60,000 nucleotides of DNA, taken from Lytechinus pictus (taxonomy: Eukaryota). The translations under genes and the position numbers were made by a program. The DNA is taken from assembly GCF_037042905.1 (NCBI RefSeq), contig NC_087245.1, positions 21,950,001 through 22,010,000 on the forward strand, read 5' to 3'. Numbering within the stretch: position 1 is the first letter of the stretch; each line of letters begins with the position of its first letter. Shown piece after piece: positions 1-60,000 of the stretch. Below the pieces are notes generated by a model. The model was not told the origin of the DNA. It saw only the letters and a program-made list of their open reading frames with translations, and made no database searches.

Positions 1-1
1 G

Positions 2-1088
2 CCAAGAAAAGATTACATCAAATGTCTAATAGAAAGTATTGAAAGCGTAATAAAAAGGATGAGATGGAGAGCGCATTTTTTCCTCAGTGCAAACGACAGC
101 ACAAGCCAAAGTGAAACCGAAGCAAACGACAAAAGAGAGAAATTTGGGTTCAAATCAAAACGCACGCCCCCTCAGATAGATGAAATGACAAACTTTGAAA
201 ATGATTTATTAGGAATTGTAGATGAGTTGGAATTTAGGCGGGTAAATGACCAATTCCAAAGGAAACTCCGGGAAGATGTTAAGCTTATTAATACTTCAGA
301 AAAAGTATTCGTTCATGCCGACAAAACCCGGAACATATACATGATGGCCCCCAGGAAATACGAAAAGCTATTGAATGAGAACATTACAAGCAAATACAAG
401 TCTGCCAACGAAGAAATAATTGAAGAAATCGACCGTGAATCAGAAATGATTGCAAGAAAATTAGACATCGGTGATAGAATAAACAACACACCGGAAAAAG
501 CAGCGTTCATCACTTTAAAAGACCATAAGGAAAATTTCAAAAACAACCTCCAGGCCAGGTTAATCAACCCTACGAAACCCGAATTAGGCCGGGTTAGCAA
601 GATAATGCTTGATCGCATTAACAAGCAAATAAAAGCAGAAACCAACCCAAACCAGTGGACCAACACAGCCGATGTAATACAATGGTTCAAAAAGCTACCA
701 GACAAGGAATCATTATCATTTATTGTATTTGACATAATCGACTTCTACCCCTCCATCACAATCGAGCTATTGTCAACCTGCCTAAGCTGGGCCCAGAAAT
801 TCACTGCCATCGAAGATGAAGAAATGGAAACGATCATGCACGCAAGGAGAACATTGCTCTTCGACAACAACAACAAAGCGTGGGAAAAAAGAGAAGGCCG
901 AAAGCAATTTGATGTTTCCATGGGTGCCTACGACGGAGCCGAGATTTGCGAGCTCGTAGGATTATATGCTCTGTCACAGTTAAACAAAAGAATCAACACC
1001 TATAGTGTAGGCCTATACCGCGACGACGGACTAGCGGTACTCCGACGAGCATCAGGGAGCAGGGCGGACAGGGCGCGAAAAGACCTCA
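2..1088 (+). CDS. PLE ORF, N-terminal/RT part (frame open from base 2)
   Basis: Frame of ORF 59..1099 has no stop back to base 2 (PRKDYIKCLIESIESVIKRMRWRAHFF); catalytic YRDD near 1015-1026. Confidence 0.88.
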
Positions 1089-2663
1089 CCCAGGACTAAA
1101 ATCCAGTTGAAACCAATTAGAGCAAAACCAATTGAAACCAGTTGGCCAACTGGTTTCAATAGGGAAATTGGAACAACTGGAACCAATTGAAACCAGTTGC
1201 CAACTGGTTCCAGTTAAAACCAATTGGGCAACTGGAACCAGTTGGCAATTGGTTTCAATTTGTTCCAGTTGAAACCAATTAAGCAACCAGTTGGCAACTG
1301 GTTTCAATTGGTTCCAGTTGTTCCAATTTCCCTATTAAAACCAGTTGAATCCAATTGGAGGCAACTGGTTTCAATTGGTTCCAGTTGAAACCAATTGGAG
1401 GCAACTGGTTTCAACTGGAACCAGTTGAAACTAATTGGTTTCCAACTGGATCCAATTGGAAATTCCAGTTGGAATGAGTTAATGAGTTACAAATTAATTA
1501 TAATTTGCACTAACTATATTGCTCATGCCAACAAAGAAGCAGTGCTATATGTTTATTAATACCAATGTAAAGGGCATTGATAAAATAGACATTTTAATGT
1601 ATATATATTTACATGAAAGATCTTCAAATATATGTATTTGTATTTGATGTAATTTGGTAACAGTTAGTGGTGTACTAATTATCTTATAATCTGTTTTAAT
1701 TATAATCTATAACATTTATGAACATGGTTTTCACTGCTAAGCATTCTAAACACTTATCTGAAACAAGTATGGTACTTGAATTACAAAAGAATTAAATAGA
1801 TACAGTTTAAATGATGATGAATCACATAAAACATTAATCTGTGCACACTGGCAAATAATATGCAAATTAACTGGTTTCAATTGGAACCAGTTGGGTAACT
1901 GGAAAATTTCCAATTGGAAACCAATTGGAAGTCATTTCCAGTTACCCAACTGGATCCAGTTAGGATTTCCAGTTACCAAACAGGTTCCAATTATAATTAA
2001 TTTCCAGTTAATCACCTTTCCAGTTAGAAGTCATCTCCAGTTACCCAATTAATGGTTCCAGTTAGGATTTCCAGTTACCCAACTGGTTCCAGTTAGAAAT
2101 CATTTCCAGTTGGAAGTCATTTCCAGTTACCCAACTGGTTCCAGTTAGGATTTCCAGTTACCCAACTGGTTCCAGTTAGAAATCATTTCCAGTTGGAAGT
2201 CATTTCCAGTTACCCAACTGGTTCCAGTTAGAAATCATTTCCAGTTAGAAGTCATTTCCAGTTACCCAACTGGTTCCAGTTAGAAATCATTTCCAGTTGG
2301 AAGTCATTTCCATTTACCCAACTGGTTCCAGTTAGGATTTCCAGTTACCCAACTGGTTCCAGTTAGGATTTCCAGTTACCCAACTGGTTCCAGTTACAAA
2401 TCATTTCCAGTTACCCAACTGGTTCCAGTTAGGATTTCCAGTTACCCAACAGGTTCCAGTTAGAAATCATTTCCAGTTGGAAGTCATTTCCAGTTACCCA
2501 ACTGGTTCCAGTTAGGATTTCCAGTTGCCCAACTGGTTTCAATTGGTTTCAATTGGAAATTGTTATATTCCAGTTAAAACCAATTGAAACCAGTTGAAAC
2601 CAATTGAAACCAATTGAAACCAGTTGGAAATCCAACTGGTTTCAATTGGATTTTTGTCCTGGG
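1089..2663. mobile_element. Non-autonomous DNA transposon with CCC...GGG termini and 2-bp TSD (CMC/EnSpm-like), subterminal ccagtt/aactgg repeat arrays
   Basis: TIR cccaggactaaaatccagttgaaacca / tggtttcaattggatttttgtcctggg; CA on both sides (1087-1088, 2664-2665); AT-rich core about 1470-1860. Confidence 0.85.
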
Positions 2664-2665
2664 CA

Positions 2666-3699
2666 TAAAGGTCTTCAATGATCTCGGCCTACGCATCACC
2701 ATCCAAACTAACCAAAAAATCGTAGATTACTTGGACGTCACCCTCAACCTAGACACAGGCGATTTTCAACCATATAGAAAACCTAATGACACGGTGACCT
2801 ACGTACATAGGGCATCTAACCATCCACCCCCTATCCTCAACCAAATACCTGCGGCCGTTGAGAAGCGCCTCTCGACACTGTCTTCTAACGAAGACCTATT
2901 CAAGAAAGCAGCGCCAGCATACGACGACGCCCTGAAAAGAAGCGGGTATGACAAAACCATCAAATACATCAGACCAGTAGAAGAAGGAAGAAAAAGAAGA
3001 AATAGAAGTAGAAAAGTCACCTGGTTTAACCCACCTTACAATTCTGAAGTGAAAACCAACGTAGGAGGGAGATTCATAAAGCTAATAATGAAACACTTCC
3101 CCAAGGGACATAAATTGAACCAAATATTCAATAAGAACACAATAAAGGTTAGCTACAGTTGCATGAAAAACATGGATACCATAATAAAAACCCACAACCA
3201 AAAAGTTGTTAAGCAATCAAATCCACGAGCGGAAAATAAGCCAAAATGTAACTGTCGGCAAAAAAACCAATGTCCATTACAAGGAAACTGTATGCAGACG
3301 GCTCTGGTATACAAGGCGACGATCCGACATGGCAACGAAGAGAAACACTACTTCGGGCTTGCAGGGGGGACATTCAAAGATAGATACAGAAACCACCTCA
3401 AATCATTTAAGCATGAAAGATACCGGAACGAAACTCAACTCTCAAAATACACATGGAATCTGAAGGAAAAGAACATCGAATCTACGCTAACATGGGAAAT
3501 CGAAAAAAAGTCAAACTTAAACCAAAGAAAAAGTGGCTTGTGCAATCTTTGCCTGGAGGAAAAAGTGTCCATAATAACAAACAGAAACTCACTAAACAAA
3601 AGGTCGGAACTTATTTCAAAGTGCAGACACCGAACGAGACCAAACCGGAAACCACCGAAGCGTCAAATTGACCCGCCGCACCACACAAATAGCCAATAA
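2666..3699 (+). CDS. PLE ORF, RT thumb + GIY-YIG endonuclease part
   Basis: Joins the upstream part in frame once the insertion and one CA copy are removed: ...RARKDL-IKVFNDLGLRIT...; stop TAA at 3697-3699. Confidence 0.88.
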
Positions 3700-3705
3700 C
3701 GTCAG

Positions 3706-3754
3706 TCTGCCTGAAGATCGCCTCAAGTCCGGGCGTGAAACCGCCGGTAGCAGA
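3706..3754 (+). ncRNA. Minimal type I hammerhead ribozyme
   Basis: Stem I TCTGC/GCAGA; core CTGAAGA; stem II CGCCT/GGGCG; GAAA; very short stem III ACCG-C-CGGT; cleavage triplet GTA (3747-3749). Confidence 0.85.
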
Positions 3755-3769
3755 AGTTTAACAGGTACG

Positions 3770-3801
<32 letters not shown>

Positions 3802-3810
3802 TATATATAC

Positions 3811-3890
<80 letters not shown>
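3770..3890. repeat. (TA)n microsatellite
   Basis: Direct reading. Confidence 0.97.
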
Positions 3891-3896
<6 letters not shown>

Positions 3897-4030
3897 CAAC
3901 AGCTTTGGCAACTGTTTTATTTAAATATTTTGTGAAAGGAATGGATGAAGATAACAATGGTAGGCGTAGCTTAAATTAAGGTTCCCCAAAGCTATCTGCC
4001 CTTTTGGAAAAATTGGCAATGCCGAAAAAA

Positions 4031-4076
4031 TGTCTCTGCCGGGAATCAAACCCAGGCCCCCAGCTTTGAAAGCCGG
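4031..4076 (-). tRNA. 3' portion of a second copy of the TCA-anticodon tRNA-like sequence
   Basis: Reverse complement CCGGC-TTTCAAA-GCTGG-GGGC-CTGGG-TTTGATT-CCCGG-CAGAGAC-A followed by a T run. Confidence 0.65.
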
Positions 4077-4437
4077 TTCCCGGCAGAGACATTTTTTCGG
4101 CATTGCCAATTTTTCCAAAAGGGCAGATACCTTTGGGGAACCTTGATTTAAGCTACGCCTACCATTGTTCTCTTCATCCATTCCTTTCACAAAATATTTG
4201 AATAAAAATGTTGCCAAAGCTGTTGTACAAGTATAATTTCACACATTTGTATACTTTCTCCTATCATGCCTATACGTGTACTGTATCAAAGCAGTAGCTT
4301 TGATCCAGCTGAGGCATGGCGGCTTGTCATTGTTCAAAACCCACCTACACCCGACAAAGGAAATGATAATTGGTATAGTGTCGAAAATCTGTCTATCTGA
4401 CGGTCAGTCGGATCGGGGTCGCCCTAGCCACTAACCC

Positions 4438-4509
4438 GTCTCTGTGGACTAGTGGTTAAGGCACCGGCGTTCAAAGCTGGGGGCTCGGGTTCGATTCCCG
4501 GCAGAGACA
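4438..4509 (+). tRNA. tRNA-like gene or pseudogene, anticodon TCA, short variable loop
   Basis: Acceptor GTCTCTG/CAGAGAC, D-arm GACT-AGTGGTTA-AGGC, anticodon arm CCGGC-GTTCAAA-GCTGG, T-arm TCGGG-TTCGATT-CCCGG, A73, then TTTTT. Confidence 0.7.
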
Positions 4510-4605
4510 TTTTTCGGCATTGCCAATTTTTCCATGAGGGCAGATAGCTGTGGGGAACCTTGATTTAAGCTACGCCTACCATTGTTTTCTTCATCCATTC
4601 CTTTC

Positions 4606-4653
<48 letters not shown>

Positions 4654-4765
4654 AATCTGATATAAAAATGAGATATGTATGGGGAATCACACACACACAC
4701 ATGATCAATGGATATCATAAAAAGTCCAATAGTGACGTGAACATGCATAAGATGTTCATTTTGTG

Positions 4766-5590
4766 ATATATCAAGAAACAGTTTCATGTCACAAATTGTG
4801 ATTCGTTCTAATATCAGAAAAAAGTGTTTATTTGGTCTGCCATCACAAACAACACAGCAAAACAGTCAAAAGATTTAAATCATTCATATCATGTGCCGTA
4901 CTCATATTGTTTCAATCGCATACTTACGATAATCTATTCAAAATTAGAATATTATCGAGACACTGACATTGCACGACAAATTGTCGCCCCGTGACAATTT
5001 GTGCTGCACGTGGCGGTCTCAATTGTTAAGCTTATTGTGCCAATCTGTCTCGGCAAAAAGAAACCTAGAACCACAAATTGTCGCCCACTACACAAATTGT
5101 CTTCAACCACCAGTCTGGTGTGTAGTGTATGTGCGTTGGATTATGTGTGTCGTTATTCGTGGTAAGGCTGTGTGCGCTGCGTTGTGTTAGAGGTGAGTGT
5201 TGTGTTAGGGTGTGTATGTGTATTATTATATCAAGAAACAGTTTCATGTCACAAATTGTGATTCGTTCTAATATCAGAAAAAAGTGTTTATTTGGTCTGC
5301 CATCACAAACAACACAGCAAAACAGTCAAAAGATTTAAATCATTCATATCATGTGCCGTACTCATATTGTTTCAATCGCATATTTACGATAATCTATTCA
5401 AAATTAGAATATTAGCGAGACACTGTTGCACCACAATTTGTCGCCCACTACACAAATTGTATTCACCCACCAGTCTGGTGTGTAGTGTGGGTGCGTTGGA
5501 TTATGTGTGTCGTTATTCGTTGTAAGGCTGTGTGCGCTGCGTTGTGTTAGAGGTGAGTGTTGTGTTAGGGTGTGTATGTGTATTATTATT
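4766..5590. repeat. Local tandem duplication (about 460 and 360 bp)
   Basis: atatcaagaaacagtttcatgtcacaaattgtg... starts at ~4766 and again at ~5228, nearly identical. Confidence 0.9.
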
Positions 5591-6407
5591 ATTTTTATTA
5601 GTAGTATTTTTTTTTTTGGGGGGGGGGTTATATCCACTTGGTCTGGCAGTAGCAGTTGGTCAAACTCTCTGATCGTCTAATGTCATATGAGCTAAACCCA
5701 TTTGCTTTAGTAACACTTTGGTCTTACTTCCACCTCGTCTAATGTATAGGACTTGTTCGAATATTATTGGTCGGTATAATTACCGAATCGTCGACTAGCC
5801 AAATGGTCTAATCGCCTTTTTGTCTGAATGCCAAATACATGTAAATACTTCCAGTCTGTTACAGCAATTGACCAAGTGGTGTTAGACCTATTAGATATTA
5901 GACCAAATAGAAATTAGACCAAATGGAAATTAGACTGTATGGTAAATAGGCAAAATGATAATAAGACCGAAAGGTAATCTGGTTGTAGACGAAATGGAAT
6001 TAGACCATGTATAGGATGAGGCTAAACGGCCTTAGTCAAATCGGGTTAAGACTAACTGGCAATTTACCTTTGGGGAGGCTAATATACTTAGCAGAGACAG
6101 TGGAATATTCGGTTTTTATTCACTTGGTCTAACAACAGTTGGACTAATTCTCCGTTTGCCTAATAACACATGGGCTTAACTCATTTGGTCTACTCTATAC
6201 TTGGTCTAATTTTCATTTGGTCTAATGAACAAATCGCCTAATAGCCAAATGGTCTAATTGCTTTTGCAACTCTTCATGACCTTTTTGTTTGTTTGTTTGT
6301 TAAGTGTTAAGTGAAATGGGGAGACAATCTGTGGTCCCACCTCCTCCACACATTGTCGCCTAAATGAGGCGACAATTTGTGCAGGGGTGACAATTTGTGG
6401 TGCAACA
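5424..6407. mobile_element. TGT...ACA non-autonomous element (Ginger-like) with internal ggtctaa/ttagacc foldback arrays
   Basis: TIR tgttgcaccacaatttgtcgccc / ggggtgacaatttgtggtgcaaca; flanks gacac / ggcac. Confidence 0.6.
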
Positions 6408-6979
6408 GGCACTCAGTATAAATGTATCTATAGAATAAGAAGATAATATCAAGATAAAAAGAATTCACTCGTTTTCAAATAACAAGATACTTTTGTTCGA
6501 AAAATCCTTCACTTTTTTCAATTGTATTTGTATTAGGTACCCTTCTGATATCCTTTTCATATTTTAGTATAGTGGGTTTTGTTTGGCTTGGTTTGGTTTG
6601 TTTTTGTGTTTGTGTGTTAAGAGTACAAGCAAATGACTATTGAAGCTTTTCCCTTTTCCATTCTGTTTCGGTGCGCCATGTGCACGTGTATTTGTGTTGT
6701 ATTCTTTTAAAACAATATAATGAAATATCTATGTCAATAACATTAAAAAAATCATTGTATTTATGATTCATAAATACCCTTCAGACTAAATCCATTCGTC
6801 CTATATAATCAAACAATTCTCCATAATCATGATAATTACCTCAATCGATTCTTGAAATTTTTACTTGCATTTTGCAATGAGGAAGAGTTCAGCGTCGCAA
6901 TATTTGACTAAAATAATTTACCTTGAGAATGCAGTGTAAATGAAATATTCAACAATAAATGGTATGACATGGAAATCGG

Positions 6980-7312
6980 AAATTCTGCGCATGTTTATAC
7001 CTCATCACGCTAGGATTCTTCTTAGCTATGGAATCATCTGAAATTGATAAGCACTCTGCGCATGCGTTTAGATAACCACGCCTTTGGTGATGTGGAGTTC
7101 TTGAGGATGACTATTGAAGAGATGGATAGCATGTGAAATACTACATTACTCGGTTAGTGCTACAACCAGTTGTTCACTTCAGGGCATTGTCTTTATCATA
7201 GACGAAAACCAAACAAAACACAAGAATTTCATTCAACGTTCTGCAGTTTACGTCCTTCGTTCCCTGCTAGTTTTGCTTTTCTCCAAACGAAAAAAAAAAT
7301 CCGGAATCGGTG
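6980..7312 (+). promoter_or_regulatory. Putative promoter and non-coding first exon of the GPCR gene
   Basis: NRF1-type TGCGCATGCG at 7057-7066 and partial copy near 6985; strong donor G|GTGAGT at 7312/7313; acceptor TTTTCCCCCAG ending 15550 just upstream of the GPCR ATG. Confidence 0.35.
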
Positions 7313-9893
7313 GTGAGTAAAACTACGATATCAACTTAATTCATTTCATCTTACTGATAAAACGAAGAGTAGAAAAGTCACCGATTATGACATCTATGGC
7401 GTACGTGTGAGGGTGTGGGACCGTGACTAAAACTACCAAATCTAGAGAAAAGTGGTTTTATCTTCCTCATCATACAAAGTTATAACTTGCCTATTTTGCT
7501 CTATGATTTTTTTTTCCTAGGAGGGTAAATTAAAATCAGATTACTTAATGGGTCGAGGATATAGAACATTTTAAGTAAAAATATTATTTCATTTTGATTG
7601 AATGGAAATGTAGGAGTCAAATCTAGATACTTCATTTTATATGACCAAATATATATGTTTCCAATTAAAACGATGATTGCGCATCGTCATTAAACACTTA
7701 TCTACGTTGTTTTTTTTTCGTACTCTTGAATCTCTATAAAAGAACTAGATGAAATTTTGTATCATTTGATTTCGTGAAAGATAAATATAATTCTGCTGGA
7801 GATTGATTTGTATAATTTTGTTCTAATTATATTACAACTATACCTTTAATTTCTTATTGTTAGCTATGTATAGAAATTTGTGCATTTTGTTACACTTTTA
7901 TGGTCGTAAGATGTGAAGAAATTAAAATGATTTGATATATAAAAAAAATATTTCTTCATGTTCTGTAATTGCATTATTAGACAAAGTAAAAAGTATCTTA
8001 CTCAAGTACTGTAGGCCCTACTTGAATACAAAAGTACACAATTAAGATTTTGCATTACATTTGATAGGGGAAAGATGCACCTAATGTAATTTGATGCAAA
8101 CGGGTTTGTATCCTTTGCGTCTACGAGTATTTAATTTTCATAATTTCTTTCGTTTATTGGGCATAGTACAACAACATTGTTCGATATCTCTCACAAATTG
8201 CGAAACTGTTCATTTACTAATAACATACCGTAAGTACTATGAATAGGAGAGTCCCTGTGGAACATAATCTGCAGATGCCTTGACAGTTCAAATGCTTAAT
8301 AAAGAAATTCCTTCATATGATGTAGGATTTTTCAAGACGTATATTCAGAGAGCAAATATAATTGGTGACGGATATTTGACTATGTTTTGTGTTATGTGGA
8401 AAGAGAGCGAAAACGCCAATGTTCTCTGTATTCTATTTCAATATTTTAAACCCTTTGGAAAGACCTTTTTATCATTTTTGACATATCTGTAATATAATTT
8501 GTGATGTTCATCTAGTGAATACTTTTTAATGGCGTTAGCAAAAAAAAACAATTAAACTTCAATGACTCTCAACACAAAGGCCATGTTCGAAAAACATATA
8601 CATAGGTTTTACGTTTACAGTATATAAAAGAATCTAATTCGCCCGTGAATTATCAAATATGTTAAAGAGAACAGGAAAACCACGAAACGTCCCAATATGT
8701 TCACGTAAGCCGTATATTTATTTTTCCTTTAAGTAGACGTACATAAATGTCAGCTCTCTTTTGCTTCCGATATTCCTTGTTGCGTTTCTCATGGTCAATT
8801 AATTTTGAAGACTGCACTGTAGTCTTCTGTACATCAAGTGCACGTAATTTACGCTACTCCGTCAAGGTGTCATTTATTAAAATACTGTACTTGTGTGCAT
8901 ATATCCCAGTCTTTCCTCTGAAATTCGTACATTTCTAGTGCACTCTCTATTTCACCCCCAAACACGCGATTACAATCACACAGAAAACCACACGCATATA
9001 CCATCAACTTAAGATTCACGTAATCACACACACACACTTACACCCTCCCACACACACCCTCCCACACACACCTCCAATCCGGACGATCCAAATAGAAACA
9101 CACATGTACATCCAGGGTGGCGATTCTGGGGGGCCGGGGGCACAGTGCACCCCTCCCCCCCCCCCACACACACACATACTCACACTTTTTGAAGCACTGA
9201 AAAAGTGCCCTTTTTACGCAAGAAAAAGTCCCCCTCACGAACGTGTACTGAGCCCCTTTCACCTGAGGAGGACCCGTTTTAGGTGTTACCAATAGCCCTT
9301 TCCTGTATAAGTTCCATTTTTAAAGCAAAAATGCCCCCTCTCGAACGTGTTCTGTGCCTCTTTCACCTGAGAAGGACCCGATTTATGTGTTAGAAAGTGC
9401 AATTTTTCGAATCTTTGCCAATATTTACCGAAAGATACCCCCTCACGAACGTGCTCTGTGCCCCTTTCACCCGAGAAAGACCCTTTTTATGTGTGAGCAA
9501 GTGCCCCCTTGCCTTCTTGTAAGTGCCCTTTCTCGAATCAGTGCCCCCTTTTTTACCCAAGAAGGGCACCCCTCATGAACGTGTTCTGTGCCCCTTTCAC
9601 CTGAGGAGGACCCGTTTTATGTGTGAGCAAGTGCCCCCTTGCCTTCTTGTAAGTGCCCTATCTCGAAATAGTGCCCCTTTTACCCAAGAAAAGTGCCCCA
9701 CATGAACGTGTTTTGTGCCGCTTTCACCTGAGAAGTACCCATTTTACGTGTTAACGAGTGCCCCTTTGAAACAAGAAAACAACATTCTCATTGATGTTAC
9801 TACAAAACTTGTAAGGATAATCCTTCATGAGTCATGTGAGTGGGATATATATTAAGCAGAGGCGTACAGATGGCGCGGGGGGGGGGGGGGCTC

Positions 9894-10070
9894 TCGCATA
9901 CATTCGTAATTCCGACGTTTCGTTATTCCGAAGGTTCGTTAGTCCGAAAACGAAATAAGGTTCGTAATTCCGAAGGTTCCTTAGTTCGAAAACGAAATGA
10001 GGTTCGTAGTCCGAAGGTTCGTTAGTCCCAAAACGATATAAAGTTCGTTAATCCGAAAATGAAATAAGGT
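9894..10070. repeat. Fragment of ttccgaaggttcg-repeat MITE family
   Basis: tcgcatacattcgtaattccga terminus is the reverse complement of the end of 23152-23545. Confidence 0.7.
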
Positions 10071-11096
10071 TAATTCATGTATTCCTTGAAGTTCTCAAAA
10101 TATTTCTTTTCAGGTCTGATCGTCAAAACATATCAGCTGGCGCTGCGTGCTCGCATTTTCATTAGTATGTACGTGGACCTACTACAGTAGTAGGTCCATT
10201 GTATGTATAAGCATGGAGCTATTAGCCTACTTCTATAATACTTCTCACAAATTAATTAAAATCCCTCTCTATGACAGTATATCAAAAATATCAGCTCGCA
10301 CTTCGCGCTCGAAGTAATTAGTTAGTTCCATTCGCATCTTTTTATAATCACAAACATTGCTCAGAATGTTCAATTTTTAGGACTAAATTCCTGAAATTTC
10401 TATCAAATTTAGCTCGGCTTCTCGCGTTCGCATTATTTAATCAGAGATTATGAGATCTTGTTTATAAGAATAAAGCTAAGAGGTCACTGTTCGGACTATC
10501 CCTGCAAAGAAAAAACAGCTTTAAGCAACCGATCGGGGAAATTGTGAATGACACCCCCCCCCCCTATTGGAGAAAGATGGATCCACATCTGTATCCATAC
10601 ACATATAAATTTCATGTGAAATAAGCGTGTGCCGCCCCACCCCCCCCCCCCCTCATTCCGAAAAGCTGGCTATGATTGCTGCGGATGGCTTTGCAGGTCT
10701 AGCAATGAGAGAAAAACATGAACTAGCCTCATAAACCTATGATCATCCCTTTGAGAGAATTATGCGTACTCACCGTTTTTAGTTATGAAAAGGCTTAGAA
10801 TGTCCAGTTTTCAGGCTGGAATATCTTTTTAGCTCGCGCTTCGCGCTCGCATTATTCGATGTATCCTATTCATGAGTCACTAAACGCGGTCCGTAACAGG
10901 TTTCTTTTCTAGTCAGTATATTTCAGCTCGCACTTCGCGCTCGTGTTAATTCTTCAGTTAGATGCACATCTTTTTAGTGATTGCAAAAACTGCTCAGAAT
11001 GATTTTCATTTCTTAATGAAATGTCCCAAAGTTTGAGCTTGCGATTCACGCTCGCAACACCTCCCAAGGATGCCCTTTTAACAGTAATTGACCCCC

Positions 11097-14000
11097 TGTT
11101 GCACCCACAAATGTAATAACGCCCACAAATGTAATAACGCCCACAAATGTAATAACACTTTACCCACAAATGTAATAATTTTTGATCGCCCACAAATGTA
11201 ATAATGACTTTACCCACAAATGTAATAAATTTGAAGGGATTTTTGGCGAATCCGTTCTAAACTAAAATCCTATAGTAATGCGTTCATATAGCACAAAAGT
11301 GCAAAGTCTTTTTTTCCAGACCCGATTAATTCAAAAATTATAATTTAATTTAAAGTCTTTTTTCCAGACCCGGTTATTTCAAAAATTATAATATAAGTCC
11401 AAAGTCTTTTTTTCCAGACACGGTTATTGAAAAAATTATAATATAAGTCCAAAGTCTTTTTTTCCAGACACGGTTATTGAAAAAAATATAAAATAAATCC
11501 AAACTAGGATACGATAATGATATTCCAATGGAATGAAAATGAGAATCGAGCTTAGTCTTTTCTCCAGACCCAGTTAATTAAAACTCATGGAATTAATGTC
11601 TTTGTTGTTGTTTGAACTTACACGGTGCGTATTGTGAATATATGCGCTAAGAGTAAATTGAGAATCAAGCGTAGTCTTTCTCCACACCCGGTTACTTAAA
11701 ACTAAAAACTAAATCCTTATAGTAATGCGTTCATATAGCACAAAAGTGCAAAGTCTTTTTTCCAGACCTGGTTAATTAAATATTTATGACATAAGTCTAA
11801 ATTAAGTCTTTTTTTCAAGACCCGGTTGTTTCAAACATTATAATATAAGTCCAGTCTTTTTCCAGACCGGTTGTTTCAAACATTACAACATAAGTCCAAG
11901 GTCTTTTTTCCAGACCCAGTTATTTAAAAAATTATAATATAAGTCCAAACTAAGAAACCATAATGATATTCCAGTGGAATAAAAATAAAAATCGAGCTGT
12001 CTTTTCTCCAAACCCTGTTATTCGAAAATTATAAATAACAATACAACAAAAACAAAAACACTATAAAGACCCCATAATCTTATTAATGCTGGATAACATG
12101 GACATATAGCATAGTCTTTCAGCCAGACCCAGTTATTTTTTTTCTTCAAAATAACGCTAACAGTAATAATAAGAAAATTCCAAATCTAAGACCAAACAAT
12201 CCTTCAACCTAAGAACCTGTTTTAAAAAGAGGTTTAGAGCATTGTCTTTATTCCAGACCTAATCATTAAAAAAAATTACAAAAAAAAAATCTTCTAACGT
12301 AAGACTATATAATATTTTTATTCTTCTGGAATAACATGAGTTTTAAAACGTACTCTTTTCTCCAGACCCGGTTATTTCGAAAAAAAAATGAATTAAAAAA
12401 ACTTCAACAGTTCAAATCTAAGACCAATCTTCAAAAGTTACACCCTTACTGGGTGTAAAAATATGTATTTACCCCGCACCCAGTTTTTTTTTTAATAATA
12501 CTAAGACCCCTACAAAACATTGTAATAATGCATGGGTAAAGCAAACATCCTTTCTCCAGACTTGGTTATTATTTGAAAAAAAAGATAGTTTTTACAAATA
12601 TTCTAAAACGAATACCCAATAATCTAATTACTGTGGAATAACATGAAGATCGATTGTAGACTTTCCTCCAGACACAGTTATTTTAAGAATAAAAAAGCAA
12701 TAAAACCCAACCCCAACAACGAATCTAAGAACCAACAATCCTCCAAATTAAGACCATGTAGAAAAGCACATGTTTAGAGCGTTGTCTGTATTCCAGACCC
12801 ATTTAAAAAATAATTCAAACAGTCTTAAAAACACAAGACTTTGTCATATTCTTATTCCTGTGGAATAACACGAGTATTATGCTTAGTCTTTCGTCTAGAC
12901 CAGGTTATTTAAAAAAAAAAGAAATATTGAAAAAAAAAAAACTAAGACCAAATTTCAAAATTAAGCCCAGTTAAAATGCTTGGGTTTAGAGTGTTGTCTG
13001 TACCCCAAGTTCTCTGAAAATACAAATTAAGCGAAACTTTAATCTTAAAACTTAACCCCAGCATCTTCTAAACTATTAAAACCCTGTGATAACGCATACC
13101 ACGAAAACGACAAATTAATCATAGGAATAAATGTTCATATCTGAATGATACGCACCTAAAAACTCAAGATAACAATAACAACGTTATTCTACATCAATGA
13201 TATTGTGGGGTCTTTGTTGATATAGTTTGTTTGTTTTTATTGTTTCTTATAATTTCCTATTTTGAAATAACTGAGTCTGGAGCAAAGACTACACCATAGG
13301 TCTTTGTTTTGTTGTTTTAGTTTGGACTTATATTATAATTTTTGAAGCAACCGGATCTGGAAAAAAGACTTTGAAATTATATTATAATTTTTGAAACAAC
13401 CGGGTCTGGAAAAAAGACTTTGAACTTGCAGTATAATTTTTGAAACAACCGGGTCTGGAAAAAGATATTGGACTTATAATAATTTTTGAATTAACCGGGT
13501 CTGGAAAAAAGACTTTACACATTTGTGCTATACGAACACATTACTATAGGGTTTTTTTTTTAGTTACCGGGTCTGGAGAAAAGACTATGCTTGATTCTCA
13601 ATTTACTCTTAGCGCATATATATTCACAATATGCGCCGTATAAGTGAAAACAACAACAAAGACGCTAATTCCACCAGTTTTAATTAACTGGGTCTGGAAA
13701 AAGACTAAGCTCAATTCTCATTTTTATTCCACTGGAATATCATTATCATATCTTAGTTTGGACTTATATTATAATTTTTGAAATAACCGGGTCTGGAAAA
13801 AAGACTTTGGACTTATATTATAATTCTTTTTTAACAACCGGGTCTGGAAAAAAGACTTTGAACTTATATTATAATTTTTTAAACAACCGGGTCTGGAAAA
13901 AGACTTTGGACTTATATTTTAATTTTTGAAACAACCGGGTCTGGAAAAAAAGACTTTGGACTTATATTATAGTTTTTTTTTAACAACTTGGTCTGGAAAA

Positions 14001-14334
14001 AAGACTTTGAACTTATATTATAATTATTGAAACAACCGGGTCTGGAAGAAAAGACTTTGGATTATATTATACTTTCTTTATTTTTGTGCACTTTTGTGCT
14101 ATATGAACGTATTACTATAGGATTTCAGTTTAGAACGGATTCGCCAAAAATCCCTTCAAATTTATTACATTTGTGGGTAAAGTCATTATTACATTTGTGG
14201 GCGATCAAAATTATTACATTTGTGGGTAAAGTGTTATTACATTTGTGGGCGTTATTACATTTGTGGGTAAAGTGTTATTACATTTGTGGGCGTTCTTACA
14301 TTTGTGGGCGATTATTACATTTGTGGGTGTAACA
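11097..14334. mobile_element. 3.2-kb foldback element, TGT...ACA ends, very long modular TIRs (Ginger-like, non-coding)
   Basis: cccacaaatgtaataa repeats mirrored by ttattacatttgtggg; ~55-60-bp ttccagacccggtt units mirrored by aaccgggtctggaa; CCCCC on both flanks. Confidence 0.85.
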
Positions 14335-14345
14335 CCCCCCCCCCC

Positions 14346-14378
<33 letters not shown>

Positions 14379-15583
14379 GGATTTTACATCAGCTTTTAAT
14401 TTTTGTTTCCAAACAGCTCGCTCGTTACACACTCTCGCGAAAAATAAAGCCGAAATATATATCTTACCGATGATCAGAGATCACTTCAAAAAGGCTTTGC
14501 TCTACTTTGCTCCTCCGCCTTTCTTTTTGCGTGATACAACACATAAATCATCTAGCCAGATCAAATTTGTTGCCCCATTATGCCACTGTAGATTGTTTTA
14601 AGGTAGTGCCCTTTTCAAAAGAAAAGGTGCCCTTTTTCCCTATGCCCCCCTCACTTTCAATTTCACTCCGCCGCCCCTGTATACATCACACCTACATTCA
14701 CATGCGCGTACACATCCTCATCCTCACATACACACACGTACACACATTATGTATCTGTATAAATACGAAATAAGTACATGTATATTATATTCACTGTAGT
14801 TTCTGTTCATTGGCAATTTCTTCTTCCTTCTTCGATACAGAAACAATCTCACAATACTATATATCAATGAAACGTTGAATCCTTTCCCTTTTTTATTTTC
14901 TACCAATGAATTTACAATTTGTCTTTCTTAATTATTTTATTATTATGGCATGGGGTTTACCATTGCCCTTCGTCTATATACATGCGTACAATTAACTCTC
15001 GTATGATTACTGAAGTCCTAAAGTATATACAACGGCTGGAACTAAATTCCACATGAGCAGGAAAAAGATATCACCAATCCTAACAATATATCCCTGTTTT
15101 CATAGTTACCCGAATTCAGATTTTAAAAACTCCATGGAAATACATACACAGTGGCTTAGAAAGTACGCCTTAATAAAAAAAACATAAATTTAATTTTGGA
15201 GTGGGGTAGAATTGTTCAGTGAGGATAAAGTCGATTGAAAAATATTTTGAAGGTTATATAGGCACTTCCATTGACGGGTGGATACCATGCGTGACCATGG
15301 GGTTTAGCAAAGCACCCTAAACAAGTATTTTCCATGTTCTAAAAATGCCCCCCTTAACAAGTATTGGCGTGTGAAACCCTACCCTTAACAAATATTGGAA
15401 ACAAAACGGTACCCTTCACATGCTTGACAAGTATGGTGTGGGACAGCTGAGTCCCCTAAACCAACTGAAAAAGAGGCTACGAATTGCCGCATGATTGTGA
15501 TGTGTATGACATGTCATAGATCCACAATGTTTTATTCATTTTTCCCCCAGACTGCAACGATTTCAAACCTTTTCTTTTCAGTC

Positions 15584-15994
15584 ATGGATGATGACTTAAA
15601 TACATCTTCATCCCCAGTCAGTGATGAACTGGAGGGTGGCTACGTTAATATTGGAGCTCGAAGATGGCTTGCAGCATGGCTCGGGACCATTGCCGTCGTC
15701 GGCTTCTTCGGTAATGTCCTCGTGGTTACCTGCGTCATCCTATATCCGAAGCTGCGTACGATCACCAACGTGTACCTCACTAGCCTGGCTGTCAGTGATA
15801 TTCTGGTATGTTTGACCATTCCATGGATCATAGTCGGGCTGGTATCTACCAGGGGTTGGCCGTTTCCAGATGAAACCTGTATCATTGTGGCTATACTTCG
15901 GTTCACCTGCAGTGGCAGTAGTGTGTGGCACTTGGTTGCTATCGGTTTCAACCGCATGTTTCTCATCACCACTTCGACGGCAACGTATAAAAAG
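15584..15994 (+). CDS. Rhodopsin-class (class A) GPCR, coding exon 1 (TM1-TM3)
   Basis: GN in TM1, SLAVSD in TM2, WPF..C, AIGFNRM; donor AAG|GTAGAC; 411 nt, phase 0. Confidence 0.92.
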
Positions 15995-16529
15995 GTAGAC
16001 CCCTTTATCAAAATGCTATCATGTCTTTGAAATAAAAGAGCTTTACTGTCCAATTTGCATTCCTATGTTATAGTTACTTAAAGTTACGATAATAATTTGT
16101 TAATGAAATAGTGAAGATAAAAGAATGATGTAGGCCTACATCAAATTGGACAAAAATCCAACTAAATCGATGATGATTTTTATCTAATAACCCCATACCA
16201 TGTTCATCCATATGTCCCTTTCTGTTCTTTAAAACGACAGAATACTTATGTACATAATTTCTGGAACCAATTACTAAAATACATGCAGTGTATGAACGCA
16301 AACGATTATTGTGTTTCTTATCAAGGATGAAGATGAGTTGTGTAACTTTCTTCGAAACATGTTCTTTCAATAAAACATTCCATTCTTCAGATCATGTTAT
16401 AGTGTTACTAAGAGGACCATACATAATGCAAATTAAGTCGCCTAGCAATCTTCTGGAATCAGCTTTTTGGATAACCCCGGGATAACCTTGATATTATTTT
16501 CACTAATGGTTAGGAAGTAACCGAAACGG

Positions 16530-16785
16530 TATCAGAACAACTACCCCCTGGACAATCACCCCCCGGACAACTACCCCCCGGACAATTACCCCCCGAGGAC
16601 AATTACCCCCCGGACAATTAACCCCTGAGGACAACTACCCCCCGAGGACAATTACCCCCGGACAATTACCCCCCGGACAACTACCCCCGGACAATTACCC
16701 CCCGGACAACTATCCCCCGGACAATTACCCCCCGGACAATTACCCCCCGGACAACAACCCCCGGACAATTACCCCCTAGACAAAG
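16530..16785. repeat. Minisatellite (ccccggacaatta)n, ~16-19-bp unit
   Basis: Direct reading. Confidence 0.92.
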
Positions 16786-16900
16786 GGAGTGCACAGAGTC
16801 ATACGTCGGCCGTACGTTTGACGTAAGAAGTACTCAAGGCATTCTCGAGTATCTTGGAATCAAACGTACGCCGTAAGAAAGCTGTAAAATTGAGCTCCAT

Positions 16901-17418
16901 CCCGGGGGGGGGGCACTCGAACAAAAAAGTGGTAGGGGTGTGCCGCGGGCGAGATAAAAAAAAACGGGGGCCTTGGAGCGGGCTTATTGTAAAAAGGAGG
17001 GTCCTCGGAACGGGCTTTGGAACTATAAATGTTTGTGAAAACGGGGGTCCTTGGAACGGATCGCCAGCGTGTGCCTATTATGCATATGGAACGGGCATGC
17101 GTGCATGATGCAGCTAGCCCCCCGGCAGCCCGGCCGCCGGGTGCGATCGCGATGGTCGGACAGCGCTCTGCGGCCGCTTTTAACCAATGCGACCGGAACG
17201 GCGTAACGAAAAATATGCGAAGCGTTGGAGCGGATTTCTTTCTTCTTTTTTCTCGATAAGAAGAAAATGCTATGCTTTGGAGCGGCTTTCTTTGTTCTTT
17301 TTCTCAATAAGACAAAAATGCTATATGCCTTGAAACGGAAATTTGAGTGTAAAAATGGGGGTCCCCTCCGCGGCACATACCCACTATGCATTATATACTG
17401 AGTGCCCCCCCCCCCGGG
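16901..17418. mobile_element. MITE with cccgggG(n)cactc TIRs, copy 1 (GPCR intron)
   Basis: TIRs cccggggggggggcactc / gagtgcccccccccccggg; flanking duplication ctccat; homologous to 41925-42466. Confidence 0.88.
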
Positions 17419-17598
17419 CTCCATCCATAGGCGGATCCAGGGGGGCCGAGGGGCCCGGCCCCCCCCCCCCCCCCTGCAAATGAAACTGCAAGAAAACGTT
17501 TCTTCCAATCAAAAAAGACCAGTCGAAAAATAACTAACGATGATGAAGTTTTATTTCAAATCCCAGTTTAGCAGTTTGTATCTGTTTCCATTTTGCAG

Positions 17599-18141
17599 AT
17601 ATACAGCCGTGTTAACGCTGCCATCATTCTTTTTGTCACGTGGCTAATTCCTTTCTCCGTCATTATTGTGCCTTATGCCATCGGTGCCACGCAACTCGGC
17701 TATGATGACGGTCCCAAGCTTTGCAGTGATCTTGAAGATCGGCCGGACGGAACTGAAAACCTTACCCATACCTACCTTGCCGGGACTTTTCTGACTTGTA
17801 TACCACTGTCCATTGTAATATGCGTGTATCTGCGAATTTTCGTACACGTCAAACAGCATGTGAGGAAGCAGAAAGCATGGTCCTCTGGTGAACAACAGAA
17901 GAACACTAGAACTACTGGAACGACCGCAACCGCACAAGACACAGTATCACCCGAGCAGCAATCAAAGCAGAATACCGCGGGAAATGGCACAAGTACGACC
18001 GTGCAAGACCCGGAATCGAGCGGTAAGCAGCAGAACATCGCGGTGGCGTCTGTTAGCGCGACCGTAGCGAGCGCCGTGACAGAATCGACCGGCACTGGGG
18101 CCCAAGTCCAGTACAACAATCCGACGGAGCGCACTGTTCAG
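17599..18141 (+). CDS. Class A GPCR, coding exon 2 (TM4-TM5, long Thr/Gln-rich ICL3)
   Basis: Acceptor TTTTGCAG, donor CAG|GTACTG; W in TM4, ECL2 Cys, P..I...Y.RIF; 543 nt, phase 0. Confidence 0.9.
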
Positions 18142-18387
18142 GTACTGTTTTACTTGTATGTTCAAGAATTGATAAACAAAGCTGCAAAGTGTTGTGTTTC
18201 CGGGTGTGTTTCTCCTTATTGATACGAGTATCAACCATCTTTTTTTTTCTAACGAACAGACTTCATGAGATTGCAAAATAAAGGCTTTCATCAATTGAAC
18301 ATGCATATCTTGTTACTGATAAATAACTTTATTTTGCTTCTATATTTGTATTTTTAACTTTCAAACTTGATATTTCTTCTTCGGCAG

Positions 18388-18723
18388 AATCCCACCGCTG
18401 CCAACCGCAGAGTCCCAGTCAAGAAAGGCCAGGATCTTGAGACCCGCATCACGAAGAACACTTTCTATGTGACTCTAGGGTTCTTTCTATGTATCTTTCC
18501 ATACGGTTTTTATATTCTCGGCGGAGAATGGTTCAGAGTCAAGGGTACGCCTTTGGCACAGGCTTTCCTCCTGTTCAACATCTGCATGAACCCAGTGATT
18601 TACGGTACCAAGCATCCACACTTCAGGGTTGCCATAAGGAACATCTTCTCGAGACGATTGTCAGGTGCACTTGTCACGAGTAACACCGTCGATCCTGCTA
18701 CTGATAACCATGGGAGTACTTGA
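18388..18723 (+). CDS. Class A GPCR, coding exon 3 (TM6-TM7, C-tail); protein 429 aa, melatonin-receptor/moody/GPR84-like orphan
   Basis: Acceptor TTCTTCGGCAG; FFLCIFPY, NPVIY, HPHFR helix 8; TGA at 18721-18723. Confidence 0.9.
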   Translation, partial: NPTAANRRVPVKKGQDLETRITKNTFYVTLGFFLCIFPYGFYILGGEWFRVKGTPLAQAFLLFNICMNPVIYGTKHPHFRVAIRNIFSRRLSGALVTSNTVDPATDNHGST

Positions 18724-19277
18724 TCAATTATTAACTATTTGATTTGCACTTGTCATAAACCACAAATTTCTCCTTTTTTGTCATTTTGCACTTTCAATGG
18801 GAACTCATTTGAGATACACTATAGCTTGATCGGAAACTGGGTCCCGTGCATCATCTGAGAACATATGACCAACAACCGAAAGGATTGGGGTACCTTTGAC
18901 AGACTCCCTTTAGGGTAGATTTTGATGTGACAGATCGTCATCACATATAACATGCAGAGCGATGTCCCCTCCAAATGTTTCCCCTAAAAATCAAAGTTGC
19001 TTTATAATCTACCAGATACATTAGAGGCTCCAAAGCACGATATCTTTCAAATGAGTCATAATATGGATAGAGGTGGGGGTAAATTCGATAGACTCCCTTC
19101 AGTGTAGGCTTTGATGTGCCAGGACGGTTCCTCGGTGCGATATAGCAGACTGCCATTATTTTGGTCAACTTTGTTGCCCCCAAAGCACGATATCTCCATA
19201 AAGTCAAAATACAGATATGGGTAACTTTCGGCAGGCTACTGCGAGGTTAAGCTTTGAGGTGGCGAAATTTAATCTTA

Positions 19278-19445
19278 CACTCTAAAAAACGAAGTGCTAA
19301 TTCAGCTCTTAAAGAGCGTGTATAGTGACTGCACTTCGGAGTGCTGATTTTTTAGTTCAAATTTGAACGAGAAAATCAGCACTCCGAAGTGCAGTCACTA
19401 TACACGCTCATTAAGAGCTAAATTAGCACTCCAGTTTTTAGAGTG
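19278..19445. mobile_element. 168-bp near-perfect palindromic MITE (CACTCT...AGAGTG, TA flanks)
   Basis: Arms pair across the centre ttcaaatttgaa; TA on both sides. Confidence 0.9.
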
Positions 19446-22400
19446 TATGTAGACATGCAGAGCAATGTATTTTATAACTTCTCCAAGTGGTATCATAAAA
19501 ATGTAGAAAGAACACCTTGCGCTCCTACACCAATCTCAATAATGTACCTTTCTATTGCTATACGCACGTATTTAAAAGATGCATTGCGGTATAGTCACCA
19601 ACAACAACAAAGAGGTTGCTTCGGGGCTCATTTTAGTGCAATATCGAGTAATAGATTCTGACGTATATGCCCTATATATTAGCAAGTTTATACATCAATA
19701 CTGCCATGAAGCGTATTAATTTATTCTAATTCGGGTCGAACGCTTACATTATGCATTAGCTCATAATAATAACAAATAGATGTATATCCAAAGTTTTGAT
19801 CAAAGTATGGACATTTTTGCACAAATTCTCTTTTTTTCTCCCCTCCACATTTTGATGCACGGGAACCCCCGTTTCCGACTAGATTATGTATTGTGAACGC
19901 AAATGAATTTGTATACATAAAATGCACCACCAATTTTACAATATAAAAGCATCCATTTTCCTAGAGGTAATATTCAGATGTTATTGAATATTACATTAAA
20001 AATTTACTAGAATATGACAGGGAACCCCTCGGCTTTTTAATGATTCAGTACTTGTACCTTTTACAACACTCGTTACTCTGCCCTGAAAACATGAGGTGCG
20101 AATTCCATTTTCTATATTGACTTATTTACTTCCTTATGCATAACAATAATGGTAACTCGGTATAGCAAAGGCCTTTTGGACAATAAATCAGAAATATACA
20201 TTCTTGAACACAAAGTCAATTGCGGAAGATGAATGATTATTGTAAGCAAATATAATTTTTGTTACTGATGCCTTAATTGAGTGATCCTAATGCAGTGGAC
20301 ATGATTAGATTGAAGTCTTTTGTAGGCTATATGCTTGTGAATGCTCAGGGGTAAGAGCTGAATTCCTCATTGATAGATCAGTTTGTATCAGGTATCATTG
20401 GTATAAGTAAATCTTTGCATGGTTTTGTTAAAGCTCGAAATCGATGTCAAACACCAACCAGGTTTATGATTCATTGTTCTTATTATCTCCTTGATATCAT
20501 CACTGGCGTATAGGTGGGGGAGGCTTGGGGGCTCTTGCCCCCCCCCCCCCCAAAAAAAAAGAGAGAGAGAGAGAGAGAGAAAAGGAAAGGAACGAAATAT
20601 ATTATATGTCAAAATCTATCACAAACTTAGATTTTTGTCTCTTAAGGCGCCGCTTTTCCGAAGGCGACGTCGTCAACGTTGAAACGTTTTGAAATGTCAT
20701 CAGAACTTAAAAAGTATTTAAACCTAGTTCATGAAACTAAAGCATAAGGGTAATCAAGTATTACTAAACATCCTGCCTGAGTGTCAGCTCACATGATCAA
20801 GGTCAAATGTCATTTAGGTTCAATGAACTTAGACCAAGTTGGGGGAATCAATATCGAAATCTTAACCAAGGTTAAGGTTTTTGAAAAGGAACGAAATACA
20901 TTATCTACTGAATATTATGTCAAAATCTATCACAAACTTAGATTTTTGTCTCTAAAGGCACTGCTTTTGCAATGGCTGCGTTGTCAACGTTGAAATCTTA
21001 ACAGTTTAAGTTTTTGAAATGTCATCAGAACTTAAAAAGTATATAAACCTAGTTCATGAAACTGGAACATAAGGGTAATCAAGTATTACTAAACATTCTG
21101 CCTGAGTTTCAGCTCACATGATCACAGTCAAAGGTCATTTAGGGTCAATGAACTTAGACCATGTTGGGGAATCAATATCGAAATCTTAACCAAGGTTAAG
21201 TTTTTGAAATGTCGTCATAACTTTGACAGTTTACGGATCTAGTTCATGAAACTTAGACATAGGAGTAATAGTCTAGATGATCGGTGCAAAAAATAGCAAG
21301 AATTGTTCAGATTATGGTAAAAGTATGAAATTTGGCTGACAGATAGAGAAAATAGTGCTGAACATTTTTAGCAGGGGGTGCCAACCGGACCTCTTCTCGT
21401 ATAGCAACAGTTGCTAGGTTACATATTTACCTTGGCAACCACCATTTTTGGGGTGTTATCTACATTTCAAAAACTATATTTGACTTCGAAGCACCCATTT
21501 TACAATCACATATCAAGAAACATTCCAACCATGTATAGCAACAGTTGCTAAGCAACACATTTTCCATAGCAACTATAGATAATATTACTTAGTACAACAT
21601 ATGGACATAGTGTTTGAATGAAAGTGGTTAGAAAATTGGTCAAGGTATGACTCTGGAATGAAAAAATATACCAGATCCCTAAAAAGTTCAGAGACAGTCC
21701 AAATAATTATAATGCCTGCATAGTAGGCCTAATCTTATCTAGGTAACAAACCTAATTTCGATATACATAATTTTCTATTTTTGCATACTTTTTACTCACA
21801 CATGACAAAGCTAACACACAGACAAAAATCATAATTGAGTCATTGAATGTGCATTTAGGATCTCTCTTGTTATGAAACTGAAACAGGGTATTGTAGTGGA
21901 TGTAGCATGGAACACTTAGAAAAACACCGAACCTTGAGGGAAAAGGGAAGCTGAAATTTTATTGACATTAACTAATCGCTCCCAATTAAATGACAAACCT
22001 TCTTGGGAAGTAATGGCGATTAATGCATATGCACTTGTCAGTAAAATTTTGATAGCATATTGACTGACTTGAACATATATGTACAGTAGACCTGAAACAG
22101 CCTCAAGAATCATTTCCTGTATATGCACTGTAGAGCATGTGCAGTAGACCTGAAACAGCTCAAGCATCATTGTCTGTATGTATGTTGCGCCTTTTTCATT
22201 TGATTATAATGCTGGACAGTTGAGTCATTTATTTTGCAATAGTTTCTATCTAGATAATGAAGAAAAAAATATTTATATAATGTACAACTGTGCAGTTTCC
22301 AGTAGTTTGGGACTTTGTGCACCAATCTAGTAAATGAATAGAACGTACATTTTATGTGTCGCACATGCCTTCACAGAGTTGGGCATATATCTAGTCCAAA

Positions 22401-22527
22401 ATTTAGGGAAAAGCAAAACCACTGTAAAGCATGCATTATGCTCGACAAAGAATATTAGAGGCAACAGAGGAATACATCAAGAAAGTTACAGCCATCATCG
22501 TCTTCGGTGTAACAATGAATCAATCAG

Positions 22528-24526
22528 GGGCCCATTTCATAAAGGTACAGCGTCAGCGTCAAGTCCCAAAACAGCGTCAAATTTTCACTTGCAGCGTCAA
22601 ATTTAATATTTTACGCTGCAGCGCATTTCATAAAAAGTTGACGCTCCAGTGGGAGCGTCAACTTTTTACTGGAGCGTCAAGTATGGTTACTGGAGCGTCA
22701 AATAGGGTTAAATATTTGACGCTGGTCATGGGGGAGCGTCAAGTTGACACTGTAAAAGGTTTTTCATTGTGAAGAATGGCATACGTTGTGCTCAGGCATG
22801 CCCAAAGGGCTCTTACAAGAGAACGGATATCTAGAGCAATGTCTATGATAATAATGCTAATGAAGAATATATTAAGGTAATGCTTTCTAGTAGAAATGCC
22901 GTTTCTTTTTTTTTGTTCTACCTATCCCCCCAAAAAAAAAAATGTTAAAAAATTCCTCCGAAACAGCAAATTTTTCAGTCTTTCCCAGGGCAGGCAAAGG
23001 GAAAAAAAGGGAGGTTATAGACAGACTTTAAAAAAAAAAAAAAATGGAGAGGATTTTTTTTCTTGTGGGAAAAAATAGAGGAAGGTAGATCTATTATGTG
23101 GAAGTGTTTAATTCAAGGCCTAAATTAAAAAAGCCCTAGGCCATAAAAAAGGTTACACTTCGGAATTCCGAAGGTTCTTTATTCCGAAGGTCCGTAATTC
23201 CGAAACACGTAAATTGCCTATACCTCGACGTTCGTTAATCTGAAAACGTAAAAGGGTTCGTTAATCCGAACATTTGTGGCGTTATTTCGAAGGTTCGACA
23301 ATCCGAAAACGAAGTAAGGTTTGATGTTCCGAAGGTTCGTTAATCCAAGAACGAAATAAGGTTCGTTGTTCCGAAGGTTCGTCAATCCAAAAACGAAAAT
23401 AAAGTTTGTTAGTCCGAAAACGAAATAACGTTCGTTAATCATTTCATTTTCAGACTAACGAACCTTCGGAATTACGAACCTCACTTCGTTTTCGGACCAA
23501 CGAACCTTCGGAATAATGAAGCTTCGGAATTACGAATGTATGCGATAAAAAAATGATTGCTTTTTTTTTTCTGTTTCTGACTTTCTCAAAAAAAAAAGTT
23601 GTGGCCATGGCATTGTTGAATCCATTTACTGAATGGTTATTCACCGTTGAAACCGATAACTTAAAAATCATTTCCATTTTGAACAAAAATAATCTTTTAA
23701 GGTCATTTTCGATGTTTCATGCATAATTAGAGCCTACAAATTTACTTGCTTCAGGGTGATTTTTAACAGCACTGCACCAGCAGTGGCCTGCGCCTGCCTT
23801 GTTGTTGATACAACCTTGCATTACCGACACAAATAGTCAAGTGTGGGACTGGGATTAAACTTGTACGGTAGAAACTTTGTTGAAGGTGAAATTTCGACCG
23901 GCAATAATGATGCCTTTTCACTTTTTTCAAAATAATTTTTTCCATGGCATAGGGCTAAAATATATCAATTCTCTGAAAACTTACACAATGGAGAATAATG
24001 CTATGCCATCCTAGGAAAAATTAGTATTTTCTTCTTACTCTCTTCTAGAATTGCAAGCCAGGCATCACCATAGAGCCATCACTCTGTATCAACGGCTAGT
24101 CTTATGCTGCAGACCCTGTTTGCAGCTGCTAAATAACAATTTCGCTCCCAAAAAAATTTACAAGCAAAAAAAAATATATATTCTCCTTCAATTTTGTTTC
24201 TTCTAATCTTGCTTCTCAAAGGTGGGGGGCCACAGGCCGGCTGTGCCCCCCCCCCCCCAGATCCGCCAGTACTTTCTACCTAAACTTATGACTTGAATTG
24301 AAAACAAAAAACTGGAGAGAAAGGGGATTTCCCCCTAATCAGCCTCGTACATGACTATTCAAATAATTCGCTGGAAAGTCAAGCTGACTTTCCAGCGAAT
24401 GTGCTTTTATGAAATGCAAAGTTGCTATCATAGCAAGTTGCTAGCATAGCAAGTAAAAGCTGCTATTCTACCAGAGTTGCTATCATAGCAACTTGCTATG
24501 ATAGCAACTCTTTATGAAATAGGCCC
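22528..24526. mobile_element. PIF/Harbinger-like non-autonomous element
   Basis: gggcccatttcataaag / ctttatgaaataggccc; flanks cag / cgg; inner gcatttcataaaa mirrored by ttttatgaaatgc. Confidence 0.55.
23152..23545. mobile_element. MITE built of ttccgaaggttcg repeats
   Basis: Repeats switch orientation near 23445 (cgaaccttcggaa). Confidence 0.75.
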
Positions 24527-25559
24527 CGGATCTGCGCATAGTTTACACTCTGCGCGCTGACGTCACAATGGATGAACAGGTGATTAATTAGCTGCGGGTA
24601 TGAGCTGATTTTTCTCATCTTCTGCACTTTAACTGCAGATCCGATGTGTTATTTCATGAAGCTATAAAGTGGAATTATTCCATGGACCATTCAAAAAAAC
24701 ATTCTCTACAATTTCAAAATACTTTACTCTGCAGTGCTGCCAAGAATCACGAATATTACCCCGAGTTTGAATGAATGGTAGAGTGGTTTTGATTTTTTTC
24801 TTCACATAGATACAAAGCATTCGGCGCATTTTTGGTGTTTTAAAAAGCACATTTGCTCTAATAAAAATGCTGATAGTTTAAAAACAAGCACATGAACCCC
24901 TATTTTTTAATGTTTGTACCGCTTAGGTATACCTTCCTCTACAACTCTGCAAATTTTGGTGAAAATGACATGGATTTTGAATAAAGTGCAGCATTTATTG
25001 TACGTTTGTAGTTTGTAACTGAAATTTCACATTTTTTAGATTGGGATTTTGTTGTCTTTTACGCAATTTTTAAGAAATGGCAGTGCTGTTAAACTTAAAA
25101 TTGCAAACAAATAGCACTATAAATATATTCTCCATTCTAACGATACAATTATTAACTCTCTTGCGAAATTTTATGACTTTTTCATGTATTTTGACTGAGT
25201 AATATAGGTTTAAACTCATTGTAGTAATCTTGGGTGGTCTAAAAATGCCAAATTCTTTTGAATGCGCAATTTTTAAGAACATCAATTTGGGTATACTTTG
25301 AAGCTCTATAGCAAAAAATCAAGCACATGGACCTATGTTAATTTTTGCATATTTCGAATATTAAGGTTCTAAAGTATCAATGTGGAAAGTTTGGTGAAAA
25401 TGACATGGATTTCACTTTAACTGTGGAACGTCCTTAAACGCAAGTCCCGAACACGGGTGCTTTATTGGCTGAAAATCAAGTTGCGCAAGATTTTTTGAGT
25501 TGCGTTTGATCGCAACTCTTTCTGCAACGGGCCCCAAATATCACAAGTGCATCATATGG

Positions 25560-26035
25560 TACATCCTGCAAGATCTTTCAAGTAATGATCCATGAAGCTG
25601 CAGGATCCCAGCCAAAACACCTGCAATCGGAACTGACTGGTCAAAATCAACTTCTGCGAGAGCTTTCAAGTCATGATAGATCCCGGAGCAGCAGGATCCA
25701 GGCCAACAAGCCTGGAAACAGAACTGATGGTCGGTCGAAATCAACTCTTGGGAGATCTTTCACGTGATGATAAATCCTGAAGCTGAAGGATTGATCCAGG
25801 TCAAAACACCTACAAATGAACGGACAGGTCCAAATCAACTTCTGCAGGGTCGAGTCATGATAGATCAATCATATAGCTACAGGATCCGGCCAACATGCCT
25901 AGAAACGGAACTGATCGGTCAAAATCAACTCTAGCATGCAGGATCTTTCACGTCATGATAGATCACAGAGCTGCAGGATTGATCCAAGTCAAAACACCTG
26001 GAGACGGAATTGACAGGTCAAAATCAACTCCTGCA
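25560..26035. repeat. Degenerate tandem array, ~90-95-bp unit, about 5 copies
   Basis: Recurrent gctgcaggat...aaaacacctg...ggtcaaaatcaact. Confidence 0.8.
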
Positions 26036-28479
26036 CATGGCATTAGGTCCGGAAACGGTATGGAAAGCTAATATGATCTTCATTGCAGGCTTCGAAAGGG
26101 AGGGGATAAACCAAGGCATAGTGTGTTGGCTTTCAAGAGAACGACTACTGTTAGCTAGAGATAAAGTGGTATCCAAGCACTCATTTGAAAATTACTTTCT
26201 GGCGGGATTTTGATGTTTGAAATAATTTCTTATTTGACTCGATCAATTCTTGGCGGTCATTTTTTCATCGCTCCAAGATCAGAGATATTCAACTTGTAAG
26301 CACCCATGGCATCCTAGTGAGCTCTTGTAACTGTTCTTCTAACTGTTCTTCTCTTGTTAAATGTTGGTTTTGTGGAATTCTTTCCAAGGGCATTTGTAGG
26401 TGTTATACAGGGTCTTAAAGGAGATTCATAGGGCAAATACATAGCCACAAATTTCCAGAATGTCAACGGTGTCTAGACTTTTAATTCTCGATGATACAAA
26501 TTCGATCAATTCTACCTCCATAGTCAATCACTCAGATAAGTAATCATGAGCTCTATTATCATTCATTGATAAATGGGTAACTAAATTATATGGTACCCTT
26601 TGCGATGAAAGACACCAAATAATTTACATCGATGGTCGATCTTTTACATGGAGAAAAATTGGTGTTAAGGTGAGTTTTTTTAACATGCAGCAAGCATTAC
26701 TATACCAATAATATGGAACCCATAGACATCGTCTTTGGAAATATGAACCATACCATGAGGTAGTTTAATTTGTGCAAGATTTTACGTTTTTAAGCATCTA
26801 TCAATAATCTTACCGTAAGACCTTTAACCATTGGTTGCTACAGAAAACATGTTACATCATCTGGTATTTCGCATGGGCGTGTTTACATGGTATGATTGTT
26901 CCTGGGTTGTTGTGATTAATGTATTTAATGCTTTAATAGAAAAGATATGGTTCATATAAATTATGATCATGAAAAAAATACCCTATAAGAATTGGTTACT
27001 GTGGAAAAAATGTTGCATAGCAAACGTTGCTATGGTGCTTATTAGGTCTACCTAAGGAAAAATTCATCACATGAGGAATCTATGGGCCAGATTTAATTTC
27101 TGAGCTATTCTGAGTAAAACATGTTGATCATATTCATCTGAACAATGATAAACAATTTGTTGCTATGGAAAATGGTCCCTTAGCAGCCGTTGCTGTGAAT
27201 AAATGGATCAAAACTGTTGTGATACAAAGGAACATGCTTTAGGTTAAAATTCATGCAACACATCGCTCATGAAAATGTTACTTAAGCCCAATAAAGCTCA
27301 GTTACTAAGGTAAATATCTTACCTAGCAACCGTTGCTATGTTTGGCAAATTTACGTTGGCACCCCCTGCCAAAAGTGATTAGAATAACTTACTCTACCTC
27401 TGTGCCAATTTTCATGCTTTTACCATTTTCTGAACATTTTTTTCACCAATCACCTAGACTATAATGGTGTATCACTAAAGAATATGCTTAAGTTTCAGGT
27501 CACATGATGAAATTCAATGGTCATTTCGGGTCAACGAACTTTGGCCATGTTGGGAGTATTTGTGGAAATGTCATAACTTCGAAATTTTATGGATCTAATT
27601 CATGAAACTTAGGCATTAGAGCAATCAAGTATCCCTAAACATCGTGTGTGAGTTTCAGGTCACATGACCAAGGGTCATTTAGGGTCAACGAACTTTGGCC
27701 ATCTTTGGCCATCTTTTGAATTTGCGTCATAAATTGGATCAAGTTCATAAAAAATAGACATAAGGTTATCAAGTATAAAAGATTGTTTTGCACAAGTCTT
27801 ATAGGTCACATGGTCAAGGTCAAATGTCAGTTTGGGTCAATGTAAATAGTATTTTATTATTATATGAATGTTTTCTTTTGTGAATAATTATTCAATAGTT
27901 GTTTTCAAAGCCAGCACTGCTGCTATATCGAACCGCGTAATGCAGACGAGATTTCCAGAAGCGTTCCACTTGTTGTAATTAAAATGTCAAGATTTTTGCT
28001 CGCTCATTTCGCTCGCTTGCAACTTTGTACCAATTTTACGCGATATGCCATATCAAGCCCCCCTCAAAATTCTTGGTTAATTGCGCCACTGGATATCACC
28101 TATAAACATTATGAAATTACCGTGCGACACTTGCGTATCATAAATGATGGGACCCCCCCACACACACACACACCTACCCATCCATTTTCAAAAATTTCAT
28201 TGTCTTTTAAATTGTCAGTTTTGTAACTTATTTATCAATTTTACTTAGTTTGATTTTAGTCACATGTTTTTGAGGTTCCTTTATTTCTATGATATTCTTT
28301 GTCTTTTAAACTGTCTTTTGGTTTTAATCTAGGTTTTTAATTTTTGTTTCAATTCATTTAATGTGATAGCATTGATATGTCATGTATTTTTGACTGTGTA
28401 CTGTATTTTACTTTATATTAATTGTATTTCATTCATTTCGTAAATATCTCTATGTCTACAGGGCTCTTTTGTAAAGCAG

Positions 28480-30216
28480 GGGCGGTATTCTGAGGTCATT
28501 TTATCTTTAAAATATTTTATTTTATCTCTTAAAATGAAATTGGAATTCTGAGATGACATTTTATCTCTCAGATTAAATTTACAATTTTATCTTGCGTATA
28601 AATTTTTTCTTGCGTATCTATGATGATACGCAACAGAGCAGTGGCTGCGTAGACATACCCATCGCGTATCTGGCCATTGCAACGCGGGTGATGTGCTTGC
28701 GCCCAAGTTACTTTGAAGAAAAAATAAAATAAACTTAAAAGAGGGTAGGGGCTATTTTATCTCCGCGACGTTGATTTCGTCAATATTTTTAAGTGAATTA
28801 ACTCCAAATGTTGGCATGAAAATTAAGAAAAATGATATATTCATTGAGAACAACACCTTAAAGTTATTCCTGTACAATCAGGAAGCATTTCATAAGACTT
28901 TTCTTGACTAATATTGTCTTTGAAATGATGCTTGAAAAGATGCGATATAGACTTCGAAAAAAAAGATGAGAGTATTGCCATTTTTGTTAAAAAGAAATCT
29001 CTGTAAAGACGCGCAAGCGTATAGTGCAAGCGTATTGAAGTCAATAATACCGTGTTTACACTTATACCGTGTTTACACTTAATCGGCATTTGAATCGGCT
29101 CGCGGTTCTGAACCGCGAGCCGATTCAGCATCGGCTTTTTCATAGCGTGTAAACGCGAGTAACTTGAATCGGCTCGCGGTTCAGAACCGGCAATTTGCAC
29201 CACCAAAGTACTAGGTTCTGAACCGCGAGCCGATGCAGAATCGGCTTTTTTACTACGTGTAAACAGAAAGCCGATTCTGCACCGGCAATTTGTGCGCATT
29301 TCAATTACTTTACCATTGTGACGTAATTGTAAGCGCACTGATCCAGCGTTGTCTTTATTATGACGTATATTGTAGGTATGCGTATCATTTCAGGTTTTTG
29401 CATCGGCTCGCGGTTCTGAACCGCGAGCTGTAACAACGTGTAAACGCAATCCAAATGCCGATTCTGAATCGGCATTTGGTTCAGAACCAAATGCCGATTA
29501 AGTGTAAACACGGTATTAATCGGCATTTGAATCGGCTCGCGGTTCTGAACCGCGAGCCGATTCAGCATCGGCTTTTTCATAGCGTGTAAACGCGAGCAAC
29601 TTGAATCGGCTCGCGGTTCAGAACCGGCAATTTGCACCACCAAAGTAGTAGGTTCTGAACCGCGAGCCGATGCAGAATCGGCTTTTTTACTACGTGTAAA
29701 CAGAAAGCCGATTCTGCACCGGCAATTTGTGCGCATTTCAATTACTTTACCATTGTGACGTAATTGTAAGCGCACTGATCCAGCGTCGTCTTTATTATGA
29801 CGTATATTGTAGGTATGCGTATCATTTCAGGTTTTTGCATCGGCTCGCGGTTCTGAACCGCGAGCTGTAACAACGTGTAAACGCAATCCAAATGCCAATT
29901 CTGCATCGGCATTTGGTTCAGAACCAATTGCCGATTAAGTGTAAACACGGTATAAATTGACGCAATCTCACCTCTTCGCCACACCTCCTAGCGGAATGGA
30001 TTTCCATTGGTTGAGTGATATGAGAGAGCTATAAAAGCGTGTTTCTTATTGGATATTGATTACAAAATAGGTGTGTCTTACAGAGATAAAATGAAGATAA
30101 AATTGTTCTCAGAATACCAATTCGGAGAGATTTTAAGGGTATTTTATCTCACTGATTTTAACGGAGATAATATATTTTATTTTATCTGAGATAAAATGGA
30201 TCTCAGAATACCACCC
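28480..30216. mobile_element. Harbinger-like MITE (TSD CAG) inserted in a LINE/SINE-type 3' stem-loop tail
   Basis: gggcggtattctgag / ctcagaataccaccc; CAG on both sides; flanks rejoin as acagggctctttt...aaaaggactaccctgt followed by aataaa repeats. Confidence 0.82.
29048..29952. mobile_element. Harbinger-like MITE (TSD TAA) containing a second copy of itself (29065-29515, TSD TTA)
   Basis: TIR taccgtgtttacacttaatcggc / gccgattaagtgtaaacacggta; both TSDs exact. Confidence 0.88.
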
Positions 30217-30604
30217 CAGGCCTTTGGGCTCTAAAAGGACTACCCTGTTTTTAAATAAAATTGAATAAATAAATAAATTAAATAAACTTTTGGCAGTTCG
30301 AGATACATGCATATCAAGTCAATAGTAGTCTCACCTGTGCAATGCATAAGCACTACTTTCCGACAGCAAAGGTCCAAATACACAAGTGGTGGAAATTGTC
30401 TATAAAAACGATTATTTAATTGTATAAGGACTTACTCCTTGCTGTTGGTTTCTAACGGCAAGTCGCAAAACCTAAGTTTACATGACACTTTCTTTTAAGC
30501 AAAATGCTTAAAACAGTCCCTCTTCTGTGCGTGTAATGATATCTAAAACTTGTTTAATTGTTGTTATATGTGTTTTGAAAATTCTAAAAATTTTATGTAT
30601 ATTC

Positions 30605-30635
<31 letters not shown>

Positions 30636-30638
<3 letters not shown>

Positions 30639-30804
30639 CCGGCAGAGACATTTTTTCGGCATCACCAATTTTTCCAAAGGGTAGATATAGCTCTGGGGAA
30701 CCTTGATTTAAGCTACGCCTACCATTGTTCTCTTCATCAATTTCTTTACAATATTTAAATAAAAGAGTTGCCAAAGCTGTTGTACATGTATAACTTTACA
30801 CATT

Positions 30805-30875
<71 letters not shown>

Positions 30876-30920
30876 ATATAAATATGAGAAATTATACACG
30901 TACAGCTTTGGAAACTCTTA
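30636..30920 (+). mobile_element. Second locus of the (TA)n-associated tRNA-containing repeat (truncated), with a short inverted piece
   Basis: ttcccggcagagacattttttcggc...ccaaagctgttgtaca matches 4077-4250; embedded in (TA)n; inverted tacagctttgg near 30900. Confidence 0.85.
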
Positions 30921-31402
30921 TATATATATTTATATATATACTGTATATATAAAGCAATTTCAATGAAGAAAAATGACAATGTACCTATCAGTAATATTAT
31001 ACAGGAATAGGACTCCTTGTACATTATTGTGATGCAGAAAATATAAATTAATAAATAAAAAAGCGTGATGTGATGTTTCTTTCTTTCAAATAGCAGATTA
31101 CCTCAGTTGACAGGTCAGAGCTTAAGAAAATTCCCAAAAGGTACTTGAAAAATACCTAAATGGACACAAAATCCGCAAATCTTATAAATCACAATAACTT
31201 CAGAAAAGCTAATTTTTATTGCCCAATACTAGTTCATGTTTGTATGTACATCCTTGTCTGTTCAAATCCTCAATGCTGCACCCAGTAGATAAGCTCCCTG
31301 ATGGCAGACAAGCGAATGAAATTCACTTGGGGAAACCCTACACTCACCCATTTCATTTGGGATACACCATAGTTCAGTCCTCCTCTTTTCACCTTCTCTT
31401 AA

Positions 31403-31966
31403 AGGGATGGTCCGGGCTGAAAGTATTTATAGCTTAATAAATAGAGTAGAATTTACTGAGCAAAATGCCGAAAATTTCATCAAAATCGGATAACAAATAA
31501 CAAAGTTATTGAATTTTAAATTTTAGCAATATTTTGTGATAACAGTCGTCATGAATATTCATTAGGTGGGCTGATGATGTCACATCCCCACTTGTTCTTT
31601 TGTATTTTATTATATGAAATTAGGTTTATTCAAATTATTTCCTCCAAGAACTAGAAAAATTGGATTGACAACTGATTTAGAGCATTATATATTAATTGCT
31701 GCAACTTATTTCATTATAAGGGAGAAGTATTATTCACACAAGTATGAAATAATGAAAAAATTATGATTTTATGTAATAACATGAGAAACCGGTAAGTGGA
31801 GATTTGACATCATCAGCCCACCTAATGAATATTCATGACGACTGTTTTCACAAAATATCGCTAAATTTTAAACTGCAGTAGCTTTATTATTTGTTATCCG
31901 ATTTTGATGAAATTTTCGGCATTTTGTTCAGTGAATTCGACTCTATGTATTAAGCTATAAATCCCT
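31403..31966. mobile_element. Kolobok-like MITE (TTAA TSD, long TIRs)
   Basis: ttaa|agggat ... atccct|ttaa; TIR ~180 bp including aaatttcatcaaaatcggataacaaat; relatives at 34680-35170 and 43655-44178. Confidence 0.8.
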
Positions 31967-34679
31967 TTAAGATAAGGTGAAAATAGAAGGACTTGTGCAT
32001 TGGGTGTATACCATATGCCAGGGATCCGGTCAATGGAACTTCTCAATCAGGCCCGCGAGGCTCAGCTGTTATTTGTCTTTTCAAATCACTTTTTTGTCAC
32101 AGTATGATATTGTGCCCATGCAACCATGATAAAAGTAATGACAGTCAAATTATCTGAAGTTTTACTTTTGAACATAGTTCAGTGAAGTTTCAATTAAGTT
32201 TTTGTATGTTTAGTTCGTTAGAAAGATTAATCGCATAGATACTATCCTGACAGCTGGGTCTGCATACATGCAAAAGTGCAGTTTTACAGTGAACATTTTC
32301 AAGAACTCATACCGGAGCACATTGGCTAAGTCAATGCAAGTTATTTAAACTACATTACATTATTTGTGTCCTTAGTTCCAAATATTTTGCTTTCAAAACT
32401 AACATATAGGTATAATTATGATCAAAACATCCTTTAAAAATACAATTTTCTCTGATTATTATTACTGACTCTCCCAGCATTTTGACAATTTTGTCTTATA
32501 TTGCCTGTGTTTCATATGTATATTTGTTGGATAAAATGATTCTAAAATAAGGGCCAGATTGCACGAGGGGCATCTAGAACCAAGAACTTCAAGCGGGCCC
32601 TGGATCCCGGCCTCAAGGGAATCCGTGCTCATGATGTCCACTCCGCGCAACTTGTTTATTTTTGGAGGTCTCCAACACTTGCGTAAATGGGGGGTGGGGG
32701 GCGCTTGGGGCCATAGCCCCTTAAAATTACACGTCCAAGAAAAAAAGACATGAAATGATTTCAAAGGGGGGGAGTGAATTATGCCATTGAACAATATGTC
32801 AAAGTCTATCCCAAATTATGTTATGTATTCAAAAGGTCAAAATTTTTACTTTTACGTCTGCCACATCTGGTCCCCTCAATTTTGGGGGCCCATTTCGCAA
32901 CTGGTTTTTAGTTCACTCTGGCCATTTCAGATTTTATTATCATTGGAGTCCTTTCCGGCACATTTGAGAACCCCTGTCATATGCAATGGGTGAGTGTAGG
33001 GTTTTCCGATCAAATAACTACCAACATTAGACGGGTACCGGTAATTTGAGGGTGCTGATTCATTCATGACATGCAACGCGAGCGGCCACGCGCGTACTCT
33101 TATTTCGAAGACGCAGCCGCAAGTCATGAATATTCATATTGAGGACCGGAACTACTGTGGGAAAAATAATTTCGCGGGCCGGCCCGGGGCCACCGATTTT
33201 CTAGAATGATGTAACAGGGGTCTAGATGACCGTGGCAAAAGTTACCTTATGTCTTCCAAGTCGTTCCATTGCTGACTGGTACTGCAGATTGTGACCTTTC
33301 TCCTGTATCGATCTGGAGATCATGGAATCATCAGAGCTCCCTAGATACGACCATAGCTGGGTCACATATGGATTAGTCGCTAAAAGAAGTCCTGCATTAA
33401 ATTCAGAGGAATAATTATATTCGTTGTAAGGACTAAAGATCAAATATACTTTTTTAATACATTTCTCTCTAAGCTGCCCCGGTTCTTTCCCCCTTCTTAC
33501 CCCTCTTTCTTTATCTCTTTAACTCCCCCCCCCCTCTCTCTCTCTCTCTCTCCTCCCACTCACTCTCGCCATTTCTCCGCTATTGCTTTCAATTTCAGGT
33601 CAAAGTAATTCTGTAAAATCATAAACATAATGTCTGCATAATTGCGAGAAATTGGAAATTTGATAAAGAAAATTCATTGATAACTACAAAATTATATTTT
33701 CTAACTGATAATGTCGGTTGTGGTGTAAGTATATCTTTCTCCATTTATGATCTGTATGTATACTATTGATCACAGGGATAATTATGTAGGCCCGTACAAA
33801 TTAATGTTTGACCAGATTAAACGAGCGTGAAATTAGTCAATATTATATTCTTCATCTGAACAATAGACGATCTGGGAATCAACAGCTAACTTCCGATGAC
33901 AGCTGTAACCAACATCCTCACTAAAAATAAATCTCGAGCCGGCCAATCAAATTCGTGACACCCCCCCCCCCTCCCCCCCCCCCAAAGTGAATTTTATTGG
34001 CTTCTAATTCTCTATATCATAATTATCGTTGGTGAAAGACTATGATGGGGAAACTATCATTTCCGAGGCGATATAGATGTTGCCATCTTACCGAAGAAGA
34101 GCTGAGGGAATATTGCTTACATACATGTATATACATTTGTATCGCAAAGGAAGTGTGTCTCATTCACTGGCACCAAAAGGTGATTATTTGCTAAAGTAAT
34201 ATCAGAAACGAAAAAGAAAGCGTTTTTTCTCTATGAAAGTTAGAATGATATCAACATCTGAAACTATATAAGTGAATTCAGGCAACGTCAATGTGTTTTC
34301 TTTGGTGTGTGCACTTGTTTGACTTTACCATGCATGGTCAAAGTAATAAGTCCATAATTCTATTGAGCACATACACAGTGGCTGATCCAAGGGGGTGGCA
34401 CATTCGGCCCGTGCCCCCCCCCCCCCCCCACCCCTTGAAACTTTTATTTTAAAAAAGAGGGAAAGGGAGAGGGAATATAGGAATGAGAAATAAGAGAGAA
34501 AGCGAAGGAAAAGAAGGAAGAGGGAGAAAAAGGAAAGGGAAATAGGGAGAACGTGCAGGAAAAGTGCATTAGGTATTACCTCTGTATAATTATATTGTAT
34601 ATCTCTGAAGTGAATGCAGAAATCAAATCAAATCAAATCAAATTAAATTTGATCAAAAGCGGACAAGGAATGACAAAGT

Positions 34680-35170
34680 TATGGCATTTTAAAGATTTGC
34701 ATGAAACAGTTCTCGGCACGTCTTCATGCATATTCGATGAGCAGACTGATGATGTCATATCCCCACTTGTTCTTTTGAATTTTATTATATGAAATATGTT
34801 TATTAATTTTTTTTCCTTCAAGAACCATATATATTGGAATAACAACTGATTGGGTGCATTATATATTTATTGCTGCAACTTAGTTCATTACAAGGGAGAC
34901 ATATCATTCACAAAATTGTATGAAAAAAGATGAAACAATTATGATTTCATGTAATAACATAAGGAATGGAAAGTAAGGATGTGACATCATCAGCTAGGGT
35001 ACACCTAATGATATTCATGACGACGTAACTGTTTTCACAATATATTGCTAAATTTTAAAATTCGATAACTTCGATATTTGTTATCAGATTTTGATGAAAT
35101 TTTCAGCATTTTGCTCTATGAATTTTACTCTATTTATTTAGATATAATATTTTCAGCCTGTTGCATCCCC
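34680..35170. mobile_element. Kolobok-like MITE relative, left-truncated
   Basis: Homologous to 31403-31966; ends atcccc|ttaa. Confidence 0.7.
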
Positions 35171-36159
35171 TTAATGTTGCGCAGTGGTGTTTACGGTTGT
35201 TTCCATAAGAGATGCAAAATTATCAATGTCGGCAATCTATCAAAACTCTAGCTCAGGCGATTTTGAAACTATAATTTCGCGTTCGACTTAGGTTTATGAC
35301 GGATCGTTGAATTAATCTGAGATGACCTTACTTTTCGGGGTGCTTATCAAATTTTCCAGCCCCTTGTCCCCTCTACCTTTGGGGAGAGATTCCCGCCCTT
35401 GCGACACATACATGTACCTTTCACTGAGAGGCTCTTGTCGGAAGGTAGTGGAACGATCGTGGCAGCATCTTGACTCTGGACAACGACATATTTGCAATTG
35501 TTCGTCCGGTGCAAATCTTCGGATGATCTGCTGTCCCAGTCCAACAACTTACTTTCTACAAAAGCCTCTCAGCTCTCGATTGTTATTTTAATTGCATTTT
35601 CAAAAGAATCGTTGTGCTGTAGAGTTACCCCGGAGTTATACCCCGTAGTGAAAACTACATATTATCCCGTAGAGTGAAATTATAAAACTTTGCCTTCGTA
35701 CAGGATACTCCTTCAATTTCAATTTATTATTATTTCAACCAATAAAAAGCAAATGATTTCATTGATATAAAAGCCAGTACAGTATTACTAGGTAAGCTGG
35801 TAATGACTTACCTATGAATGCCGTAAGCAAAGTCCTTTGTGAGACAAGGGAGTGGAGAATGTAAGCTAAGCGGAGAAATAAATGCATGATCATTGTAGTC
35901 GTGGAAACTAAATTAATAGAGAAGTTTGTTCGATCAGGTACAGGTTACAAACTATGTTTGTTTATAGAAAGAGGCAGCAAAAGTTAAATGATGACCGCTA
36001 TAGTACTGCAGTACTGAGCATTCTATATGATCTTCGTCCTGGCCTGGGGAATTCCAACGTCGGAGCTGGAGAGGAAATTTCGACAGATGGGATCGTCACT
36101 CAGTACTGTGGCTGCAATGTCTGGCGGGAGTTCCCCTATCGTCATATTTGGCGGCAATA

Positions 36160-36499
36160 CAGTGCGTCCCACAAAAAATGAAAACCGTTTTCAGAGATAG
36201 ATTTCACAATTATCAAATATTTAGTGAATTCGATACTTATGGTAAGAGTGGAATGTCATATTTAATTTGAGACCAACAGCTTAGCAAATCATTCACATAT
36301 GGCAGCCTACAAACAATAAATATTGAGGCCTATCAGAAACGATTTGCGCAGAATCTCACGTGTTAATCTGAATCCACTCTCATTTCAGAAAGTCAAACTT
36401 AACAAAGCATAGAAAAGATATGCGAATGAGCCAATCCTTAAATATGCACGGTTGTCGTATTGCGAACCTATCTTGTCTATTTTTTTCTGAGACGCACTG
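36160..36499. mobile_element. Tc1/mariner-type MITE
   Basis: TA|cagtgcgtcccacaaaaaa ... tttttctgagacgcactg|TA. Confidence 0.82.
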
Positions 36500-36954
36500 T
36501 ATATGGCGGGGATTCCCAATAATATACATAATCATTATATTTCTCCCAGGGCGGAATGGAATAGGCCTACTCATTAGATAAACCCGACCCTGAAATTGCA
36601 GCTCTAAACCAGATAACAATAGGTTATCCTTGCTGGCAGGTGTGTTTCTAGCCGAATTTTTTTTTTTCTTGTTTTTTTTTTTTTTTGGGGGGGGGTGCTT
36701 CTGTGGGAGCTTGAGAAATTTTCGACGTTGATTTATTCAATACAATGAAAATGAATTATTGTGGGTAGCCTTATACTGCCCAAGTAGCTATCCCCCCCCC
36801 CCCCCCTCCACCCTATTAAAAGTATATGCGAGGGAGCGAAGCGACCGAGTGAAAAAAAATCAAAATGCTTCAGAATTATTCATCTATAACATGCATTAGG
36901 GCCTCGTGGATGTGTAGATGAGAGCATTTAAAGATAAGGGGGTATAAGACTGGT

Positions 36955-37560
36955 TATCATCACATCACATCAGGTACGGAAATGAAGGACTTCTCCTGTA
37001 GGTTTTCCGGTCTTTACTTCTGGTAATTGACGATTATCTAGATAGTTTAAACTTGTGAGACTTTACGTGCGTTGAGAAATGGAGGTTTTGAATCTTTCCC
37101 CCCACCAAAATTTATCCAACAGATGTTTAAACATTTCCACTGATTTAGCTTCCACTACTTCTGTAGGCAGTTTGTTCCAGTCAGAAATTACTCTTTGACT
37201 GAAAAAAATACTCCTAGGTTCCAGCCGAGATCGTCCTGTGAAAAGCTTGAACTTGTGACCTCTAGTTGCTGAATGGATCGCTGGTGTGAAGAATGTGTCA
37301 CTCGATATCCCAAACTTTCCATTTAACAGTTTGTAAACAGTAATCATTTCTCCTCTTCGTATTCTATAAAACAGCGAGTGAAGGTCTAGTCTCTCTAGGC
37401 GTTGCTCATACGTTAAGCTCTGGAGACCAGGAATCATGCGAGTAGCTCTCCTTTGCACCTTCTCTACTTTTTCTGCATCCATTTTGAATCTCACATGCCA
37501 TAAAATGTGCCCATATTCCAGATGAGGTCGAACCAGAGATACAAACAATAGGAAATGGGT
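36955..37560 (-). mobile_element. 5'-truncated CR1-type LINE (ORF2 C-terminus + 3' UTR)
   Basis: LVRPHLEY, EKVQRRATRMIPGL, TRGHKFKL, FFSQRVISDWNKLP; tail (tgatg)n at 36958-36972. Confidence 0.9.
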
Positions 37561-38071
37561 TTGTGTTGTTACTCTCACAATGCATTTCTTTTTAAGAGCG
37601 ATATTCTCAAGAGACTTAGAACTTGAATGTATAATAAAACATGGCAGGAGATGGGGTTTTCATGACAATGCCACGATACGAGGGAATGTGGCGACAGGGA
37701 GAAAATCTTTGCATTTGTAGCACTTTATGAACTTCCAAATAACATCTGCAAAATCGTTAAATTTCTGAATGAGATACTCAACATGCATATAGGCTGCAAA
37801 AGAATACGACCTATTGATCAATGCCCTAGCTGCATAACACAAAATTCTACACTAGAGTATTGCAGAGTATAGAGTCAAATCATTTTCCATGCTGCTTCTA
37901 TCATGGGGAGGGGGGCAGGGGGCGATCGCCATGGAAATATTGGGGATGTGGCAGGACTTGCCCTGCCCAATTGACAAAATGAAAAATGTATGAATCCATT
38001 ACAAAAATGTGTTTGAAAAACATCTGAAGGTGCTATAAAACCATCAAACTTGACATAACATTAGTATGTTA

Positions 38072-38161
38072 TTCAGGGCCCGCTGGTAGATTAGTTTTCC
38101 AACTGAAGTGGCTACCCTGGGTAAATAAAACGTTATCATTATTATTATTATTATTATTATT
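38072..38161 (+). mobile_element. SINE/LINE 3' tail fragment with (ATT)n
   Basis: cagggccc...gaagtggctaccctgggtaaata matches the tail of the SINE at 44728-45000. Confidence 0.7.
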
Positions 38162-38327
38162 AAAATACTATTAAACATGCTTATAAAATAGAAAAAATTT
38201 CGGTGCGCTTTAAGTGCAAAGTTCTGCATCATAATTTGGCGCGAAAATTTTGGTCACTATCTTTACCCCCTCTCGCCATCCGAAAAATAAATCGACACTC
38301 CTGATTCTAAGCTATATGTTTAAAAAA

Positions 38328-38462
38328 AAGTAGCCTCAATCAGGGACTATATAGCGACAGAGCCATTTTCTAAAAAAAAATTCTAAACTATATGTTTTAA
38401 AAAAAAGTAGCCTCAATTAGGGACTATATAGCGACAGAGCCATTTTCTAAAAAAAAAAAAAA
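38328..38462. repeat. Tandem duplication of ~58 bp
   Basis: aaaagtagcctcaatYagggactatatagcgacagagccattttct twice. Confidence 0.9.
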
Positions 38463-39856
38463 ACATATCCTAATAGGTGAAGTATATAGGGAGGTCAATT
38501 TGAAAAAAAAACAGTTGCAAGGCAGTCTACTATATTGCAGGCGATCATTGACTTCCTGTTATCGCACTTTCAGATTTTATTTTGTAAGGGAGCATTTGTG
38601 ACCGAGTGAAAAAAAAAATCGAATTTGAATAATAAAAACTTAGATTTTGGAGCTCTTGACGACATGAATGGAATAATGCATTAAATATATACACGCATAT
38701 ATGGCCTACATAATATATCCATGTTTTTTCTTTGTGGTAAAAAATGACGGGGGGAGCTTCAGTCACCAAAGCCTCCTCCCCCCCCCCCCCCGGCCTAAAA
38801 CAGCGCCAGCCTGCTGGAAAGAACTGAAAAGAACACAGTGTCACACAGTGTGATCACAGTGTTCACTTAGTGGACCATGTGAAAATATTACTCACACTGT
38901 GAATAATGCTTAAATGCTTAAATTCAACAGCGTGAAGATATTTTCGCACTGTGGACACCTCGACAGCCTGACTTTTCACATAGTCTTATGTGAATATGTG
39001 ATTCCCACTGTTGAAATGATTAAATTTAACAGTGTGAAGGGGATTTCACATTGTGTTCTACACAGTGAAACACTGTGGCACACACTGGGACATCGTGTTG
39101 TATGAATAAATAAATGTTTTTTTTAATAGTTTAGGTCACTGAACATTGTAGCTACTGAGCCGTGCATGACAAATTTCTCAACAGACAAACTATTGAAATA
39201 TTTAGAGTGCTTTTGACTAAATTAGACATCGGATTAAGACGGTGTTTAGATTCTATTTTACACCAGCATTTCTGTTGCTCTTACCCAACAGGATGAGGGG
39301 CGAAAGTACAATAAAATAACTAAAAATTTCGGCGCACAATGACTAGGTTAATTGAATGTTTTCAATTAAACCGTTGAACTTGTCTGAAAATACTATCAAC
39401 AGTATTTTTATGCCAAGATTAACGTTTTTATAGTGCTTTCCAATGTATTTTAAAACATATTTTTGCATTAATTGCATATTAGATTTTCAAGTAGACTAAA
39501 TTATCGGGGTGGCAGTTCGATATGTTTGCCCCCCCCCCCCCCCCGAATATGTTCAGGGTGTGTGCACGGCAATATTTCACGTGTCGTTGGCTTTCTCGTA
39601 GAAGCATTGCTTGCATGAATTGATTCTAAAAAATGTTCTTGAGAGAGCTGGAACATCAAGCATGATCAATCGCGGATCGAGCGAGAACGTTTTTTAATTT
39701 GAAAAGTAAAAGTTTTCATTTGGGAACGAGACATCAGTGGGTTATTGCAAATCTACTCCCTTACCGGTGTTACGGCACATTTGGTACATTTTAATAGCTA
39801 AATGTATAGGACATTCACATTTTAGATAATAGCCCTAGTGACCTTATCTCTATGGG

Positions 39857-40026
39857 GTGTGTGTGTGTGTATTTGAGTTTTTTGTCAGACGTGTATCAAT
39901 CAGATATGATTATTTACGTCTGGGACCGACATTTAACGTCACCATCCGAAAGACGTGACCAAGGCTCGAACCTCTGCATCAACTTCCCCACAGCTTGGAT
40001 TACAGGCGCACGCCACAACGCCCAGG
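39857..40026 (-). mobile_element. SINE with 7SL/Alu-domain-like head, Deu/Nin-like core and (CA)n tail
   Basis: Minus strand CTGGGCGTTGTGGCGTGCGCCTGTAATCCAAGCTGTGGGGAAGTTGATGCAGAGGTTCGAGCC, then GTCTTTCGGATGGTGACGTTAAATGTCGGTCCC, ending ACACACACAC. Confidence 0.72.
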
Positions 40027-40327
40027 GAAAATCCCCTAAATTGGCCTTAGGGTCAGGTGCTTCAGATTATTTTTCCAGCATGCATAGTTGTTTTTATTTT
40101 ATTTTCTTTTTTATATAATTCATCAAATGTATGAACTAAAGAATAGCTTTTGCTGGTTTTACTTCTGCTCTCTCTATATCAATGATCCATAATAAAAAAA
40201 GCACAAAGAATAATAATATTTTTATAATTATTTTTAAACGCTGTTTCGATTTACAATGGAGACTAACTAACCAACCTCGGCTCATCGCGTATCGCATCTC
40301 TGGCACGGCACCTGGCCAACCAACGTC

Positions 40328-40453
40328 ATGCCGAATCAAGGACCACGTAAGCGAAAAGAAAAGGATAAGGACAAATTAAAAGATGATGGCAAGAATATGG
40401 CAAAATCGAAGCAAACGACTGGTTTTTGGGCTGGAAATGATACCATGGAAACA
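40328..40453 (+). CDS. Alpha/beta-hydrolase-fold membrane protein, exon 1
   Basis: MPNQGPRKRKEK...MET; donor ACA|GTAAGT; 126 nt, phase 0. Confidence 0.65.
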
Positions 40454-41149
40454 GTAAGTATTGTGGTCTGTGGAGTACCCGACACCAGTCATTTTCTTGG
40501 CCGGTATCGGTAAATACAGTCCGACATATGCGTAATCATGTCATGTTTTGATAATCATACTCTCTCTCTCTCTCTGTGTTAGGCCTACATTTGTATTTTT
40601 CTTATGGCTTATGCCTAGTAATAGTATTATTGCCATTTATATCAATTGTTATATTTCTTCTATGTCCCCAGGAGGGGCCGCCAAAGAAATAAAGTCATTG
40701 TCAATCATTGTCAGTAGATCTAGACAGCTGGCAGCTGTCTGTTTCGAGGAGTTTTTTAACATTTTTAATTTCTCCTTGTAGTAGGTACACAGACGGCTAT
40801 ATCTATCTATAAATTGTTCTTCAAATGGGCATTTTGTAACATTTTGAAACTCATCAGCTTTCCATTGATACCCTAGAGTAGACCTAGGCCTAGTATTTGT
40901 ACCATTTGCGCCACGCATGACCGAATTAGGAATTGATGTTAAACAAAGTCTAAAGACAACAGGTGCAGGTACCTCTTTTTCCAAGTTTTGGTAATGTGAG
41001 TAAAATGTGCGATTGATATAATAAATTGTTTTTCAAAGTAATTTTTGGAATGAAGTATCAAGCCAGGCTTACATTACTGTGAAATGATTATTGAAAGGTT
41101 GATGTCTTAATTCACCTGCACCTTCAACAATCCTCCGCTTTTTTGGGCT

Positions 41150-41887
41150 TTGCACACAAAACTGGCACCGTGGCTTGGAGTTGGATTTAAGGATATCTTG
41201 GACAGTTTGTCTTACCATTGCCGGATCATTGCACAAAGAGCATCCACCTCTTGTCGAATTTGGCCCTGCAAATCATCAAGATCTTGGGGAGGAGTTGCAA
41301 ACACTTTGTTTTTCAAGTGCCCCCAAACAAAATAATCACAGGGCATGATGAGGTCAGGGGATCTTGGTGGCCATTGTACGTCATGGTTGAGGGCAACAAC
41401 TTGATGTCGATCCAAAGAGTTCTCTAAGTGAGTAAGTCTATCTCGAACAACGTTGGAAGGATGGACAGGAGTGCTGTCCTGAATCCACCAAAGATGCAGG
41501 TACACTCCTCGAACCTGTCTCTCAAAATGTTGTTCTAATGTGGTACAATCTCCTCATTAATCATTTGCAAGTAGGCCTACATTCGCCCATTTACACTCCT
41601 TTGGAAGAAAAAAGGTCCAATCAAAAGATTTTTGCCAGCTCAGAGTATCGTAAAGTACTTACATCAGCATCTACCCTTTCATCAAGTTTTCAAAAACTTG
41701 GAAAAAGTGATATCTGCACCTGTTGTCTTCAACATCAATTAATTCTGTCATGCGTGGCACAAATAGGGTATAAATGGAAAGCTGATGGGTTACTCTGTCA
41801 CATCCATACAGAATAATTTCACAAAATTAAATATGATTTGAATATCAGCCCTCTAGATTTGGATTACTTTTTTTCTGAAATGCACTG
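41150..41887 (-). pseudogene. Degraded Tc1/mariner-superfamily transposase with one TIR
   Basis: WIQD..PVH, WPPRSPDL.PCDYFVWGHLKNKVF; terminus TA|cagtgcatttcagaaaaaa on the minus strand at 41887. Confidence 0.85.
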
Positions 41888-41924
41888 TAGTATAGGCCAC
41901 TCCTTTCATGAACAAGGTTATGAT

Positions 41925-42466
41925 CCCGGGGGGGGCACTCGACCAAAAAAGTGGTAGGGGTGTGCCGCGGGCGAGGCAAAAAACGGGGGCCTTGGAGCGG
42001 GCTTATTGTAAAAAGGAGGGTCCTCGGAACGGGCTTCGGAACTACAAATGTTTGTGAAAACGGGGGTCCTCGGAACGGATCTCCGTATCTCTGTGAGTGC
42101 GTATGCATCCCTATGGAACGGGCAATCGTGCATGACGCAGCTAGCGCGGCCTCCACCGGGTGCGCTCGCGCTTAGGCGATGGTCGAAAAGCGCTCTACGG
42201 CCGCTTTTCACCAAAATTGCAGCTCCTTGTAGCAGATCAATGCGACCGGAACGGCGTAACGAAAAATATGCGAAGCTTTGAAACGGATTTCTTTCTTCTT
42301 TTTTCTCGATAAGAAGGAAATGCTATGCCTTGGAGCGGCTTTCTTTGTTCTTTTTCTCAAAAAGACAAAAATGCTATGCCTTGGAACGGATATTTGAGTG
42401 TAAAAATGGGGGTCCCCTCCGCGGCACATACCCACTATGCATTATATACTGAGTGCCCCCCCCGGG
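41925..42466. mobile_element. MITE with cccgggG(n)cactc TIRs, copy 2
   Basis: Homologous to 16901-17418; exact 8-bp duplication gttatgat. Confidence 0.9.
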
Positions 42467-42928
42467 GTTATGATATGTCATAGGCCTACATATTTATTTT
42501 TTTTTTTTTTAAACAGTGTTGTCAGTTAGTATTGCAATATTTTAAAGAGCCATTCCACACTGAGTTTTAAGTAACGTTAGACTCTAAAAGTAAGTTTTTT
42601 TATAAAATTAAAAAATGAATCATGATGCGCTGACTGCTGTGATATGACCTGTGTTTTCATGGATTTTTTTGCTGTCCACGATACCCCTGCCACCCCTCTT
42701 CCTGACCCTGCCAATACAAGTCGATCTAATGCATCTGTAATTTTGTCTGAAGGAGCGCAGCAATGGACATCTCTACTTTGATCAATGAATAGGCTAAGCT
42801 TAGTCCTTCAACTTGTTGCCTTAGTTGGAGTAAAGTAAAGTAGACCGATGTAAGTCTATTTCATAGCCTTTAACCACTCTACCATGAGCAGTTTATGGCA
42901 GTAAGATGTAGAAATCACATTATATTAA

Positions 42929-43090
42929 TGGCGCAGTCACATTCCCCCTATGGCAGCCGTATGACGAGTCGAAAACAGCCGTTTTAACATTATATGTACC
43001 AGCTACATATAGGTGGTTTGAATGAAAATTAATAAAACAACTGTTTTCGACTCGCTGTATGGCTGCCGGAGGGGAAATGTGACTGCAGCA
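42929..43090. mobile_element. Palindromic Harbinger-like MITE (TAA flanks)
   Basis: gcagtcacattcccc...gagtcgaaaacag / ctgttttcgactc...ggggaaatgtgactgc. Confidence 0.78.
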
Positions 43091-43130
43091 TAAACTGAAC
43101 ATAATGACTACCTGTTCATCCCATTAACAG

Positions 43131-43311
43131 GAAATTGATTCAAGAGGTAGTAGACCTCAGAATGAACCATCTGGTGAAAGACGGTCTCTTCTGAGAGATT
43201 GTTTCTGTCGCTGTCTACATTCATTGAAGTGGGTCGTGTTCTTACTAGTCCTACCAGCGATTCTTAACCATGCATCTCTATACAAGGAAGCAGAATACCT
43301 GAGACCAAAAG
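43131..43311 (+). CDS. Alpha/beta-hydrolase gene, exon 2 (TM anchor WVVFLLVLPAIL)
   Basis: TTAACAG acceptor, G|GTGAGA donor; 181 nt, phase 0 to 1. Confidence 0.8.
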
Positions 43312-43397
43312 GTGAGAAATTGATGACGGACATTTCATGAATTGTCTTGACAGTGATTTTCACTGACAACTATTATTATATGCTACCTAATGGACAT

Positions 43398-43622
43398 TTC
43401 GTCGCCTTCCCGCACAAAGGCCGTTAGCGCGCACTGCTCGTCGCCTTCCTGCACAAAGGCTGTAATTGCGCACAACACGTCGCCTTCCCGCGGAAGGGAC
43501 GTTATGGTGCAGTGAACAGTACGCGCTAACGACTTTTGTGCAGGAAGACGACACGCAGTCCGCTAACTCCCCTTTCACGGGAAAGCGACGCGCTAACGGC
43601 ATTTGTGCAGGAAGGCGACGAT
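43398..43622. repeat. Foldback repeat of cgtcgccttccYgcacaaa units
   Basis: Three direct units, then inverted tttgtgcaggaaggcgacg units. Confidence 0.75.
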
Positions 43623-43654
43623 TTGAATAAAAAGAGGAAAATCCAACAAGCATA

Positions 43655-44178
43655 ACACTGAAATTTCATCAAAATCGGATATAAAATAAGAAAGTTATGA
43701 CATTTTTAAATTTTGCTTAATTTCACAAAACAGTTATATGCACATCCTGGTTGGTATGCAAATGAGGAGACTGATGATGTTATCCACTCACTATTTCTTT
43801 TGTATTTTATTTTATGGAATATTCAAATTTTCTCATTGTCATGTGAAACAACAATTAATTCCTCCCTGAACATGTGAAATTAGCATTGTTTAATACTACA
43901 TGGTTCAGTCAAGTTGGTCCTTATTGTCAAATCTGTGAAATAATTAGATATTTTTTAATTCAAACAATAAACAACAAAAGAAATAGTGAGGGACATCATC
44001 GACTGGCCTATTTGCATGTCACTGAGTTGTGCATATCACTGTTTTGTGAAACTCTAAAATTTCATAACTTTCTTATTTTACATTTACATTCGATTTTGAT
44101 GAAATTTTCAGCGTTATGCTAGTTTGATTTTTCTCTATAGATATTCAAATCAAAATTTTTCTGTTGTGGACTTGACCT
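43655..44178. mobile_element. Kolobok-like MITE relative, left-truncated
   Basis: aaatttcatcaaaatcgg / cgattttgatgaaatttt; ends gacct|ttaa. Confidence 0.7.
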
Positions 44179-44433
44179 TTAAGTCGTTCATATGTTTTGT
44201 CTGAAATTCAATTAGTCATATCAAATAAACAAGAACAACATGAAACACTTATTGGGTATTAAAATGTAAGGAAGGATGGGACAGCATGTCATAAAACCTC
44301 TTGACATTGATTTGCGCATTACAATGTTATTGCATGTGGTTGGCTGTGAACAATGATTTCATAATTTGAAAAATTGATATTAACTTACAAGGGCTCTATT
44401 CTAACCTTTCTTTGATCTTTCTTTTGGTTCTAG

Positions 44434-44505
44434 GTGAATTATTATCTGTAGGCTTAGAAGATCACAAAATGTTCATCACATGTTCAGGGGAAGGAGAACC
44501 CACAG
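44434..44505 (+). CDS. Alpha/beta-hydrolase gene, exon 3 (GELLSVG...MFITCSGEGEPT)
   Basis: AG/GT bounded, 72 nt, phase 1 to 1. Confidence 0.88.
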
Positions 44506-44727
44506 GTAAGAGAATTGTTTAGTGAGCTATAAGGGTTGTTTTACAATCAGGGTATACCTATCTGTCGCAATGGCCTAATAAAAAAAAGTTTCCTTGTTGA
44601 CCATAGTAGATTGCGAGACAAATGAATACCCTCTAGCGATTATTTCATTCCGCAATAATGAACCTATTTAGTATTTTAAAAAAAGTTGTTTTGTTTTTCT
44701 TGATATTTTATATTTTTTATGTGTTAT

Positions 44728-45000
44728 GTGTCGTGGTCTAGTGGTTGTAACTCTTGTCTTTCATTGTGAGGGACGTTGGTTCAATTCCTAGCCATGGCGT
44801 GTTTTTCTTCAGCAAGAAATTTACCCACACTGTGCTGCACTTAAGTACCCGGTAGGAAGAAATTCCTTGAATGCTTGAGCGCCTAGGTAGCCAAGCTAAA
44901 GGTGGGGTAATGATAATATTAGCAGGGCCTGGGAGAACAGTTTTCAGAATTGAAGTGGCTAACCTGGGTAAATATACGGTTATTATTATTATTATTATTA
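44728..45000 (+). mobile_element. tRNA-derived SINE, CORE-like middle, (ATT)n tail
   Basis: A box tggtctagtgg, B box ggttcaattcc, cttcagcaagaaatttaccc core. Confidence 0.8.
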
Positions 45001-45159
45001 CAAACCGGTGAAATTTTATTTCTTTTAAAATTGTAAGGCATTAGGTCACCCACTTACTGTTTTATAATAATTAAAGTTGCTTATATAACTCTTACACTTA
45101 CTTTATCAGAAGTCCCTAAACACTCTACAGTAATTGAGCATAAATGTAATAGATGAAAA

Positions 45160-45412
45160 AATCCATATTTTATTGTTCGAAATAGACATGAAATGAAATA
45201 CTCTCAAAATTTGCTTTGCTCAATTGATCGTGGGCACGGCAGCCGCTGTGCAGTGCCAGATCGATGAGGCTCTATCCCTTTAATCGTTGAACGGCAAACA
45301 GGGTAGCAGCAACTCCAATATTTTAACGTATTTTGGTCTGATGCAGCCGGGGTTTGAACCTCGACCTCCCGGTTGTGAGACGGACGCTCTACCAACTGAG
45401 CCAACACATCGG
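45160..45412 (-). mobile_element. tRNA-derived SINE with Meta-domain-like core
   Basis: Minus strand tggctcagttggtagagcg...ggttcaaacccc, then accaaaatacgttaaaatattggagttgctgctaccctg. Confidence 0.75.
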
Positions 45413-45802
45413 TAATAGGGTCTTTTAGTTACGTGTTCTGTAACTTGGTTAATTTTTTTTTGGACAGAAGCTGTGTTCACAACATTGGAAAGTGGACTGC
45501 TTGAAAAATAAGTGGATGTAGCATGTGGGGCAAAGTAAACATATTTGTTAAATATTGCTTTTAGTGAAAAAAACCTTATTAATCAAGTCTGTGTAATAAT
45601 GAATAAGACTAATGCTATTGAATTAGCACAAGGATTTACACTGCAGCTAGGAACTGGTCAGATCTTGAAACATAAATGTATCTGTGGTCTAAAATTGACC
45701 TATCAGTTGCAAACTTACAATTGAAATTGATAATTGTAAGTATTTATTCGTCCATAAATGGAAATTTGTCTTGTTTAAATATATGCCGTGCAAAAACCAA
45801 AT

Positions 45803-46080
45803 AAAATAATAATAATAGTAGGCATTTGTATGGCACCATTTATCTAGAAACAATCTATTCGGATGTGCATTGTTATTATTATTGTTACCCCGGCTCTAGC
45901 TCGAGCTGCCTTTTAGCACTCGTGCATTCAAGGAATTAATCCTGCCGGGTACCCATTCGCCTCACCTGGGTCGGGAGTGTAGCTCAGTGTGGAAAATTTT
46001 TGTACTGAATGAAAACATGCCATGGATAGGATACGAACCCACTACCCTCTGTTCGAAAGGCGAGAGTCAGAACCACTAGA
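45803..46080 (-). mobile_element. tRNA-derived CORE-like SINE, alternative tail
   Basis: Minus strand tctagtggttctgactctcgcctttc...gggttcgtatcc...gacccaggtgaggcgaatgggtacccggcagg; (ATT)n end. Confidence 0.78.
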
Positions 46081-46376
46081 ACATCAAATTATATAAAATT
46101 GTAAACATATAACAATACATTCTACATTTACGCAATGATAATAAACATATGATTACTTATATACAGTCATTTGCAAATGAACCTCCTGCATGACCCTACA
46201 CTGATGTACCAATTTTGATCAAATGCCAAGGAGGTGACAGTTCTTTCTGATTTTCCTCATAACACATTCCATGAATTCTGCTAATCTAAGGTGTTGATTG
46301 ATGATATTGCAAATAGAAACTCATCAAGTGCTGGCACTATGCTTATAATTATATTAGTCTCAATTTTGTTTCATAG

Positions 46377-46453
46377 TGATTCTAGATGCCCCTACTGGTA
46401 TGTCATCAGATGTTTGGTGTCTGGTCCAGCCAAGAATAGCAAAGTTTACACGA
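46377..46453 (+). CDS. Alpha/beta-hydrolase gene, exon 4 (VILDAPTGMSSDVW...FTR)
   Basis: AG/GT bounded, 77 nt, phase 1 to 0. Confidence 0.88.
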
Positions 46454-46824
46454 GTAAGTAAATGTCGTTTAAATTATGTGAATACCTGAAAGGGGAATAA
46501 CAGCAGTCTGTGTTACTGTCTACTAGGAGGTATGCATGTCCTTGAAAAAAATCCACAAGAACAGTGGTTAAGATCTGAGTAATTGAATCATAGTTTATGA
46601 TAAAATATCACATGAATACTTCCAGAGTCAGACTATGTTACTACTATCTTATGATTTATTATTGATGTCCATGCCCTACCAAAGGACATTAGCTGCTGGT
46701 CTACTTATGATTTGAACCTCAGATCTTGTTAAAATACCAGTGCTTCATCAATGTATCTGTTCATCCTACCCTTAATCCTATTCGTAATTCATCTATTCTC
46801 TTGTTTTATTTGATTGATTTTCAG

Positions 46825-46878
46825 GTTTGTTCATATGATAGAACTGCATTGGGATTTAGCTCTCCATACCCGTATCAG
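46825..46878 (+). CDS. Alpha/beta-hydrolase gene, exon 5 (VCSYDRTALGFS)
   Basis: Resembles the family YDRxGxGxS motif; 54 nt, phase 0 to 0. Confidence 0.88.
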
Positions 46879-47329
46879 GTTGGTTACGTATCAATCAATT
46901 AATCAATTTTAAAGGGAACTCCTTCCTGATGTCAGGTTGGGATGTGCCATCATGTGTATTCTGTGGTAGTAATGTGATATGAAAATGGCCCAGGATTTTC
47001 AACTGAGGTGATTTAGAATTGAAGTGTATGTAGGGTTAAAAGTAACTGTTTTCATTTGATTCAATTTGACCCTTTTCAGCAACATTAATCCAGAAAGGAA
47101 TCCGCTATATATTGTGTTTACCTCGACAAGTTTCATTATTTTCATATTCATCCAATTTACGCGCCCCTTTCAGGTGCCCAAAACTGACTCCTTGTTAATT
47201 GTATTATAAATTTCAATTGATTATCTGAAAAATGTTAGTGATGACTCCATTTTTCCAAGAGATATTTTGGTTGAAGATATATTCCTTGTAAAAAAACGAC
47301 AGTGTGTTGATTGAAGTATTGCTTTTCAG

Positions 47330-47415
47330 TTTCCAGAAAATGATGATACTCCTGGTCCCATATCAAGCAAAATGGCAAGCAGGATTACCAAAGGACAAGA
47401 AAGTACAACAGAGAG
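47330..47415 (+). CDS. Alpha/beta-hydrolase gene, exon 6
   Basis: TTTTCAG acceptor, AG|GTAAAA donor; 86 nt, phase 0 to 2. Confidence 0.78.
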
Positions 47416-47447
47416 GTAAAACAATGAGGGGGGATGTCAGGAGGATG

Positions 47448-47755
47448 TAAGAAGAAGGAGAAGGGGAGAAGAAGAAGGAAAGAAAAAGGAGGAGGAGAAG
47501 AAAAAGATGGTAGAGAAGAAGGAAGAAAAGAAGGAGAAGAAGAAGGGAGAGAAGAAGAAAGAAGATAAAGGAGGAGAAAAAAGGAGAGGAAGAAGGTAGA
47601 GAAGAAGAAGGAGGAGGAAAAGAAGGAGAAGGGAGAGAAGAAGAACAAGGAGGAGGAGAAAAAGAAGGAAAAAAGGAGGAGGAGAAGAAGATGGTAGAGA
47701 AGAAGAAGAAGGAGGAGAAGAGGAAGGAAGAAGGAGTGGAAGCAGAGGAGGAACT
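47448..47755. repeat. Purine-rich (GAA/GGA)n low-complexity tract
   Basis: Direct reading; lies in intron 6. Confidence 0.92.
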
Positions 47756-48035
47756 GAGTACACTTGCATTCAACAAATATCAATATGGTTAATGGGGACG
47801 GGATGAGGCAGATGCATCAACAATCAGTTACAGAATACAAATACATTACAGGGAGAATGTATGGTGTTTGGACATTTTTAATCAACTTTAATCGATCTTG
47901 ACAAGTACTTATCACATGGTACATGCGTGTAATGATGATGTAATAATTTATTTCGGTTACGATTGTTGTTGGTATTATGTAAATACATCAAGTATACATG
48001 TATCCTATAAACACCTTCAATATTTTCTTATACAG

Positions 48036-48158
48036 GATGGTGGATGACCTACACTCCTTGCTTCACATCAACTATACATACACCAAGCCGCCATTTATTA
48101 TTGTGGGGTCAGAATTAGGAGCCACAAATGCCATGTTTTATGCACAGATGTTTGAAAA
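48036..48158 (+). CDS. Alpha/beta-hydrolase gene, exon 7 (MVDDLHSLL...PFIIVGSELGA)
   Basis: Nucleophile-elbow region; 123 nt, phase 2 to 2. Confidence 0.9.
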
Positions 48159-48900
48159 GTAAGATCATTTCTACATGCTGTGACAAATGGGTGTTTTACT
48201 GGCATAATTTAAATGGATAATAATGGGATATTCATTTTTTTTTTGGGGGGGTCAAGTGTCAACCAGGCAAGGTGCTCAATGCACTTCAACTTGACTGAAT
48301 ATCAACTCATGTCCTGTTGTATGAGGACATACAATCAACAGCATGATCGATGCAAATAGTAGATCTAAATTCATACCATATAATAAAGAGTTAGTGTTGA
48401 TCATCACATTCAATATTCATTGGGAAAATTGAAGTTCAGTGCTGGTGTTGGTGTTTTGAGTTACATGCCTAATCTAGCCCAACACATCATGTGGGTTTGG
48501 TGTTGATGTCGGTGTTAGTGACAGTATTAATAAGACTGCATAACCTAGCTCCAACAAATCATGTGGGTTTGGTCTTTGTGTTAACAGTATTAGTAAGGTT
48601 GCCTGACCTGACTCCAACACCTAGAGAGGGTGTACAAAACTCATGCCAATTAGAACCAACACCTAGTGATGTCAGTCCCAGCACCAACCTTATTCCAAGT
48701 TGGTGCTGTGTATAGTTCAAAACGGAGTCAAACACCAACAGCTGTCAACACCCAAATTGATTTAAATGCTGTTCTGTAACAGGGTGAAATATGTATTAGG
48801 TTGAATTTTCTAGTGCTGACCGAATTCAAAGAATTCCATTCAGTTTTAATACCTTTCTAAGGAACCATGGTACCACTGGGTCTTGGGCCAAAAACCCTCT

Positions 48901-49065
48901 GGGAGCGTTTCATGAAAGTTGTCAGCACTGACAAGTTGGCTTTCTCCGACAGTTACCATAGTAACAGTCAGAGGCAAGTGCTCACAGCCAATCAAAACCA
49001 AGGATTTCACTGAAATTGTCAGCACCGACAATTTAGTCAGTGCTGACAACTTTCATGAAGCGCCC
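48901..49065. mobile_element. Short Harbinger-like MITE
   Basis: gggagcgtttcatgaaagttgtcagcactgac / gtcagtgctgacaactttcatgaagcgccc. Confidence 0.75.
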
Positions 49066-49173
49066 CCTCTACAGTCCATCAATATATCCAGACACACCAC
49101 CATTTTTTAAAATCATAATGTAGTGTTATTTATGTACATCCAATGTTGTATGCCTGTCTATGGACAACACTTA

Positions 49174-49484
49174 GGCCCGTATTCTGAAGTCAGGTTTAAC
49201 TTAAACTCAGGTTTAAAGTTGTGGTTTAAGTATGGGAAGCCAAAAGTGTCAAAATTTTTATTGAGTTATATTTTTCTTATGTTTACTGTGCTCTTTTCTG
49301 AGTCATCGATGGTGAAGACAATCATCTATTTATACTTCCTACACAATTATGAATGATTTGAGAGCCAAATGAGCTGAAATATGATACCTCTATTGTTAGT
49401 GATTTATGTAACAATTTGCTATCCATACTTAAACCACAACTTTAAACCTGAGTTTAAGTTAAACCTGACTTCAGAATACGGGCC
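49174..49484. mobile_element. Harbinger-like MITE, ~60-bp perfect TIRs, TSD TTA
   Basis: ggcccgtattctgaagtcagg... / ...cctgacttcagaatacgggcc. Confidence 0.9.
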
Positions 49485-49599
49485 TTAGTCTTTACTCACT
49501 TTTTACACATGATGAAAATGTACAGTTTCAATGATAACAGTAGGATAGGACTAGCCAATATAAAGTTTTCTTGCTTTTATTACTTTCTTTACCCTCCAG

Positions 49600-49680
49600 A
49601 GAAGTAAGTGATGTAGTTCTTATAGATCCTCTTGTTGAGGGCATCTTTGAAATTGATGATGCAGTCTTAGAGCAATTCTG
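49600..49680 (+). CDS. Alpha/beta-hydrolase gene, exon 8 (EVSDVVLIDP)
   Basis: AG/GT bounded, 81 nt, phase 2 to 2. Confidence 0.88.
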
Positions 49681-50162
49681 GTGAGTTCAATGTTCCAAAT
49701 AAGATATTTTTAGAGTACAGATTGTATGGTAGCAACTTGGCAAGGTTTGGTATTAAATTGTGTAAAGTATTCAGCTTAAACACATAGTTGCATACATGCC
49801 AACCAGTAATATTTCATCAGGTTTACTCTGTTTCTAGTTTAATTTAAAAAAATAGATTCTCTGTCATAAGTAATGTTTTTATTCATGTTTATTCAAAGAA
49901 GCATTTTACTTTCAGTTTCCCTATTTGAAATATAAATAGTTCAAAGTCTGTCTAAAGCTTTAGAAAAGGTTCAGTAATGTGAATTATATTGGAGTAATAT
50001 CCAACATTCAATCTTGCAAATGAGGGGTATCCATAAAATAATTGCTTTTCCCTTGATTCTTTGTGAAAATTTGAATTGTATATATAAGTGTTTGGATATT
50101 GAGTGAAGAACTTCTTTCTGTAAAAATGGCTTTTGGAACCAACATTAATTAGTGATTATATA

Positions 50163-52259
50163 CACAACAAAAAAAGTAAGTCCCCCCTTCAACAAACATC
50201 AATAATTTCTGAACCAATGCGAGTTTTTAATATATTTTTACATTAGCGTGTAGGTAATTTTATAAGCTACCCTCTGAGTAAACGTTATGGACGTATTTCA
50301 CTTCATGCTTCAGTGAGCACCGTCAGAAGGCAAAAATGTCACTTCAAAAGTCACAAGCCAAATATCATGACTTTGATTCCATTTTATTGGAACTAATTCC
50401 ACATTCTCATCATAAAAACTAGTCAGAAGGCTTGTAAGAGGTACTTTCTAAAAGACGATACAACTTTTTGGGCTAAATTTCACGGTTGAATAAACACAAG
50501 TACAAATTTGCTATAATTGGATTTTTTTACACATTTATATCAATAAAAATGATAGAATATGATGACAGTTAGTTTTGGAAGAGTTTCTTCAACAATATTC
50601 ATCGTTTCACGGTTCAATGAACATTTATTGAAAAAAAAAATATGATTTTCAAATATCATAGGCAAGTATTGGTTCATTTTGGGAACTGAAAATGATATTT
50701 TCTCAACTTTTTCGTTATGTTCATGACCAATTAACTTGCTTCAATGATTCAAAGGCGTTTAATTACATATCCATGCTTGAATGAACATGTGAAATGCGAT
50801 TAGCTCTTTTTTACGTTATTGGAAAAAATGCAATTTGTTACTATGGATATCTGTCACAAACCTACTTGCATAGTTCATTTGATTTGATTTTTATGAAAAT
50901 CCCGATGTTTAATGCATCAGTGAGCACACAATATTAGAAAATTATGCAAATGAGAAGAAAGTTCAAGGCCTTGGCCCCACTCTGTGTCGTATCGAATGGT
51001 TATTTTGATGTGCGCGCCTTTTGGATAGTGTTACTCTGAAGCCATGTACGAAGTTTCATGAAATAACTATTGGCAGAAGTAACAAAAACCGTCCATGAAA
51101 CAAACTCTCATTTCATATTTGTTAAAATTTTGACTTCGTCTCTCATAGACTTGTGTACATTATGGGTGCACATGTTTAAGAATAAGTAACCCCTTATTCA
51201 ATATGGTGGAACTTTTTTTCACGGCTGTCTTTAGCAATGTCATTTGGCAGTAATGTTTATCAACCTATGGGCAGAATTCTGTGCAAAAATGAAATCGATT
51301 TAATTATTTATGGATGAGTGAGCACGCATCAAAGTGGGAAAATTGGTATTTTCAATGTCACAGACTCATTTTAAAGGGTAATAAAGTGAATATTGGGGGC
51401 CAATACGGTTTCAAATAAGACTTTAATTACTATTGTTTTTATCATCCATCATTTCTATCACCACACACTTTCCGAACTTTAAACATTTTCATGGTTGAGC
51501 GAGCACATTCGAAAACTTAGGAATGAATACTCTTTATACTGCATACAGTAAATGTATTATTTTCCTAACAATTTTTCATGATCAGTTTAATTTATGGACA
51601 AATCAGTGGTGGGTCCATAATTTTTAAATGGGGGAGGGGCCTATAATCGGGGGAGCCACCAACATTTTCAAATTTTAACATGATCTAACAAGTTGTAGAG
51701 GATACTACCATAAACCCCTATGATGATACGTCACAATACAGGGGCCGGGGAAGGGTTTTCAAAGTGGGGGGGGGGCTGACCATGCAAAAAATCACAATCG
51801 TATTGTCATTTTTACATTTTTGTACATGCTTTTGAAAAAAAAAAGTAAAAGGGAGGGGGCTGAAGCTCCCCGCCCAGCCCCCCCCCCCCCCCCCCCGCTT
51901 CCACGGCCCCTGCAATACACTTTGCTCACTCAACCATGAACATATTATATCAAAATTGTGTGTGGAGTGGCTAAATGATGGATAGTAAAACAGCATAACA
52001 CCATAAAATTCACCTAAAGACAACATTTGCCCTATTTTGTATTTGCACAATCTGAAAAACGACTCTTGTGACTTTCAAAAATTGTCATTTTTAATTCAAT
52101 CTTTAATTACTCATGCATGACTCAACCGATCAATCTTATTTTTCCCCAGGAGTTGCTTAATGAGTGTAGAAAACCACCTACGGAATGTCATATCTCAAAA
52201 TAATTCCGTTCAAAAGTTACAGCAATTTGATTTAGGGGGGACTTACTTTTTTTGTTGTG
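50163..52259. mobile_element. 2.1-kb non-autonomous TIR element with TA flanks; nested GC-rich MITE at 51739-51912
   Basis: cacaacaaaaaaagtaagtcccccc / ggggggacttactttttttgttgtg; nested caggggccg...cggcccctg flanked by caata. Confidence 0.82.
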
Positions 52260-52749
52260 TATATATCAGAAAGGTGCAATTAAAGCCAAAGATTATATTC
52301 TGTAATGTGCAGCCTAGGCCTATTTCATTCTAGAGAAAGTGTTTACCAAATAAGAAAAACTTGAATTTTTTTTGAAAGATTTGGGTGTGATCCATTAAAA
52401 ATATTTTTTCATGTAAAACTGCAAAATACATTTTCCGAAAGAAGACTTTTTCGCTTCATGCAATTGTAGGTCATACGCATTCATAAATTCATGTCAAAAT
52501 AAACCAAATAATGAGACACTCTTGGGTGATTCACCAAAACTTAAGAGGGGATTATAATCATATCATGAATTAATACATAAGCTATAATGAATTTATCTTA
52601 TTTCTATTGATTTTTAATGCTGTACTAATGATATATTTGCCCAATGTCCATGGACCCTCCAAATCATATCTTGAATGGGTGTAACACTCTATGACAATAT
52701 AATTTTAAATTCAAAGGCTTATGAATTTATTTTGCGTATTTAAATGAAG

Positions 52750-52888
52750 GTATGGTCATCTGGTGCCCACTCTTCAGTCTTTGCAGCTCTCAGCTGCTAT
52801 TGGTCTAACCAGGCTAGGATTGATGCTTGGCCTGGTAGAGCAGCCAATCAAAGGAGAGGTTATATCAGAAGAAGTCAATGCTAGACAA
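52750..52888 (+). CDS. Alpha/beta-hydrolase gene, exon 9 (AAIGLTRLG, cap region)
   Basis: 139 nt, phase 2 to 0; donor CAA|GTAAGT. Confidence 0.82.
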
Positions 52889-53034
52889 GTAAGTTAATAT
52901 TCAATACTGTCTTAACTATGACAGTGATGTAGATTATGCTGTTCAACCACTTTGTATTCACAAGCACATGCTTGCTGATACATGTACTTGAATAAGTTAG
53001 GAGTGTCAATGACGGTCTGTCTCGTCAATACATT

Positions 53035-53350
53035 GGCCCGTATTCTGAAGTCGGGTTTAACTTAGACCACGGTCTAACTCTGTGGTAAAATTATGGGGAG
53101 CCAAAAGTTCAAAAAATTTGTTTATATTGTATATTTCTTATGTTTAGTATTTAATTTCCTTTTGCTTTCATAATGAAGAAAAATACTTCAAAATACTTCA
53201 GTTATCATTCCCAGACAATCTGGGTGTCATATGAGTTAATAAATTGGATACATGTGCACTCTTCGGGATTTGTGCCCCAATTGGCTCTCCATAGTTAAAC
53301 CACAACTTTAAACCAGGGTTTAATTTAAACCCGAGTTCAGAATACGGGCC
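53035..53350. mobile_element. Harbinger-like MITE, same family as 49174-49484
   Basis: ggcccgtattctgaa / ttcagaatacgggcc. Confidence 0.85.
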
Positions 53351-54500
53351 ATAGAGTTTTAAATGGCAAAAGATATATGTGTGAAATGACTAATCAGTAA
53401 ATGTTTGCAATGTTTTGAAGCTGATCTCAGCAATATTGCCCTTCATTACCAATTACTTTTGTCAATTACAATTTCAATTACTTTCTAGAAAAGTCATAAA
53501 TTAAATATTCTGTACATAGTACCACCTATTTCAGCATAATTCCAAGTTACAGAGATACCGACTAGATGAAGGTTTAGGTTAAAAAGCACGGATTCTGCCT
53601 GTTACTCTCTTTGATGCTGAAGCATTTGACACACGAAAAAGGTCTTTAAATTAAATCATAAATTCATTAAGTTTATTGTAAAGTAATTGAATGTAATGAC
53701 AAGTAATTGACAGTAGTTGAAGTCAATTACATTTTTTTCCAATTACAATTACTTTCCCTTTCAAAACTTCAATTACAATTACTCAAAAAAATGTAATTAA
53801 TTGCGTAATTGATCAATTACATTGTATTGAGCCCAACCCTGGCCCTTAGTTCTTCTTTACTCAGCTCCTTCTCTGATAAGTTGTGCAAGCGCTTGTTCAT
53901 TTTTTTTTAATTGAGCGTGTTGATGAAATATGACTCTTATTCATGTTTTTGATCATCTTCTAGTATACAACCAAAGGATGTAAACAAATCGCAGACCCCT
54001 AAAACGCGTTAATTTCCACAAACAGCTTTACAGGTGCATACCACAACATCAAGTTTTGGCATGTTAATGGTGAACCATTTTATTCGTAACCATTCAATTA
54101 TTGCTTTCAGGTACTAGCACATTCACTTGGTTTGGGACTCGGGGGTTATCACAATGCAAGACTATTTTTCTATCAAGACTAATGCTCTATTTTGAAAACA
54201 AATATCTAAACTGTTCATGAGAGTTGTATCTAGGACTCGTGCAAATGGTTTGTCAAAGAGACTCTGTGTTTCTTATTACTCACGATGTTGGTCCTCTGTA
54301 GGGATTTATTCTACTCTAAATACTGACTGAACAACAAAAAATTTTGCAGTGATTATAACCATCTGAAACCTGAATGAGAGTTGTTATAGGTCAATGCCAC
54401 TGAGAAGTCATTTAGTTCTGCAGCAGCGTGGGTCGTTTGATCAATGTAGTCTTGTAAATTAAATTCTCCTTAACATTTCTTCCTCAATTTTTTGTCGCAG

Positions 54501-54583
54501 AAATATTTAATGTGCTTGCCAAGGCATATCAGAGGAGCCGTGGAAGAATATTTTTGGGCCAACCAAAGTTTATCTCAAATAAA
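54501..54583 (+). CDS. Alpha/beta-hydrolase gene, exon 10
   Basis: TTTTGTCGCAG acceptor, GTGAGT donor; 83 nt, phase 0 to 2. Confidence 0.82.
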
Positions 54584-55333
54584 GTGAGTACTGGGTCCCG
54601 TAAGTTTAGCGTTTATCGTACGCTTGATTTTCACGATTGATTGTACATTGTAGTCAATGGAATCATCGTAGATAAATGTTCTATGATCATTGCCAAGCTT
54701 ATTGTTATGGGCCACTGATGCAAAATATATACTCCATAAAAGATATGGGAATATACCCACAGCGGTTCTTAAACAAATTGAACTGTACTACAGGTGTATG
54801 ATTTGTTTTCTCTTTTTCCCTATCTCATTTTCTAATGGTTGTATTATTGATCTATACAAATAAAATAAAAAATTCACCGTAAGTTTTTTATTTGCCAATA
54901 AAAACTTTTGTTGCAATTTCATTATACTTGTCTGCTGACATATGCTTTCTTCAATTTGTAATTTGAATCAGGTATTTTTTACATTTTGGGGGGTGATAAC
55001 TGGGATCTCCAAATTTTATTAGAAGTTGTGAACAAATAAAATGTTGATCAGTATATTCTTTTCAGGCATTTATTCTCTTGTAATGAAGAAAATCCAGTTT
55101 GTAATTCTGTTTTGTTTTCCATAAATGTTTGCAACAGGTATGTTATCAAATTCATTACATGTGTGTAGCATCATCAGTTTCTCAGCCTATTTACCATGTA
55201 GTATTTGTTTCAATCATGTTGATAGGTTTGGTAACCTTAACAAATTCTGGGTGTATGATTATTGCAGAAAACCATTATTAGATAATTTCCAACAGATTTT
55301 TATCCTCTACTTTCACACTGTCTTTGTCTTTAG

Positions 55334-55430
55334 AACTGCATACACAGTAAAGCCTTTTCCAAAGAATGTATCTGTTACTGTGATAACTGGCAATTATTAT
55401 GATGAAGAACTACCAAGTCAATTAAATAAG
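55334..55430 (+). CDS. Alpha/beta-hydrolase gene, exon 11 (VSVTVITG); no stop seen, gene likely continues past the window
   Basis: 97 nt, phase 2 to 0; donor AAG|GTAAGT; 11 exons total 1119 nt = 373 aa without a stop. Confidence 0.82.
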
Positions 55431-55611
55431 GTAAGTCCCTGAAAAAGACAATATCAATGAATATGATCTAATGTACCTACTTAGAGGTCAATGTATATAG
55501 ATGATTATGAAAGTGTGTCTCAAATTTCAGATTTTCAAAATAGTTAGGGGTATACAGTTAATGACAATTTCGGTCACTCTGTAAATTGAAATACATAATG
55601 TTGGTGTGGGG

Positions 55612-55663
55612 TTTTTTTGTCTCACCTGCATAGCAGAGTGAGACTATAGGCGCCGCTTTTCCG

Positions 55664-55700
<37 letters not shown>

Positions 55701-56607
55701 CGGCGGCGGCGGCGGCGGCGTCAACACCAAATCTTAACCTGAGGTTAAGTTTTTGAAATGACAGCATAACTTAGAAAGTATATGGACCTAGTTCATGAAA
55801 CTTGGCCATAAGGTTAATCAAGTATTACTGAACATCCTGCCTGAGTTTCATGTCACATGACCAAGGTCAAAGGTCATTTAGGGTCAATGAACTTAGACCA
55901 TGTTGGGGGAATCAACATCAAAATCTTAACCTAAGGTTAAGTTTTTGAAATGTCATCATAACTTAGAAAATATATGGACCTAGTTCATGAAACTTATACA
56001 TAAGGTTAATCAAGTATCACTGAACATCCTGCATGAGTTTCACGTCACATGACCAAGGTCAAAGGTCATTTAGGGTCAATGAACTTTGGCCGAATTGGGG
56101 GTATCTGTTGAATTACCATCATAACTTTGAAAGTTTATGGATCTGATTCATGAAACTTGGACATAATAGTAATCAAGTATTACTGAACATCCTGTGCAAG
56201 TTTCAGGTCACATGATCAAGGTCAAAGGTCATTTAAGGTCAATGAACTTTGGCCAAATTGGGGTATTTGTTGAATTACAGCCATAAATTTGAAAGTGTGT
56301 TGGTCTAGTTCATAAAACTTGGACATAATAGTAATCAAGTATCACTGAACATCCTGTGCGAGTTTCAGGTCACATGATCAAGGTCAAAGGTCATGTAAGG
56401 TCAAAGAACTTTGGCCACGTTGGAGGTATTTGTTGAATTGCCATCATATCTCTATAAGTGTATTGGTCTAGTTCTTAAAACGTGGAAATAAGAGTAACCA
56501 AGTATCACTGAACATCTTGTGCGAGTTATAGTAGTTTTCAAAATCAGCACTGCTGCTATATTGAATCGCGTGATGCAGGTGAGACGGCCAGAGGCATTCC
56601 ACTTGTT
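55612..56607 (+). mobile_element. Intact Helentron-associated element (HINE/DINE-like)
   Basis: T run, subterminal IR gtctcacctgcat with local IR gtgagac, (GGC)n, about five ~170-180-bp tandem units, 3' atgcaggtgagac, ending cttgttt. Confidence 0.8.
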
Positions 56608-58175
56608 TATTAAACATGGCACATTTCAAATTCCTTACAGTGATGCTAGTGTAGTAGAGTGGCATATTTGCCTACATCTTGTTATCTATCTGTCTTAATA
56701 TCTCTGTCAATAATTCATATTCTTATTCCTTGCTATCTCTCTGCATTTCATATTCTCTTTATTTCCATTCCTCTATGCTATTTCAATCTTCTCCTGCTCA
56801 CATGTAAGCTCACATGTATTCTTATTAAAGACATTATAATCTCTCCCAACCAGTACCTCTATTTAATCCATTATAGTCATCCCCAACAAGTCCCCATTTT
56901 GTTTACAAGTAATCCCCCTTTGTAATGAACTTATTCTTTACTACAGGCCTTAAAGCTCCCCAATTTCTGGTAAACCTTTGTTCACAAAGTGCCCTCTTTG
57001 TTCCCCTACACAAATTGCCCACACTATGAACAAAGTACTTTCAGACATCCTGTTCTATTAATGAGTCTTGACTAGACAAACTAATTGAAACATGCATCCA
57101 CACCCTCCTTAAACTTGACCAATGAAAAGTGTAGTTTTATTTAAGTCACACCCATCAGCAGATATCCCTGTCCAATTAGAATTGAGTTTAGTAAATATGT
57201 AATTACGTATAAAAGATGACCCCAAACTAGTTTTCCTCACTTGGACACACCTATCTGGACCTCTCACTTGGCGACCCCCCTTTACTACCCCCTCCTTGAT
57301 GCCCCTCTCTTGGACCCCGATCTGACAACCCACCCTGCACCTTCGCCCATCATCGTCATCATCAAATATTCTCTATACCTTAACTAACTACTAAAAATAC
57401 TTGGAACGAAGAAGTTTGCCAGGCTGCCAGAATATTATTTTGTGCAACATAAAGTGGACTGTGACAGAGAGAAGTATATTTCAAGTATTTCAGACAGTTG
57501 GCAACTGGAAACCTTCATTCCTTTTGCTATAACCTATCGAGTTCTTCCAAGTTTGCGTCAACGTCTTCATCAATTAAACTCCAGTCCTCGACTTGTCCTT
57601 CATTGCTCCTCTCGTTGTCATCGTCGCCCCATCGTTCCCGCTTTTGTCGTTACCTCATCGATCCAGTCCACGTCATCGCCATCATCGTTCAAGTCATCAT
57701 CGAATCGTCCCTGTCAGCAATGGCGTATGTAAGTGGCCACTTAATTTTTACTAACATATTTTCCATTTACTAATTCCTCTCCTCCCCATCTCCAAAACAT
57801 TCTCTGGTAAATAAGATATTTGAATGTTGATTTTAGTTAGGTTTGGATATTATGTCTTATAATATATACAGTGAGAAGATAGATGAAATGTAATATTTAT
57901 TTCTCGTTATAAGATAAGTTTTGTTTGATTCCGTGACAGTTTTGAGGTCAGAGAATCAAAGATATAAGTATTAAAAGTATATGACAACTTATTTCTATTG
58001 TGTTCCAGCGCTAATGTTTGTTGCATTACTTTATAATTTGAAATATATATTCTTATTTGATGGTCATTGAACTAGCCCCTCATCTGAGTTGGAACTCAGC
58101 GCTAACAGACCTAAATCCTGGTTCCTTCTCGGTATCCCGAACTCACTGCATAGGGGTTAGATGGAACTCATGACC

Positions 58176-60000
58176 TTTTCCCCTCTGCCACCAGAATGGA
58201 GACCTCGCCATTCCCAAAAAAAAAAAAAATTGAGTGCTTACTAAAAACATTTGTTTACTAAAATAAGTATCCTATTTCATATATGACACCTTGAAACCAA
58301 TCTTATTGATTGCATACATCATGTTCTATACAGTCATGAAGTAATACGAACGGATCAAGGAGAATCCACAAAAACTTCGATGGTAACTAGCTACATGTAT
58401 AACATTCAAGAAAAACTATTTACACTTAGACTTAAGCGCATAGGAAACTCTACATAAATAAGAAAAAAAAATAGGAAAACGTGCATCATTAATATTAAGT
58501 CACATATAATAAATATCACTCAACTATCAACCCGTAACCATGGACCCTACTAAGGTCCATGCTGTAACTGTATAGATTTCCCAATTCGCCTAAAATAAAA
58601 CCCCTTATTGTGTTGTCAAAATAACGATATCAACTATATCACAATACTCAAACCATATCTATACTTCGTCAATTAAAGACAAAACATAATGAATAAAGAA
58701 AATTACATGTAGCATCAATAATGACTGATATTCAATCATTTAGCTTTAGCAGACCATTTACATACCAAAAAAATCCATAAAATTGAACTTTCGATCTATT
58801 ACATAATACATACTGACTGAATCAAACACAAATGCCATGTCAAAATTCATAACCAAACTAACTCTTATTCCCATAAAGTAGAAAGTAAAATAGTCTTCTA
58901 TATTCTTTCTCTTCTGTTTCTCAATTTGTCAACTACTATTTACTAATATGATAAACAGATCATTACTCCAATCCAAGGTAGCAATCTTCGAAAGTATAGA
59001 GTATCCATACCTTCAAATTATTAAAATGAATACAAATTTATGATATTCGGTTGCAACAAAATGTAACCTAGTCAATGAAATTCATTTATATTTACATCAT
59101 AGTCCAAAACTATTGAACCTGGTTATTTTACTTAATAACCATACACTAATAGAACATACTCAATCCGTTCCTTATGGCAATTGATAAACAAAATAAAAGA
59201 ATTTGCAATAATCAATACCCTACTCGATAATGCAAAGCAGAGGAATATCAATTAGGAGAAATCACTTCTGCCCCTTTTTTTTATTTCTGTCTCTAACAGA
59301 GTAGTCTTGCCTATTAATGGCATATCTCACTCTCTGATCCAAAGAACGTCATCATCATCACACACAGTCATTAAACTTACAACAATCTCTAATGGTGAAA
59401 ATAACAAAAACACACACTTCACGAAAAACAATACCAGCAGGCCATACAATTGTACTTTTTTCCAATAATTTGTTGGACAATTTAACTCTGGTTATAGGCT
59501 AATCTATCAGGTGCACGAGAACATCTTTGTGACCGTCTTGGGGGACAGTCTTCCTCTTCGACAGAGGCAGTCTCTTGCTCGTCATCTGAAGGGACGGGAG
59601 TGGGATCAACATTAACAGGGGCATCATTACTTTCACTATCCACAAGACTTTCAATTTCCGCATCAGGATTGGGATTAGTTGGGCCTAAGGTACTATCATT
59701 ATTTTGAGGGAATGATCGACTAAAGTTCACTTCAGAATCGTTGTCACTATTCTGTTCTTGCCTGTCAACAGGGAAATTCCACTTTCTTCTTCTTCATTTA
59801 TTTCTGAGTCCTGTCTAATATCAAGGTTTGTAGGTGGGGTTACTTTGTTCTTCGCTACATTTTAACGGTTGGACTGGGAGTCTATTTTGGGGAGAAAGTT
59901 ACACGGCAAAAGGAGATTACAATGTAAGACACGTTTCTTACCCCTAGTTCCATCAGGTCTGGCTCTAAATACTGGGATGTCTTCACTAGGCTGCTCGACC
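58176..60000 (-). mobile_element. Ty3/Gypsy LTR retrotransposon 3' region (degenerate pol C-terminus, long 3' UTR, PPT); 3' LTR probably left of 58175
   Basis: Minus strand IPVFRARPDGTRGKKRVLHCNLLLPCNFLP, then a stop or frameshift, acidic tail ending RRSQR...PDRLAY; polypurine cagaggggaaaa at 58176-58187. Confidence 0.75.

What the first reader, a model, noticed from the sequence alone, without database searches (positions are those of the whole stretch)
3893..4650. Non-coding (TA)n-targeting element with Penelope-style architecture next to an autonomous-type PLE
Seen: the order is (TA)n, inverted segment, ~418-bp unit plus partial tandem copy, (TA)n. A second locus (30636-30920) also lies in (TA)n, has a small inverted piece and starts at the same point (ttcccggcagagac, inside the T-arm). 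Known: PLE insertions give partial tandems and inverted ends, and some clades insert in (TA)n. Inference: a tRNA-bearing non-autonomous partner of the neighbouring PLE family (retrozyme-like but with no hammerhead that I can find). A hairpin atcaaagc-agta-gctttgat inside catgcct/aggcatg (4265-4318) may be a cis signal.
Basis: partly seen in the sequence, partly recalled or inferred. Interest (0 to 1): 0.72.

Follow-up and report, generated by a model that had tools for sequence, protein, structure and literature searches.

The report
tRNA-carrying parasite of Penelope-like retroelements
This is one copy of an abundant, roughly 410-base non-coding repeat that carries a rebuilt tRNA gene and lands in TA microsatellites with the marks that Penelope-like retrotransposons leave, but it lacks the self-cutting ribozyme that such hitch-hikers normally carry, so its tRNA may be doing that job.

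Summary
Observation confirmed: (TA)n, head-to-head inverted piece, 418-bp unit plus 0.27 copy, (TA)n. All 4 long TA tracts of the window abut this element. It is an abundant family (5,949 and 3,544 contigs in two DNA runs, 542 in a second organism), and the head-to-tail joint exists in DNA. Penelope-like (PLE) marks are present: partial tandem, inverted 5'-truncated copy, a ~37-nt 'tail' at one end only, 3' ends running into TA/CA runs. No hammerhead was found. The tRNA derives from tRNA-Glu; the family majority keeps 21 of 21 stem pairs, the anticodon loop is non-canonical, and a T5-6 run follows at once, unlike a SINE. New here: the 125 nt upstream are an antisense copy of tRNA plus trailer (rod fold, z -5.6), and both forward copies start at T59, one base past A58, where m1A58 stops reverse transcriptase (n=2, inference). 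The neighbour is a Hydra-type PLE with a hammerhead, broken by a DNA transposon and sharing no sequence with the unit, so the partner is unproven. Verdict: non-autonomous PLE-type retroelement with a tRNA in place of a ribozyme; not found in print.

The parts
1..1088 (+). Neighbouring PLE, 5' piece of the RT ORF (runs off the window start)
   Evidence: Open frame without stops, with RWR, DKT and YRDD motifs; compared with the Hydra description in PMC8557442 section 11. Pfam gave nothing above cut-off.
1089..2663 (.). Non-coding DNA-transposon-like insertion that splits the PLE ORF (terminal inverted repeats beginning CCCAGG, 2-bp CA duplication)
   Evidence: Junctions; internal tandem repeats
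2664..3699 (+). Neighbouring PLE, 3' piece: rest of RT, CxCx5C linker, C-terminal endonuclease region with CxxC and CxH motifs
   Evidence: Translation; motif description
3706..3754 (+). Minimal type I hammerhead at the PLE 3' end
   Evidence: Own descriptor: core at 3711, GAAA at 3737, cleavage triplet at 3748-3749, all three stems. Rfam did not list it.
3770..3890 (.). (TA)n tract between the PLE and the element
3893..4077 (-). Inverted, 5'-truncated copy of the unit: from tRNA position 26/27 to unit position ~4229-4235; carries the ~37-nt 'tail' that the right end lacks
4077..4494 (+). One full 418-bp unit, beginning at T59 of the tRNA T-loop
4187..4253 (+). AT/AC-rich region in which family 3' ends cluster (candidate reverse-transcription start sites)
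   Evidence: Loose ends behind 4187, 4197, 4245 and 4253 run into TA or CA repeats; the window's three ends map to ~4192, ~4229-4235 and ~4251
4285..4304 (+).
4312..4437 (+). Antisense leader: imperfect reverse complement of tRNA (without anticodon arm) plus trailer, 4446-4580
   Evidence: 81 Watson-Crick pairs in 110 aligned columns; score 104, reached by 1 of 1000 shuffles and by 1 of 113 real tRNA loci
4438..4509 (+). tRNA-Glu-derived cloverleaf with A and B boxes, non-canonical anticodon loop (UCA)
4510..4514 (+). T5 run directly behind the tRNA (T6 in the other copies); second T5 at 4527-4531
   Evidence: family reads show T5-T6
4495..4609 (+). Partial second unit (pLTR-like direct repeat)
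4610..4647 (.). (TA)19 right flank
30636..30808 (+). Second locus: forward piece from T59 to unit position ~4251, between (TA)14 and a long TA tract
30880..30929 (-). Short, more diverged inverted piece, tail to tail with the second locus
   Evidence: 76-77% identity

Best explanation
A non-coding, non-autonomous retroelement copied in trans by the RT/GIY-YIG protein of a (TA)n-targeting Penelope-like element. SHOWN: the architecture, the TA/CA flanks, tandem units in DNA, the tail, no detectable ribozyme, an intact cloverleaf, an antisense leader. INFERRED: (1) the template is a + strand RNA longer than one unit (multimer or circle) that folds as a rod; (2) the PLE endonuclease nicks (TA)n and RT starts internally at one of several AT/AC-rich sites at 4187-4253, two of which, ~37 nt apart, give the tail; (3) RT copies about 1.3 units and tends to stop inside the tRNA module, here at T59, the place of an m1A58 block; (4) priming from the other nicked strand gives the inverted piece. 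Role of the tRNA, my odds: substrate for host tRNA-maturation enzymes that cut or mark monomers in place of a hammerhead 0.5; Pol III promoter with read-through of the T-run, as proposed for Cassandra/Helenus 0.35; passenger 0.15.
For: Partial tandem, adjacent inverted 5'-truncated copy, 30-40-bp tail at one end and (TA)n bias are the PLE marks listed in PMC8557442; locus 1 has all four. Internal RT start at two adjacent sites in an AC-rich stem-loop explains the tail in PMC11167929. The three pieces of locus 1 share four letters (4183, 4521, 4522, 4541) that 94-97% of family depth in run X1 lacks, while locus 2 has the majority letters: one template lineage per event, and two independent events. 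The joint 4581->4165 stands in 12, 4 and 5 DNA contigs and 401 RNA reads. 6 of the 24 loose-end rows shown are 3' ends into TA/CA runs within 4187-4253. RNA depth rises across the tRNA (438 at 4434, 483 at 4448, 608 at 4485, 682 at 4505) and stays up (705 at 4550, 734 at 4575), so 5' ends fall in the tRNA. Cloverleaf: 21 of 21 stem pairs in the family majority, with 4-8 pairs changed on both sides against the 38 of 42 distinct genes that keep at least 20 pairs. T5-6 directly behind the tRNA, as in 132 of 148 real tRNA genes within 25 nt, whereas the ordinary SINE in the window has its first T4 at base 201; 5-7 T terminate Pol III (PMC8531034 abstract).
Against: No sequence shared with the neighbouring PLE. 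No place where many RNA molecules begin or end, and RNA reads lie equally on both strands, so no independent transcript, processing site or circle is seen. No T59 hot spot among the 24 of 764 loose-end rows or the 15 of 81 joints shown; the rise in depth is gradual, not a step (mapping was poor at 4515-4536, so the test is blunt). At locus 2 the A58-T59 dinucleotide also gives microhomology with (TA)n, one of only 4 AT/TA sites in the tRNA. The antisense leader shows no strand bias in wobble pairs (10 G.U against 8 A.C), and 4 of the listed variants (4319, 4416, 4418, 4422) break predicted rod pairs. The rod is about 18-21 kcal/mol more stable than the cloverleaf form, so the tRNA fold would have to be transient. 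The host's own tRNA set was not available, so the true parent tRNA may be closer than the Glu genes compared.
Confidence: 0.72

Rival explanations
1. Ordinary tRNA-Glu SINE (head at 4438, body to 4609-4670, (TA)n as its tail), here as a dimer with a twin-priming inversion, moved by a LINE.
For: Intact A and B boxes; 5' truncation and inversion also occur with LINE machinery (general knowledge); thousands of contigs hold it.
Against: The tRNA is internal: contigs run from the leader into the tRNA (records 2, 4, 5, 17-22), no loose end at 4438 among the 24 rows shown, no step in depth there. T5-6 follows the head at once. (TA)n lies on both sides; 3' ends are spread over 65 nt; units stand head to tail in DNA.
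Confidence: 0.1
2. A tRNA-gene-derived satellite or tandem array unit spread by recombination or reinsertion of circular DNA into fragile (TA)n, with no RNA step; the inversion is a fold-back repair product.
For: tRNA-Glu genes do form tandem arrays of 146-170-bp units in metagenome loci L025, L036, L050, L121; gene-like T-run; no independent transcript seen.
Against: Polarity of ends (5' ends in the tRNA, 3' ends in 4187-4253), the one-sided tail and the head-to-head truncated copy match PLE insertions. The anticodon loop matches none of the loops in 42 distinct genes.
Confidence: 0.1
3. Non-autonomous Helitron/Helentron-type rolling-circle DNA element that captured a tRNA.
For: Tandem units, internal inverted repeats, a short hairpin and AT-rich targets without TSD fit such elements in general (recalled, not from a call).
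Against: No fixed termini: the window's three 3' ends differ and family ends spread over 4187-4253; head-to-head truncated inversion is not their mark (recalled).
Confidence: 0.05
4. A true retrozyme whose ribozyme is of a type that my searches cannot see.
For: Size, tandem form and stable fold match animal retrozymes. Rfam also missed the PLE's minimal hammerhead, so its blank is weak.
Against: A descriptor that finds the PLE hammerhead finds none on the + strand with up to 2 core mismatches (1 and 2 relaxed hits on the - strand). HDV-like descriptor 0 hits on either strand (3 of 20 shuffles hit). Rfam on 4260-4445: 1 chance match at E 7.6.
Confidence: 0.05

Closest known systems
Animal non-LTR retrozymes (PMC7229834, passages; bioRxiv 10.64898/2026.07.22.740005, part 1 of 5)
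   Same: Short non-coding tandem unit, stable fold, proposed to be moved by PLEs.
   Different: No type I hammerhead; a tRNA cloverleaf and its antisense copy instead; no similarity to the PLE's terminal repeat; circular RNA not shown.
PLE insertions, Hydra and Naiad clades, and non-autonomous Chlamys elements such as MRC1 (PMC8557442, passages and sections 11 and 15)
   Same: Partial tandem, inverted 5'-truncated copy, 30-40-bp tail, (TA)n target, no discernible TSD.
   Different: No ORF; the non-autonomous Chlamys elements generally resemble their autonomous partner at the 3' end, this unit does not resemble the neighbour; no tRNA module is mentioned in the passages read.
TRIMp3: Cassandra, Helenus, Ajax (PMC10886601, passages)
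   Same: [quoted passage not shown]
   Different: Those are LTR elements with PBS, PPT and 4-5-bp TSDs; this has PLE-type ends and a (TA)n target.
tRNA-derived SINEs (definition as in PMC10886601 introduction)
   Same: tRNA-derived A and B boxes, hundreds of bases long, abundant.
   Different: tRNA internal, followed by a terminator-length T-run; tandem units; no fixed 5' head or 3' tail.

Membership tests
Non-LTR retrozyme | Type I hammerhead in each unit | tested here: not met
   Descriptor finds the PLE hammerhead but none in the unit's + strand at 0-2 core mismatches; Rfam blank
Non-LTR retrozyme | Tandem non-coding units of a few hundred bases | tested here: met
   418-bp period; joint in 12, 4 and 5 DNA contigs
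Non-LTR retrozyme | Monomeric circular RNA | tested here: inconclusive
   401 RNA reads cross the joint, but the joint also exists in DNA; no start or end peaks
PLE-mobilised non-autonomous element | Partial tandem (pLTR-like) arrangement | tested here: met
PLE-mobilised non-autonomous element | Inverted 5'-truncated copy at the 5' end | tested here: met
   3893-4077; opposite-strand joints elsewhere in the family, 4 of 15 joints shown
PLE-mobilised non-autonomous element | 30-40-bp tail at one end only | tested here: met
   Left end maps to 4229-4235, right end to 4192-4197: about 37 nt, 32-43 by where the TA overlap is cut; one locus only
PLE-mobilised non-autonomous element | Microsatellite target | tested here: met
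   4 of 4 long TA tracts of the window; TA/CA loose ends in all four runs
PLE-mobilised non-autonomous element | Sequence shared with the autonomous partner | tested here: not met
   Tested only against the neighbouring PLE's window part: scores at shuffle level; other PLE families of the genome could not be searched
PLE-mobilised non-autonomous element | Mobilisation by PLE protein | not testable with these tools
   Needs an in vitro or cell assay
tRNA SINE | tRNA head at the element's 5' end | tested here: not met
   Contigs run from leader into tRNA; no step at 4438
tRNA SINE | No Pol III terminator inside the element | tested here: not met
   T5-6 at +73 and T5 at +90
tRNA SINE | A and B boxes | tested here: met
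TRIMp3 (Helenus/Cassandra) | LTRs with PBS, PPT and fixed short TSD | tested here: not met
   Variable ends in TA runs, no TSD discernible; PBS and PPT were not searched separately
Functional UGA-reading or Sec tRNA | Canonical anticodon loop, long variable arm of tRNA-Sec | tested here: not met
   72-nt gene, 4-nt variable loop, G at position 32
Hydra clade (neighbouring PLE) | C-terminal EN, RWK-like and DKT motifs, CxCx5C linker, CxxC and CxH, hammerhead, (TA)n insertion | tested here: met
   Motifs read by eye against the text; hammerhead
Hydra clade (neighbouring PLE) | Placement in an RT phylogeny | not tested
   No tree was built

The most novel reading that the evidence does not exclude
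A 'tRNA-retrozyme': a rod-shaped RNA replicon in which a tRNA module replaces the hammerhead. Host tRNA enzymes (RNase P or Z, the m1A58 methyltransferase, perhaps a tRNA ligase) cut and mark multimeric transcripts; the antisense leader then brings the monomer's ends together at the rod tip (4437/4438) and hides the tRNA; a Hydra- or Naiad-type PLE protein copies it into (TA)n, with m1A58 as the stop that sets the 5' end.
Probability: 0.27. Interest if true: 0.87.

Novelty: new variant of a known kind. Interest (0 to 1): 0.66.

Why it matters
Small-RNA-gene-derived hitch-hikers are known for LINEs (SINEs) and for LTR elements (Cassandra, Helenus, Ajax); this would be the counterpart for Penelope-like elements. 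It gives a natural test of what the hammerhead does for PLE-type elements: here a tRNA stands in its place. As a short unit with clustered 3' ends it is a convenient template for mapping how a (TA)n-targeting PLE starts and stops reverse transcription, which PMC8557442 names as an open task. It also warns that such copies are called tRNA-Sec or suppressor genes by tRNA finders.

Tried and rejected
No whole genome is held, so copy number, flank statistics and other PLE families could not be examined. A family pattern found 0 matches in viral and metagenome contigs; the tRNA-arm pattern found 0 in viral contigs. The 134 metagenome loci are real tRNA genes; BLAST of the unit's body against them gave no hit at E 0.05. 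No RNA holder was listed as such; one raw RNA run added by species label was laid. Naiad was my first guess for the neighbour and was dropped because its endonuclease is C-terminal and it has a hammerhead. Pfam named neither PLE piece (one search also gave nothing useful). A degenerate hammerhead around the GAAA at 4360 was considered and failed the stem test. Twister and pistol core patterns (recalled) gave one isolated twister-like string and no pistol; not pursued. The miRNA-type Rfam hits at 3988-4134 are below gathering score and come from the inverted repeat. Two contigs of run X10 that begin at 4495 and 4496 were not counted for the T59 idea, since variation 30 bases downstream explains such contig breaks. 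The wobble-bias test for strand was null. A first stem comparison used a wrong spacer and returned 0 genes; it was redone. Look-ups of earlier findings near the place, by sequence, among relatives and by two word sets returned nothing.

Full report
1. Observation. Locus 1 reads, left to right: the 3' end of a PLE (3768), (TA)n 3770-3890, an inverted piece 3893-4077, a 418-bp unit from 4077, a partial second unit to 4609, and (TA)19. The inverted piece matches 4460-4621 at 91-93% and meets the forward copy head to head with one base of overlap. Locus 2 is a forward piece 30636-30808 between TA tracts; its inverted neighbour (30880-30929) is tail to tail and more diverged (76-77%), so it may be a separate insertion. 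All 5 regex hits of (TA)>=6 in the window, forming 4 tracts, abut this element.

2. Family. No genome is held. One unit (4165-4582) was laid on four runs, 4 of the 24 listed: 5,949 and 3,544 contigs in two DNA runs of organism A from different studies, 542 in organism B, and 1,993 RNA reads from about a quarter of one raw run. These counts are not copy numbers. The head-to-tail joint 4581->4165 stands in 12, 4 and 5 contigs and in 401 RNA reads, so tandem units are a family trait in DNA and the RNA joint proves no circle. Of 764 loose-end rows 24 were shown; 6 are 3' ends running into TA or CA repeats behind 4187, 4197, 4245 and 4253; most others are places where the window copy differs from the family by gaps; one (before 4542, 62 RNA reads) is a 5' junction with a GA repeat. 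RNA depth rises from 438 (4434) to 682 (4505) and stays at 705-734 downstream, so 5' ends lie across the tRNA. RNA reads fall equally on both strands and show no place where many molecules begin or end. That the host is a sea urchin comes from earlier AI notes, not from my calls.

3. PLE marks. PMC8557442 (passages) lists partial tandems, an adjacent inverted 5'-truncated copy, a 30-40-bp tail at one end and microsatellite bias. Locus 1 shows all four: the left end maps to unit position 4229-4235 and the right end to 4192-4197, a difference of about 37 nt. PMC11167929 (parts 1-2 of 4) shows that the tail arises from two internal RT start sites in an AC-rich stem-loop and that hammerhead cleavage is not needed in vitro. 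The unit's 3'-end region is AT/AC-rich, but its local fold is not significant (4165-4260 z 0.08; locus 2 z 1.62). The three pieces of locus 1 share four letters that 94-97% of family depth in run X1 lacks; locus 2 has the majority letters at all four. So locus 1 came from one template lineage and locus 2 is an independent event.

4. The tRNA. Rfam scores 4438-4509 at 53.8 bits. A pattern made of its D and T arms retrieved 134 metagenome loci; 145 of the 148 matching tRNAs are tRNA-Glu. The family majority keeps 21 of 21 stem pairs (window copy 20), with identity of 43-54 of 71 to 42 distinct genes and 4-8 pairs changed on both sides against the 38 genes that keep at least 20 pairs; its anticodon loop, with G32 and UCA, matches none of them. 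So the fold is kept and decoding is not, with the caveat that the host's own tRNAs were not compared. A T5-6 run follows at once and a T5 17 bases later, as in real tRNA genes (132 of 148) and unlike the ordinary SINE at 45339-45410 (first T4 at base 201). Runs of 5-7 T stop human Pol III (PMC8531034, abstract), which argues against SINE-type unit-length transcripts unless read-through is high.

5. Antisense leader. 4312-4437 is an imperfect reverse complement of the tRNA without its anticodon arm plus the trailer: 81 Watson-Crick pairs in 110 columns, score 104, reached by 1 of 1000 shuffles and by 1 of 113 real tRNA loci; that locus (L095) and the next best (L074) align over the tRNA itself and look like neighbouring inverted tRNA genes. 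The borders were chosen after seeing the fold. The unit folds as a rod with its tip at the tRNA's 5' end (circular z -5.6 on +, -2.6 on -; -3.2 without the tRNA). Against selection on the rod: no wobble bias (10 G.U, 8 A.C) and four variants break pairs, though 4319 and 4575 could be a compensating pair (phase unknown). A likely origin is a head-to-head inversion of a tRNA-headed sequence, the same kind of product that this locus shows, which then became the unit (inference).

6. The shared start. By the Rfam numbering A58 is 4494 and T59 is 4495. Both forward copies begin at T59 (4077 and 30636); two independent starts within one base have a chance of about 3 in 418 under uniform truncation. 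m1A58 terminates reverse transcription on the HIV primer tRNA (PMC4033218, passages). If that is the cause, the module is folded and modified as a tRNA inside the template RNA. Against: n is 2; at locus 2 the A58-T59 dinucleotide overlaps the TA tract and is one of 4 AT/TA sites in the tRNA; the inverted copy and the full copy read through A58; no T59 row appears among the 24 loose ends and 15 of 81 joints shown. I give this reading about one chance in three.

7. Ribozymes. My descriptor finds the PLE's type I hammerhead (core 3711) and none on the unit's + strand at up to 2 core mismatches. The HDV-like descriptor finds none. Rfam is blank but also missed the PLE hammerhead.

8. The neighbour. 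It has a C-terminal endonuclease region, RWR, DKT, CxCx5C, CxxC and CxH motifs and a hammerhead, matching the Hydra clade, almost all of whose families insert in (TA)n (PMC8557442 section 11). It is split by a 1.57-kb DNA-transposon-like insertion. It shares no sequence with the unit. It is a plausible partner by target, not a shown one; Naiads also target (TA)n.

9. The 8-bp stem survives the listed variants (4288 gives G.U, 4294 is in the loop), but the outer arm is an insertion absent from most of the family and the region's z is -1.4.

10. Comparison and novelty. It works like a non-LTR retrozyme (bioRxiv 10.64898/2026.07.22.740005, part 1 of 5; PMC7229834, passages) but fails the hammerhead test; it parallels Cassandra, Helenus and Ajax (PMC10886601, passages; 'Penelope' occurs 0 times there) but has PLE-type ends; it fails two SINE tests. 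Six searches aimed at a tRNA-bearing PLE partner and two on related mechanisms listed no paper whose title or abstract start describes one; I judged most from the listing alone. The one paper with 'non-autonomous Penelope' and tRNA (10.1101/596502, passages) does not link them. Supplements were not read, and Repbase and Dfam could not be searched, so a deposit as an unclassified repeat or SINE is possible. Earlier notes of this scan describe 404-407-bp and 334-bp tRNA-bearing units in this genome and a 296-bp one in a coral; they are unchecked leads, and I could not confirm by sequence that any is this family.

11. Verdict. Real and abundant; most likely a non-autonomous PLE-type retroelement with a tRNA where retrozymes have a hammerhead (0.72). 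New variant of a known kind, interest 0.66. The bolder reading, in which host tRNA enzymes process and mark a rod-shaped RNA replicon, has probability 0.27 and would deserve 0.87.

Noticed in passing
window 1089-2663: Non-coding DNA-transposon-like insertion with long, internally repetitive inverted ends (starting CCCAGG) and a 2-bp CA duplication splits the Hydra-type ORF; both flanking pieces are still free of stops. The EnSpm-like label is recalled.
   Followed up: partly
window 3706-3754: Minimal type I hammerhead directly behind the PLE stop codon and about 15 bases before the TA tract; missed by Rfam.
   Followed up: yes
window 45339-45410, minus strand: tRNA-Val-like head of an ordinary-looking SINE; used as a control for T-runs.
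   Followed up: partly
window 4720-5590: Two copies of a ~430-bp segment (4763-5230 and 5232-5590) ending in (TAT)n, just right of the element; seen by eye.
   Followed up: no
window 29079-29957: Two 437-bp tandem units at 98% identity with internal palindromic repeats.
   Followed up: no
window 15428-18723: Three ORF pieces that read like exons of a rhodopsin-type G-protein-coupled receptor (label from recall).
   Followed up: no
window 37063-37659, minus strand: 3' end of a CR1/L2-like reverse transcriptase ORF (label from recall; no Pfam hit).
   Followed up: no
L036, L050, L025, L121: Tandem arrays of tRNA-Glu genes with 146-170-bp units in metagenome contigs; L121 has short TA tracts in each unit.
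   Followed up: no
window 4415-4434 and 4505: About a third to a half of RNA reads carry variants at 4415, 4416, 4422, 4434 and 4505 that are rare in DNA contigs: an expressed subfamily or a few highly expressed loci.
   Followed up: no

Follow-up and report, generated by a model that had tools for sequence, protein, structure and literature searches.

A 405-bp tRNA-bearing repeat of Lytechinus pictus as a probable PLE-type element and a candidate substrate of tRNA splicing

At positions 4438-4509 (+) of the window, by which we mean the whole stretch of 60,000 nucleotides of Lytechinus pictus DNA that was analysed, a single tRNA was called by ARAGORN, with TCA at position 34. The same interval matched Rfam RF00005 with 53.8 bits (E 8e-9). 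It is 72 nt long, with 7/7 Watson-Crick pairs in the acceptor stem, a 4-nt variable loop and intact A (4445-4455) and B (4488-4498) boxes. The discriminator A at 4509 is followed directly by TTTTT at 4510-4514 (+), a tract resembling a Pol III terminator, which is T6 in 73 of the 89 copies counted. A second T5 tract lies at 4527-4531 (+). The complete cloverleaf with its own terminator, described in the first-pass annotation, was thus confirmed. This copy departs from the family majority at two places: A11 breaks a D-stem pair, and a U at T-stem position 1 leaves a G-U wobble. ARAGORN labelled the module “SeC” because of the anticodon alone. The long variable arm and the extended acceptor and D stems of tRNA-Sec were absent from it and RF00005 was its best Rfam match, so that the annotation was also right in setting tRNA-Sec aside.

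The tRNA sits within a non-coding tandem unit of about 405 bp, of which it forms positions 1-72; the second T5 tract is unit 91-95. In the window this unit is present as an insertion whose direct part (4074-4619, +) runs from unit 55 to 405 and then from 1 to 181, or 1.3 units, stopping at the commonest 3′ end of the family, unit 181. The 5′ part of the same insertion is inverted (3869-4080, −; unit 23-231). (TA)n target tracts lie to the left (3769-3890) and to the right (4610-4647). The inverted part holds a second, truncated tRNA copy at about 4026-4080 (−), starting at unit position 23. The annotation had counted two local copies with a TCA anticodon; the loop TTTCAAA is indeed present in the second, which however is 5′-truncated, has a damaged B box and received no ARAGORN call. 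A 20-mer from the module had four matches in the window, compared with none in 100 shuffles. A separate 5′-truncated insertion of the element (30635-30808, +; unit 57-229) was found in another (TA)n tract.

Outside the 405-bp unit, its neighbour at 1-3768 (+) is a Hydra-like PLE that ends in the same (TA)n. Its RT ORF (1-1096 and 2665-3696) is interrupted at 1096-2660 by a palindromic minisatellite, and a hammerhead-like core lies at about 3703-3752. Just upstream of the window lies an inverted copy of this young element (G000:C1:21948395-21949426), 100% identical to it. Further features of the window were a tRNA-Val(CAC)-like head at 45339-45410 (−; Rfam 40.2 bits), with a body and without a terminator, which looks SINE-like, and two open frames (15388-16078 and 17571-18249, +) resembling, by eye, exons of rhodopsin-class GPCRs. 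A minisatellite of about 50 bp at 11180-14210 is arranged in two opposed blocks as a foldback-like element, the outer arms of which (11180-11303 and 14087-14210) are 98% complementary.

A 28-letter pattern in which the anticodon loop was left free had 2,096 exact matches in the genome, and its reversed control had none. These are matches and not loci, some of them lying within long arrays on C2 and C28, and diverged copies are under-counted. Forward matches outnumbered reverse ones (1,285 vs 811), an excess noted together with the array on C28. This array (G000:C28, about 765000-908000, on a contig of 1.25 Mb) is a long one in which neighbouring units are 99.8% alike, and hundreds of the 2,096 matches may belong to it. 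The tandem array on C2 has at least 18 units.

Insertion anatomy was surveyed at 77 non-redundant loci picked by score or pattern, which are not a random sample. Among 126 outer 3′ ends, 66 were at unit 181, 231 or 223, sites which themselves resemble TA or CA repeats, and TA or CA repeats adjoined 75 of the 126. Both orientations were present at 42 of the 77 loci. The 138 5′ ends were scattered over the whole unit, with two at tRNA +1 and one near 38, and 104 of the 114 pieces with the tRNA 5′ half included at least 15 nt upstream of +1. Inside young insertions, unit-to-unit identity was 99.5-100%, the inversion included (loci L013 and L106). PLE insertions are described as having 5′ truncation, partial tandems, inverted 5′ copies and (TA)n targets (PMC8557442), and the (TA)n target, truncation, inversions and partial tandems were all encountered in the 405-bp element. 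The proposal that the tRNA is spread by a mobile element held.

tRNA-derived SINEs have a tRNA head with A and B boxes. The 405-bp element shares such a tRNA with them, but its unit is circularly permuted, lacks a tail and does not have the tRNA as its 5′ end; the SINE form, with the tRNA marking the 5′ boundary and a tail that is fixed, was not seen among the sampled pieces. The earlier view that this is no ordinary SINE head agrees with the pieces that continue upstream of tRNA +1. Like the TRIMp3 elements (Helenus, Cassandra, Ajax) as described in PMC10886601, the element has an intact-looking small-RNA gene in a mobile repeat, forms tandem arrays and inflates tRNA counts, a suppressor anticodon among them. 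Unlike them, it lacks fixed ends, an LTR pair, a primer-binding site and a polypurine tract. In place of the TRIMp3 form (two LTRs, PBS/PPT, fixed ends and a 4-5 bp TSD) we found variable ends and no internal segment.

The nearest descriptions were those of metazoan non-LTR retrozymes and of non-autonomous PLE derivatives. The former, in the accounts of PMC7761336 and bioRxiv 10.64898/2026.07.22.740005, likewise consist of non-coding tandem repeats, each a few hundred bases long, with a highly self-paired monomer, multimeric insertions and a likely PLE helper. The 405-nt element differs in having a full tRNA and an anti-tRNA instead of a hammerhead, in its unit length (150-300 bp is quoted there for animals) and in that its circle is only proposed. 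The hammerhead core CUGANGA was not found in the unit on either strand, and no ribozyme family was among its 15 Rfam matches up to E 10. With non-autonomous PLE derivatives (Chlamys MRC1) and the Naiad, Neptune and Hydra patterns, as given in PMC8557442, the element shares (TA)n, 5′ truncation, inverted 5′ parts and head-to-tail copies. It has, however, no sequence in common with the one intact Neptune-like element compared (L105). The Anolis Poseidon RT is described as starting at a site without homology to its target (PMC11167929), while the 3′ ends here are TA-like. We are confident, though short of certain, that the element is of PLE type, lacks a ribozyme and carries a tRNA that does not serve decoding.

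Candidate helpers were present in the genome. The names Neptune-like and Hydra-like used here are a motif reading against the patterns in PMC8557442, made without a tree, and in Pfam no family reached threshold for the PLE ORFs of the window. The Neptune-like family has many open frames of up to about 900-1,000 codons; L105 (563-3289) contains an intact ORF of 909 aa, and there are dozens of near-equal copies with long frames. A hammerhead-like motif with a variant core was seen in L105 at about 4207-4240. By 3′ sequence, no autonomous partner was recognised, since the 405-bp element shares none with L105 or with the Hydra-like PLE of the window. No element-linked ORF was found in loci L001-L060, and a pLTR-ORF form of the element was not found. 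A PLE in L016-L018 was considered as a partner and rejected, being itself a target into which the array is inserted. At G000:C15:1879586-1942270, an array spaced at about 2.8 kb matched the Hydra-like RT at about 50%, a PLE in long tandem. Intact PLE helpers are thus present in the genome, each of them a candidate mover of the 405-bp unit.

The annotation had suggested derivation from tRNA-Arg, and this appears plausible. By eye, all 10 T-stem bases agree with those of human tRNA-Arg-TCT-4-1 (gene from PMC12675287), as do 13 of the 14 in the acceptor stem, with about 52 of 72 positions matching overall, and the most diverged copies of the element read TCT. A host Gly-TCC gene matched at 49 of 72 positions, only 6 of 14 in the acceptor, and has the same T arm and loop sizes. 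We prefer an Arg-TCT ancestor as the plausible one, in a comparison that sets a human Arg gene beside a Gly gene of the host; a chimeric Arg-TCT/Gly-TCC ancestry is possible. Both candidates have C32 together with C35, and G32 is therefore derived. In humans, Arg-UCU is an intron-bearing tRNA family (PMC10275265). Separately, a pattern for host tRNA-Gly(TCC) genes matched 27 times within 78 kb (G000:C13:22080297-22158142), and a further tRNA cluster lies on C4 at 9.70-9.74 Mb.

A rod is the predicted fold of the monomer, at −141.9 kcal/mol (z −6.36), and none of 100 shuffles folded as well. Folded as a circle it gave −136.8, against a shuffle mean of −98.7 (sd 5.6, 40 shuffles). In the rod, unit 45-139 is paired to 286-388 and unit 7-25 to 389-405, both T tracts included, and the 60 nt upstream of the tRNA (4378-4437, +) are therefore an anti-tRNA. 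Their reverse complement aligns to tRNA 9-25 and 45-84 with one gap of 19 nt, which is precisely the anticodon arm (26-44). The tRNA strand folded better than its complement in 16 of 17 natural monomers. Rod pairing was kept by 9 of 14 variants found in at least five loci, compared with 20 of 96 private variants (P 0.002), and by 8 of 13 compared with 20 of 87 when CpG sites were removed (P 0.007). In the tRNA body outside the search pattern, none of 43 columns held shared variants, compared with 30 of 333 elsewhere (P 0.035). Two-sided rod changes were rare, at 7 of 4,223 cells, with a single pair (83-347) changed in 2 old copies, and the support they give to selection on the rod is therefore moderate. 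G-U pairs were kept in the rod, and together with the strand-biased fold they point to a role as RNA. The rod itself could be a relic of a PLE-type inversion.

In ViennaRNA we folded dimers that start at tRNA +1 of unit n and end in the T-tract following the tRNA of unit n+1. In the dimer from locus L012, the acceptor stem took its 5′ strand from unit n and its 3′ strand from unit n+1 (P 0.98-1.0), with the D arm coming from the former and the T arm from the latter. The cross-unit acceptor had P of at least 0.99 in 18 of 20 other natural dimers and 0.79-0.80 in the remaining two, and forcing two separate tRNAs in the L012 dimer cost 28.7 kcal/mol. The anticodon stems stayed within their own units (P about 0.9), the cross-unit anticodon stem having P of about 0.04 in most dimers. 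The cross-unit anticodon register lay 5.4 kcal/mol above the minimum, or 10.4 with two G-C loop pairs, in a fold model that disregards tRNA tertiary contacts and U-U pairs. Combined with a swap of the anticodon stems, the cross-unit acceptor would place one monomer at the site of a tRNA intron, between 37 and 38. When 200 nt of adjoining element sequence were added, the composite tRNA was lost, so that the model requires a Pol III start and stop, with read-through of T6 and T5.

In archaea the bulge-helix-bulge motif is described as combining an N32-N35 helix with bulges of 3 nt, and eukaryotic TSEN is described as requiring N32 to pair with the third-last base of the intron (PMC10275265; PMC10485636). 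In the dimer, the third-last base of the “intron” is C35 of unit n+1, which is complementary to G32 of unit n. By this rule, the change of C32 to G is the one that would make a C35 tRNA a substrate of its own tandem copy, and by the motif geometry position 36 is free, in a bulge. In Drosophila reporters, a proximal G-C pair is reported to work about as well as C-G, and C-C to block splicing (10.1101/497545).

We propose the following course. Pol III would initiate at the tRNA of unit n, sometimes pass both T-tracts, and halt where the tRNA of unit n+1 is followed by its T-tract. In the computed fold, the anti-tRNA and rod arms would sequester the two inner tRNA halves, and the 5′ half of n and the 3′ half of n+1 would make one tRNA body with the monomer between 37 and 38. 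The pairs G32(n)-C35(n+1) and C35(n)-G32(n+1) would then give a symmetric bulge-helix-bulge. The loop G32-U33-U34-C35-A36-A37-A38 (4469-4475, +) is a proposed half of this motif, with a predicted cut at 4474/4475. TSEN would cleave both bulges, and RtcB would join the ends of the 405-nt rod to give a tricRNA-like circle, the UCA anticodon being a passenger within the bulge. TSEN ends are described as those that RtcB joins (PMC10275265), and they would equal the ends left by the hammerhead of retrozymes, 5′-OH and cyclic phosphate (PMC7761336). A PLE endonuclease/RT would then nick (TA)n, where the insertions are seen. Priming would occur at the TA-like sites in the loosely paired rod end (unit 181, 223 and 231), and rolling of the RT round the circle would produce the multi-unit, 5′-truncated, often inverted insertions as new substrates. 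In vitro reverse transcription of tricRNAs is reported to yield concatemers (PMC4536317).

With tricRNAs, as described in PMC4536317 and 10.1101/497545, the element would share the TSEN cut at 37/38, the N32 proximal pair and closure by RtcB. It differs in that the “intron” is a whole mobile unit holding a permuted copy of its own exons and in that the pair between 32 and the third-last base is G-C here and C-G there; in these sources tricRNAs are not described as mobile. On the folds and variants modelled here, we consider an element of retrozyme type, mobilised by a PLE and circularised at the RNA level by TSEN and RtcB, to have about an even chance of being correct. Its stricter form, a selfish tRNA intron that regenerates itself, spliced out as a rod circle via a two-unit tRNA and reinserted by a PLE RT, falls a little below even. 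No retroelement processed by tRNA splicing was found in the literature searched, with Repbase and Dfam outside that search. A metagenome scan for relatives in other organisms yielded a single match, an unrelated SINE-like copy.

Variation in the anticodon loop bears on this model, which was formulated before positions 32-36 were scanned, the expectation for position 33 not being specified then. In a pattern total of about 2,000, 28 matches lacked G32, 14 lacked C35 and 5 varied at position 34, with no dispersed subfamily, as the model would lead one to expect. At position 33, the near-invariant U was replaced by A in 18 matches, which lie on 10 contigs at 12 loci, four of these being multi-unit; C was less frequent, with 6 matches from 5 loci, and G was absent. 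At one A33 locus, an inverted insertion flanked by TA holds four copies, all with A33. Nine of the 11 A33 loci read share three downstream sites, compared with 58% of other TCA copies (P 0.09), and six of the eight complete ones share five sites, compared with 28% (P 0.007); two of the 11 probably arose separately. A33, a transversion, gives a perfect GAUC palindrome in the proposed helix. G32 and A33 are each single events, with about a 1 in 3 chance each of fitting.

Several observations stand against the model. The middle of the proposed helix is U-U, and unpaired middle positions are reported to inhibit tricRNA formation in reporters (10.1101/497545). In ViennaRNA, U32 would favour the cross-unit register more than G32 does. 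A two-unit insertion shares C33, and an array of at least five units on C21 shares A32. The latter can be tolerated as a dead end because base 32 of the circle comes from unit n+1, a post hoc argument. An unrelated SINE selected by the same motif likewise has G32 and C35.

Expression was examined in a quarter of each of three raw, unstranded RNA-seq runs from one study. Reads on the monomer numbered 1,834, 1,236 and 915 of 12.9 million records in the three runs, and 314 (run X21), 41 and 54 reads crossed the unit junction, which fits a circle or tandem read-through equally. In X21, depth across the unit (L012:1333-1737) was fairly even, and one diverged haplotype made up about 40-50% of element reads. 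This dominant haplotype breaks several rod and anti-tRNA pairs, and its dominance would reflect transcription of an array or the accumulation of a circle. No pile-up of molecule ends was seen in these fragmented, unstranded libraries. The RNA-seq shows RNA that is multi-unit or circular.

The annotation had offered a Pol III promoter or an RNase P/Z processing signal as a substitute for its main idea, a UGA-suppressor tRNA. A promoter or processing role proved the better lead, though the RNase P/Z route turned out to be unlikely. That the tRNA is an internal Pol III promoter only, as proposed for the Cassandra and Helenus TRIMs, is the rival that survives best, and we consider it possible, though we would not expect it. 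Multi-unit insertions would arise when existing arrays are transcribed by read-through or when a PLE RT switches templates, the rod would be the relic of an old inversion that aids RT binding, and G32 and A33 would be drift in an idle loop. The intact A and B boxes suit this reading, the conserved tRNA body partly fits promoter constraint, and the bulge-helix-bulge register is not the predicted minimum. PLEs and the non-autonomous Chlamys give head-to-tail multicopies without a known circle in the account of PMC8557442, and PLE insertion in vitro is reported to be independent of hammerhead cleavage (PMC11167929). However, a promoter needs neither a 7/7 acceptor stem nor a cross-unit fold, and the anticodon arm is precisely the part that the anti-tRNA leaves out. 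The two downstream T-tracts make long linear Pol III templates unlikely, and a circle is the easiest source of insertions in which at least six near-identical units are joined to an inverted part identical to them.

Cleavage of the tRNA ends by RNase P and/or RNase Z, in the manner of mascRNA, would also release a unit-length RNA. The perfect acceptor and T stems fit such processing, as does a weak match to mascRNA (29.5 bits, against a gathering score of 42.5). Yet the two 5′ ends at +1 among 138, and the 104 of 114 pieces that continue through it, are not what such cuts would leave. A double cut would free the tRNA from the monomer, while all full units carry the tRNA. RNase P ends are, moreover, not RtcB substrates. 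As copies cross tRNA +1 and every unit carries the tRNA, we regard this route as very unlikely.

Still less probable is a UGA-suppressor tRNA selected to serve the helper of the element or the host. TCA was read by 2,027 of the 2,096 matches, the intact promoter and terminator could yield a 72-nt tRNA, and human Arg tRNAs with UCA do suppress (PMC12361112). Conservation of TCA thus held for most copies, but it failed in the diverged subfamilies. Of 45 matches without A36 (43 of these places were examined in sequence), 25 read TCC, 12 TCT, 4 TCG and 4 another triplet, and G32 was kept in 40 and C35 in 41. Position 36 therefore has three subfamily states genome-wide, set against the scattered variants at 34 and 35. 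Mean identity to the young unit was 95.5% for TCA (38 loci), 89.1% for C36 (25) and 84.2% for T36 (13), and further diagnostic changes are shared by these groups. The C36 and T36 subfamilies are thus likely to be older than TCA, an age order that we only infer because the reference for identity was itself a TCA unit.

The other traits of an opal suppressor were likewise lacking: G32 stands in place of a pyrimidine, U33 is lost in the mobile A33 sublineage, and A20, the identity base of tRNA-Arg (PMC12361112), is absent from the module. Nor did the PLE frames call for read-through. Of 136 Neptune-like RT matches, 112 had no internal stop and six had TGA alone, one each; no retroelement with a conserved in-frame TGA was found among them or among the 118 Hydra-like matches listed, in which stops are scattered. 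The intact and abundant Neptune-like ORF (L105) has no internal TGA and terminates on TGA. Given the subfamily anticodons, the mobile A33 lineage, the missing A20 and the stop-free PLE frames, the suppressor as a selected function was not borne out. Weak, accidental read-through of UGA is improbable though less so, and it would not rescue the claim of selection. Spread at the DNA level without a role for RNA, as a rolling-circle DNA transposon or a satellite, is the least probable of these explanations, since it would account for the tandem arrays (such as the long one on C28 and the 18 or more units on C2) but not for fixed 3′ and random 5′ ends, inversions and (TA)n targeting, which are PLE marks, nor for the strand-biased fold and kept G-U pairs, which point to RNA.

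Even if the tRNA were a promoter only, the thousands of “Sec/suppressor” tRNA calls in such genomes would be repeat copies. If the TSEN/RtcB step is true, the element would be a mobile element in which host tRNA splicing replaces the ribozyme, and a protein-dependent counterpart of retrozymes. As a by-product it would leave as many as two thousand Pol III genes, look-alikes of a tRNA with a UGA anticodon. It would link tricRNAs, retrozymes and PLEs, and it would provide both a working example of tRNA-intron mobility and a natural design for circularising RNA with a long cargo.

Follow-up and report, generated by a model that had tools for sequence, protein, structure and literature searches.

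The window analysed here is the whole 60-kb stretch of genomic DNA from the sea urchin Lytechinus pictus. On its minus strand, at positions 39857-40026, lies a 170-nt element in which the four parts named by a first-pass annotation of the letters are all present: a head resembling the 5′ domain of 7SL/Alu RNA, a B box, a Deu/Nin-like stretch and a (CA)n tail. Statements attributed to published papers hold for the passages of those papers that we drew on. The features, from the 5′ to the 3′ end of the element, are as follows.

39977-40026, minus strand: head like the 5′ Alu domain of 7SL (SRP) RNA, model positions 1-49, with the three-way junction and helices 3 and 4 (Rfam RF00017 alignment)
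40013-40022, minus strand: box A position inside the 7SL-like head, agreeing by eye with human 7SL box A at 8 of 10 positions (PMC7245038); putative promoter function
40000-40004, minus strand: U-turn (UGUNR) motif, model positions 23-27, as in the Rfam consensus; putative SRP9/14 contact (PMC11581171)
39973-39976, minus strand: short linker, 8 codons (~24 nt) shorter than that of P0009, the closest other record (tblastn and alignment)
39960-39972, minus strand: tRNA-type B box, with the junction that leads into the body, read from the sequence; 11 of 17 positions shared with the tRNA-headed relative L001
39922-39959, minus strand: first ~37 nt of a Deu (Nin/Inv-related) SINE domain, 28 of 37 by eye to AmnSINE1 (PMC7245038, Fig. 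S4), with a similar stretch in BivaMD-SINE1
39886-39922, minus strand: 3′ stem-loop of 13 bp in two stems (z -3.5); candidate recognition element of a partner LINE
39857-39885, minus strand: A-rich spacer and (CA)7 tail, read from the sequence, the CA repeat occupying 39870-39857; L001 has the same tail type

The B box begins 40 nt past the box A position, at 39972. No T4 run occurs in the body, and the first one lies 145 nt downstream of the element. Being shorter than 1 kb and interspersed, with head, body and tail, the element has the layout that SINEBase uses for SINEs (PMC3531059), and its body adjoins unrelated flanks, two pairs among 12 compared flanks scoring ≥30. The 60-kb window holds no second full copy. 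A target-site duplication, which the annotation had proposed to look for, was not found above chance at the one copy examined: the best flank match (7 of 8) is not flush with the ends and is equalled by 127 of 200 random flank pairs, and was rejected as a chance match. Folded as a whole, the element performs no better than its shuffles (z 0.10). A word search of sequencing runs returned six runs, each with a fraction of 0.05-0.06 of the element's words, and no RNA run among those listed; it counts as no evidence.

The annotation had taken the host for an invertebrate, which is borne out by a three-exon moody-like GPCR gene of L. pictus at 15584-18720 (+), to whose three exons the L. pictus protein P0001 maps with 430 of 432 residues. 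The exon at 15584-16000 agrees with P0001 at 99%, with L. variegatus at 90% and with S. purpuratus at 77%. Across the whole window, Rfam at gathering level yields two tRNA-like matches only, both away from the element. A tRNA-headed SINE copy at 45410 to ~45150 (-), in which the sequence after the head resembles the printed Meta-domain consensus, is likely a MetaSINE of the SINE2-1_SP/SINE2-2_SP kind. Another tRNA-headed repeat, at 4438-4619 (+; Rfam tRNA 53.8 bits), is joined to a palindromic element; it has related copies at 4074-4251 and 30635-30808 and is unrelated to the body of the 7SL-headed element. Palindromic MITE-like repeats are numerous (for example at 1126-1472, 3887-4235, 19276-19447, 31376-31993 and 43620-44151) and account for the plant and animal miRNA-model matches in the rest of the window.

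The 7SL-like head

Between positions 39700 and 40200, five Rfam matches are obtained at E≤10. The best of them is Metazoa_SRP at 39950-40026 (-), with 30 bits and E 4.7e-6, as computed for 501 bases and 4227 families. Since the gathering score of this model is 70, the head goes unreported when the whole window is scanned at gathering level. The alignment pairs model positions 1-49 with 40026-39977, with 37 of 49 consensus letters shared (76%, counted by eye), 12 of them in an unbroken run across the U-turn; the U-turn motif itself is identical to the Rfam consensus. Of the 14 pairs in the 5′ domain, twelve pass without being flagged as broken, while the other two are marked as non-standard, one of them in the middle of helix 3. 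The alignment then skips 244 model positions, and the last six fall on the Deu start. These six positions do not represent the 3′ end of 7SL, because the tRNA-headed relative L001 has the same Deu start; on this alignment the element appears to contain the 5′ ~49 nt of 7SL only, and the 3′ end is absent. The weakly matching, Alu-like mir-1268 model (E 0.65) was also obtained in the element region, and the likeness to Alu ends after 49 nt.

This Infernal-type search agrees with the annotation, according to which the head follows the 7SL/Alu 5′ domain. Its reading would have fallen with a head closer to tRNA than to 7SL, yet none of the five Rfam matches at E≤10 is a tRNA, and ARAGORN calls none in the head. 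As a control, the remainder of the window (1-39940 and 40100-60000) was examined at E≤1: of its 57 matches, none belongs to Metazoa_SRP. A 7SL rather than a tRNA origin of the head is thus supported by the RF00017 match (E 4.7e-6) together with the lack of a tRNA match, which places the element with SINE1, the class with a 7SL-derived head. The SINEBase head rule asks for ≥60% identity to tRNA, 5S or 7SL over ≥60 nt (PMC3531059), and the 76% found here extends over 49 positions only; a composite 7SL/tRNA head is poorly covered by this identity rule.

Body, tail and recurrence of the join

The B box that the annotation had placed after the head starts at 39972 (-) and likely derives from a tRNA parent, not from 7SL. 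What follows, at 39959-39922, matches the AmnSINE1 row of Kojima 2020 (PMC7245038, Fig. S4) by eye in 28 of 37 columns. This likeness is confined to the beginning of the Deu domain, roughly a quarter of its 131-142 nt, and the remainder was not recognised. The annotation's Deu/Nin label is fair, Nin and Inv being variants or parts of Deu (PMC5786205). With a Deu start like that of AmnSINE1 and BivaMD-SINE1, the body is probably of a non-Alu, Deu type, as annotated. By eye, the sequence after the head bears no likeness to the printed consensus of the Meta domain, the 66-bp stretch that characterizes MetaSINEs.

A poly(A) tail is absent and its place is taken by a stem-loop and (CA)7, the latter at 39870-39857 (-), where the annotation had read a (CA)n tail. 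Compared with 200 shuffles, the stem-loop at 39922-39886 folds better than 199 (z -3.5) and its counterpart in L001 better than all 200 (z -4.3). The sole change between the two within the tail stem-loop lies in the terminal loop. Although all 26 paired tail positions are unchanged, this is not significant given six differences in 84 columns.

The annotation had also suggested a search for a LINE sharing the 3′ end; within the window, none with a matching tail was found. A tail-like stretch of 40 nt at 13128-13167 (+) aligns with the tail in 34 of 44 columns (E 0.001), is followed by short A/C repeats and folds weakly into a similar stem-loop. This stretch may belong to a related SINE or to the partner LINE, whose 3′ end it would form; upstream of it no RT-like frame was found, the longest open stretch being 66 codons. 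Two open frames, at 2608-3699 (+) and 37063-37659 (-), which resemble the RT/GIY-YIG end of a Penelope-type element and the RT end of a CR1-type element, respectively, have 3′ ends that do not match the SINE tail.

Scanning DNA collections with body or tail patterns returned a single locus in six collection scans, the marine metagenome contig L001 (0 and 1 loci in metagenomes, 0 and 0 in species genomes, 0 and 0 in viral contigs). L001 carries the same Deu start, stem-loop and CA tail, with 78 of 84 columns identical to the window element. From the B box to the Deu start 11 of 17 positions agree, whereas immediately upstream of the B box only 3 of 17 do. There, L001 has a tRNA-type box A-like motif, interrupted by a palindromic insertion: a MITE-like element of ~360 nt, at ~1-362 of L001, has inserted at TA inside the tRNA-type head. 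The designation 'tRNA head' rests on the box A-like and box B motifs, the visible part of the head being that on the 3′ side of the insertion, and neither ARAGORN nor Rfam calls a tRNA on this remnant. On the nine-residue module that marks the head of the window element, an antisense reading of that head, the L001 head scores 2 of 9. By these comparisons, the window element and L001 appear to share everything from the B box onward and to differ in the head.

Further copies were sought through an antisense open frame of the body (39858-39986, 43 residues, head excluded), a usable query because gene callers would record this open frame in other copies. A phmmer search of 1.84 billion representatives gave 13 matches at E≤0.001. 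In nine of them this body is read again, on ENA contigs 0.6-16 kb long; the others (P0008, P0012, P0016 and P0018; 30-41% identity, tblastn E≥0.02 or no match) were discarded as unrelated. The same frame gave no candidate in a word-indexed protein search. A body-only search from P0010 added five records, bringing the body-bearing ENA records to 14; these supporting records are known as translations of spurious reading frames, not as DNA.

The head module is present at 9 of 9 residues in four of the 14 (P0009, P0010, P0011 and P0021), and reaches at most 3 of 9 in the remaining ten. Several of these ten frames end or shift before the head (for example P0020, P0023 and P0025), so that the missing module is no proof of another head. 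The alignment of P0009 (tblastn, 46 of 64 columns) spans the whole element, includes a linker 8 codons longer than that of the window, and ends where the head ends. P0010, P0011 and P0021 have a second linker type (type B) in common; P0010 and P0021 also share a flank and may be one locus. At the level of protein frames, head and body are thus found together in four of 14 other records, a uniform chimeric structure rather than a plain 7SL retrocopy, and the join appears to recur in at least three other contexts and two linker types, or subfamilies. The annotation had regarded a single-copy sequence as evidence against its reading; a second copy is indeed absent from the window, but the join is not confined to this locus. 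The idea that the junction of type B records is closer to L001 than to the window failed, with 7 of 9 residues shared with the window element and 6 of 9 with L001 in a frame of comparison shifted by one residue. P0014 and P0015 carry the same body behind a third type of junction, without the head module, and are possibly further SINE families with the same Deu start and tail.

Proposed origin and comparison with known SINEs

We are confident that the element is one copy of a 7SL-headed SINE family. What the sequences show is the order of its modules, a relative in which this body and tail follow a tRNA-type head, and the recurring head-body join. Because L001 has a tRNA-type head on the same body and four of 14 records hold the same 7SL-like head, a sea urchin SINE family likely arose as an older SINE of Deu type exchanged the front of its tRNA head for the 5′ Alu domain of 7SL. 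The independent origin proposed in the annotation, a 7SL head placed on a Deu-type body, fits such a swap.

In our model, a LINE reverse transcriptase would have switched templates, passing from a tRNA-Deu SINE's RNA to 7SL RNA, just 5′ of the B box; chimera formation between 7SL and a tRNA SINE is also the model for the hagfish element (PMC7245038). RNA polymerase III would then transcribe the product from a hybrid promoter, its 7SL-derived box A and tRNA-derived box B being separated by 40 nt, and the transcript would read on to a T-run in the flank (first T4 145 nt downstream). The 49-nt head is predicted to fold, to bind SRP9/14 and to carry the RNA to ribosomes. A LINE protein would recognise the 3′ stem-loop and CA tail and copy the RNA into new sites. 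The new head would hence serve twice, as half of a promoter and as an SRP9/14-binding module. The putative SRP9/14 step is inferred from minimal-Alu work in HeLa cells, in which SRP9/14 is bound by a 46-nt 5′ Alu domain on its own, and this piece attains ~86% of Alu retrotransposition (PMC11760393); the U-turn is the SRP9/14 contact in 7SL and Alu (PMC11581171). The 46-nt domain needs an outside B box or promoter (PMC11760393), and the tRNA part of the element would supply the B box that it is without. We lean towards this whole account, a 7SL head swap acting through an SRP9/14-binding step, with only modest confidence.

In a serious rival to the SRP9/14 step, which we consider possible though somewhat improbable, the family is the same but the head donated a box A only, SRP9/14 plays no part and a stringent LINE reads the 3′ stem-loop directly. 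It stays serious because the HeLa assay used L1 and poly(A) tails, whereas the sea urchin element has a CA tail, and because one mismatch of the head lies in helix 3. Two flagged pairs in the head, the lack of a 7SL 3′ strand that could close a full Alu domain, and the same body and tail in L001, which comes without any Alu domain, all fit a mere promoter role, as does a structured tail of the kind recognised by non-mammalian LINEs (PMC7245038); on Deu-SINEs, moreover, 5S heads took over from tRNA heads as promoters (PMC4758252). Against it, the captured 7SL piece approximates the 46-nt unit sufficient for SRP9/14 binding and far exceeds what a box A needs, and the U-turn region falls in the part of the head where both linker types retain 9 of 9 residues.

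The remaining alternatives deny the family or the 7SL origin of the head. A one-off chimeric retrocopy of a 7SL fragment and a SINE would be in keeping with the single copy in the window and the target-site duplication not found there; we judge it very unlikely in view of the same join in four of 14 other body-bearing records, with two linker types and in at least three contexts. Box A regions are similar between tRNA and 7SL, and the SRP score lies under the gathering threshold with a tRNA-type B box coming next, so that the head could be imagined as a diverged tRNA 5′ half resembling 7SL by chance. The E value of 4.7e-6 without a tRNA match at E≤10, the 12 consecutive consensus letters over the U-turn, the absence of SRP from the 57 other matches in the window and the score of 2 of 9 for the L001 tRNA head make this reading even less credible. 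We give least credence of all to human Alu contamination or an assembly chimera, which the Alu-like head and the weak mir-1268 match might suggest: the likeness to Alu extends over 49 nt and no further, L001 has the same body and tail, an L. pictus gene is encoded in the window, and in independent ENA contigs the join is found again with identical head residues. The annotation had already argued from the non-Alu body against contamination, and these data bear it out.

A SINE called an 'Alu element' was reportedly found in amphioxus in 2006. Later papers on 7SL SINEs do not count it in the passages concerned (PMC7245038, PMC10886601, PMC13023118), where 7SL-derived SINEs are those of Euarchontoglires, hagfish and shrew mole only, all with both 7SL ends. 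The annotation's statement that such SINEs come mainly from Euarchontoglires and hagfish holds for these two groups, and has to be extended by Urop of the shrew mole (PMC13023118). The words 'sea urchin', 'echinoderm', 'invertebrate' and 'amphioxus' do not occur in that 2026 paper (PMC13023118), and our literature search, which covered few subscription papers and allows for an entry in Repbase or Dfam, found no 7SL SINE of a sea urchin or other invertebrate. Sea urchin SINEs named in the relevant passages of PMC4824008, PMC4758252, PMC3531059 and PMC3899998 are of SINE2 or CORE types, and no 7SL-headed Deu-SINE figures in the portions of the Deu-SINE literature consulted (PMC7245038, PMC4824008, PMC4758252).

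Tentatively, and at somewhat less than even chances, we propose that this is the first invertebrate family of 7SL-derived SINEs and a fourth independent origin: a 5′ Alu domain of ~46-49 nt on a tRNA B box and Deu body, with at least two subfamilies, possibly in several sea urchin species, and nature's version of the engineered minimal Alu domain. The three reported 7SL-SINE lineages are all vertebrate and all keep both 7SL ends (PMC13023118, 2026), two generalisations that a sea urchin family with the 5′ domain only would break. In such a family the promoter role of the 7SL piece would be separated from its SRP9/14 binding, and a natural control is available in the relative that has a tRNA-type head on this body and tail. 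If this reading is true, SINEs mobilised by a stringent, non-L1 LINE would also profit from ribosome capture through SRP9/14. The wider question is whether such capture generally promotes the success of SINEs or is a peculiarity of Alu and L1.

Among known systems, Alu, B1 and Tu of Euarchontoglires and Urop of the shrew mole (PMC13023118) have the 5′ Alu domain, box A and U-turn in common with the sea urchin element. In these SINEs a central deletion of ~183 nt joins both 7SL ends, and they have poly(A) and use L1 (PMC13023118); the sea urchin element, in contrast, has no 7SL 3′ end, no poly(A) and a Deu-type body. It works like a SINE1, yet has neither the joined 7SL ends nor the poly(A) tail and for this reason stands outside the Alu/B1/Urop/Ebu1-1 structural type, in which a central deletion joins both ends of 7SL. 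It is best filed as a 7SL-5′-domain head on a tRNA/Deu SINE. The hagfish SINE1-1_EBu (Ebu1-1, Eptatretus burgeri; PMC7245038) likewise has a 7SL head on an older tRNA-derived SINE, and resembles the sea urchin element in its microsatellite tail and its likely mobilisation by a non-L1 LINE via a LINE-type tail. Ebu1-1, however, retains nt 1-96 as well as the 3′ end of 7SL, takes both promoter boxes from 7SL and has a bipartite RTE tail, whereas the sea urchin element has ~49 nt without the 3′ end, a B box from the tRNA side and a piece of Deu. In Deu-SINEs (AmnSINE1, EbuSINE1/2 and BivaMD-SINE1; PMC7245038, Fig. S4, PMC4824008) the Deu start follows the B box as it does here, and replacement of the head by another small RNA, 5S, is known in this group and parallels the proposed 7SL swap; unlike the Deu-SINEs compared, the sea urchin element keeps about a quarter of the Deu domain. 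The engineered SA46/AY46 minimal Alu domain (PMC11760393) has nearly the same 5′ 7SL piece, again without the 3′ strand. Whereas that construct is artificial, driven by an outside promoter and assayed in HeLa cells, the sea urchin element would be a natural version of it with an internal hybrid promoter.
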